In this document: positions 1 through 64,000 of the stretch, piece after piece
Layout of the letters: the number at the start of each line of letters is the position of its first letter
How positions within the stretch are numbered: position 1 is the stretch's first letter
Assembly: GCA_028826165.1 (NCBI GenBank)
Contig: JAPDFW010000139.1
Location: forward strand, 57,309 to 121,308
Length of the DNA: 64,000 bases
From: Anaeramoeba ignava BMAN
Taxonomy: Eukaryota; Protista; Anaeramoebae
Direction of reading: 5' to 3'
Notes under the pieces: generated by a model
Seen by the model: only the letters and a program-made list of their open reading frames with translations
What the model was told of the DNA's origin: nothing
Database searches by the model: none
Program-made: the position numbers and the translations under genes

Positions 1-3000
1 TTTGCTTCGTGAAGCTGGACTCTTGATTTGGGAGTTAATGATGTTATTGAAATATCTTCCAATTTAAGCGATTTGGTTTTTGGTTTTGATTTCTGGATTT
101 GTTCTTTCAGTTCTGAACTTTCCAATTCAAGTTTTTGGATTTTTTCTTTTAATTCTTGAACTTTTTTGTCTCTTCCAAAAAATGTTCTCACTCTCTTTTT
201 TTCTTCTTGTTTTTTTTGAAGTTGTGCTTTTTGTGTAATTTCTTGTAATATTTGTTTCTTCTCATTAATTTTCTGTTTTAAAATACTAACTGAATCCAAA
301 TGGCTTTTGTTTTTATTTTCCAAATTTTTCTTCAATGTATCAATTTCAAAGTTTTTTGAGTTGATTTTTTCTTTTAATTCTTCAATTTTTTTGATTTGAT
401 TTTTTCTGTTTTTAATATTAGATTCTAAGCTTTGAATTTTTTTTTCCAAGTTTTCTTTTTCAGTGAGTTCTCTTGCTTGTTTTGATTCAAGTAACTGTGT
501 TACTTTTTGTTTTTTTGATTGAATAAGTTGATTATCATTAATTAAATTTTGGAGATATTCTTGAAGTTCCAAAATTTGTGAATTGTCTTCTAATTGTTTT
601 GTTTGTTGTGGAATTTCAATTTTTTGAATATAATCTGTTGGAACAATTCCTTCTTTTCCTTCTTGATTTTTAACGTGTGTCCATTCTCCCATATCTTTAA
701 CTTTATAAACAATTTCTCCTTCATTTACATTTAATTCTTCAGGATTTTCTGCAATAAAAGAATATAATAATTTGTATTGTTCTTGTTTAACTTCAATTTT
801 GGTTTCAATTATATCTTTGGGTTTTTCTTGAATTTCTTTAATTTCAATTTTTTGAATATAATTTGTTGGAACAATTCCTTCTTTTCCTTCTTTATTTTTA
901 ACGTGTGTCCATTCTCCTTGATCTTCAACTTTATAAACAATTTCTCCTTCATTTACATTTAATTCTTCAGGATTTTCTGCAATAAAAGAATATAATAATT
1001 TGTATTGTTCTTCTTTAACTTCAATTTTGGTTTCAATTATATCTTTGGGTTTTTCTTTAATTATATCTTTGGATTTTTCTTGAATTATATCTTTGGATTT
1101 TTCTTCAATTATTTCTTTTGGTTTTTCTTCAATTATATCTTTAGGTTTTGGAGGAAGTTGAATATCTTTAGGTTTTGGAGGAAGTTGAATATCTTTGGGT
1201 TTTGGAGGAAGTTGAATATCTTTAGGTTTTGGAGGAAGTTGAATATCTTTAGGTTTTGGAGGAAGTTGAATATCTTTAGGTTTTGGAGGAAGTTGAATAT
1301 CTTTTGGTTTTGGAGGAAGTTGAATATCTTTAGGTTTTGGAGGAAGTTGAATATCTTTGGGTTTTGGAGGAAGTTGAATATCTTTTGGTTTTTCTTTAAT
1401 TATATCTTTAGGTTTTTCTTGAATTATATCTTTTGGTTTTTCTTCAATTATTTCTTTTGATTTTTCTTCAATTATTTCTTTTGATTTTTCTTCAATTATA
1501 TCTTTTGGTTTTTCTTTAATTTCTTTAATTTCAATTTTTTGAATATAATCTGTTGGAACAATTCCTTGTTTTCCTTCTTGGTTTCTAACAAGTGTCCATT
1601 CTTCCATATCTTTAATTTTATAAACAATTTCTCCTTCATTTACATTTAATTCTTCAGGATTTTCAGCAATAAAAGAATATAATAATTTATATTGTTCTTC
1701 TTTAACTTCAATTTTGGTTTCAATTATATCTTTGGGTTTTTCTTGGAGTTCTTGAATTTCAATTTTTTGAATATAATTTGTTGGAACAATTCCTTCTTTT
1801 CCTTCTTTGTTTCTAACAAGTGTCCATTCTTCCATATCTTTAATTTTATAAACAATTTCTCCTTCATTTGCATTTAATTCTTCAGGATTTTCAGCAATAA
1901 AAGAATATAATAATTCGTATTGTTCTTCTTTAACTTCAATTTTGGTTTCAATTATATCTTTGGGTTTTTCTTCAATTATTTCTTTTGGCTTTTCTTCAAC
2001 TTCTTGAATTATATCTTTGGATTTTTCTTCAATTATATCTTTGGGTTTTTCTTGAACTTCTTGAATTTCTTGAATTTCAATTTTTTGAATATAATCTGTT
2101 GGAACAATTCCTTGTTTTCCTTCTTGGTTTCTAACAAGTGTCCATTCTTCCATATCTTTAACTTTATAAACAATTTCTCCTTCATTTGCATTTAATTCTT
2201 CAGGATTTTCAGCAATAAAAGAATATAATAATTCGTATTGTTCTTCTTTAACTTCAATTTTGGTTTCAATTATATCTTTGGGTTTTTCTTCAATAATTTC
2301 TTTTGGTTTTTCTTCAATTATTTCTTTTGGTTTTTCTTCAATTATTTCTTTTGGTTTTTCTTTAATTATTTCTTTTGGTTTTTCTTTAATTATTTCTTTT
2401 GGCTTTTCTTCAATTATATCCTTTGGTTTTTCTTTAATTATTTCTTTTGGTTTTTCTTTAATAATTTCTTTGGGTTTTTCTTCAACTTCTTGAATTATAT
2501 CTTTTGGTTTTTCTTTAATTATTTCTTTTGGTTTTTCTTCAATTATTTCTTTTGGTTTTTCTTCAATTATATCTTTTGGCTTTTCTTCAATTATTTCTTT
2601 TGGTTTTTCTTTAACTATTTCTTTTGGTTTTTCTTTAACTATTTCTTTTGGTTTTTCTTTAATTATTTCTTTTGGCTTTTCTTCAATTATATCTTTTGGT
2701 TTTTCTTTAATTATTTCTTTTGGTTTTTCTTTAATAATTTCTTTGGGTTTTTCTTCAACTTCTTGAATTATATCTTTGGGTTTTTCTTCAATTATTTCTT
2801 TTGGCTTTTCTTCAATTATATCTTTTGGTTTTTCTTCAATTATATCTTTTGGTTTTTCTTTAACTATTTCTTTTGATTTTTCTTCAATTATATCTTTTGG
2901 CTTTTCTTCAATAATTTCTTTTGGTTTTTCTTCAACTATTTCTTTTGGCTTTTCTTTAATTATTTCTTTTGGTTTTTCTTTAATTATTTCTTTTGGTTTT

Positions 3001-6000
3001 TCTTTAATTATTTCTTTTGGTTTTTCTTTAATTATTTCTTTTGGTTTTTCTTTAATTATTTCTTTTGGTTTTTCTTCAATTATTTCTTTTGGTTTTTCTT
3101 CAATTATTTCTTTTGGTTTTTCTTCAATTATATCTTTTGGCTTTTCTTCAACTTCTTGAATTTCTTTAATTTCAATTTTTTGAATATAATCTGTTGGAAC
3201 AATTCCTTCTTTTCCTTCTTTGTTTCTAACAAGTGTCCATTCTTCTTGATCTTCAATTTTATAAACAATTTCTCCTTCATTTGCATTTAATTCTTCAGGA
3301 TTTTCAGCAATAAAAGAAAATAATAATTTATATTACTTTGGTTCAATTATATCTTTGGGTTTTTCTTGAATTTCTTTAATTTCAATTTTTTGAATATAAT
3401 CTGTTGGAACAATTCCTTCTTTTCCTTCTTTGTTTCTAACAAGTGTCCATTCTTCTTGATCTTCAATTTTATAAACAATTTCTCCTTCATTTGCATTTAA
3501 TTCTTCAGGATTTTCAGCAATAAAAGAAAATAATAATTTATATTGTTCTTCTTTAACTTCAATTTTGGTTTCAATTATATCTTTGGGTTTTTCTTCAATT
3601 TCTTGAATTTCAATTTTTTGAATATAATCTGTTGGAACAATTCCTTGTTTTCCTTCTTGATTTCTAACAAGTGTCCATTCTTCTTGATCTTCAATTTTAT
3701 AAACAATTTCTCCTTCATTTGCATTTAATTCTTCAGGATTTTCAGCAATAAAAGAAAATAATAATTTATATTGTTCTTCTTTAACTTCAATTTTGGTTTC
3801 AATTATTTCTTTTGGTTTTTCTTCAATTTCTTGAATTTCAATTTTTTGAATATAATCTGTTGGAACAATTCCTTGTTTTCCTTCTTGATTTCTAACAAGT
3901 GTCCATTCTTCCATATCTTTAATTTTATAAACAATTTCTCCTTCATTTGCATTTAACCTAATTTTGGTTTCAATTATTTCTTTTGGTTTTTCTTCAATTT
4001 CTTGAATTTCAATTTTTTGAATATAATCTGTTGGAACAATTCCTTGTTTTCCTTCTTGATTTCTAACAAGTGTCCATTCTTCCATATCTTTAATTTTATA
4101 AACAATTTCTCCTTCATTTGCATTTAATTCTTCTTCACTTTCAGCAATAAAAGAATATAATAATTTATATTGTTCTTCTTTAACTTCAATTTTGGTTTCA
4201 ATTATATCTTTGGATTTTTCTTTAATTATATCTTTGGGTTTTTCTTCAATTATATCTTTGGGTTTTTCTTTAATTATATCTTTTGGTTTTTCTTCAATTA
4301 TTTCTTTTGGTTTTTCTTCAATTATATCTTTTGGTTTTTCTTTAATAATTTCTTTTGGTTTTTCTTGAATTATTTCTTTTGGTTTTTCTTCAATTATTTC
4401 TTTTGGTTTTTCTTCAATTATATCTTTTGGCTTTTCTTCAATTATTTCTTTTGGTTTTTCTTTAATAATTTCTTTGGGTTTTTCTTCAACTTCTTGAATT
4501 ATATCTTTTGGTTTTTCTTCAATTATTTCTTTTGGCTTTTCTTCAACTTCTTGAATTTCTTGAATTTCAATTTTTTGAATATAATCTGTTGGAACAATTC
4601 CTTGTTTTCCTTCTTTGTTTCTAACAAGTGTCCATTCTTCCATATCTTTAATTTTATAAACAATTTCTCCTTCATTTGCATTTAATTCTTCAGGATTTTC
4701 TGCAATAAAAGAATATAATAATTTATATTGTTCTTCTTTAACTTCAATTTTGGTTTCAATTATATCTTTTGGTTTTTCTTCAATTATTTCTTTTGGTTTT
4801 TCTTCAATTATTTCTTTTGGTTTTTCTTTAATTACTTCTTTTGGTTTTTCTTCAATTATTTCTTTTGGTTTTTCTTTAATTATTTCTTTTGGTTTTTCTT
4901 CAATTATTTCTTTTGGTTTTTCTTCAATTATATCTTTTGGCTTTTCTTCAACTTCTTGAATTTCTTGAATTTCAATTTTTTGAATATAATCTGTTGGAAC
5001 AATTCCTTCTTTTCCTTCTTGATTTCTAACAAGTGTCCATTCTTCTTGATCTTCAATTTTATAAACAATTTCTCCTTCATTTACATTTAATTCCTCTTCA
5101 CTTTCTGCAATAAAAGAAAATAATAATTTATATTGTTCTTCTTTAACTTCAATTTTGGTTTCAATTATATCTTTTGGTTTTTCTTCAATTATATCTTTGG
5201 GTTTTTCTTTAATAATTTCTTTGGGTTTTTCTTCAATTATTTCTTTTGGTTTTTCTTCAATTATTTCTTTTGGTTTTTCTTTAATTATTTCTTTAGGTTT
5301 TTCTTCAATTATTTCTTTTGGTTTTTCTTCAACTTCTTGAATTTCTTTAATTTCAATTTTTTGAATATAATCTGTTGGAACAATTCCTTGTTTTCCTTCT
5401 TTGTTTCTAACAAGTGTCCATTCTTCTTGATCTTCAATTTTATAAACAATTTCTCCTTCGTTTGCATTTAATTCTTCTTCACTTTCAGCAATAAAAGAAA
5501 ATAATAATTTATATTGTTCTTCTTTAACTTCAATTTTGGTTTCAATTATATCTTTGGGTTTTTCTTCAATTATATCTTTGGGTTTTTCTTTAATTATATC
5601 TTTTGGTTTTTCTTCAATTATTTCTTTTGGTTTTTCTTCAATTATTTCTTTTGGTTTTTCTTCAATTATTTCTTTTGGTTTTTCTTCAACTTCTTGAATT
5701 TCTTTAATTTCAATTTTTTGAATATAATCTGTTGGAACAATTCCTTCTTTTCCTTCTTGATTTCTAACAAGTGTCCATTCTTCTTGATCTTCAATTTTAT
5801 AAACAATTTCTCCTTCATTTGCATTTAATTCTTCTTCACTTTCAGCAATAAAAGAAAATAATAATTTATATTGTTCTTCTTTAACTTCAATTTTGGTTTC
5901 AATTATATCTTTGGGTTTTTCTTCAATTATTTCTTTTGGTTTTTCTTCAATTATATCTTTGGGTTTTTCTTTAATTATTTCTTTTGGTTTTTCTTTAATA

Positions 6001-8724
6001 ATTTCTTTAGGTTTTTCTTTAATTATTTCTTTTGGTTTTGGAGGAAGTTCTTGAATTTCAATTTTTTGAATATAATCTGTTGGAACAATTCCTTCTTTTC
6101 CTTCTTGATTTCTAACAAGTGCCCATTCTCCCATATCTTTAACTTTATAAACAATTTCTCCTTCATTTGCATTTAATTCTTCTTTAGCTTCAGCGATAAA
6201 AGTGTATAATAATTTATATTGTTCTTCTTTAACTTCAATTTTGGTTTGAATTATATCTTTGGGTTTTTCTTTAATTATTTCTTTGGGTTTTTCTTCAACT
6301 TCTTTAATTTCTTGAATTTCTTTAATTTCAATTTTTTGAATATAATCTGTTGGAACAATTCCTTCTTTTCCTTCTTGGTTTCTAACAAGTGTCCATTCTT
6401 CTTGATCTTCAATTTTATAAACAATTTCTCCTTCATTTGCATTTAATTCTTCTTCACTTTCAGCAATAAAAGAAAATAATAATTTATATTGTTCTTCTTT
6501 AACTTCAATTTTGGTTTCAATTATATCTTTGGGTTTTTCTTCAATTATATCTTTTGGTTTTGGAGGAAGTTGAATATCTTTTGGTTTTGGAGGAAGTTGA
6601 ATATCTTTTGGTTTTGGAGGAAGTTGAATATCTTTTGGTTTTGGAGGAAGTTGAATATCTTTTGGTTTTGGAGGAAGTTGAATATCTTTAGGTTTTGGAG
6701 GAAGTTGAATATCTTTAGGTTTTGGAGGAAGTTGAATATCTTTAGGTTTTTCTTCAATAATTTCTTCAGGTTTTTCTTCAATTATTTCTTTTGGTTTTTC
6801 TTCAATTATATCTTTAGGTTTTTCTTTAACTATTTCTTTTGGTTTTTCTTTAATAATTTCTTTAGGTTTTTCTTTAATTATTTCTTTTGGTTTTTCTTTA
6901 ATTATTTCTTTTGGTTTTTCTTTAATTATATCTTTTGGTTTTTCTTTAATTATATCTTTTGGCTTTTCTTTAATTATATCTTTTGGTTTTGGAGGAAGTT
7001 CTTGAATTTCAATTTTTTGAATATAATCTGTTGGAACAATTCCTTGTTTTCCTTCTTCATTTCTAACAAGTGCCCATTCTCCCATATCTTCAACTTTATA
7101 AACAATTTCTCCTTCATTTGCATTTAATTCTTCTTTAGCTTCAGCGATAAAAGTGTATAATAATTTATATTGTTCTTCTTTAACTTCAATTTTGGTTTGA
7201 ATTATATCTTTGGGTTTTTCTTTAATTATTTCTTTTGGTTTTTCTTCAACTTCTTTAATTTCTTGAATTTCTTTAATTTCAATTTTTTGAATATAATCTG
7301 TTGGAACAATTCCTTCTTTTCCTTCTTGGTTTCTAACAAGTGTCCATTCTCCCATATCTTCAACTTTATAAACAATTTCTCCTTCATTTACATTTAATTC
7401 TTCAGGATTTTCTGCAATAAAAGTGTATAATAATTGATACTTGTCTTTTTCATTTATGATTTTTTGAATATATTCTGTTGGAACAATTCCTTGTTTTCCT
7501 TCTTTGTTTTTAACAAGTGTCCATTCTCCCATATCTTCAACTTTATAAACAATTTCTCCTTCATTTGCATTTAATTCTTCTTTAGCTTCAGCAATAAAAG
7601 AAAATAATAATTTGTATTGTTCTAGTTTAACTTTAACTTCTTTATTTTCTTGAATTTCAATTTTTTGAATATAATCTGTTGGAACAATTCCTTCTTTTCC
7701 TTCTTGATTTCTAACAAGTGTCCATTCTTCCATATCTTTAATTTTATAAACAATTTCTCCTTCATTTGCATTTAATTCTTCTTCAGTTTCAGCAATAAAA
7801 GAAAATAATAATTTATATTGTTCTAGTTCAACTTGGATTACTGATTGTTGGTTATTATCGGAAATATTTTGAGATTTTTCGAATTGCAAATAGTCGAAAG
7901 GAACTAATCCTTCTTGGGCTTTTTTTAATAATAAATTCAATAATAATTTTAATAATTTTAATAATATTTTTAATATTTTTAATAATTTTTAATTTTAATA
8001 TTATTTTTAATAATTTTAATTTTAATAATATTTTTAATAATTTTAATTTAAAAATACCATCTTTTTGGATAATTGCCCAATCTCCGGTTCTCTGCTTAAA
8101 ATAAACAACATCTCCTTGATTAACAGTTACTTCATTAGATGATTCGGCAATAAAATCGAAAAGAATCAAAACTTTTTCCAAGTTATTATTTAATTGTAAC
8201 TTTTTTTTCTTTCCATCATCTTTTACTTTTGATTCGAAATCAGTAAGATCAAAATCAGAAATTAAGTTCATAATCTCAAGAAATTTGGAGTTAAAATATT
8301 GGTCATCAAGAGGTTTTGCCTTTTGAACCGCAATAAAGGAAATAGGGACAGGAATTTTTGAATGATTTGATTGATCCAATAATTTAACGACATAATTATT
8401 GGGTTTTTTTTCAATAATGACAACTTTTTCTTGTGGTTTTAAAGTAACTTTTGGACTGATAACTGTTTCTTGAATAATTTGGCCTTGATCGTGTAAAGAA
8501 AGAAGAAGCTTATTGGCTTGAAAATAGATTGGCTTTAATGTTGACAGTTTCAGTTGAGCTTGTTTTTTTTCTAAAATAACTCGTGCAAGTTGTTCTTTGT
8601 TGTTTTGATACATTTGTTCAATTTTTTTCACTGCTTTTAATTCACTTCGAAGTTTGTTTATTTTATTGCGTAGTAACTTGGTTGTTGGTGAAATTTTGTT
8701 GATTTGTGTTTCTAAAATTGACAT
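1..8724 (-). CDS. Giant multi-SH3 repeat protein (~21 SH3 domains, K/E/P/I-rich linkers, N- and C-terminal coiled coils); runs off the window start
   Basis: ATG at 8724 (MSILETQ). Exon 1 8724-8058, phase-1 GT-AG intron 8057-7919, joining to QKDA-QEGLVPFDYL. Repeated SH3 signature YKLL[FY]SFIAE..EEL.[AV]NEGEIV...EW.LV....GK.GIVPTDYIQ. An in-frame TAA at 3335-3333 interrupts it, but the same frame resumes with 6 more SH3s and a coiled-coil tail to position 1. Confidence 0.9.
1135..1385 (-). repeat. 27-bp coding tandem repeat (DIQLPPKPK) x9
   Basis: ggttttggaggaagttgaatatcttt unit repeated on + strand; translates to QLPPKPK on - strand. Confidence 0.9.
6548..6745 (-). repeat. 27-bp coding tandem repeat (DIQLPPKPK) x7
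   Basis: Visible in ORF 3333..7940 translation. Confidence 0.9.
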
Positions 8725-8893
8725 TTGGAAAGGATAAAATAAAATGATTAAAAATGAATAATAAAAAAATGAAAAAAAAAACAAGAAAAATTTTTTTTTG
8801 CTTTTTTATTTTTTTTTTTTATTTTTTTTTCATTTTTTTTTCCTTCTAAATTTATAAAAAAAAAATTTATAAAAAAAAAAAAGATTTATAAAA

Positions 8894-10063
8894 ATGCTTG
8901 ATTATCTTGATTCGCTTTGGGTTATTTTTGTTGCTATGATTGGAACAATTTTAACTGAAGTTATTAATTATATTTTAATTTATAGACATGATAGTTATAA
9001 AGCATTAAAAGAAAAAATTGAAACAAGAAGTGAAAAACGTAAAAAATTATTTAAAATTAAAACTATAATTAATATTAAAATTAAAATTAAAAATTATAAT
9101 TAAAATTAAAATTAAAATTAAAATTATAATCAAATTTAAAATTAAAATTAAAATTAAAATTAAAATTAAAATTAAAACTAACATTTATAAAATTATTAAA
9201 ATTAAAACTAAAATTTAAAATTATAATTAATATTAAAATTAAAATTAAAATTAAAATTAAAATTATATTTAAATTTAAATTAATATTAAAATTAAAATTA
9301 AAATAAAAATTAAAATTAAAATTAATATTAAAATTAAAATTAAATTTAAATTAAAACTAAAATTAAAATTAAATTTAAATTATAATTAAATTATTTATTT
9401 AGTTCTGAAAGAAAAAAATGTTAGAATTCATGCAGGAAATGAAAAATCACAAAATAAAACTATTAATATTTTAACAGAAGATTTAAAAGATCTTAATATG
9501 CAACTTACTCAAAAAAAAATGGTTAGTACAGTTGCTACTGGTGTTGCTGCATTTTTTTTATTTGGAACTCTTAGAAAATCGTAAAAAATTAAATTAAAAT
9601 TAAAATTAAATTTAAATTAAAATTAAAATTAAAATTAAAATCAAATTTAAAATTAAAATTAAAATTTAAAATTAAAATTAAAATTAAAATTAAAATTAAA
9701 ATTAAAATTAAAATTAAAATTAAAATTTAAATTTAAAATTAAAATTAAAATTAAAATTAAAATTAAAATTAATATTAAAATTAATATTAAAATTAAAATC
9801 GGATAAAAATTTAAATGAAAAATTAAATAAGACTTAATGGTGTTGTTGTTGGAAAAATACCATTTGAACCATTTTCATTAGTAACCAAAATAAGTCATAG
9901 AGGATTACCAGGAACAGATTATACAGAATGTTCATTTGCATTTATTTTAGCATTAGCTATGATGGTTTTACGTGAAATCACACGTAGATTAACAGGATTT
10001 GAACCAAAAAAGAATGAAGCTCCATCAATTTTAGCTCCACCAGATAATTGGCAACCAAAATAA
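8894..10063 (+). CDS. TMCO1: TMCO1 (ER Oxa1-superfamily membrane protein), 3 exons
   Basis: Exons 8894-9038, 9403-9580, 9832-10063 with compatible phases. Motifs ILIYRHDSYKALK and GVVVGKIPFEPF..ISHRGLPGTDYTECSF match the TMCO1 family. Confidence 0.9.
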
Positions 10064-10207
10064 ATAATAAAAATAAAATAAAAAATATACTCAATTTCTT
10101 TCTTTGATCCAAAAAATTTTTTCTTCTTCTTTTTTTTTTCTTTTTGATTCCAAAATAAATTTTTTCAATTTTTTCATTTTTCATTTTTTTTTATTTTTTT
10201 TTTTAAA

Positions 10208-13200
10208 ATGCAAGATTCTCCTCAATTTTTCGATACTTTAATTAATTTAATAAATTTAAAAAAAAAGGATTCACTTGAAGATTTTTTAAAAAAAATTAAT
10301 CCAAATGAATTAAATCGAGTAATAAAATAAAATAATTTGAAAAATAATTTAAATAATTCTTATTTTTTTTTCTTTATTAAAATTAGCATTATGAATATTT
10401 TCATCAAGCTTGTCTTTCAAATTCAATTGAAATTATTGAAACTCTTCTTAAATATGGAGCAAATTTAAATATAACAAGTGTAAAAAAGAATAAAAATAAG
10501 AATAATTTTAATTATAAAAATTTTGATAAAAAAAACCATTTTTAGCCAGTAATTTATTTACAAATTTATTTATAAATTTATTTACAAATTTTTAATATTT
10601 TTTAAATTTATTTATAATATAAATTTATTTACAAATTTATTTTACAAATTTATTTTACAAATTTATTTTACAAATTTATTTTACAAATTTATTTACAAAT
10701 TTTTATTTACAAATTTACAAATTTATTTTACAAATTTATTTACAAATTTATTTTTACAAATTTATTTACAAATTTATTTTACAAATTTATTTTTACAAAT
10801 TTATTTACAAATTTATTTATAAATTTTATTTATAAATTTATTTTACAAATTTATTTTATAATTTATTTATTTATTTTACAAATTTTGTTTTATTTATTTT
10901 TTATTTTTATAAATTTATTTTATAAATTTATTTATATATTTATTTACAAATTTATTTTTTACAAATTTATTTACAAATTTATTTTGGTTAAATTTATTTT
11001 TATAAATTTATTTACAAATTTATTTATAAATTTATTTATTTACAAATTTATTTTACAAATTTATTTATAAATTTATTTATTTTACAAATTTATTTAAAAT
11101 ATTTATAAATTTATTTTAATTATTTATAAATTTTATAAATTTATTTACAAATTTATTTTTTATAAATTTATTTATAAATTTTTGTTGTTTTTTATATTTA
11201 TTTATAAATTTATTTTTATAAATTTATTTTATTTAAATTTATTTACAAATTTATTTTACAAATTTATTTATTTACAAATTTATTTATATATATTTATTTT
11301 ATATATTTATTTTATAAATTTATTGTTTTTAAATTTGTTTTTAGTTGTTTAAATTTATTTTATAAATTTATTTATATTTTTTATTTATAAATTTATTTTA
11401 TAAATTTATTTTATTTTTACAAATTTATTTTTATAAATTTATTTTATTTATTTTATGTTTTTTAAATATTTATTTAAATTTATTTTATTATTATTTATTT
11501 TTACAAATTTATTTTACAAATTTATTTTACAAATTTATTTATTTATAAATTTATTTTAAATATTTATTTTTATTACAGGTTTTACAAATTTATTTTATAC
11601 AAATTTATAAATTTTTTTACAAATTTAACATATTTATTTTTATTTATTTATTTTTTTATTTATTTTACAAATTTATTTTGTTAAATTTATTTTTTATTTA
11701 AATTAAATTATTTATGTAAATTTATTTTTATATTTTTTACAAATTTTTATAAATTTATTTACAAATTTATTTTATATTTATTTATTTATAAATTTATTTT
11801 ACAAATTTATTTACAAATTTATTTATATATTTATTTATAAATTTATTTTAATAAATATTTATTTATGTTGTTTTATTTTTTACAAATTTATTTTACAAAT
11901 TTATTTACAAATTTATTTATTTATAAATTTATTTTATAAATTTATTTATAAATTCTATTTACAAATTTATTTTACATGTTATTTTATATTTATTTATAAA
12001 TTTATTTTTACAAATTTATTTTACAAATTTATTTTTACAAATTTATTTTTACAAATTTTATTTATTTATATTTTATTTTACAAATTTATTTTATGTTTAT
12101 TTTATTTACAAATTTATTTTTAAATATTTATTTATATATTTATTTACAAATTTATTTTAAATATTTATAAATTTATTTTATAAATTTATTTTTTTACAAA
12201 TTTATTTTAAATTTATTTTATATTTATATATAAATTTATTTTAAAATATTTAAATATTTATAAATTTATTTTTTAAATATTTATATTTATTTAATTTATA
12301 AATTTAATTTTATAAATATTTTTATAAATTTATAAATTTTATTTACATATTTATTTACAAATTTATTTTAAATATTTATTTACAAATTTATTTTACAAAT
12401 TTATTACATTTTTATTTACAATTTTTTATTTTATAAATTTATTTATTTACAAATTTATTTTATTAATTTATTTACATTTATTTATTTATTTAATTTATTT
12501 TATAAATTTATTTTATTTATTTTTTATAAATTTATTTTATAAATTTATTTATAAAAATTTTTACAAATTTACAAATTTATTTACAAAATTTATTTACAAA
12601 TTTATTTTTACAAATTTATTTTAAATATTTATTAATTTATTTACATAAATTTATTTATAAATTTATTTATAAATTTATTTATAAATTTATTTATTTAATT
12701 ATTTATAAATTTATTTAAATATTTATAAATTTATTTAAATATTTATAAATTTATTTAAATTATTTATAAATTTATTTAAATATTTATAAATTTATTTAAT
12801 TATTTATAAATTTAGTCTGTAAAATTTTTATTAAATTTTTTCAACTTGAAATATTTAAAATATAAAATAAATATTATTATTTAAAAAGGGAGCAACACCT
12901 CTTTTTCAATCTTGTTGGTATAATTGCTCTCCAAATGTTATTGATTTACTTTTAAAAAATAATGCACAACCAAATATAGAAACTGTAAAAAAAGAAAAAG
13001 AAAAAGAGAAAGATTTGAAAAAGAAAATCTAATAAAGAAAAATTTTTTTAGAATGTAAATTTAATTCGTTATTTATATTTAAAATTTTAAATATTTATAT
13101 TTATTTTTTAAAAAAAAAAGACTGTAAAACTTAATTTGAAAAAAAAATTTTTTTTGAATTGATTTGATTGTAATTGAAATAAAAAATTTTTTTAATAATT

Positions 13201-14827
13201 TTGAATTAGCTTGATACGCCAATTCATGCAGCTTGCCTTGGATTGTATCCTGAGGTTGTTCTTAAATTAATAGAAGCAGGATGCGAAATTGAGAAAAGAA
13301 ATGTAATTTAATTTTATAATATTTTTTTTATAATATATTTTTTATAATATTTTTTTTATAGATTGTAAATTTGAATCAAAATACATTTTGTTTTTGGATT
13401 ATATTAAATTCATTTAAAATTATAGCAAGTAAAAATTTAAAAATTTAAAAATTATAATTTATATTAAAAATTAAAAAAATTTTTTTTCTTCATGATTTTT
13501 ACAAGAATTGCACACCAATTCATTATGCATCATTTTTCTGTAATTTCGATGCATTAAAAATATTGATAGAACATGAAGCAGATGTTAATTCATTGGGTGT
13601 AAAAATAAAAATCAAAATCAAAATCAAAACAATTTAAATTTAGATTTGAATTTCAAAAAAAAAATGCATTTTTTTAATATATAATCTTGAAAGACAGTAC
13701 GTAAATTTATTATAAATTTAAAAATTACATATGAATTATTATTAAATTTTCTATTAATTTTTTTTAAAAAAGGGAGTAAGAAATTTGAAAGAAAGAAATG
13801 GAAATTATTTTTTTTATTTAAAAAATGAATTGATACAAAAATAGGGAAATTTAGCACTTCATTTTGTATCTTCACAAGTTGAATTAAATGATTTAAATTC
13901 TTTAAAGTGTGTTTATTTATTAATAAAATCTGGAGCAGATTTTTTATCAAAAAATGTAAAAAGAGAAAAAGAGAATTAAATTTGTTTTAAATTTTTTACA
14001 TTTGAATAAAAAATAGCAAGTAAATTTTTAAATTATTTTTGAATTATTTTTGAATATTAATTGAATTTGAATTTTAGAATGGATTGCTTCCATTTGATGA
14101 AATTCGTGATCCAAAAATCAAGCTTAGATTAAATGATTACATATCGATTGGCTATGATTTTTATGATCTTTTAACACAAAATTTATTTGATTATGAAATA
14201 CGAAATATTCATCAAGAAACAATCAAATTTCATGAAAACTTAGTAAGAACAAGAGTAGGAAACCAGAACAATTTCAACACGCTTATAAAGTTACTTAAAA
14301 ACATGACGCAAGAAGAAGCGCGAAGCATTCTGAAGTTTCTTTATTGCGGAATACTTGAATCACGAGCAAAAGAAAAATTGCAAGGAGTGCATTTTGAGTC
14401 GGATTGGATCAAGAAAGGACGGGGAAGAAAGGGGTTATTGAGGACACTTGAGCAGTTATATCAGCATGAGGAAAGTAAAGATTTTGTGATTATTGCGCAG
14501 GATGTTCCTATTAGGGTTCATAGGTTTGTATTGATTGCGCGAACAGGACTTTATCGTCAAATGTTTGGATCAGTTGAAAAAGAAGAAAAATCAGTCTCAG
14601 ACTATTCGGGTCGTTCTCCACAAGCTTTTCAGGCTCTTATAGAGTATTTTTATACTGATAAAATTTCTAATAATTTCCCTCTTTCTATTGTAGATGAACT
14701 TTCTGATGCTTGTGATTTTTTTCAGTTGTCAAATGAAAGAAGATTTAATGAATGTTTGCATGGAATTGAAGAAAGTGCTATTTTTAATTCTGATGTTAAA
14801 AGAAGGAGATCTTATAAGAAAGATTAA
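10208..14827 (+). CDS. Ankyrin-repeat + BTB/POZ protein (~457 aa), 16 exons including nine 3-nt microexons
   Basis: Large exons 10208-10318, 10387-10479, 12889-12984, 13210-13302, 13506-13598, 13845-13955, 14078-14827; all introns phase 0 and GT-AG. Ankyrin motifs GATPLFQSC, LDTPIHAAC, NCTPIHYAS, GNLALHF, LLKYGANLN, EHEADVN. C-terminal BTB (KDFVIIAQDVPIRVHRFVLIART...AFQALIEYFYTD) preceded by a degenerate BTB. Confidence 0.88.
10546..10548 (+). other. 3-nt microexon CCA (Pro)
   Basis: tttag|CCA|gtaatt, 66 nt after donor at 10480. Confidence 0.8.
10551..12813. repeat. Degenerate ~12-13 bp minisatellite (ACAAATTTATTT / ATAAATTTATTT) filling the 2267-nt intron between microexons 1 and 2
   Basis: Direct inspection. 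Confidence 0.9.
12816..12818 (+). other. 3-nt microexon TCT (Ser)
   Basis: tttag|TCT|gtaaaa, followed by a 70-nt intron. Confidence 0.8.
13052..13054 (+). other. 3-nt microexon AAT (Asn)
   Basis: tttag|AAT|gtaaat. Confidence 0.8.
13121..13123 (+). other. 3-nt microexon ACT (Thr)
   Basis: aaaag|ACT|gtaaaa. Confidence 0.78.
13362..13364 (+). other. 3-nt microexon ATT (Ile)
   Basis: tatag|ATT|gtaaat. Confidence 0.8.
13426..13428 (+). other. 3-nt microexon CAA (Gln)
   Basis: tatag|CAA|gtaaaa. Confidence 0.8.
13694..13700 (+). other. 3-nt microexon, either TAC (Tyr, 13698-13700) or ACA (Thr, 13694-13696)
   Basis: aaagacagtacgtaaat contains both aag|ACA|gtacgt and cag|TAC|gtaaat. Confidence 0.72.
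13773..13775 (+). other. 3-nt microexon GGA (Gly)
   Basis: aaaag|GGA|gtaaga. Confidence 0.8.
14017..14019 (+). other. 3-nt microexon CAA (Gln)
   Basis: aatag|CAA|gtaaat; the next exon starts AAT GGA, supplying the second loop residue. Confidence 0.8.
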
Positions 14828-15010
14828 AATTAAGATTAAAATTAAAATTAAAATTAAAATTAAAATTAAAAATCAAAAAAGTGGAACAAAATATTTTTAT
14901 CAATTTTTATCAATTTTTTCAAAAGGAAAAAATAAAATTAATTTTTAAATTGTTTTAAATTGTTTTTAAATTGTTTTTAAATTGTTTTAAATTGTTTTTA
15001 AATCGTTATT

Positions 15011-18000
15011 TCACCAATAAGGACACCAACCAATATAACACTGACAAAGATTCTTGTGAGAAGTGGCTTGATCAATAAGACGTTGAACTTGATTAGAAGA
15101 TTGCATAACATGACTTGGATCGAAATCTCTACCAGAAAGTTTATTGGAAATTCTTGTGACAACTTGAAGAGCAGTTTCATTAAGAACCTCATTAGAATAA
15201 GGAAGAGAAGTAAGAGAAAGAAGAGGATCATCAGGGGTATTTTTTGGATTAAGGGGAGTCTTTAAGGATTTTGAATTAGGATTTGCATTGTGGTTTCCGA
15301 CAAGCTTCCAAGAAAAGAGGGGATCGTAAACAAAGGCCTCAAGCATAGCCATGAGAGAGTCCTTGTTTGTGCGGAGAATCTCCATGACACGAGTGGATGT
15401 CTCAGTGAATGTCCCATCTACTCCGCAGATCTCCATTGCGTTGACAAGCATTCGGGTCAAACGGAAAGGAATTGTTTCGGGAAAATGTTTTCGATGCATT
15501 GCAACCTCGAAACAGTCGCCGAAGTCGATATGGACAATCTTGCCTGAGGATCTGTCCATCATGATATTGGAAGGGTGGCGATCGCCAAGGCCGAGAATAT
15601 ACCCGACCATCGACATGACAGCCAGAGAGCGAGTGTAAGTTGTCCTCTTGTCAAGCCACACTTCTGTGTTTTGTGATTTCAGCCAAAGAACCCGTTGGAT
15701 GTCGATTCCGTCCGTTTGTGATAGGACGTTGTTGAAGATCTCAAGCTTGCGAGAAAGAGGCATGATGTCGTAGTTCTGTGTCAGTTGAAGAATCATGCGA
15801 TGCTCGAGATTCAGGACAATTCCGAAACTTGCACGGTATTCTCGGATTAGATCATACAGCGTGTCGCAGAAAGGCACCCATCCGATCAGTCCAGTATTCG
15901 GCGAGAGTGGCACAACAGCATAACGCTCAATGTGGAGACGCAGCTTTGCAGTGTGTATATCGCCAAGTAGCAAAGAGTTGATCAGCCCAAAAAGCTGCAT
16001 TGCGCGCTCGTCTTGTCTCAGGTCTTCGTGACCCTTCAGAAGAAACGAGAACACGGATCCATCCGAACCGTGGATATGGAGCTTGCGCGGGCGCTGCTTG
16101 GTTTTCAAGATGGTCAAGTTAGGGGAAATACTGTCGATGTAGATGATCGGTGATCCAGACTTGTAAGTGCCGGGAACAGAAAGTTCCAAATTTTTTGCCT
16201 GACTTGATTGGGGGGATACATTTGATAGTTCTAATTTTGCCATTTGGGGAATTTCGTTTTCGAGACGTTTGAATATACGGACATAGGATTTCCAAGCAGC
16301 AACAAAACAAGAATCAAGATGGGTCAACATGTACTGTTCAGAATTTTGACGTGCGTTTTGGAGATCTGCTCGATATGCCTCGACAAACTCCTGCTCGCTC
16401 TTTGTCTCAGGTCCGCGCATCATCAGCTTGTGCATCTGGTCGAGTGCAACGACTATTTCGGGATAGTTCTTTGTGGGGAAGTACTGCCGAGAAACCTCTT
16501 CAATCGCCTCGTGCCAAAGCTCTTTCCATAAAATAGCAATGCGAATAAGCTCAGAACTCACCATCCGCGTGTCTTCCACAAGCACGGGAGAGTGACTGCG
16601 AATCATTTCCATGATCTCCTTTGCAATGTTCTCGGGCCGATTCTTTTCGTGATGGATTCGATCTGCTCTTCGTGTTGGGATCTGGCGATGATTTATTTGA
16701 TCTGTTGTGAATGATGATCTTTTCTTCGTTTTTCGAGAGTCCTTTTGCAGTTGTCGTTTTTTATCGCTCTCTCTTCCCCTCAATGAGGATCGGCCCCGCG
16801 TATTTACGCTCTTTGTGCTTTGTTGTCGATGATCGTCCGCTTGGTCGTTTTTATTGCTTTTATTGCTTTTGTTGCTTTTGTTGGGTGCCCGGTAGCCAAT
16901 GATGTTTCGTGGTGGCGAGTTTGAATTTTCTGATGTGAATAACGGTGAGGAATCACTTTCGAATTGGGTTTTTTTTGGGAAATTTTGCGGTCTAGAATCA
17001 TTGGCAAAATCTTGTGTTTTGGATCTAAAATTAAACGGTTGGATGATTTGATTTGGGGGACTATTCTGTTCATTTTCACCGAGCATTGAGGAAGTATCAG
17101 AAGACAAAGAAGATGTGTTTTCAAAGGAGGAGCTGAATGTAGCGAGGGATTCCGAGTCGAGATATGCGGAGTTTGAGTTTGATTGGAAGTCTGGGTCGCT
17201 GAGGGAAGTGTGAGCATTATGGGAGAAAACCGGACCAAGTGGATCCAAAGCGCTTGGCGAACCGTGATGAAATGTAGCGTTGATTGCCTGGCACTTCTCA
17301 GAAACAATCAGTGGATACACGAGTGCTTGAGGATGAGCCTTTCCGATCTCGTTCAGAAGATGTCTGATGAGGTTCTTGACAAGATCAGACGGTGTTGTGA
17401 TTCGCGCGATGATCTGCGGGATTACCTGAAGCCAGATGTCTATAGAAACCGTGTCGAAGCCTGTCCGCATTGCTGCATTCACCTCCTTCAACGAGCCATG
17501 ACGAAACCACAGTGTCAAAATTCGCAGGGTGTCCCGAATAATCTTCCGTGATGAGCTTAGCGATATTGCTCGGAAAAATCCTGTTATTGCTGGTATTAAG
17601 TGCTTCCGGGTTTGTCCTGTTTCTAGTCTTCCTTCTTTCTGCATGATTTCTGAAACCGTCTCGAAATTCATTAGTGCCCAGAAATGCCATGCTCGTGCCC
17701 ATTTTGGTGCGTATTTTGTGGCGTAATAGAAGGAGCTTAAGATTTCCATTTTGGAAGAATTTTCTGGGTTTCTTTGTTGATCATGTGAGTCTTCTTGGAT
17801 TTCCAGATTCCACATTCCAAATGACAGAAATGCCTTTGCCTTAAGTTTGTTTGGATCGAAGTCGAACTTCATTTTTGAGGTTAGTAGGATATCCATGAAT
17901 TCTGAGATGAATTTTTTGAGTTTTGCTAGTGCCGATTCTCTTTTGTTGCAAGCCCATAAGTGTGTTAGGTATTTGAAATAAGCGCGTGGGTGTGTTTGAA

Positions 18001-21000
18001 GGAAGATTGTTTCCTCCATTTCTTTGCCAAGAGGGTCTTTTTGGTTTGATGTTGTGAATTTTCTTTGTATGAATGGGGATGATTTTACTATTTTAAAATA
18101 TATTGAATATAATTGAATTTTAAATATATTGAATTTAATTAAATTTTAAATATATTGAATTTAATTAAATATTATGAATTTAATTGAATATTATGAATAT
18201 AATTAAATATTTTGAATTTAATTGAATATTATGAATTTAATTGAATATTTTGAATATTTTGGATTTAATTGAATATAATTGAATATTTTGAATTTAATTA
18301 AATTTAAATAAATATTTTGAATTTAATTGAATATAATTAAATATTTTAAATTTAATTGAATTTAATGAATTTAATTGAATATATTGAATATTATGAATTT
18401 AATTAAATATTTTTGAATTTAATTAAATATTTTGAATTTAATTAAATAATGAATTTAATTGAATTTAATTAAATTTAATTAAATATTATGAAATATAATT
18501 GAATTTAATTTTGAATTTAAATTGAATTTATTTAAATATTTTGAATTTAATTAAATATTTTGAATTTAATTGAATATTTTGAATATAATTAAATATATTG
18601 AATTTAATTAAATATTTTGAATTTAATTAAATATTTTTGAATTTAATTAAATATTATGTGGGAATTTAATTAAATATTATGAATTTAATTGAATTTAATT
18701 GAATTTATTTGAATTTAATTGAATTTAATTGAATTTAATTGAATATATTGAATTTAATTGAATTTTTGAATTTAATTAAATATTTTTGAATATTTTTGAA
18801 TTTAATTAAATATTTTTTGAATTTAATTGAATTTTAATTGAATTTAATTAAATATTTTGAATTTTTAATTAAATATTTTTAAATTTAATTGAATTTAATT
18901 GAATTTAATTGAATTTAATTAAATATTTTGGATTTAATTAAATACTATTGAATTTAACGAATTGAATTTAATTAAATAAATTTTTGAATATAATTTGAAT
19001 TTAAATTGAATATATTGAATTTAATTAAATATTTTGAATATAATTGAATTTAATTAAATATTTTGAATTTAATTGAATTTAATTAAATATTTTGAATTTA
19101 ATTGAATTTAATTGAATATAATTGAATTTAATTGAATATATTGAATTTAATTGAATATTTTGAATTTAATTAAATATAATTAAATATTTTGAATTTAATT
19201 GAATATTATGAATTTAATTGAATATTATGAATTTAATTAAATATATCGAATTCAATTAAATATTTTGAATTTAATTGAATATTTTGAATTTAATTAAATA
19301 TTATGAATTTAATTAAATATTATGAATTTAATTGAATATTTTGAATTTAATTAAATATTTTGAATTTAATTGAATTTAAATGAATTTAGTTACCCTTCAA
19401 ATCATAAACCTCATTTTGACCAGACTTATTATCAATAAAATCATCTCCAGAAAATTCCCTCTTATTATTCCCAGAAATATCAACTAAAAAACTACGAATT
19501 GTCTGAGAAGCAAGAGTATGATTGCCATTTTTATCACACATATTGACAAATCTGAGCCACAAAGAAGCACTTTCCTCACGAGAAAAAACAAGGGAATGAA
19601 CAAGCATGATCTTGAGCCAAACATCAGTAGAAGGCTCAGCACCTTTGAGCCTATTCTTCCAAGTTTTCTTAATAAGCTCTCGAGATTCTGAAGGTGAATA
19701 GTGATCCACAATAGGAAAATCATTTGCGCAGGTGTTTGCCGAATTGGCAAGAACATGAGACTGCGCGAGATAGAGAACCTCCTCAAGCTCGGAGACTTGG
19801 TGCGCTTTCACAATCTCAGGATAGACTGAGCGGTACTCAGCAGGCCCAAGCGCTGAAATGGAATCCACAATACTTTGGCGAGAAGTGACCAATCTGAGCC
19901 CAGCTTCCTCAAGATCACCGTTGTGGAGAGCAAGAACCGCGCGAAGAAATGTACCTTCCCAGGACTTCTCTGATATTTTGTTTGTGTGGAATTGCATCTT
20001 TCTCCAGTCGCCGATGATCCAAGCAGCATTGGCAGAAATTTCTGCAATGACCGAAGTTGAATCTTGATCCGCAATTTTGCACGCTTCCTCAGAAAGCTCA
20101 AGTAGGGTGTGCCATTTCCCAAGCGAGAACAAACATCTCATTTGGCCAAGAATGTCTGGGAGACTTTCGGGTTTGCGCACCCGTCTTTGTGTATAAATGC
20201 GCAGGGCATCCTCCCATTGGTTGAGCTCTTCGAACCATCTCTGTTTTGGATTGGGAGCTGAGATTCTTTTCTCGCCAAAGCGTATCACTCCGCGAATAGT
20301 GTCGCGCTGTTGAAGTTTACTGGCAACTGAGATGACAGAGTCGATCATCTCGAACCACCGCGGATCGTTCAGATGTCGCGAAAGCTCAAGCTCCTTGTAC
20401 CGCAACGCCTTTGCATATGCGCTGCATCTTTCTGCCGCATTTCCGAGAATCCGGACATCAAGTCCAAACACAACGCCTGCGTGGCTCATGAAGTCATCCA
20501 ACCCGAGAATCATTTGTTGGATCTCAACCGGTACTGTTGTCAAATTTCGCATAACGGACTCAATGTTTCTTATAAGATCACGTTTATGTTCGTCCGGCAA
20601 ATAGGTAAATACTCTTAAAAAAGCAACTTCGAAAAGTGTTTTCTCGATCGATGTTGCTGTTCCAAGAAGCATTTCGCAGGATCGCAAAGAGACTGATGGC
20701 GAGTGTCTGAGAAGTTCTGAAGAAAACCGTTTCATCCATTCTCGCCAGTCGTCCTCTGTCTCGCATCCTCTTGTGTTCCAAAACTTTGCAATATGCTCTG
20801 CTTGAAACGATTGGGGGGTTTTTTGGGCTGAATGAGAAACAACGTCAAGTAACCGACGTGATCTTGATCTTTTCCTCATTCTTTTTTTCAACAGCGTTAG
20901 CGATGGGAGCTGCTCGCCGGTTTCAATTGCGCGCGAAACCTCTTCGTAGAGAACATGCGTGACATCGCCGAGTATTCTATATCTGCGCAGAGTCTCGCCA

Positions 21001-24000
21001 ACAACGGGAAGGAAAACGCGGTAGCGATGACCCAACTGAACCGCCAATTGGGTCATTGTGTCCAGTACTGATTTTCTGAGAACATTACTAGGGGTCTCGA
21101 GAACACGGATCAACGCCTGCATAATCCGTGAGCTTTGGTCTGTCAGGTTTGTGGAGGCGCAGAGCTTCCCCAGCGTTTTAACCGCTTCAACCCTAAGACT
21201 CTCTTGAGTCTCCCGATCTTCCGCAAGATCAAGCATAGCAGGCACAACAAGTGGCAAGTAGTCGCAGAGCTTATCCCCCAGAAGTCTTAAGCAGTGCATC
21301 ACTTCCTGCGTCTCAAATGTTCTAAGCTTGTTGATTGCCGCTACAAGTCTGGGAACAAGTGTTGGCATGTATGTCTTGATCTGATCAGGGAAAATCTCTG
21401 CTATTTCCTCAATAAGCCCAACAATCTGAGGGATCGCAAACGGGATCCAGTTCGCAAAAAGAAACCGCATAATCGACGCGATGTGGATCTTCATGTTCTG
21501 TTTGATCGAGCTGACAAGAAGACTCATCTTCTCGAAAATAAACTGAACAGAAACCGAACTGCATATTTGCATGTGTTGAAAAAACGGTCGAAGAATCCGT
21601 TTCAAAAAAACAGCAGAAGGATCAGCAAAGTTGTGCACGATAAGAACAAATGCTTGAATCGCGAGTCGGTGGTGTTGTCGCAGTGCCCGATCCTCCAAAA
21701 TCCTCATTAACGTTGATGTTGCTGCATTCGCAAAAAATTCTTCTTGGCTCATCCGCTCAGGATTCATGAAATATTCAGCTATTCCAGACACCACTTCCCG
21801 TCGGTTCATCCTTTTCTCCTCGTCTTCGTCTTGATCCCCGTCTTCGTTCTCTTCTTGTCCCTTCCCTTGCTGGTAATAGAATTGTTCATACTGTGGGTCA
21901 GTGTGCTGATCTCTTCCTCCATAAGATTCCGTGAACGTGTTTTCTCCTCTCCGTCGACGCGTTAATGGCCGCACCCCTGAACTAAGCATCACACGCGAAT
22001 CCGACCGTTGCAATGAGATGTCGCTCTGTGTATCCCGGGTTCTTGTGGAAAGTGTTGCTGTATGTTGCGAATTATTTGTTTTTGGACTTTTAACTGAAAA
22101 TAAACTTGGTTTTGCTTCGTTAAGTTTTTCTGTCTTTGCTTCTTGATCTTCCTCGTCTTTTGATAGTGCTTTTCGGTGCTGTTCTGGATCTATTGCTCCA
22201 ATTAGTCCTATTACTCTTACTGCTTCTTGTTGGATTTGTGGATCGTTTACTGAACGAACAAATCGAAGTAATGATTGGATTAAATCTGGATATTTTTTAA
22301 ATGGTGATATTACGAATCCTGTGAATTGGACGAGTTTTCCCATTGTTTGAAGTGCAGACTTATTAATTTATTTTGATATTTTAATTTAATAATTTAATAT
22401 TTTATTTTAATATTTTAATTTAATATTTTAATATTTTAATATTTTAATATTTTAATATTTTAATATTTTAATATTTTAATATTATTATTTTAATATTTTA
22501 ATATTTAAATATTTTAATATTTTAATATTTTAATATTTAAATATTTTAATATTTTAATATTTTAATATTTTAATATTTTAATATTTTAATATTTTTATAT
22601 TTGAATATTTTATTATTTAATTATTTTATTTTATTATTTTTATATTTTGATATTTTATATAATCTACTAAACAAAATGTCGGATTTTGATCTATCATATA
22701 ATGTGCTAAAACTGGTAAAAGATCTTCTTGATATTTCCCCATTTTTTCTCCTCCAACTTCTATAATATTCCCAATAGCTGATAAAACATATGATGTAACC
22801 TCTTGGTTATCATCAGATAAATTTTCAATTTTTGAAAGAAAACTTTGCATCATTGAATCGCAATAAGGTCGAATCAATTTATTTGAATATTGAACTAAAT
22901 GAACTAACAATTCAACACTTTGATCTCGAATAATTCGACTTTGAGATATTTCAAATTCAGTTAAAAGACCCATTAATGTATTTCTTAATGTTGGAAGAAC
23001 AATAGATGGTGAAATTTCTCCAATTTTTCCGATTATTGTTATTGAAAGTTTTCGAACTTCAATATTTTCATCATTTAAGGAAAGTGAAAGAAGTTCAACA
23101 TTTTCTGGATCAAATAATTTATGATGAAATTTATCGAATAATTCTTGTAAAATTGCTAATCTATTAGAAGGGTCTTTAATTAAGAAAAAAAGTGGAATGA
23201 ATTTTAATTTTAATTTTGATTTTGATTTTGATTTTATAAATGAATTTTAATTTTAATTTAAATTTGATTTTGATTTTAATTTTAATTTTAAATTTTAATA
23301 TTAATTTTAATTTTTAATTTTTGATTTAATTTTTGATTTAATTTTTGATTTTAATTTTAAATTTAATTTTAATTTTAATTTTAATTTTTAATTTTTGATT
23401 TTCTACCTTGATCTGTGACTGCTAAAGAAATTAAAGATTGAATAATATTATAAATTGTTGGATCTGAATCAAAATTTGGAGAACTTAATAATTTAATTGA
23501 AGTTAATCCAGCTTCTCTTCTAATTTTGGAATTAGAATTCCTGAAATAAGGAACAATATTAATTTCCAAATATTCTTTTTGAACTTCTTCATCAAAAGAA
23601 AATTCTCTTAAACCTTTCAAAGCAAATAAAATTTGAGAAGACCAACTTTTTGTACTTGCCTCAATAATATCTTTCTGTGTAAGTTTTTGTCCTTTATCCA
23701 TATAATTCTTTGATGGTGTTATTAATAGATCTGTATAAATAAAATGTGGTACTTGATATTTTGTATCTGATAAAATCAACGAAAAAATATTTAGAATTCG
23801 AAATTTAAGATGAACTTTTAAATTTGAAAGTGTATTAAGTAGTTCCGAAAACACAAATATTTTTGTTTTATCGAGTCCTGTAGAAAATATGACATCTTTG
23901 ATTTTGATTTTAATTTTAAATATTTGATTTTTAATTTTAAATATTTGATTTTAATTTTGATTTTGAATATTTGATTTTAAAGATTTTAAATATTTGATTT

Positions 24001-25977
24001 TGATTTTAATTATTTGATTTTAATTTTGATTTTATTTTTAAATATTTTAATTTTGATTTTAAATATTCACTTAAAATATCTGAACGTAATAAATAAGGTT
24101 CAATATTTGTCACTTTTGATAATGTTGCTAAACAAATAAGTGAGGTTTCACAATATTTAACCTTCTGTGAAGGAATCATTGATTTTTGAATTTGACTCAT
24201 AATTTTTGGAACAAATTCTTGAATATGCTTTCCAGCAATCTTTTAATATGATATAATATATATAAAAAAATTGGGTTTTTTTATTGTTTACAATTAATAA
24301 AAGAAAGAAGAACAGTAAAAATAAACAATATTTTCTATTTAATAATATACAACAATTAAATCTGACAAAGAAGAAAATGTCTCTTTTAATAAAGAACGTC
24401 CTTGTTTCAAAGTATTAAGAAGATAATTTAATCCCTCATTAAGATAATTTGCACGAAAAAAATCTGGTGAATATTTTGCTAATAAAGGAATTATTTTCAC
24501 TAAAACTGGTCGAATCATCGAAATTTTTGATGATGTATATCGAAAAACAAGATTGCAAGCATCTTTAAAATAATTATCTAAATAATTATCTTGATTTTGA
24601 AAAATTTCACCTTTTGATTTTGATTTTGATTTTAATTTTGATTTTGATTTTAATTTTAATTTTAATTTTGATTTTGATTTTGATTTTAATTTTAATTTTA
24701 ATTTTGATTTTGATTTTGATTTTGATTTTAATTTTGATTTTAATTTTGATTTTGATTTTAATTTTAATTTTGATTTTAATTTTAATTTTAATTTTAATTT
24801 TGATTTTAATTTTGATTTTTATTTTAATTTTAATTTTAATTTTAATTTTAATTTTAATTTTTAATTTTGATTTTAATTTTGATTTTAATTTTAATTTTAA
24901 TTTTGATTTTAATTTTAAATTTTAATTTTGATTTTGATTTTAATTTTGATTTTGATTTTGATTTTAATTTTATAAATGAATTTTAATTTTGATTTTAATT
25001 TTAAATTTAAATTTTGATTTTAATTTTGATTTTAATTTTAATTTTGATTTTGATTTTGATTTTGATTTTGATTTTGATGTTTTTTTTAAAATGAATAAGC
25101 AAAATAAATTTTTAAGAACTAAAAAGAAAATCAATCAAAATTGAGAATAATTTACAAATCACTAATAAACCACCATGAACCAATTCAGGTTTGTTTAGTT
25201 GTATAGTCTAAAAATAAATAGAAAAAAAAAAGTGAAAAAATTTGTTCTCAATTAAATAAAAATTTTTCTTAATACTTTTTGAGCTTCCAAAAATAAATTT
25301 GCATAAATTTTTTTCTCTTGTTTGTTTTGCCTGATTTTAAGCAAGTTCAAACAAGCTGCCAAAGAATTAATAGCAGCCTCACGAATAGCGATTTTTGGAT
25401 CACGAAGAGGAATCCAAATCAAATCCAAAAAACGCGAACTATTCTGATAAACAACATTTGGAACAGCCTTTGAAAACTCAGAAAACACACACAAGGCAGT
25501 CATAAATTGCACTTCATTTCTTTCAGCATCTAACCATTCAAGTGCTCTTTGTATTTCAATTTCTGCCGAAGTGAGTTGCAAAGCGCCTCCAAATTTAATC
25601 AAATGACCCAAAGTTTTTGCAATTAATTGAATCAAAGCAAATCCGTTATTTGGCCGCAATAACAGAGACTTAAGATGGCTTGAAAACCGCGCAATTTTTA
25701 GTGCGCTTTCTTCTTCTTGAACATCTATTAACTTGTCGATTATTAAAACTGCTGCTATTCTTCCATTTTCGTTCGGTGAATTTATTAGTTCAATTAATTT
25801 GTTATTTAGAAGATCAATCATTAAAGTAAAATTTGTTCGGTTTAATTGTGCTCTTTCTGTTTCAATTAAACTTCGTATATCTTTTGTTAGTTTTTTCAGT
25901 TGTTCTTTGTCTTTATTGTGTATTTCATCAAACATATTCCCAAAAAATTGTTTATTTTGTGATGAATTGGAAATCAT
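15011..25977 (-). CDS. TOR: Target of rapamycin kinase (~2739 aa), 8 exons
   Basis: Exons 25977-25276, 25207-25156, 24610-24351, 24239-24071, 23895-23407, 23173-22668, 22358-19394, 18087-15011 (sum 8220 nt, phases compatible). HEAT repeats, FAT (AYAKALRYKE), FRB (ELIRIAILWKELWHEAIEEVSRQYF), PIKK kinase (LLKGHEDLRQDER, GLGDRHPSN, HIDFGDCFE), FATC (NLCQCYIGWCPYW). Confidence 0.97.
18090..19390. repeat. Intronic minisatellite GAATTTAATT / GAATTTAATTAAATATTTT in TOR intron 7
   Basis: Direct inspection. Confidence 0.9.
24613..25078. repeat. Intronic hexamer microsatellite (TTTTAA/TTTTGA)n in TOR intron 2
   Basis: Direct inspection; source of the spurious ILILIL ORF. Confidence 0.9.
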
Positions 25978-26189
25978 TGTAAAAAAAATTAATTGAATTA
26001 AAAAATGAAAAAAAATGAAAAATTATTTGAATTGAAAAATTATCCCTTTTTTCTTTTAAAAAAATGAAGAAAATAAGTAATTGTTTTTCTTGATTTAATC
26101 ATCTAAAATTTATATTAATTATAATAATAAAAAAAAAAAACAAAACAAAATTATTCTTTAAAATTTTGATTTTGTTTCTGATTTTGTTT

Positions 26190-28973
26190 TCATAAATTAA
26201 CAATTTTCAAAATTTGTGTAAAAATATTTTCAAACATTTGAGAATCACCACGTTTGCATTTAATATTAACAGTATTAAGTTGTGATTTCTTGTTAATAAT
26301 TGGAGCTTGTTGAATTTTAATAGAAAATTTAACTAATCGATTTGAAGCAACAATTCTAAACAAATTTGTATATTTCCAATATAAATTTAAAACAGAAAAT
26401 GCTATTTGGAATTGATATCCAATTTCAATTATATTTTTCGTAGTTTGAAGTATTTTGAATCCTGGATCTTCTGGTTTTTCAAGTTGTGGATGTGAAAGTG
26501 ACTTTAAAATTGGTGCTCTTTTTTCCTTCATTTTGTTTTTTAATAAATTTCCAAACCAACTTCTTTTTGGACTTTTTGCTGTTTGTTTTTCATTTGATTT
26601 TTCATTTGGTTTTTTTATCATTTTTCCTTCTGTTCTTAAAAACGGTTTAATTTCATTTGTTTCCATTTCTTTATTGATTTCATCGCTTATGTTTTCTTCT
26701 AAATATATTGTTTTGAATTCATTCGTGATTGTTATTGTTAATGAATTTGGGTTTTTCGTTTTCTTTTTTTGATTTTCTAAATTGTTTTTTTCTTCAGTTG
26801 AATTTTGTTGAGAATTTTTTGATATTTTTTGTTCCACTTTTTTTTGCTTTTGTTTTTTTTGTTTTTTTTCTAGTTTTTTTTTCAACTTTTCTTCTTGTTT
26901 TTTCTTTTTTATTTCTTCTTTTTCCTTTTTTCTTTTTTCTTTTAGTTTTAATTTTTCTTCGTCTCTTTGTTTTTTGTCAAATTTTGGAGCTAATCAAATT
27001 TAAATTAAAATTAAAATGAAAATTAAAATTAAAATTAATATTAAAATTAAATTAAAATTAAATCTAACATTTAGAATTTAATGAGAATCCTCTTCTTTTG
27101 CTTTTTAAAGGAGAAGAAAGATTTGTTGCAAAAGAAGGGTGAGTCATTCTTCTTTGTTTTTCTGATTTTTTATTTTTTTTATCAAATCTTTTTTGGAATA
27201 ATCTATAAAATATTTTTTCCAGATTTAATTCTTCACTCGCTAAAGATTTATATAAAGAATCATTATCATTTTTCCAACCTAAATTAAAATTAAAATTCAT
27301 TTATAATAAAATTAATATTAAAATCATAATTAAAATTAAAATAAAAATTAAAATTAATATTAATATTGAAATTAATATTGAAATTAAAATTAATATTAAA
27401 ATTAATATTAATATTAATATTAATATTAAAATATTAAAACAAACCAAGTGCATCTAAACATTGAATAATTTCTTCATTAACAAATTTTAAGTAAATTGGT
27501 TCACAAAATTTTTCAGGTGGTGCTGTTGATGGTGGAAGATATCCTGTAGAAAAATTTGAACGAAAATAGGGATGTTTTTTAATTTCAGGAATATTTATTC
27601 TTAATGAAGTATCAACTGTTATCATTTGAGAAATAAGATCTGCTTCAATTTCTGTAAAATTTTTTGGTATTTTAAATTTTCCTTTTTTAACTTTTGTTAA
27701 TAATCTTGTGATATTTGAATCATCAAATGGAAGTTTTCCTGAAAGCATTTGATATAAAACAACTCCACAACTCCAAATATCTGATATTCTGCCATCATAT
27801 GGAACACCCTTTAATATTTAAAATTCATTTATAATAAAATTAATATTAAAATTAATATTAATATTAAAATTAAAATTAATATTAAAATTAAAATTAAAAT
27901 TAATATTAAAATTAAAATTAAAATCAAAATCAAAATTAAAATTAAAATCAAAATCAAAATCAAAATCAAAATTAAAATTAAAATTAAAATTAAAATTATT
28001 AAAATTAAAATTCAAATTAAAATTAAAATTAAAATTAAAATTAAAATTAAAATTAAAATCAAAATTAAAATTAAAATTATTATTAAAATTAAAATTATTA
28101 TTAATATTAAAATTAAAATTAAAATTAAAATCATAAATTAAAATCAAAATTAAAATTAAAATTAAAATTAAAATTAAAATTAAAATTAAAATTAAAATTA
28201 AAATTAAAATTAAAATTAAAATTAATATTAAAATTAAAATTAAAATCAAAATCAAAATTAAAATTAAAATATAAATTAAAATTAATATTAAAATTATAAT
28301 TAAAATTAAAATTAAAATTAAAATTAAAATTAAAATTAAAATTAAAATTAAAATTAAAATTAAAATCAAAATTAAAATTAAAATTAATTTTGAATTTAAA
28401 ATTAAAATTCATTTTGAATTTAAAATTAATTAATACATTAATAACTTCAGGAGCAGCATATTGAGGAGAACCACAAGCAGTATCCAACAAACAATCATTT
28501 TTCATCAATTTTGCCATTCCAAAATCACCAATTTTAACATTTTCATTTTCATCAATAAGTAAATTATCAGGTTTAAGATCTCTATGACAAATTAAATGAT
28601 TATGACAATATTCAAGACCGTAAATAATTTGTTGAAAAAAAACCAAAATTTGTTCTCGAGAAATTGATTTTTTTTTCTTCATAAAATTTGATAAGTCTCC
28701 GCCTTGAATATGTTGTAAAACTAAATATAATTTCTGTGAAGTTTCAAATACATCATGCAATTTAAGAACATTTGGATGATTTAAAAATTTTAAAACGGAA
28801 ATTTCACGTTGAATTTTAACTGCCAAATTGCTTTTTTTATACATTTCACTTTTTGAAAATATTTTAATTGCTGCTTTTTCTCCTGTTTCAATATGTGTTC
28901 CAAGTTTAACTTTCCCATAACTTCCTATTCCTATTGTTTTTCCAAGTGTGTATTGTCCAACTGTTGTTGTCAT
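26190..28973 (-). CDS. SNF1/AMPK-related Ser/Thr kinase, BRSK/SAD-like, with UBA and C-terminal KA1-like domain; 4 exons
   Basis: Exons 28973-28437, 27808-27445, 27278-27069, 26989-26190. Motifs GIGSYGKV, AIK, HRDLKPDN, DFG, TACGSPQYAAPE, DIWSCGV, LLTKVKKGKF; C-terminus VNIKCKRGDSQMFENIF. Confidence 0.88.
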
Positions 28974-29129
28974 GGATTATTTTATTTATATAAAAAAAAA
29001 GGAAAAAAAAAAGGAAAATTGAAAAATGAAAAATTATTTGAAAAAAAAATTTTTTTATTTAAAATTTTTTAATCAAATGAAAGGAGAAAAATTACTCATT
29101 TTAATTAATTAATTATCAATTATTTTTAA

Positions 29130-31720
29130 TAATAATTTGTTTATAAATTAATTTAAATTTATTAATACAAAAGAAATATAATCTAATTATTAATAAATTA
29201 TATTCAAAATTAAGAAAGAAAAAAGGATATTTTTTATTATTAATTTTTTATTATTAATTTTAATTATTTTTAATAATAATTTATTTATAAATTAATTTAT
29301 ATTTATTATTATAAAAGAAATATAATCTAATTATTAATAAATTATATTCAAAATTAAGAAAGAAAAAGGATATTTTTATTATTAATTTTTATTATTAATT
29401 TTAATCAAATTTAATAATAATTTATTTATAAATTAATTTGAATTTATTAATATAAAAAGAAATATAATCTAATTATTAATAAATTATATTCAAAATTAAT
29501 CAAGAAAAAGGATATTTTTATTATTAATTTTTATTATTAATTTTAATTATTTTTAATAATAATTTGTTTATAAATTAATTTAAATTTATTAATACAAAAG
29601 AAATATAATCTAATTATTAATTAAAATATATTCAAAAATTAATCAAGAAAAATAAATTTTTATTATTAATTTTTATCAATAATTTTAATTATTTTTAATA
29701 ATAATTTATTTATAAATTAATTTAAATTTATTAATACAAAAAAGAAATATAAAGTAATTATTAATAAATTATATTCAAAAAATTAAGAAAGAAAAAGGAT
29801 ATTTTTATTATTAATTTTTATTATTAATTTTAATTATATTTAATAATAATTTGTTTATAAATTAATTTAAATTTATTAGTATAAAAGAAATATAATCTAA
29901 TTATTAGTAAATTATATTCAAAATTAAGAAAGAAAAAGGATATTTTTATTATTAATTTTTATTAATAATTTTAATTATATTTAATAATAATTTATTTATA
30001 AATTAATTTAAATTTATTAATATAAAAGAAATATAATCTAATTATTAATAAATTATATTCAAAATTAATCAAGAAAAAGATATTTTTATTATTAATTTTT
30101 ATTATTAATTTTAATTATTTTTAATAATAATTTGTTTATAAATTAATTTAAATTTATTAATAAAATTAAAAATAAATTGATTATGAATTAAATATGTCAA
30201 AAATTAAGAAAGAAAAAGGATATTTTTATTATTAATTTTTGTCATTAATTTTAATTATTTTTAATAACAATTTGTTTATAAATTAATTTAAATTTATTAA
30301 TAAAAAAAGAAATATAATTTAATTATTAATAAATTATATTAAAAATTAATAAAGAAAAAAATAAATTTTTATTATTAATTTTTATTATTAATTTTAATTA
30401 TATTTAATAATAATTTGTTTATAAATTAATTTTAAATTTATTAGTAAAAAGAAATATAATCTAATTATTAATAAATTATATTCAAAATTAATCAAGAAAA
30501 AGGATATTTTTATTATTAATTTTTATTATTAATTTTAATTATATTTAATAATAATTTATTTATAAATTAATTTAAATTTATTATTAAAATTAAAAATAAA
30601 GTAATTATTAATAAATTATATTTAAAATTAAGAAAGAAAAAGGATATTTTTTTATTATTAATTTTTATTATTAATTTTAATTATATTTAATAATAATTTG
30701 TTAATAAATTAATTTAAATTTATTAGTAAAAAGAAATATAATCTAATTATTAATAAAATTATATTCAAAATTAAGAAAGAAAAAGGATATTTTTATTATT
30801 AATTTTTATTATTAATTTTAATTATATTTAATAATAATTTATTTATAAATTAATTTAAATTTATTAATACAAAAGAAATATAAAGTAATTATTAATAAAT
30901 TATATTAAAAATTAAGAAAGAAAAAGGATATTTTTATTATTAATTTTTATTATTAATTTTAATTATATTTAATAATAATTTGTTTATAAATTAATTTAAA
31001 TTTATTAATAAAATTAAAAATAAATTGATTATGAATAAATTATATTCAAAATTAAGAAAGAAAAAGGATATTTTTATTATTAATTTTTATTAATAATTTT
31101 AATTATATTTAATAATAATTTGTTTATAAATTAATTTAAATTTATTAATACAAAAAAGAAATATAATCTAATTATTAATAAATTATATTCAAAATTAAGA
31201 AAGAAAAAGGATATTTTTATTATTAATTTTTATTATTAATTTTAATCATTTTTAATAATAATTTATTTATAAATTAATTTAAATTTATTAATAAAAAGAA
31301 ATATAATCTAATTATTAATAAATTATATTCAAAATTAATAAAGAAAAAGGATATTTTTATTATTAATTTTTATTATTAATTTTAATTATTTTTAATAATA
31401 ATTTGTTTATAAATTAATTTAAATTTATTAATACAAAAGAAATATAATCTAATTATTAATAAAATATATTCAAAATTAAGAAAGAAAAAAGGATATTTTT
31501 TATTATTAATTTTTTATTAATAATTTTAATTATTTTTAATAATAATTTATTTATAAATTAATTTAAATTTATTAATAAAATTAAAAAATAAATTGATTAT
31601 GAATTAAATATGTCAAAAATTAAGAAAGAAAAAAATAAATTTTTTCTTTTGAAATTTTACTTTTTCTTTTTAATTAATTAAGTAGAATTGATTTATAAAT
31701 TAATTTAAATTTATTAATAA
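29130..31720. repeat. ~142-bp AT-rich tandem satellite, ~18 copies
   Basis: The aagaaaaaggatattttt landmark recurs at about 29225, 29368, 29510, 29797, 29938 ... 31349, 31491. Confidence 0.92.
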
Positions 31721-31975
31721 AAGAAATATAGATGAAAATTTTTGTTTTAATTTTTTTAATTTGTGTTTTTTTTTTTGATCTTTGATCAATTAAGAAATAA
31801 AAAGAAACAAACTTAAATAAAATTAAAAACTCTTTCTAAAAAATATTTGACATAAACAAATGACAAAAATAACTGAAAAAAAAAAAAAATTTTTAAAAAA
31901 AAAAATTAAACAAACAAAAACGAAAATATTTTTTTTTCATTTTTTTTTCAATTAAAATTTTTTTTAACAAGTTGA

Positions 31976-34900
31976 ATGTCAAATAAAAATTTACAAAACA
32001 AACAACAAAAACAAAAAGGCATTGATTTAAAACAAGAACAAGTGAAAGTTGAAGAACAACAAGAAAAAAACAAAGAAAATGATTCAAAATTCACAAACCC
32101 TATTATAGAGCATTTATTAACACCAGGCGGTAAAATTACAAAAGAAGAATATGATAACTGGGCTTATAGACCTCATACTATTACAGTTATTATTATACTT
32201 GCTATTCTTGCAATTTATTTTTCAATGATTCATCCTGTTGAAGATAGACTTGCTTCTTATAGAGTGTATTTATTTTATTTTTTTTTAAAAGAAAATGAGA
32301 ATGAAAATTTAATTCAATTTTAATTCAATATTCAATTCCAATTTAATTCAATTCAATTCCAATTTAATTCAATTCAATATTTAATATTCAATTCAATTTA
32401 ATTTCAATTCAATATTCAATTTATTTTAATATTAAATTCAATTTAATTCAATTTTTAATTTCAATTCAATTCAATTTAATTTCAATTTAATTTAATTCAA
32501 TTTAATATTTAATTCAATTTCAATATTTAATTTCAATATTTAATTTCAATTCAATATTTAATTTAATATTCAATTTAATTTCAATTCAATTTAATTTAAT
32601 TTAATTTAATTCCAATTCAAACAAAATTAGTGCACTTGCTGCTGGAATAATTGCTTTCTTGGTATTTTCTATGTTATTTTTTTCAGATGGAATTTTAATT
32701 CGACCACATGCATATTTCTGGAGACTTTTAAAGGGAATGTCAGTAGTTTTCTTGATATTCAATGTTTTCATTTTATTTTTATCAAGAGATGAAGCACGAA
32801 AAGTTTATAAATTCATAGATCCAAGTCTTGGTGTTCCATTACCAGAAAAATCTTATGCAACAGATTGTAGAATTTATACACCAGAAGATCCTGAATCAAA
32901 ATTTAAAAACGTTAAAGAGGCTTTCTTTGATATTTTCATTATTGCTCATTCAACAGGATGGGTTTGTTTAATTTCAATTTCAATTCAATATTTAATTTAA
33001 TTTCAATTTAATATTTAATCTAATTCAATTTCAATTTAATTTCAATTTAATTTCAATTTCAATTTTCAATTTAATTTACTTATAAATATTAGTATGGAAA
33101 AGCTTTAGTTATTCGAGACAATTTAATGCTTTGGGTTATTAGTATTCTTTTTGAATTTCTTGAATTAACTTTTCAACATATGCTTGAAAATTTCAAAGAA
33201 TGTTGGTGGGATCATATAATTTTAGATGTTTTTGGTTGCAATTTAATTGGAATTGTTGCTGGAATGTGGACATGCAAAATTTTGAATATGAAAGTAATTT
33301 AAAATTAAAATCGATATCAAAATTAAAATTGAAATTGAAATTAAAATTAAAATTAAAATTAAAATTAAAATTATAATTAAAATTAAAATTAAAATTAAAA
33401 TTAAAATTAAAATTAAAATTAAAATTAAAATTAAAATTAAAATTAAAATTAAAATTAAAATTAAAATTAAAATTAAAATTAAAATTAAAATTAAATCAAA
33501 ATTAAAATCAAAATTAAAATTAAAATTATAAAGTCATATGATTGGACTGTTAAAGCTAAAAAAAGTGAAAGCAAAGCAGTTAGAGCATTTTCATTTTTCA
33601 TTCCAGAAAGTTGGGCTTCATATGATTGGAAAATCTTCTCTTCACCAAAAAGACTTTTATATTGGATTGGACTTGTTATCATTTTAGAATTAGTTGATAT
33701 TAACTCATTTTGGATTAAATATCCACTTTGGATTCCTCCAAATAATCCACTTGTTTATGGAAGACTTATTTTTTGGGGATTTATTGGTCTTGCAGCAGTT
33801 AGAGAATATTATGAATTTGCAACCAATCCGTAAATAAAAATTAAAATTAAAATTAAAATTAAAATTAAAATCAAAATTAAAAATTAAAATTAAAATTTAA
33901 AATCAAAATTAAAATTAAAATTAAAATTAAAATTAAAATTATAATTTAAATTAAAATTAAAATTATAATTTAAATTAAAATTAAAATTAAAATTTAAAAT
34001 TAAAATTAAAATTAAAAATTAAAATTAAAATCAAAATTAAAATTAAAATTAAAATTAAAATTAAAATCAAAATTAAAATTAAAATTAAAATTTAAAAAAA
34101 TTAAAATTAAAATTAAAATTAAAATTTAAATTAAAATCAAAATCAAAATCAAAATTAAAATCAAAATCAAAATCAAAATTAAAATTAAAATTAAAATTAA
34201 AATCAAATTAAAATTAAAATTAAAAATTAAAATTAAAAATGAAACCAAAACTCAAAAAAAAATCAAAATCAAATATAAAATTAAATTTAAAATTAAAATC
34301 AAAAAAAATTGGAAAAAACCAAAAAATTAAAAAAAATTTTAAAATTAAAATTAAAATTTAAAAATTAAAATTCCAAAAAATTAAAATTAAAATTAAAATT
34401 AAAATTTAAAATTAAAGTTAAAATATTAAAATTTGCAAAATCAAAATTAAAATTAAAATTAAAATTAAAATAAAAATTAAAATTAAAATTAAAATTAAAA
34501 TTAAAATCAAAATTAAAATTAAAATTTAAAATTTAAAATTAAAATTAAAATTAAAATTAAAATTAAAAATTAAAATTAAAATTAAAATTAAAATTAAAAT
34601 TAAAATTAAAATTAAAATTAAAATTAAAATCAAAATTAAAATTAAAATTAAAATTTAAATTAAAATTAAAATTTAAATTAAAATTAAAATTAAAATTAAA
34701 ATTCAAAATCAAAATCGGAAAAAAATTAAAATTAAAATCGGAAAAAAAATTATAATTAAAAAATGAAATATAGAAATGTTCATCGAATTGGAGCTCAAAC
34801 TTGGCTTTGTATAGGAATTCTTATTGTTGAAACTCTTCAAGGAATCAAATTTGGAAAAGGATTATATCCAAATCCAATGCCAAAAGTAGTTAAAATTTCA

Positions 34901-35002
34901 TGGGCAATTGGTTTAAGTGTTTTAACTATTGGTTTCACAATTCATTTTACAATTCAACATTATCGTCAAAAAAACGCAAAAAAAGTAGCAAAAGAGAAAT
35001 AA
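31976..35002 (+). CDS. PTDSS: Phosphatidylserine synthase (base-exchange, PTDSS family), 5 exons
   Basis: Exons 31976-32265, 32631-32961, 33093-33293, 33534-33829, 34774-35002. Motifs RPHTIT, IRPHAYFWR, PEKSYATDC, FEFLELTFQHMLENFKECWWDHIILDVFGCN, VREYYEF. Confidence 0.93.
33835..34740. repeat. Intronic (AAAATT/AAAATC)n microsatellite
   Basis: Direct inspection. Confidence 0.9.
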
Positions 35003-35232
35003 TTTTTTTCCATTTTTTCAATTTTTTTTTAATCAGTTAATTTCCAAAATGATCAATTGAAATTTTCTTTTTTTTTTTTTGATTTTCTTTTTGAATTCTT
35101 TTAACAAAAAAAAAATAAAATCAATTCAACAAAAAATTTCATTTTTTCATTTTTTCATTTTAATTCATTTTAATTCATTTTAATTCATTTTAATTCATTT
35201 TAATTCATTTTAATTCATTTTAATTTATTTTA

Positions 35233-36974
35233 ATGAGTGGATCTATTGGTGTTATTGAAGAAGGTTTGTTAAGTTGGATGATTTTACAAAATTCTGCTCA
35301 TAGAAATGCTTTAACAACAAAAATGTGGGCTCAAATACCTGAAGTATTAGATAATTTATCAAGAAAAAAAAATCGGGTTGTAATTTTAACAGGTGAAGGA
35401 AAAGAAGCTTTTGGTTCTGGTATTTAAAATCAAAATTAAAATTAAAATCAAAATCAAAACCAAAATCAAAATCTAAATCAAAATCAAAATTAAAATTCAA
35501 AATCAAAATCAAAATCAAATTCAAAATCAAAATGAAAATCTAAATCAAAATCAAAATCAAAATTAAAATCAAAATTAAAATCAAAATTAAAATCAAAATC
35601 AAAATTAAAATCAAAATTAAAATCAAAATTAAAATCAAAATTAAATAAATCAAAATCAAAATCAAAATTAAAATTAAAATCAAAATCTAAATTAAAATCA
35701 AAATCAAAAATTAAAATCAAAATCAAAAAAATCAAAATTAAAATTAAAATAAAAATCAAAAATTCAAAAAAAAAATTAAAATTAAAATCAAAATCTAAAA
35801 TTAAAAAATCAAAATCAAAATCAAAATCAAAAATCAAAATCAAAATCAAAATCAAAATCTAAATCAAAATCAAAATCAAAATCAAAAATAAAAAAATCAA
35901 AAATCAAAATCAAAATAAAAATAAAATTAAAATCTAAATTAAAATCTAAAATTAAAATCTAAATTAAAATCAAAATCAAAATTAAAAATCAAAATTAAAA
36001 TTAAAATTAAAATTAAAATTAAAATTAAAATCAAAATCAAAAAAAATCAAAATTAAAAATTAAAATTAAAATCAAAATTTAAAAATCAAAATTAAAATCA
36101 AAATTAAAATCAAAATTAAAATTAAAATCAAAATCCAAATCAAAATCAAAATTAAAATCAAAATCAAAATCAAAATCAAAATCAAAATTAAAATCAAAAT
36201 CAAAATCAAAATTAAAATTCAAAATTAAAATTTAAAATCAAAATTAAAATCAAAATTAAAATCAAAATCAAAATTAAAATCAAAATCAAAATCAAAATTA
36301 AAAAATTAAAATTAAAATTAAAATTAAAATCAAAATTAAAATTCAAAATCAAAATTAAATTAAAAATTAAAATTAAAATTAAAATTAAAATTAAATTTAG
36401 TAAAACAAGATCAAATGAAGCTCAATCAGAAAAATATCAAAAATTAATACACAATGCAATTGAATCAATTAAGAATTTCAAAGCACCAATAATATCATTA
36501 ATACGAGGATATTGTCTTGGAGGAGGATGTGGATTAGCACTTTCCACAGATTTACGATACGCAACACCAAATGCAGTATTTGGAATCACACCATCTAAAA
36601 TTGGATTAGGATATTCACAAGAAGCAACTGAAGAATTAATATCTGCTGTTGGATTTCCAAATGCAAAAGAAATTCTTTTTACTGGAAATAGATATGATTC
36701 TCAAAAAGCTTTAAAAATGGGAATCATTAATGATATTTTTGATGAAAATTCAATCGAAAATAAAGTCAGAAAAATTGCTGATATCATTTCTCATAATGCT
36801 CCTTTATCAGTTCAACATGCAAAAATTACAATTAATGAATTAATGAAAAAAGATGAAAAACCAAACACAGAAAAAATTCAAAAAAGTTTTATTACTTGCA
36901 TTAAAAGTGAAGATTATAAAGAAGGAATTTTAGCATTTCTTGAGAAAAGAAAAGCAGATTTTAAAGGCGAATAA
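35233..36974 (+). CDS. Crotonase-fold enoyl-CoA hydratase/isomerase family protein; model incomplete
   Basis: Exon 35233-35419 (HRNALTTKMW...RVVILTGEGKEAFGSG) and exon 36401-36974 (APIISLIRGYCLGGGCGLALSTDLRYA...FGITPSKLGLGY...SEDYKEGILAFLEKRKADFKGE). The exon phases do not match (see findings). Confidence 0.85.
35425..36398. repeat. Intronic (AAAATC/AAAATT)n microsatellite
   Basis: Direct inspection; essentially G-free. Confidence 0.9.
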
Positions 36975-37098
36975 AAATTAAAAATTGAATTAAAAATTGA
37001 ATTAAAAATTAGAAAAATTTCTTTTATTTTTTCTTTTATTTTTTTGCTAGTTCAAATTAAAAAAAAGTGGAACAAAAAAAATTAAATTAAATTTTTTT

Positions 37099-39157
37099 TT
37101 AATTTTTGTTTTCTTCTTTAATTTCACTTAATCTTTTTGTTTTTAAAGCTCTTTCTGGAGAAGAATTATATTTAGATTTAAGTTCATTTTGCCATTTATT
37201 AATTCGATAAGTATATTTTTCTTTTGTTGATTGAAGTTTTAAAAAATCTTTTTCTTTTTGGATCAATTTTTCTTCTCTTTCTTGTAACCATTTTTCACGT
37301 AAAAGAAGTTCTTTTTTTTGATTTTCCAAGTGATTTTCCAATGATTTAATTTGGGAATTTAATTGTTCTTTCATTTTGTCATTTGTTTGTGATTCTTTTT
37401 CATTTCTTGAAACAAATTGAGTTTTTGAATAATGTTCTTGCATTTCTTCATGTACAATTGCCATTATTTTATTTACTGTTGCTTTCATACAGAATATTTC
37501 TGCTGTTGTTAATTCCATTTCGTTTTTTAATTCTTTCACTTTTTTATATCTTGTTTTGAGTAATGTTAAAATTTTATTAAGTGATGAAATGATTTCAGTT
37601 GTAATTTTATTTTTGAAAGTTTCGATTGGAACTCGATTCATTTCAAAATGTGCTTTTTTCTAATTATTTAATATAATTTAAAATTAATATAAAATTATTT
37701 ATAAAATTATTTATAAAATTAAATATAAAATTATTTATAAAATTAAATTTATAAAATTATTTATAAAATTAAATATAAAATTAAATATAAAATTATTTAT
37801 AAAATTATTTATAAAATTATTTATAAAATTATTTATAAAATTAAATATAAAATTATTTATAAAATTATTTATTAAATTATTTATAAAATTATTTATAAAA
37901 TTAAATATAAAATTAATATAAAATTATTTATAAAATTATTTATAAAATTATTTATAAAATTAATTTATAAAATTATTTATAAAATTATTTATAAAATTAT
38001 TTTATAAAATTATTTATAAAATAAAATTATTTATAAAATTATTTATAAAATTATTTATATAAAATTAAATATAAAATTATTTATAAAATTAAATATAAAA
38101 TTAATTATAAAATTATTTATAAAATTATTTATAAAATTATTTATAAAATTATTTATAAAATTATTTATAAAATTATTTATAAAATTAATTATAAAATTAT
38201 TTATAAAATTATTTATAAAATTATTTATAAAATTATTTATAAAATTATTTATAAAATTATTTATAAAATTATTTATAAAATTATTTATAAAATTATTTAT
38301 AAAATTATTTATAAAATTATTTATAAAATTATTTATAAAATTATTTATAAAATTATTTATAAAATTATTTATAAAATTATTTATAAAAATTAAATATAAA
38401 ATTATTTATAAAATTATTTATAAAATTATTTATAAAATTAAATATAAAATTATTTATAAAATTAAATATAAAATTAAATATAAAATTATTTATTAAATTA
38501 TATAAAAATTATTTATAAAATTATTTATTAAAATTATTTATAAAAATTTATTTATATAAAATTTTATCAATTTATTTAAAAATTTTCTAAAAATTATAAA
38601 AATTCACGAAATTTTTTTAAAATTATTTATTAAAAAAGATCTTGAATAGAATTTTGTTTTCTTCCAATATTAATTATTAAATTATTTATAAAATTTTATA
38701 AAATTATTTATTTCTTATAAAATTTATTATAAAAATTATTGTTTAAAAATATTTTTAAAATATTTTTCAAATTTTTGGATATTTATTTATTAAATTAAAT
38801 ATATAAAATTTTTATAAATTTCTTTGAATTTTAAAATTATTTTAAAATATTTTTAAATTTTTATAAAATTTTTTTAAGTTTTAAAAAATTTTCTAAAAAT
38901 GAAAAAATGAAAAATTTAAACAAAAACTTGTTTTCTTCCAATTTTAAATGTTTTTCATTTTTTTCATTTTTCATTTTGATTTTTATCTAAAATTTTTCTC
39001 TAAAAAAAGGATTGTTTGGAATATTTTGAATATTTTTTTCAAATTTTTTTTGGATATTTTGATTTTGATTTTGATTTTGATTTCTTTGAATTTTTGGAGT
39101 TTTTTGAATATTTTCATTTCTGGAAATTTGTTTTTTTAATGGAGATTGTTTTTGCAT
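37099..39157 (-). CDS. Hypothetical coiled-coil protein; last exon 37659-37099 is clear, 5' exon (~39157-38928) uncertain or frameshifted
   Basis: Acceptor ttag at 37661-37660 in frame with ORF 37099..37641. Upstream ATG CAA AAA CAA TCT CCA at 39157, but the frame breaks in homopolymer runs. Confidence 0.5.
37680..38530. repeat. 12-bp minisatellite (ATAAAATTATTT)n, intronic
   Basis: Near-perfect array 38110-38390. Confidence 0.9.
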
Positions 39158-39303
39158 TTTTTATTTTTGTTAAAATAAAAAGGAAAAATGAAAAATTAAA
39201 AATGAAAAAAAATTTAAACAAAAAACTATTTAAGAATTTTAAAAAAATTTTTCATTTTTCATTTTTCATTTTTTTATTTTTTTCATTTTTTTTTTATTAT
39301 AAA

Positions 39304-39873
39304 ATGTTTAAAAATCAAATTGAAAATCAAATTGAAAATCAAATTGGAAATCAAAATGAAAATCAAATTGAAAATGAAAATCAAAATCAAAATCAAATTG
39401 AAAATCAAATTCAAATTGAAAATCAAAATCAAATTGAAAATCAAATTGAAAATCAAAATCAAATTTTAAATCAAAATCAAATTGAAAATGAAAATTTAAA
39501 TCAAATTGAAAATGAAAATCAAATTGAAATTGATGTTAATGAATTTAAAAAAAAATTGGATAAAAATCTTTTATTAGCAATTTGGCAAGGAGAAACAATT
39601 CCAAAAAGAAAAAAAAGATCACCAAAAATTCTTCATTCAAATTTTCAATTAAATAATCCTTTTTATTCATTTCCAGAAAAATCTCCATCAAAATCAAAAA
39701 AAAAACCAAAAATTTTAAGTATTGAAACAAGATATTTTGTAAAGAATATAAATGTTTATAAAGATGATATAATTGAAGGAGAAGAAGAAGAAATTTCAAG
39801 AAAAAATTTAAACAGAAAAATTGAATTTAAATTTTTAGAATATGAAACAATTTGGAAACCAATTCATAATTAA
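39304..39873 (+). CDS. Hypothetical protein with N-terminal NQIE repeats
   Basis: ATG at 39304 after a TTTTCATTTT-rich leader; ORF with a non-repetitive C-terminal half. Confidence 0.55.
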   Translation: MFKNQIENQIENQIGNQNENQIENENQNQNQIENQIQIENQNQIENQIENQNQILNQNQIENENLNQIENENQIEIDVNEFKKKLDKNLLLAIWQGETIPKRKKRSPKILHSNFQLNNPFYSFPEKSPSKSKKKPKILSIETRYFVKNINVYKDDIIEGEEEEISRKNLNRKIEFKFLEYETIWKPIHN

Positions 39874-39924
39874 AATTGAATTGAATTTTTTTTTGAATTG
39901 AATTTTTTTTTGAATTGAATAAAT

Positions 39925-42143
39925 TTAAAATTCATTTGAATCTAATTCAAAATTTGTCGTTTTGTTTTCATTCAAAGTTTCTTTATGAGAAACAAAATTT
40001 TCATTATAAATTGATTCTAATGATTCAATTCTTTTTTTTCTTTTGTTTTTGTTATTTTTCATTTTTTTAAGTTGGTGTAAATTTTCTTGAATAAGAATAT
40101 TTTCATTCGTTTTGTTTTCATTTTGATTATCAATAATTTGGTTTTGAAAAGGACTTTTTAAAGGTGAATTTTTTTGATTTGAATTTTTTTGATTTGAATT
40201 TTTTTGATTTGAATTTTTTTCATTTGATTCGTTTTCATTTAATTCGTTTTCATTTAATTCGTTTTCATTTGAATCTAAATTATCAAAAAAATCACTCTTT
40301 TTATTATCAAATACAACATCAAGATCAATTTCATTTAAATCATTATTTTGAAAATTATTTTCAGAATAAGCTGAACTAATATAATCTAAATTTTCTGAAT
40401 TTTCGGAATTGATCCGACGATTTAAATTCATTTGATCAATTCTATTTTTCAAAATCTTATTATCATTTTGAACTTTTTCAATATTTCTTTTAAGATCTTG
40501 AATAAATTTTTCTTGTTCCAAAGATTTATGGAAATAAGTTAAAGGTCTCAAAGAAAAAGCAATTTTTAAAGTATCTTGTGAAACAAAGCCTTCGTTTTCA
40601 ATGGAATGAATGCGATGAAATTTAGAGTAACCCCAAGAGTCTCCTTCTTGGAAATCAGAAGAGTATTCTCTTGAGGCTTTTGGAGAGATTTGTTTAAGTG
40701 AGATGTCCATGTTAATTTTCTGCTCCTTATTTGATGATAAATTGCCTATTTTTCTATCATTTTTTTCATTTTCGAAATTTGTATTTTCTGATTCAACAAA
40801 ATCAGACAATGGATGAATTAACTCAATATGATAAGTATATCTTAAAGTTGGGAAAGAAGATTTGACAAGTTCGAGAAAAATTGATATATATTCGTCTTGG
40901 ATTTCTTCTGAATTGCCAAAAGGATAAACTTTAAGTCGCCATTGTTGTCCTCTTAAATTAACAACATCGCTGTTGATTTCTGTGCATTGATGGCGATAAG
41001 AAGAGAATTGTGGGATTTCCATAAAGAATTTATCAAATTCTGGAACAATTTCGTTTAAAAGTTGAGATTCTTGATTCCAATGTAAATTTGTGTCGTTTGC
41101 TCGCGGACTTTGGATTTTTTCGAGAGATTCTAAGATCATCTCTGTGTTGCGAATTAACTCGCTTTTGGAATATTGTTTCATGGTTTTTGTGATGATTGTT
41201 AAATTCTTCTCAATTTCTTCTTTACTTTTTTTGGCTTGAATTCTTGCTGTAGAAATGTATTCTTTTTTTTCTTTGGTTTTTTCTTCAATTCTTCTTAAAA
41301 TTTCATCTTTTGCGTGCTCTGTTTTTATTTTGCATTGTTCGAATGAATCACTAATTCCTTCGAGTTGTTGATCAATTTTATTCATTGTGTCTTGATAGTA
41401 TTGTGCCATTTGATTTAGTGATGTGATTTTCTCTTGGATTATTGATAGTTGTTTTTGGTAATATGAGTCTAAAACAACAATTTCGTCAGATTTGTGTTGA
41501 TCGTCAATAATCACACAATCTGAACAGATTGGGATTTGGCAAGTTACACAATAATATCTTGCTTGTATTTGATGTTTTTGACAGATTTCTTCTGATTCTT
41601 TTTTTTCTAGCATTTCGAATTCCTTTTTCAAATTAAATTTCAATTTTAATTTTAATTTTAATTTTAATTTTAATTTCAATTTTAATTTTAATTTCAATTT
41701 CAATTTCATATTAAATTTCAAATTAAATTTTAATTTTACTTCAGCAATTTCATCAATTGTTTGAGCTTTTATCATATCATTAATACTAATTTTGGATCTA
41801 CATAAAGGACAACTACTATGTTCATTAAGCCATTGCTTTTTAATTTTAAATTTTAAAAAATAAATTGAATAAAAAAATAAATTGAATAAAAAAATAAATT
41901 GAATAAAAAAATAAATTGAATAAAAAAATAAATTGAATAAAAAAATAAATTGAATAAAAAAATAAATTGAATAAAAAAATAAATTGAATAAAAAAATAAA
42001 TTGTAAAATACCTCAATACAATCATAACAACAAAATTTGTGACAACAAGGAGTCATAACTGTTGAACGAACATTTGAAAGACAAATAAAACATTTGAAAA
42101 CTTGTCCCATTTTAGAAATTACTTTATTTAAATCTTGAGCCAT
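39925..42143 (-). CDS. TRIM37: TRIM37-like E3 ligase (RING, B-box, coiled coil, MATH), 3 exons
   Basis: Exons 42143-42012, 41835-41740, 41622-39925. RING VFKCFICL...PCCHKFCCYDCIE|QWL..CPLCR, B-box CQKH..YYCVTCQIPICSDC...QH, MATH WRLKVYPFGN..YISIFLEL...DSWGYSKF. Confidence 0.88.
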
Positions 42144-42365
42144 AATTGAAATAAAAAAAAATGAAAAAAATGAAAAAAATGAAAAAAATGAAAATTAATT
42201 TTTTTTTGGATTTTTTTTTTGAGTTTGTAAATGTCATTTATTTGTCATTTAATTTTGAAAAAGATAATTTATATGTCATTGATGTTTTTTTTTAATTTTT
42301 TAATGTCATTTATTTTTTTATTTTTCATTTTTAATTTTTCATTTTTCATTTTTCATTTTTTTAAA

Positions 42366-42803
42366 ATGTCTTTTTTAGATCTTTGTTCTTCAACTGAAAC
42401 AATATTTTGGGTTATAAATTTAATTATAAATCTAACTCAGTTTATTTTATTATTAAAACCTTTATTAGATTTAACAGATTATCGACCAGAATTTCAAGAT
42501 CCAATTAAATTATGCGATAATTTAAATAAATGGATAATTCCTGAATATTTTTTTCAAGCTTTATCAACAATTTTAAGTTTATTTTCAGGAAAAATTTTAT
42601 TGTTTTTAATTTCAATTAGTGTTACTATTTTTAATGGTTATCAATATTATTATTTTAAATATCAATATAATCCTGCTGAATTGTATAGAACTCAATTTAA
42701 ACATCGCAAAGAAGGTCTTATTAAATTGTTAATTGCTTTAATTTGTTTAGTTTATGTTGTTTTAAAAAGTTCTTTTTGTTTTTTCTCTTTTTTAATTTAT
42801 TAA
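42366..42803 (+). CDS. Cornichon/Erv14-family cargo receptor
   Basis: LLDLTDYRPEFQDPIKLCDNLNKWIIPEYF and YNPAELYR...HRKEGLIKL match the cornichon pattern; 3-4 hydrophobic segments. Confidence 0.8.
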   Translation: MSFLDLCSSTETIFWVINLIINLTQFILLLKPLLDLTDYRPEFQDPIKLCDNLNKWIIPEYFFQALSTILSLFSGKILLFLISISVTIFNGYQYYYFKYQYNPAELYRTQFKHRKEGLIKLLIALICLVYVVLKSSFCFFSFLIY

Positions 42804-43266
42804 AATTTAATGTAAAATTCATTTATAAAATTAAATTTAAAATTAAAATTAAAATTAAAATTAAAATTAAAATTAAAATTAAAATTAAAATTAAAATTAA
42901 AATTAAAATTAAAATTAAATTTAAATTAAAATTAAAATTAAAATTAAAATTAAAATTAAAATTAAAATTTAAAATTAAAATTAAAATTTAAAATTAAAAT
43001 TAAAATTAAAATTTAAAATCAAAATTAAAATTAAAATTAAAAAATTAAAATTAAAATTAAAATTAAAATTAAAATTAATTTATAAAATTAAAATTAAAAT
43101 TAAAATTCAAATTAAAATTAAAATTAAAATTAAAATTAAAATTCAAATCAAAATTAAATTAAAATCAAAATTAAAATCAAAATTAAAATTAAAATCAAAA
43201 TTAAAATTCATTTATAAAATTCAAATCAAAATCAAAATTAAAATTAAAATTTAAATTTTATTTATT

Positions 43267-44761
43267 TTATAAAAAGTATATTGCTAAAAAAATTTTAACC
43301 ATTGAAATTCTTGAAAGTGAAAATATTAGAAAAATAATTAATAAACCAGCAATTGGTGTCAAAAAAAGCACAGTTTTATGTAAAAAAGGTAAAATTTTAT
43401 AACCAAGAAAAGTAATGTAAACATAACAAGACATTGCAAATGTAAAAATAAAATTTCCAATAAAAATTGAAAATAAACTATTTGAATTTATAAAAGGAAT
43501 AAATGGATAAACAATAATATGTGTAATCATAAAATATGGAAAATAAGAATTGCAATGAACATCAAATGCATATCTCATTTCTACTTTTTGTTCACTATAT
43601 AAAAATCCTTTTTTACGAAGAAAAGTATTTGTTAGAAATCTAAAAATTAAAATTAAAAATAAAAATAAAAATAAAATTAATCAAAATTAAAATTAAAATT
43701 AAAATTAAAATTAAAATTAAAATTAAAATTAAAATAAAATTAAAATTTAAAATTAAAATTAAAATTAAAATTAAAATTAAATTTAAAATTAAAATTAAAA
43801 TCAAAATTACCGAAAATTAAAATTAAAATCAAAATTAAAATCAAAATTAAAATTAAAATTAAAATTAAAATTAAAATTAAAATTAAAATTAAAATTAAAA
43901 ATTAAAATTAAAATTAAAATTAAAATTAAAATTAAAATTAAAATTAAAATTAAAATTAAAATTAAAATTAAAATTAAAATTAAAATTAAAATTAAATTAA
44001 AATTAAAATTAAAATTAAAATTAAAATTTAAATTAAAATTAAAATTAAAATTAAAATTAAAATTAAAATTAAAATTAAAATTTGAAATTAAAATTAAAAT
44101 TAAAATTAAAATTAAAATTAAATTTGAAATTAAAATTAAAATTAAATGTTTACCGAAGAATCATTGATATAAAAATCCCAAAAAGGAGATAATTAATGAA
44201 AATTGATTTAAAAGCAACTTTAATAAAACCAACAAATGAAGAAATTCTAAAACAAACACTGTAAGCAATAGAAGAAATAAAAATAAAAAACATTTGAATA
44301 AGAACAAAAGAACAATCTTTTCTACCCCAAGTATCTTGAAATTCTATTTATAAGAATAAAGTTTTCATGTTCAAAATAATTCATTTCATTTTAATTCTAA
44401 TTATTAAAATTTAATTGATTAAAAAATTGAAATAAATTTTAAATAAAAAAAAAGAAAAAGAATTTTTGAATAATTTAAATTGAAATTAAATTTGAATTTA
44501 AAATTATTACATTTTAATTTTTATGTTATTTTTACGTTTTTGTTCTTTAATTTGATCATAACTATTAAATTTCAATTTAAATTTCAATTTAAATTTTTTT
44601 TAAATTTTTTTTAAATTGAAAACAAACGTATTTTGTGGATCAATCCATAAATTTTTCATTTGAGAAATTGAATTTAAAAAATTTTCATATTGAATTTGTT
44701 TTTTTAAAACTTCAGAAAATGATTGAGTATCTCTTTCAGAATTTTCAACTAAAGGAATCAT
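43267..44761 (-). CDS. UNC50: UNC-50/GMH1 family Golgi membrane protein, 4 exons
   Basis: Exons 44761-44628, 44561-44536 (26 nt), 44343-44154, 43639-43267. Motifs QMKNLWIDPQNTY, QDTWGRKDCSF, KVEMRYAFDVHCNSYFP, YITFLGYKILPFL. Confidence 0.85.
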
Positions 44762-44946
44762 TAAAAAAAATGAAAAAAAAAATGAAAAAAATTAAAAAAA
44801 AATTAAAAAAAAATTTTGATTTAAATAATAAAACCTATATATAATAAAAAATATGAAAATATTTATTTTTTTTTATTTTTTTTTTTTTCATTTTTTTTTT
44901 TCAAACAAAAACAGAACAAAATAGCAAATCCTTTTTTAAAAAAATC

Positions 44947-47900
44947 ATGAATATTCTTTTTTATGGTGTTTTACTTATACTTAATCTTGTAAATTAAGAA
45001 AAAATATAAAAAAAATTTTTTTGACAAATGAATTTCAAATCCAATTTTAAATCATTTACTAAATCATTATTAAATCATTCACCAATTTAATTTTAAATCA
45101 ATTTTATATCAATTTTAAATCAATTTTAAATTAATTTTATATTAATTTTAAATCAATTTTAAATCAATTTTAAATCAATTTTAAATCAATTTTAAATCAA
45201 TTTTAAATCAATTTTAAATCAATTTTATATCAATTTTATATTAATTTTATATCAATTTTATATCAATTTTAAATCAATTTTATATCAATTTTAAATCAAT
45301 TTTAAATCAATTTTATATCAATTTTAAATCAATTTTAAATCAAATTTAAATCAATTTTATATCAATTTTATATCAATTTTAAATCAATTTTAAATCAATT
45401 TTAAATCAATTTTAAATCAAATTTAAATCAATTTTAAATCAATTTTAAATTAATTTTATATTAATTTTAAATCAATTTTAAATCAATTTTAAATCAATTT
45501 TAAATCAATTTTATATTAATTTTTAAATCAATTTTAAATCAATTTTAAATCAATTTTAAATCAATTTTATATTAATTTTAAATCAATTTTAAATCAATTT
45601 TAAATCAATTTTTAAATCAATTTTATATTAATTTTAAATCAATTTTTAAATCAATTTTATATCAATTTTATATTAATTTTATATCAATTTTAAATCAATT
45701 TTAAATCAATTTTAAATCAATTTTAAATCAATTTTATATCAATTTTAAATCAATTTTAAATCAATTTTTATATCAATTTTATATTAATTTTTATATCAAT
45801 TTTAAAATCAATTTTATATCAATTTTAAATCAATTTTATATTAATTTTAAATCAATTTTAAATCAATTTTATATCAATTTTATATCAATTTTATATTAAT
45901 TTTATATCAATTTTAAATCAATTTTATATTAATTTTATATTAATTTTATATTAATTTTATATCAATTTTAAATCAATTTTAAATCAATTTTAAATCAATT
46001 TTAAATCAATTTTAAATCAATTTTAAATCAATTTTAAATCAATTTTAAATCAATTTTTAAATCAATTTTAAATCAATTTTATATCAATTTTTTAATTTTA
46101 TATTTTATATCAATTTTAAATCAATTTTATATCAATTTTAAATCAATTTTAAATCAATTTTATATCAATTTTAAATCAATTTTAAATCAAATTTAAATCA
46201 ATTTTATATCAATTTTATATCAATTTTAAATCAATTTTAAATCAATTTTAAATCAATTTTAAATCAAATTTAAATCAATTTTAAATCAATTTTAAATTAA
46301 TTTTATATTAATTTTAAATCAATTTTAAATCAATTTTTAAATCAATTTTTAAATCAATTTTATATTAATTTTAAATCAATTTTAAATCAATTTTAAATCA
46401 ATTTTAAATCAATTTTATATTAATTTTAAATCAATTTTAAATCAATTTTAAATCAATTTTAAATCAATTTTATATTAATTTTAAATCAATTTTAAATCAA
46501 TTTTATATCAATTTTATATTAATTTTATATCAATTTTAAATCAATTTTAAATCAATTTTAAATCAATTTTAAATCAATTTTATATCAATTTTAAATCAAT
46601 TTTAAATCAATTTTATATCAATTTTATATTAATTTTATATCAATTTTAAATCAATTTTATATCAATTTTAAATCAATTTTATATTAATTTTAAATCAATT
46701 TTAAATCAATTTTATATCAATTTTATATCAATTTTATATTAATTTTATATCAATTTTAAATCAATTTTATATTAATTTTATATTAATTTTATATTAATTT
46801 TATATCAATTTTTAAATCAATTTTAAATCAATTTTAAATCAATTTTAAATCAATTTTAAATCAATTTTAAATCAATTTTAAATCAATTTTAAATCAATTT
46901 TAAATCAATTTTAAATCAATTTTATATCAATTTTATATTAATTTTAAATCAATTTTAAATCAATTTTAAATCAATTTTAAATCAATTTTATATCAATTTT
47001 ATATCAATTCTATATCAATTTTAAATCAATTTTATATTAATTTTATATTAATTTTATATCAATTTTAAATCAATTTTATATCAATTTTAAATCAATTTTA
47101 AATCAATTTTAAATCAATTTTATATCAATTTTATATCAATTTTAAATCAATTTTAAATCAATTTTAAATCAATTTTAAATCAATTTTAAATCAATTTTAA
47201 ATCAATTTTAAATCAATTTTATATCAATTCTATATCAATTTTATATCAATTTTAAATCAATTTTATATCAATTTTAAATCAATTTTATATTAATTTTATA
47301 TTAATTTTATATCAATTTTAAATCAATTTTAAATCAATTTTAAATCAATTTTAAATCAATTTTATATCAATTTTATATCAATTTTAAATCAATTTTATAT
47401 CAAATTTAAATCAATTTTAAATCAAATTTATATCAAATTTATATCAATTTTAAATCAAATTTTAAATCAATTTTATATCAATTTTATATCAATTTTAAAT
47501 CAATTTTATATTAATTTTATATCAATTCTATATCAATTTTAAATCAATTTTATATCAATTTTATATCAATTTTAAATCAATTTTAAATCAAATTTAAATC
47601 AATTTTAAATCAAATTTAAATCAATTTTAAATCAATTTTAAATCAATTTTAATTCAATTTTAAATCAATTTTAATTCAATTTTAAATCAATTTTAATTCA
47701 ATTTTAAATCAATTTTAAATCAATTTTAAATCAATTTTATATCAATTTTAAATCAATTTTAAATCAATTTTAAATCAATTTTATATCAATTTTAATTTAA
47801 TAAATAGGGAGGATTTATAATGGCAATTGCAGCTATTGGGGCATTTGAAACTAACGATAGAAAACAAATGGGAATGCCTATAGTTGCATCAGTTTCTACA

Positions 47901-49186
47901 CTTGTTGTGGCAATTTTGGCTGTTTTATTAATATTTATGAAAAAATTTGGACACAGATGCGCAACTTTCTTCAATTATATGTTCAGCGTTATGATTGGTT
48001 TAATTATTATTTCTGTTGATCAAATTTATACTCCTTATTGTGCTAATATAAAGGCTGCTGGTGGAGAATGTATTCATAAAAGCGAAACTTTTTCTGCTGG
48101 AATTTTGATTCAATTAATTTCTATCGTAAATTAAAATTAAAATTTAAATCAAAATCAAAATTAAAATTAAAATCAAAATTAAAATTAAAATAAAAATTAA
48201 AATTAAAATTAAAATTAAAATTAAAATTAAAATTAAAATTAAAATTAAAATTAAAATTAAAATTAAAATTTAAATTAAAATATAAATTAAAATTAAAATC
48301 AAAATTAAAATCAAAATTAAAATTAAAATTAAAATTAAAATTAAAATTAAAATTAAAAATTAAAACTAAAATTAAAATTAAAATTAAAATTAAAATTAAA
48401 ATTAAAATTAAAATTAAAATTAAAATTAAAATTCAAAATTAAAATTAAAATTAAAATTAAAATTAAAATTAAAATTAAAATTAAAATTAAAAATTAAAAT
48501 TAAAATTAAAATTAAAATCAAAATTAAAATTAAAATTAAAATTAAAATTAAAAATTAAAATCAAAATTAAAATCAAAATTAAAATATAAATCAAAATTAA
48601 AATCAAAATTAAAATTAAAATTAAAATTAGAATCAAAAATTAAAATTAAAATTAAAATTATAATTAAAATTAATATTAAAATTAAAATTAAAATTGAAAT
48701 TAAAATTTAAATAAAAATTAAAATTAAAATTAAAATTAAAATTATAATTATAATTAAAATTAAAATTATAATTAATATTAAAATTAAAATCAAAATTAGC
48801 TTGCAACGATGGCTTTGAATTTAGAATTATCCAAACCACAAGATGAACATTATTCTGATGTTGATGGAAACCAAAGTTATGTTCCACCAAAAGTTGATCA
48901 ACCAACAAAAGAAAACTACAATAAAATTGATGATGATCCAGATAATTTCCAACCAAATTATGGATACAATCCAAATCAAGCATATAATCCAAATCAAGTT
49001 TATGATCCAAATCAAACATACAATCCAAATCAAGTTTATGATCCAAATCAAGCACAAAATCAAGATCAAAATCAATACAATGCTTATAATCCAACAGGAA
49101 TGATGGAACCACAAGGAAATCAAGAACAAAAAACTAGTACAAGTGATTCTACAAGTGATACTGATAGTGATAAAAATGATTTCTAA
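44947..49186 (+). CDS. Hypothetical ~248-aa multi-TM protein with C-terminal Y[ND]PNQ repeats, 3 exons
   Basis: Exons 44947-44988, 47808-48125, 48800-49186, all phase 0 and GT-AG; about four hydrophobic stretches. Confidence 0.7.
45090..47790. repeat. 11-bp minisatellite (ATCAATTTTAA / ATCAATTTTAT / ATTAATTTTAT)n, ~2.7 kb, intronic
   Basis: Direct inspection. Confidence 0.95.
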
Positions 49187-49383
49187 AAACTTCACTTTTT
49201 TTTTCTGATTTTCTTCTTTTTCTTTTTCTTTTTCTTTTTTTTTTGCTTTTTTTCAATTCATTTCTTCTATTTTTTTTTTCAGATCGGAAAAAAACTCAAA
49301 ACAAAAATAAGAATTTCTTCTTTATTGATTTAATCACTTTTTTAATTTTGATTTTGAATTTGATTTTGATTTTGATTTTGATT

Positions 49384-51458
49384 TTAATTTTGATTTATAT
49401 TTTCATTTTGATTTTGATTTTGATTTTGATTTTGATTTTGATTTTGATTTTGATTTTGATTTATATTTTCAATTTGATTTTGATTTTGATTTTGATTTTG
49501 ATTTTGATTTTGATTTTGATTTTGATTTTGATTTATATTTTCATTTTGATTTTCATTTTGATTTATATTTTGATTTTGATTTTGATTTTGATTTTGATTT
49601 TGATTTTGATTTTGATTTTGATTTTGATTTTTTTCTTTATATTCATTTAAAAAATCTTCAATATCTGTTTCTTCAGAATTTATATCAATTTCTTCTAAAT
49701 TTAATAATTTAAAATCTTGTTCTAAAATTTCTTCCTTCTCATTTTCATTTTCATCAAAATCTGAACCAATTGATTGATTTTGTAAATGTGAATTAAGGGA
49801 ATTAAATTCGCATTTAAAACATTGAGAAACTGTGATAAGATCTGAAAATTTGCCATCAATTAAATCTAAATAAAAATAAAAAATCAAAATTAAAAAATAA
49901 AAATAAAAATAAAAATAATAAAACCTTCTTCAGTAACTTCTTCGATTTTATTAAATGTTAATTCAACATAAAAATTTGCATCTGGTAATGATTTTTTTTT
50001 CTGTGCTTTATCCAATTCAAATTTTTTAAGAGTTAGTTGTTCTTGATGAATAAAAGATGTATTTATCCAAGCAACAAATAAAGTTCTCTTTAAAATTGAA
50101 AAATTAATTTGAAATAAAAAGTGGATTTTTCTTTTTTTGCTTTTTTTTTTTTTGGATTAGATTACATTTTGATTATAAAAAGTAATTTTCATATCTTCAA
50201 ATAAAGGGAAAGGTTGAGAAAGAATAACAGTTAATATTTTACTTTTTGATTCTGATACAAAAGAGTTTGATTCTTTTGACTATTAAAATAAATATTAAAA
50301 TAAATATTTAAATTAAATATTGAAATTAAATATTGAAATAAATATTAAATTAAATTGTGGAAATAAAAACATTTGAATCATAAAGTAATTTGTGATCCAT
50401 ATTATATATATGAAAATGAGGCCTTTTTTCAATATTTTTTGTTGGTGAAATTTTTTTTAAAGGACCAAGTGAAATTTTTTGTAAATAACAAATTTGTTTT
50501 TTTCTAATTCCAGTTTTGAGAAATTGTTCAAAATATTTAACATATCTTCTTTGACTTGGAATTGTAACTCCCTTTTAAATAGAAAAAGAAAAAAAATCAA
50601 AGAAAAAAAAATCAATGGTTTTTTTGTTGGGTCATTGCTATAGAAAAATTGATCCGTTTTTTGATAATTTCTCTTGCAAATAATTCTTTACTTTCCCATC
50701 TTTAGTCCTCATTGCTCCGTAAAATGAAAGTGCTTGTTCTGCTGTTTCCCAAGTTTCACTGAATAAAAGAAAACAACATATCATAACTCCAGTTCTTCCC
50801 TGTAAAATAAATTTTAATAAAAAATGGTCAAATAAATTTCTTTAAAATGTCTTTGGAAGTTTTTTTTTATGAATGAGTGCTGTTGTTAATTTTCTTGTAT
50901 TTTGATTTCTTTGTTGGAAAAATTTTTTTGATTTGAAAAAAAAGTTTTGGATAATTCCAAAAAATTTGCTTTTGATTTTCAATAAATACTTTTCCTGCTT
51001 TGCAATGAATTGCAGCAACATAATCTTGGTCTTGTCCAGTCCATGCCTGAACTGAGTTACAAAAGCTCATAATCATATCAAATGGAGGTGGATTATGATC
51101 ATCAAATGGGAAGCATTCAACACGATTATGAAATTTTGAAGCATCATAAGACCTTTCACTGCACAGGTTATAAACTTTGTATTTATCTTTATGTTTCATT
51201 TCGAAGAAGCTTGTTTATTAAAGATGGATTTATGGTTGAAAATTTTGATTGGATTATTTGATTGATTTTATATTTGTTTAAATTGCTATTTTTTTACTTA
51301 TAAACATCACTCATTTTATTTCTATAAATTCCTTCAATTCTTGCTGAAGGAAATCCCATTGCGATTATTTGATTTGTGATGTAAGAAAGATCCAAATTGA
51401 ATCCTTCGAAGTTTATTCTTCTTTTTTGTTTACTGACTAATTTTTTAAGTTTACTCAT
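49384..51458 (-). CDS. PTEN: PTEN lipid phosphatase with C2 domain and (QN)n tail, 7 exons
   Basis: Exons 51458-51298, 51209-50990, 50799-50692, 50571-50371, 50279-50166, 50087-49925, 49865-49384. Motifs [45 protein letters not shown]|[14 protein letters not shown]. Confidence 0.93.
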
Positions 51459-51541
51459 TTTTTTTTATTGAAATTTCAATTTAAATTTAAATTTAAATTT
51501 AAATTTAAAATTAAAATGGAAGAAAAAAATGATTTTTTATT

Positions 51542-53082
51542 TTATTTTATTCCAACAATATTTTTTAAGAATTCTTCTTCATCAATTTCTTGATCTTTTT
51601 TTCTTTTGATTCTTTTTTTCTTTTGATTTTGATTTTGATTTTGATTTTGATTTTGATTTTGATTTTGATTTTGATTTTCAAATTCATTTTCAAATTTATT
51701 TTGATTTTCATTTTCAATTCTCTTCTTTTGTTTTCTTGATCTTTCAATATTTTTTAAAAACATTTCATCTTCTTTTTTTGCTTGTGAAATTTCTTGTTGA
51801 AGTATATTTTTATGTTCAATTTTTTCCATATGATCTTGTGCATGAATATCATTCCATTTGAATTTAGGTAAATATTTAATACACCAAATATCATCTCGAA
51901 AATATGCTCTTCTTGGTCCTCCTAAATAAAATTTTGAATTTGATTTTGATTTTGATTTTGATTTTGATTTTGATTTTGATTTTGATTTTGATTTTGAATT
52001 TGATTTTGATTTTGATTTTTATTTTGATTTATATTTTGATTTATATTTTGATTTTGATTTTGATTTTGATTTTTATTTTGATTTTGATTTTGATTTTGAT
52101 TTTGATTTTGATTTTGATTTTGATTTTGATTTTGATTTTGATTTTGATTTTGATTTTGATTTTGATTTTGATTTAGATTTATATTTTGATTTTGATTTTG
52201 ATTTTGATTTTGATTTTGATTTTGATTTTGAATTTGATTTTTATTTTTATTTTGATTTTGATTTTGATTTTGATTTTGAATTTAATTTTAATTTTAATTC
52301 ATATTGATTTTGATTTTGATTTTGATTTTGATTTATATTTTGATTTTGATTTTGATTTTGATTTTGAATTTGATTTTGAATTTGATTTTGATTTATATTT
52401 TGATTTTGATTTTGATTTTGATTTTGATTTATATTTTGATTTTGATTTTGAATTTGATTTTGATTTTGATTTTGATTTTGATTTTGATTTATATTTTGAT
52501 TTTGAATTTGATTTTGATTTATATTTTGATTTTGATTTTGATTTTGATTTTGATTTTGATTTTGATTTTGAATTTGATTTTGATTTTGATTTTGATTTTG
52601 ATTTTGATTTTGATTTTGATTTATATTTTGATTTTAATTTTTACCTATTGGTGTATTATTTAAAGATTCCGCAACTCTTTTTGCAATTTTCTTATCATAA
52701 AATTCAACCCAACCTTCTTCATAATTTCTTTTTCTATTTCCACCTTTTTTTGTTCTATTTTTTCTAGATTGTTTACCTTTTTAAATTGAAAAAAAGAATT
52801 TTAAATTGAAAAAAAGAATTTTAAATTGAAATATTTTGATATTTTACTTTCAGGAACAAGAAAAACACGACCAATTTTTCCATATTGTTGAAAAAGTTGT
52901 CTAATTTTAACTGGTTTCATAAAAGGTGGAATTTTAGAAAGATAAATAACTCCAAATTTTTTATATTTTTTTTTAAATGATGAAATTCCTTTTTCTGTAA
53001 TTGGTAGTTTTTTTTGTTTCAATTCTTTTATTTCAGTTTGTTTTTTTTCTTCATTATCTATATCAAAATCTTGGAAATGCAT
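51542..53082 (-). CDS. ESF2: Pre-rRNA processing factor ESF2 / ABT1, 3 exons
   Basis: Exons 53082-52848, 52776-52645, 51921-51542. Motifs [51 protein letters not shown]. Confidence 0.92.
51930..52640. repeat. Intronic (TTTTGA)n microsatellite
   Basis: Direct inspection. Confidence 0.9.
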
Positions 53083-53149
53083 TTCGAAAAAAATGAAAAA
53101 AATAAAATGAAAAAAATGAAAAAAGAAAAATATTTTGAATTTATTTTCT

Positions 53150-54130
53150 AAATAAAGTAATATATGTATTTAAACATTTAATTATATTTAAAATTATAAT
53201 TTTAAAATAATTTATTTATTAATTAATTTATTAAAGTTATTAAATTTATTTATATTTTTATATTAAATTAATTTCAATTTTTGATTAATAATATATATTA
53301 AATAAATAAAGTAAAATATATATTTAAACATTTAATTAAATTTTAAAATTATAATTTTAAAATAATTTATTAATTAATTAATTTATTAAAGTTATTAAAT
53401 TTATTTATATTTTTAGATTAAATTAATTTCAATTTTTAATTAATAATATATATTAAATAAATAAAAGTAAAATATATATCTAAACATTTAATTAAATTTT
53501 AAAATTATATTTTTAAAATAATTTATTAATTAATTAATTTATTAAAGTTATTAAATTTATTTATATTTTTAGATTAAATTAATTTCAATTTTTGATTAAT
53601 AATATATATTAAATAAATAAAGTAAAATATATATTTAAACATTTAATTTAATTTTAAATTATAATTTTAAAATAATTTATTAATTAATTAATTTATTAAA
53701 GTTATTAAATTTATTAATATTTTTATATTAAATTAATTTCAATTTTTAATTAATAATATATATTAAATAAATAAAGTAATATATATATTCAAACATTTAA
53801 TTATAATATAAATTATAATTCTAAAATAATTTATTAATTAATTAATTTATTAAAGTTATTAAATTTATTTATATTTTTAGATTAAATTAATTTCAATTTT
53901 TGATTAATAATATATATTAAATAAATAAAGTAAAATATATATTTAAACATTTAATTATATTTAAAATTATAATTTTAAAATAATTTATTTATTAATTAAT
54001 TTATTAAAGTTATTAAATTTATTTATATTTTTATATTAAATTAATTCCAATTTTTGATTAATAATATATATTAAATAAATAAAGTAAAATATGTATTTAA
54101 ACATTTAATTAAATTTTAAATTATAATTTA
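53150..54130. repeat. ~155-bp AT-rich tandem satellite, ~6.4 copies
   Basis: The aaataaagtaa landmark recurs at about 53151, 53305, 53461, 53616, 53770, 53925, 54077. Confidence 0.92.
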
Positions 54131-54256
54131 AAAAAGAAATATATTTTTCCATTTTTTTTTGCTTTTCATTTTTCCTTTTTAAAAATTATTTTTTTCCCTT
54201 TTTTTGCTTTTCATTTTTTTTTTCAAATTTATTTTATTCAAAAAAATATAACAAAA

Positions 54257-57200
54257 ATGAATTTATCAAACAACACAAAATATTTTATAAAAGTTTTTCT
54301 TTATTATACAAAAGAAAAAGAAAAAGAAATACCTATAAAAATGTCTTTAAAATACAAAGATCGATATTATGATATTTATAAATCAAAATCAATTAATAAT
54401 GTTTGGTTTGGTTCTTTTAAAGGAATAAATGATTTAAAACGAAATGAATACAAGGAAGTTGAGGATAACATTTCAAATAATATTTTTCGTATCCAATTTA
54501 ATTGTGAAATTGAAATAACTTTATCAAAAAATGTTTTTTCAAAAGAAGTTTTTTTGATTTCGGATCAAATTGAAAATCAAAATCAAGGCCCATCAAGAAA
54601 ACCTCAAATAAAAAAGGAAAGGAGACCTACCAATGAAGAAGAAAAAGAATATCAAAATCAAAATCAAATTCAAATTCAAATTCAAAATCAAATTCAAAAT
54701 CAAATTCAAAATCAAAATCAAAATCAAAATCAAAATCAAAATCAAAATCAAAATCAAAATCAAAATCAAAATCAAAATCAAAATATAAATCAAAATCAAA
54801 ATCAAAATATATTATTCTTTTATGGAGTTATTTATCAAAAATCAAAAAAGAACATTTCTATAAATAAAGAAATGATTGTTGATCTTTTACAAACATTTTT
54901 TATCAACGAAATAATGCAAAGTTCTTTAAATACACAACAAATAATTATTAATTATTATAAAGGAACTGATTCCTTATTGAAAAATCAGTTTCTTATAAAA
55001 GGTGAAAAGCAAAATCTCAATTTAAAAATTAATGAAATTGTGAAGATGCTTTATGAAAAATTTTTTGAAAAAGATGAAAATATTATAAATTCTTTCTCAA
55101 AAGAAACTATATTTTGTTATTTACTATTATCAAAATTTCACAATCCTTTTACTCAATATATATTCAATTTTTTAGAAAAATCTCCTCAAAAAATGAAAGA
55201 ATTATCTCAAATAGTTGAAGAAGTTTCTGGTAATACTCAAGAGATTAGTAAAGTTAAGACAAATTTTTACAAATTGTTTAACGTTTTCAAAGAATCAAAT
55301 TCAAATAATATTCTGTTCTTTCTTCCTTTATTTATTACATTATTTGAAGAAAAAGATTGGAAAACAATTTCACAAAATTATGATACAAAAAAACTTACAA
55401 ACGATATAAATATTTTGATTCAAGAATATTTAGATTCTGAAAAGACTATTTTCTTATTTTTATCAAAATTAGTTGATCCTATATTTTTTCCAAAATATGA
55501 AGATATTCTTGTTAAGATTATAAAAGATTTTTTAAAAGAAAAAAAAGATAATTTACTGGAATATTTGATTATAAAAGATTTTTCATTAGCTTTTTTGCTT
55601 ATTCGAAAAATGAAATTTCAAAATTTATTTGAATATTTTGATACTTTTGATAAAATTTATCGAAGAACAAAAAAAATACTCGAAATTCTAAAAGAAAATT
55701 CAAATCAAATTCAAAACCAAATCCAAATAATAAAAATAAATGAATATATATCTTCTCTTGAATTAATAATTATTGAAAATATTCAAAGAAATAATTTTCC
55801 TTATAACGCAACTCCTATTGAATGTTTAAATATAATCAACGATCCAAAAATATTAAACTATTTATCAAGTTTTGAAACATTCTTATCTAAATATATCAAA
55901 GATTTTATTCAAGAAAAATATAAATTAATTTTAAAAGAAAAAGAAAATTTGAAAGAAAAAGAAATTCCTTTACGAATACATATTTTATATTGGGAATCAC
56001 TTATTGGAGATAATTTTCCTAATGAAAAACAAACTTTCATTTTATTTTTAAAAAATATTTCTCAAGAAAATCAAGATTCATGGATTTCATTATTAAAGTT
56101 ATTTAAGTATTTCCAGGAAAAGGGAATTGAAAAGGAAAATGAAATTGAATTTGAATTTTTCCAAAAAATTCAAAAATATGATAAAGAAATTCAATATTCA
56201 TTTCAAAAAATAGATAAAATTGAAATAGATTTTTCAATATTAGAAGAAACATTTAAACAAAAATATTTCTTTTCAAATATTTGGGATTTATATTCAAAAA
56301 TTTCATTTCAAAAAATTGAACGACTTTATCAAGAATTATTCCAAAGAAAAACTGTTTTATCAAAACTAAACAAAAATATAGTTTGGAATCATTTCGAAAA
56401 TTATCCAAAAATTCCCAAAGTTTTAGCAAATTTTAATTCAAAAAACATCAAAGATCTCAAATTATCAATTAAGGAATTAGGAATCAATTTTGGCTTATTC
56501 CAACAAATTTTGAAATTTCAAAAAAGTGAAATCTTTATTAATTATATTTGGATTCCAAAATTGAAATTAAAATTAAAATCAAAATCATTATCAAAATCAT
56601 TACAAAATCAAAAACCAAAATTAAATTTAAACCCTTTATCAATTTCAAATCAAAATCAAAATCAAAATCAAAACCAAAACCAAAAAAAATTATCAATGAA
56701 TAATTTTCATAAAATATTAAAAGAAATGATAAACAAAAGAAATGAAATTTTATTTGAAATTACAGATCAAAAAATTAAATTAAGTCAACTTGATAAATTT
56801 TTCCCTTTAGAAAAAGGAATAGATTGGATAAATAATGAATTAAAAATATTTTTAGAAGAATCTCAAAATGAAAAATCAGAGAATAATATTCTACAGTTAT
56901 CAAATCAAATCCAAAATTTCCATGAATATAACAAAAACTTCAAAAAAATTCCAAAATGGAAATATCAATTTTTTTCATATTTTAAATTTCAAAATGAAGA
57001 TTATACAAAATTTTTCCAAGAATCTTGGCAAAAAAATCAAAAATTACAAGATTTATCTAAATTAAATGGAATATTAAAAGAATTGAACGAAATTCCTTCT
57101 AATATTTTCTTTTCTCAACAAAATATTCTAAATTTAATCCCAAATATTATTTCTCTTTCCAAAAAATTTCAAAATGAAAAAAAGTTCGATAAGTTCATCG

Positions 57201-60200
57201 AAAAATCTATTCATTTTAAAAAAATGAAAAATATAATCAAAAATTTAAGAAAAAGAATGAAAGAATACATTTTAATTCAAGAAAGTTTTGAATCTTTCCA
57301 AAATTTGATTCAAATTATCAAAAAATCTGAAGAAAATCAAAAACCTTGGCAATTTAGTGAAAATGATACTCAAGAATTAATTAATTTTTTTCCAAAAGAT
57401 AATTCAAATTTTAAAAAGAAAATATTAAATAATTTATCTGAAATTTTTGGAAAAAAAAATATGCTCTTTCAATTTAATTATTTACCAAAAAATGAATTAA
57501 TATTCTCTTGTCAAAATAAGGAGAATACTTATAAAACATTCAATTTTGATAATTTCCTTCAAATTAAAATCATTTCTCAAAATATAAAACAAAATGAACT
57601 TTTCTCAGAAAATGATCCAATACAAAAATATTTGAATTTATTCCAAAAAATTTTTCCAATAATCAAGAAAATGTTCAAAACTTGTGTTGAATTAAAGAAA
57701 CTTTATATTATTGAATCAAATAATCAATATGAAAAAGTTATTGAATATTCTTCAATAAATGAATCAGATAAATTTAAAAATGAATTGATCAAAAACGAAA
57801 AAGAACTTTCTCAAAAATTATTAAATTGGAAAAAAGAAAAAGATTTAATCAAACAAAATCATTTCGTTTATTCATTTTTTTCTCAAGAACAGCTTTTTGA
57901 AATTATGAATCTCTGTTTTTCAACATCTCTTCAAAATAACCATAATTTATTTCTTCTTCTTCGTTTATTTAATCCAAATTTAACTCATGAAGATTTAATA
58001 GAATTTAGAATTAATATTATTCCTGAATTTGATCCTTCAACTAATTTAAAAAATTTTATTGAACAATTAAGCAATTTAATTTCATTTAAAAATTCAATTC
58101 AACAAAGATTAATACAATTTAAAAAGGAAATTCAAAAATAACAAACAAATTTAATCATTTATTCAAAAATGAAAAATCAGTTCAAAATTCAAAAATTTTC
58201 TTTTACAAAATTGATAAAAAAATTCAAGTTTATGAAATATTAACAAGTTTATATTTTGGATATTGTAATCATTTACCATTAAAAGAAAATGTTCTGATTT
58301 GTAATTCAAAAAATACAAATCAATCTGATATTGAAAATTTCTTCAATATTTATAAATTTTATAATCAAGAAAAACCAAAAATTAATCACAAAAAACATTT
58401 ATTTTCAATTTTACATGTTCAAAAATTATCTCAACTTTGTTCAAATTTTTTAATTCAGAAAATTCAACAAATTTCTTTTGAAACTCATTTTCCATTAATC
58501 ATTTTCTTTTATCAAAAAGATAATTATCAAATTCCAAATATTGTTTCTCATTTCCCTAATTTTTTGATTTCAGAAAAAATTGAATCAATACCAGAAGAAG
58601 ATTTAAAATCAATTTTCAAAAACCATTTCAAAAATTATAAGAGAATTAAATTATTTACTTCTAAAATTCCAGGAATGGGAAAAACTCATCAAATTCGTAA
58701 ATATTTTTATGAAAAATATAATCAAGATCAAAATCAAGAAAACAAAGCAATTTATTTATATATCAAAATTTCAAAAGGAACAAAATCAGAAATTATTCAA
58801 GAAATTAATCAAATTTTAAACAAAAATTCAATTAATTTCCAAAACAAAATTAAATTTCTTCATATTGATTTAACTTTCTCTCCTATTTTAGAAACTTTGG
58901 ATTTTCTTTGGGAATTATCAATGTGGAATTCATTTGAAGATGAAAGAAAATTAGAAAATAATTTAATTTGGATTTTTGATGATTCTTTTAAAATTGTTTT
59001 TGAAATTCCAAGTTATATTAAATCAAGTTCAGAAAATGGTTTAAATAATTTTCCTCCATTAAAATATTTTAAAGAAAAAGAATGTAAAATGAACTCTGAT
59101 AATTTTTCCTTTTCTTCTTATCCAATATTAAATTTTCAAATTGAAAAAGAAGAAAATCCAGAATTAAAAAAAATTGCCAATTTAATTCAATCAAATCGAA
59201 ATCATTTAAAAGAATATAAAAATACAAATGGACTAACACAAATTACCAATAGTTTAAATCAAGAACCAAATTCAAAAGAATATTTCAATTTATTATTAAA
59301 TCAATTTGAAAACAATTTACAAACCAAATTTATAAGTTTTAGAACTTTTTCAAATTTCCAATATTTAATGAAAAATTTACTTCAATATTTTATGTGGTTA
59401 TTATTTAACAAAGATGAAATTATTCAAAAAAATTTTGAAAATGATTCAGAAAAATATTATTATTTTTTAAATCAAATTATAACAAATTGTTTAAATTTTA
59501 ATATTGAACTTGCTTCTCCTTTTTTTCATTTTAATTCAAATTTAGAAAATTCAAATAATTTAGAAGAATTTTCAAAATTATTGAAAAACAAAATTGAATG
59601 GAAAAAAAGAAATTTATCTTTTCCAATTCTTTTCAGTAAAAAAATAAACAACAATCAAGAAGGTGGATATAAATTATTTCTTATAAGTAATTCCGAAATC
59701 AAACAATTATTTCAAAATGATTTAAATTTTGATAATCAAAATATTATAATTTTCCATGAAAAATTAAAAAATGAAACAAAAATTGAAATTAAAATGAAAG
59801 ATATTTTACAAATTTTTAATTCATTAATTCCAAAATCATTTGAAATAACAAATGAAATTATTCAAAATTATGAAGAAAATCAAAAAAAAAGAGGAAATTT
59901 TCTTACATCAGAAAATTTATTCAAAATGATTTATATTCAATTCAAATTATGGGCAAAAATACCAGTAATTATTAATGGAGGAAATGAATATGAAAAGTTA
60001 TTATTAATTACATATTTAATAGAAGATATTTTGAATCAACCATTAATCATTTTCAATGTTAATTTTCAAACCAAAAAAGAAGAAATTATTCAAGAAATTC
60101 AAGAAATTCAAAACCAAAATACAAATCCAATTGATCATATTAATATTTATTTTCATGAATTCAATAAAGGATCAAAAGAATCTATATCATTAATCAAAGA

Positions 60201-63200
60201 AATTTTATTAAATAGATCAATTAATGGGAAAAATTTACAAGGAAATGTTCATTTATTAGCTTCTCTTAAATCTTTTTCATCTAATCAATTTGAAAGAAAT
60301 GAAAAAACACAATTTATTTCACAATATCAATTAATTTCTGATTCATTTTATGAAGATATTTATGATTTTGGAAAATTAACAAAAATTTCAAAAAAGAAAT
60401 ATATTTTATCAATACTTCATCAATTATTTCAACAAAAAGAGAATCTCCAAAATTTCTTTTAATTCAAAAAATCTCAATAGAAAGTGAATCACAAATTATT
60501 TTAAAATTAATTTGTTTTTCAAGAGAATTAACTCAAAAACTTCAAATTGAAACAAAATCAAAATCAATAATATTTTCAAATGAATATTTTGAATCATTTC
60601 AAGATGTTTTTTAATTTTTCAAGAATTTTTAATTGGTTAATATCAAGTAAAATAGCTCAAAAATTGATAAAAGAAAATGAAATATCAACTCAAATTACTT
60701 CATCTATTTTATTATCTTTATTTATTGTTTATGTTTTCAAGTTTAAATGAAGGAAAAAGAAAAAGAATTTTTATTAAAATTTGAACAAAAGCAACAAAAA
60801 TTGAAAAGAATGAAAAATTAAGATGAATATTGAAACAAATTTTTATAAAATTTCAGAAAATTTAATTCAAAATATGGAGAATTATTTATCAGAAAATAAT
60901 ATTGCCAAAACTAAATCATTTAAAGAAAATGTTTTATTAATATTCATTTCATTTTTACTCGAATACCTTTATTTATAATTGGAAATTCAGGTAAATAATA
61001 ATATTAATAATATAATTTACAATTAAAAAATTATTAATTTTTATTTTTATTTTTAGGAACTTCAAAATCAACATCTCTTAAATTCATTTTAAAATTATTT
61101 AATGAAAATGAAAATGAATTAAATCTTCCAAATTTACAAATTAACAAAATTGAATGTTCTCAAATTTTATCACCAATTCAACTTCATAATCAATTTAACA
61201 ATTCAGAAAAATTATTTCAAAATTATAAAAAAGAAATTATTCCAATTATCATTTTAAAAGAATTTACAAATTTAAAAGATAAAACCTTAATGACTCTTAA
61301 TTTAGAAATTGAAAAAATTCAAAAAGATATTCAATTAACAAAATTAGAATCATTTTTAACAAAACCTTCATTAATTTTATTTTCAAATCAATTCTCAAAA
61401 ATGAATTACATTTCAACAGGAATTATTTTAAATAATGAACTTCCAAATGAAACTGAATTAGAATCAATAACAAAAGAAATTTTAAATTCATTTCCAAGAG
61501 AATCACCAGAATATTATTTCAAATATTTTGTTAAAATATTTAATGGAATTTGTCAAAATCAAAAAATTTTAATCTCAAAACAAACAAATTTAATCAAAAT
61601 TCAAGAAAAACTTAACAAAAACTTTTATGGGATTTATGATTATTATTTTTTCCTTAATAATATTGGATTTTATTTCTCAAAAAATAATTATTCAATTTTT
61701 TCAGATATTCTATTTAATTCTCTTTATAGAAATTTTGGAATTAGAGGAAAAATATTGAAAGAAGTTTTAAAATTAAATCAAATTGATGGTTTTGAAATAA
61801 TTCCCAAATTTGATTTAGAAAAATTAATAACAGAAAATCTTTATAAAACAAAATTACAAGAAGAATCAGATCAATCATATTTTGAATTTATGAAAACATC
61901 TCGTTATTTAATGCTAATTATTTCACACATTTCAATTTTTTCAATTATTTATCAAAAATATTTCCCAGATTCAATTGTTATTTTTGATAAAGATTTATTA
62001 TTATTATTTGATAAATCATTAAATATTTCTACAATCCCAAAAGAAGAAAAAATTAAAGAAAAATTATTTAATATTGAATATTGTATTTCTGAAGGGAAAA
62101 TATTAGTGATTTTTGATTATCAAAAAATATATCCATTTTTAAACAATTTACTCAATCAAGATTTTGATGAAGAAAATGGGAAATTTTATACAAAAATTCA
62201 ATTTTATAATGAGGAAAGAAAAGTATTTATCAATCCAAAATTTAGATTAGTATTAGTTACAATAAAAGAAAATGATTACGAATTCAAAGAACAAAATTTA
62301 TTAAATCATTTTGAAAAACATTTTATTGATGGATCAACAACTTCTTCTTCTTCTTTAAATTCCTTTTTTATTCTTTTTCTTTTATCCAAAAAGAGCAAAT
62401 TTCCTCAAGAAAATTAATAAATTTTTGATCCAATTGAAACTATTACACGAAACAAAATTCAAACAAAAGATTTAATTTTTTGGATTTAATGAAAATTTAT
62501 TCATTTCTTTGATTTTAAAGTTAAATTCAAATTTAAATGAAAAATAATGAAGAAAACAATATTTCAACTTTGTAAATTCTATAAAATGAATGAAGTTAAA
62601 CAATTTATATCAAAATCAAAACCAAAAATCAAAAATTTAGAAGAAAAACTAATAATATTTTAAATGATTATTTTTCTTCTTCATTCAAAAAGTTTTGATG
62701 AATTATTTAATCAAGAAATTATTGGAAACAAAATTCAAAAATTCAATAATTTTTACAACAAGTTTTGAAACAAAAATGAAAATAAATCAAGAAAAATACA
62801 AAATTATTCTATCCAAGATATCAATATTCAATCAGAAAAAGTGATAGAAATTATAAAATCTTCAATCAAAAATAGGAAATCAATACTTTCTATTCATTTT
62901 CAACAAAATGAAATTGAATTATTTTTCAAAATTAAATTTTTATTGAACAAAATTTAAATCAAAAATTATATAATTATCTTTATTCATTTATCTCCTCAAT
63001 TTGAAATGAAAGATTTCCCGTTTTATTTTGAAAAGAATTGGGAATATTATTATATTGAAAAACTTTATCCAAAAACATCTTTACCTCTTATAAATGATTT
63101 AAAATTTAATCATAAAATTGATACAATTAATGATTCTGAAAAAGAAAATAAAAATGAAAAGAAATTTATCGAAAACTTTGAAAAATATCCATTTCAAGAA

Positions 63201-64000
63201 ATATAGATTTTACAAGGAAAATTTATTCAAACAACAAAATTTATTGAAATGAATTATTTTCATCAAAAATGAAATTAACTTTTCACAAAAATCAAGAGAA
63301 AAATGATTGAATTGGGAATTAAAAACAAATCATTTCTTATTTGATTCTGAAATTAAAAATATAATTCAACAAAAAATGAAAATCAAAAAATGAAAAAATG
63401 AAATATATATTTCTCCTTCTTTATATGATAAATTTATTCAAATGATACTTGTTATTATTGAATATTTTTCAAGAATATTAATCAAAATGAAAATTTTAAA
63501 ATTATTAGTTTCAGATCAAAAACTATAAATAATATGTGGAAAATTTTTAATAAGTTTGAAATTCCTTGCTTTGAAATTGAAATTGAAAATCAAAATAACA
63601 AAATTATTGAACTTGATATTCCTTTATATCAATAATTTATTCAATAATTCAACAATATCAAACAATTTCAGAACAAAAATATCATTTTCTGAATTTATTC
63701 AAATTCCTTTTAATGATAAAAGAAATAAGAAAAATTTTAAAAAGAAAAATAAATGAAGAAATTATTGGAAAGATATTATTAGATTTTATCAAACTATCTT
63801 TTAATCAACAACAACAAAATTTTTTAAATTCGTTTAAAATTGAATTTTTGATAAAATGGGTTCAAAATTATAAATCAAAAATTCAAATTTAGAAGATATT
63901 TTTTTATGGAAATTTACAAAATTTATTTTGGAAAAATTCTATCAAAATTTAATAATTTAATTGAAATTGATTCATATGTTAAAATTATTTCTGAAATGAA
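54257..64000 (+). CDS. RNF213/mysterin-like giant multi-AAA+ protein, broken by several frameshifts (assembly errors or pseudogene); runs off the window end
   Basis: Motifs FTSKIPGMGKT, LTSENLFKMIYI..KIPVIINGG, SLIKEILLNRSING, NIAKTKSFKENV...RIPLFIIGNSGTSKS (across intron 60991-61056), SRYLMLI and LNNLLNQ follow the order of RNF213 AAA modules. Frame breaks near 58140, 60460, 60600-60840 and beyond 62400. Confidence 0.7.

Follow-up and report, generated by a model that had tools for sequence, protein, structure and literature searches.

The question raised by this locus is whether the triplets bounded as AG-NNN-GT that recur between the ankyrin-coding exons of an ankyrin-BTB gene are genuine exons of a single codon each and, if they are, how such an arrangement is used and how it arose. 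The gene lies in a 64,000-nucleotide stretch of DNA (the window) on contig C140 of the genome of Anaeramoeba ignava (42.8 Mb, 147 contigs), a free-living anaerobic amoeba with approximately 32,000 introns that are short (mode 76 nt) and contain 8% GC (PMC11550330, supplement). Its ankyrin repeats are followed by the BTB domain and its protein is present in NCBI as KAJ5066605.1 (model P0001, 448 aa). A preliminary description had claimed nine such units, separated by ordinary introns of 58-99 nt with one expanded by repeats, which restore the canonical ankyrin spacing and are probably unannotated, and each of these claims holds. All nine units are present (Table 1); near 13696, where two options overlap, TAC is preferred as it has a CAG acceptor and a GTAAAT donor, better than those of the alternative. 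The resulting 15 introns are all GT-AG and all of phase 0, and 14 of them fall within 58-99 nt while the remaining one is the repeat-expanded intron. Joining the long exons without the units reproduces the NCBI model exactly, meaning that this model lacks all nine units and uses precisely the skip-all junctions, and adding them gives a protein of 457 aa in which the D-x-x-G spacing is regained at five junctions, by two residues at four of them and by one at the last. In the window gene and its paralogs each ankyrin core is its own exon (31-33 aa) with a single intron phase (0). The structural model of a paralog suggests that the last exon probably contains a second, more divergent BTB-like unit upstream of the Pfam BTB match. 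Not mentioned in the preliminary description is that no unit is present at the first junction (10318|10387), which falls one residue under the consensus.

Table 1. Exons of the ankyrin-BTB gene and its expanded intron (positions are those of the window).
Feature	Position	Strand	Basis
Exon 1 (37 aa), with the start codon and the N-terminal cap	10208..10318	+	matches NCBI model P0001
Ankyrin core exon 1, 31 aa	10387..10479	+	Ank_3 E 1.2e-6
3-nt exon, Pro	10546..10548	+	AG/GT borders, phase 0
Expanded intron, 2267 nt, AT-rich simple repeat, flanked by two 3-nt exons	10549..12815	+	
3-nt exon, Ser	12816..12818	+	AG/GT borders, phase 0
Ankyrin core exon 2, 32 aa	12889..12984	+	exon model and domain search
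3-nt exon, Asn	13052..13054	+	AG/GT borders, phase 0
3-nt exon, Thr	13121..13123	+	AG/GT borders, phase 0
Ankyrin core exon 3, 31 aa	13210..13302	+	exon model and domain search
3-nt exon, Ile	13362..13364	+	AG/GT borders, phase 0
3-nt exon, Gln	13426..13428	+	AG/GT borders, phase 0
Ankyrin core exon 4, 31 aa	13506..13598	+	Ank E 5.9e-6
3-nt exon, Tyr (weaker overlapping alternative, Thr at 13694-13696)	13698..13700	+	AG/GT borders
3-nt exon, Gly	13773..13775	+	AG/GT borders, phase 0
Ankyrin core exon 5, 37 aa	13845..13955	+	exon model and domain search
Single 3-nt exon, Gln; second residue carried by next exon	14017..14019	+	AG/GT borders, phase 0
Last exon: C-terminal cap, BTB region, stop	14078..14827	+	Pfam BTB at exon residues 124-218, E 2.1e-15

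That the units are spliced into a mature transcript is demonstrated by one paralog, L005, for which there is full-length evidence in the form of an assembled contig that shows the main form only. The genome model of L005 (KAJ5069692.1, P0004) has 366 aa while the transcriptome-derived EukProt ORF (P0151) has 374 aa, and the two are identical except that the latter has QE, KV, YM, and MF added at four ankyrin junctions. In the genomic DNA of L005 these junctions hold eight AG-NNN-GT units encoding Q, E, K, V, Y, M, M, and F, in that order. Because the residues of the transcript equal the eight genomic units, splicing does include 3-nt exons that follow one another in pairs, which the annotation overlooks, and the prediction that the units are real 3-nt exons is thereby confirmed for all eight residues. 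Recursive-splicing sites that lack an exon were also considered and were rejected because the transcript retains the three bases. For the window gene itself, support is indirect: a protein homology search with its NCBI model found no transcript-derived protein of that gene, a search with its last exon, which is subject to a length filter and shares few words with other proteins, gave no match, and a run of unspecified kind (X1) contained 0.49 of the words of 12860-14830, where 0.51 is expected of the long exons alone.

The pattern is also distinct from its background. Within the window gene, with an AT-rich-flank filter applied and both overlapping options near 13696 counted, the sense strand has 10 matches at a spacing of 3 nt compared to 0-1 at each other spacing from 0 to 12, the antisense strand has none under the same filter, and elsewhere in the window (59 kb) spacing 3 is not enriched (5 matches versus 3-14 at other spacings). 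Genome-wide, a strict pattern that requires two units in succession matches 617 times; at 4-nt spacing it matches 64 times, in every case inside one of six simple or coding repeats. A caveat is that the reversed-pattern control is also high (359) and hence the weight rests on the 4-nt control together with the strand control. In the latter, 196 kb of loci, most of which had been chosen by the two-unit pattern, gave 392 matches at spacing 3 on the coding strand versus 15 on the opposite strand, and 10-31 at other spacings. Paralogs chosen by BTB homology alone carry the same unit pairs. A genome-wide pattern of one unit was uninformative as its control equaled the signal in size, and no excess of 6- or 9-nt units was found, the enrichment being for 3 nt only. 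There are from 3.8 to 14 units per strict two-unit match across loci and, by rough extrapolation, the A. ignava genome probably contains one to several thousand 3-nt exons. The introns around the units have a median length of 69 nt and are very AT-rich, and no conserved branch-point motif was seen in them.

In the ankyrin genes, two units are found at 54 of 69 clean junctions, none at six, and between one and 10 at the rest, and three are usual at locus L025 where the following exon begins one residue later. No stop codon occurs among 150 units of these genes, although 13.6 would be expected from intron triplets (P 6e-7). The units supply the x-x of D-x-x-G, the turn positions originally assigned to them, and line up with those turn residues that vary in DARPins. 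The preliminary description had gone further and inferred a modular system for diversifying binders, with specificity residues that can evolve or be spliced separately, possibly for recognizing substrates or non-self, and this stands only in part. No column of the repeat varies more than the second unit (3.78 bits, 17 residues), but the first (3.13 bits) is similar to several long-exon positions (3.2-3.6 bits); the long exons also contain the other variable positions of the repeat, with an entropy similar to that of the units. The share of the units in the binding face is thus only partial, as they account for two of the variable ankyrin positions while DARPins vary six per repeat. Alternative splicing and faster diversification, as components of that inference, find no support in the full transcript (8/8 units), in the prevalence of two units per junction, in the similar entropy of the long exons, or in four close copies of an A. 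flamelloides gene, among which no change at the units was found. Orthologs of A. ignava and A. flamelloides have a mean identity of 37%, and the A. flamelloides model KAJ3439087.1 has one junction that is two residues short and another that is one short. The units GAA, AAT, and TAT (E, N, and Y) fill these gaps and are identical in the four copies, which come from two strains, whereas chance matches in long introns differ. By this sequence comparison the unit layout is conserved in A. flamelloides. The introns around the ankyrin-gene units show no similarity above background (introns of different genes); they are fully diverged, so the layout is old, and intron similarity gives no sign of a recent clonal expansion of repeat exons in these genes.

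The device had been described for ankyrin-BTB genes, where it is found, but its scope is wider and includes two domain families in two phases (ankyrin in phase 0, TLDc in phase 1). The BTB-BACK-TLDc genes reached via the pattern contain runs of 7, 15, 16, 25, and 30 units, which are in phase 1 and lie in the loop that follows the G-P-x-F-G motif of TLDc; a phase-0 reading, which yields hydrophobic residues, was rejected. When fully read, the runs encode loops that contain no stop and are rich in Tyr, Asp, Trp, and Phe. Motifs in these loops are common to the paralogs and in the same order, and the middle base of the unit, which is the third codon position, is T in 83 of 93 cases. The loop between two FG motifs is 16-27 residues long, with one of 35, in more than 100 paralogs, while in the genes with runs it is 15 residues in the skip-all models and 30-45 on full inclusion. 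In addition, at locus L011 a BTB gene terminates in a run of more than 33 phase-0 units; the introns of this run are near-identical, and a few decayed units lie within it. The similarity between introns of the TLDc and L011 runs is 0.4-0.7, with maxima of 0.93-1.0, compared to a background of 0.16; for the TLDc runs the mean is 0.4-0.6 and the highest value 1.0. The one RCC1-BTB gene of A. flamelloides that was checked has no units.

It is therefore established that the units are present, in frame, included in the transcript of one paralog, and conserved in a second species. We propose, as the probable explanation, that they are genuine exons of 3 nt, all of which are normally included, and that loop length evolves by gain and loss of units comprising an intron and a triplet. 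Specifically, the short and very AT-rich introns would each be recognized singly, by intron definition, and removed stepwise, so that exon size would not limit splicing. With one unit being an intron and three bases, its duplication or deletion would make the loop longer or shorter by one residue and preserve the frame. Through slippage or unequal crossing-over between copies of the intron, a loop could then change by one residue at a time, and non-triplet units would be purged as frameshifts. In the ankyrin-BTB genes, the layout of core exon, codon, codon would be old and mostly fixed at two, while gain of units would have built the long loops, which reach 10 residues in some ankyrin genes and 7-30 in the BTB-BACK-TLDc genes. 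The gain in the TLDc genes would be recent because their introns are still near-copies and, judged on intron similarity, the young arrays are tandem copies of an intron and its three bases, in which both gain and decay have left signs. The outcome would be a germline repertoire of proteins resembling BTB substrate receptors, in which the binding loops differ between paralogs in length and sequence and in which shuffling per transcript has no part. We assume from general knowledge of BTB proteins that the products are likely Cullin-3 adaptors and candidate substrate receptors, and any advantage of the single-codon layout is hypothetical.

A result that fits less well with constitutive inclusion is that the fully included TLDc loops exceed those of nearly all paralogs, which a cassette arrangement with partial inclusion would also explain. 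Each 3-nt exon might then be skipped individually to give many loop variants per gene, as in the schistosome MEGs or Dscam, and we regard such combinatorial receptors as possible but unlikely, the skipping being most plausible in the long runs of the TLDc and ankyrin genes. Every unit preserves the frame, of 981 joins that skip units within the TLDc runs only 4 create a stop (a count with little power as a test of stop avoidance), the near-identical introns supply equivalent splice sites, and the NCBI models use the exact skip-all junctions. In addition, AlphaFold folds both forms of an ankyrin-BTB paralog equally well (pLDDT 95.3 skipped, 95.4 included), so structure does not force inclusion. 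Nevertheless, the sole full transcript has all of its units, the count is fixed at two in most ankyrin junctions, the skip-all TLDc loop is shorter than that of every other paralog (at least 16 residues), and the motifs of paralogous TLDc runs are shared and in order. Moreover, skip-all models are expected of gene finders that are unable to place 3-nt exons. A combined form, in which receptors diversify at codon resolution because unit number changes by intron-unit duplication and inclusion also varies per transcript, giving many loop variants per gene for recognition of substrates, symbionts, or invaders, seems to us similarly doubtful.

Our preferred reading, of constitutive exons with germline evolution of loop length, shares its mechanism of origin with a neutral account and the two differ on selection only. 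In the neutral account three introns were gained close together in one ancestral ankyrin turn, and separately in the TLDc loop, where the loops tolerate them and intron definition copes; duplication of repeats and of genes then multiplied a layout of real exons that confers no benefit in evolvability. The diverged introns and static unit count of the ankyrin genes are consistent with this, as are the invariant units of the four A. flamelloides copies, the lack of units in the RCC1-BTB gene, a first unit no more variable than several long-exon positions, and the apparent ability of most TLDc paralogs to vary the TLDc loop with no need of long runs. We nevertheless consider it rather improbable, since the device arose in two domain families and two phases, on each occasion at whichever loop varies most, is confined to 3-nt units with no surplus of 6 or 9 nt, and in its long runs retains open, aromatic-rich loops. 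That the units are chance motifs or dead relics within introns that are never spliced in, as public models that skip them might suggest, is extremely improbable and is refuted for the family by the P0151 transcript (8/8 units), as well as opposed by the excess of sense over antisense matches (392 versus 15), the lack of stops in 150 units, and the conservation across species.

Several known systems share some of these properties. The ROCO-LRR and NB-ARC-TPR candidate receptors of Ectocarpus (PMC3341825) and the Tetrahymena LRR genes with 90-bp exons (PMC6564038) have one repeat per exon and form large, fast-evolving binder families of microbial or algal eukaryotes, as the Anaeramoeba genes appear to do; in all of them the repeat core is its own exon with one intron phase, and tandem duplication with unequal crossing-over has been proposed for their expansion, as it is here. 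However, their unit is a whole LRR or TPR repeat, whereas in Anaeramoeba, with ankyrin or TLDc domains on BTB, single loop codons are exons and the amplified unit can be an intron plus three bases. The approximately 35 Schistosoma MEGs have exons mostly of 15 bp, introns of 0.1-5 kb, documented alternative splicing, and secreted products with little conserved fold (PMC10526429). They too string together very short exons, whose lengths are mostly multiples of three and which automatic annotation misses, but the Anaeramoeba exons are almost all of 3 nt, are separated by introns of about 69 nt, and serve one loop of a folded, cytosolic-type domain. Where a MEG has most of its coding sequence in micro-exons, long introns, and a secreted product, the window gene has 9 of its 457 codons in microexons, 14 of 15 introns of 58-99 nt, and a folded Ank-BTB product. 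Isolated 3-nt microexons of animals (RPS24, PMC12686416), plants (PMC8831610), and a dinoflagellate (PMC12584245) are likewise spliced and commonly mis-annotated, but these are scattered single cases, while those of Anaeramoeba are systematic, consecutive (up to 30), and at one structural position. The predicted structure of an ankyrin-BTB paralog can be superposed on DARPins at 1.3-1.8 Å, the beta-turn residues are those that the units specify, and runs of 10 units resemble the enlarged turn loop of LoopDARPin libraries (PMC6977956), although DARPins vary six positions per repeat compared to the two covered by units and the likeness is an analogy rather than a relationship. The text and consulted supplements of the genome paper (PMC11550330) do not mention microexons, and no description of a loop layout with codon-sized exons was found in the literature searched, which took in few subscription papers. 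The architecture is real, supported by a transcript, and apparently undescribed.

A spliceosome that routinely handles consecutive 3-nt exons, up to 30 of them, bears on the minimum size of an exon and on the order of intron removal, and other genomes that are intron-rich and AT-rich may conceal arrays of this kind. For Anaeramoeba, the most variable residues of these families are absent from the public protein models. One genome displays both an old stage of the layout, in the ankyrin genes, and a young stage, in the TLDc genes, and provides a visible route by which the length of a binding loop may change one residue at a time without a frameshift.

Ankyrin genes elsewhere in the A. ignava genome (L016, L020 and L025) carry three units per junction, with the start of their core exons shifted one residue later. 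Some runs in these genes extend to 5-10 units, 6-nt exons occur occasionally, and the L025 gene continues into RING-like and kinase exons.

At L011, more than 33 phase-0 3-nt units lie 3' of a BTB gene, separated by near-identical introns of ~75 nt each, and the array is split by a 1.2-kb ATT-type repeat. Some of these units have lost a splice site, and no clear long exon was found downstream of the array within the locus (C1:409300-413200). At the ankyrin-BTB gene L022 / L006, a EukProt ORF (P0009; 221 aa, BTB-only and labelled 'complete') begins within the last exon of the gene model, which hints at a transcript in which the last intron is retained.

Within the window, the exons of the TOR-like kinase gene are GC-rich (up to 47%, the rest of the window being 10-25% GC), and KPKEIIEE-type repeats form the spacers between the SH3-like modules.

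Features in the window and at other A. ignava (G000) loci
Feature	Position	Strand	Remarks
Long protein, many near-identical SH3-like modules	window about 600-8800	minus	
TOR-like kinase gene, multi-exon	window 15011-25977	minus	HEAT, FAT, kinase, FATC by eye
AT-rich 141-nt unit, tandem array	window 29091-31730		about 19 copies
B-box, coiled-coil, MATH-like protein	window 39925-41775	minus	TRIM37-like by eye
Large open frames, low in GC, that contain AAA-like motifs	window 54257-62417		RNF213-type likeness by eye
L011, BTB gene, then unit array	C1:409300-413200	minus	
L012, L013, L014, BTB-(BACK)-TLDc genes	C1:942 kb; C1:1.058-1.073 Mb		
L022 / L006, ankyrin-BTB gene	C2:482 kb		model 580 aa

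The BTB-(BACK)-TLDc genes L012, L013 and L014 contain phase-1 runs of 7-30 units encoding loops rich in Tyr, Asp and Trp, and the NCBI models at these loci either skip the units or end at the run. A database search returned at least 305 BTB-BACK-TLDc-like proteins, and a first-look, genome-wide count gave 1995 BTB candidates; the BTB family of A. ignava is a very large expansion.
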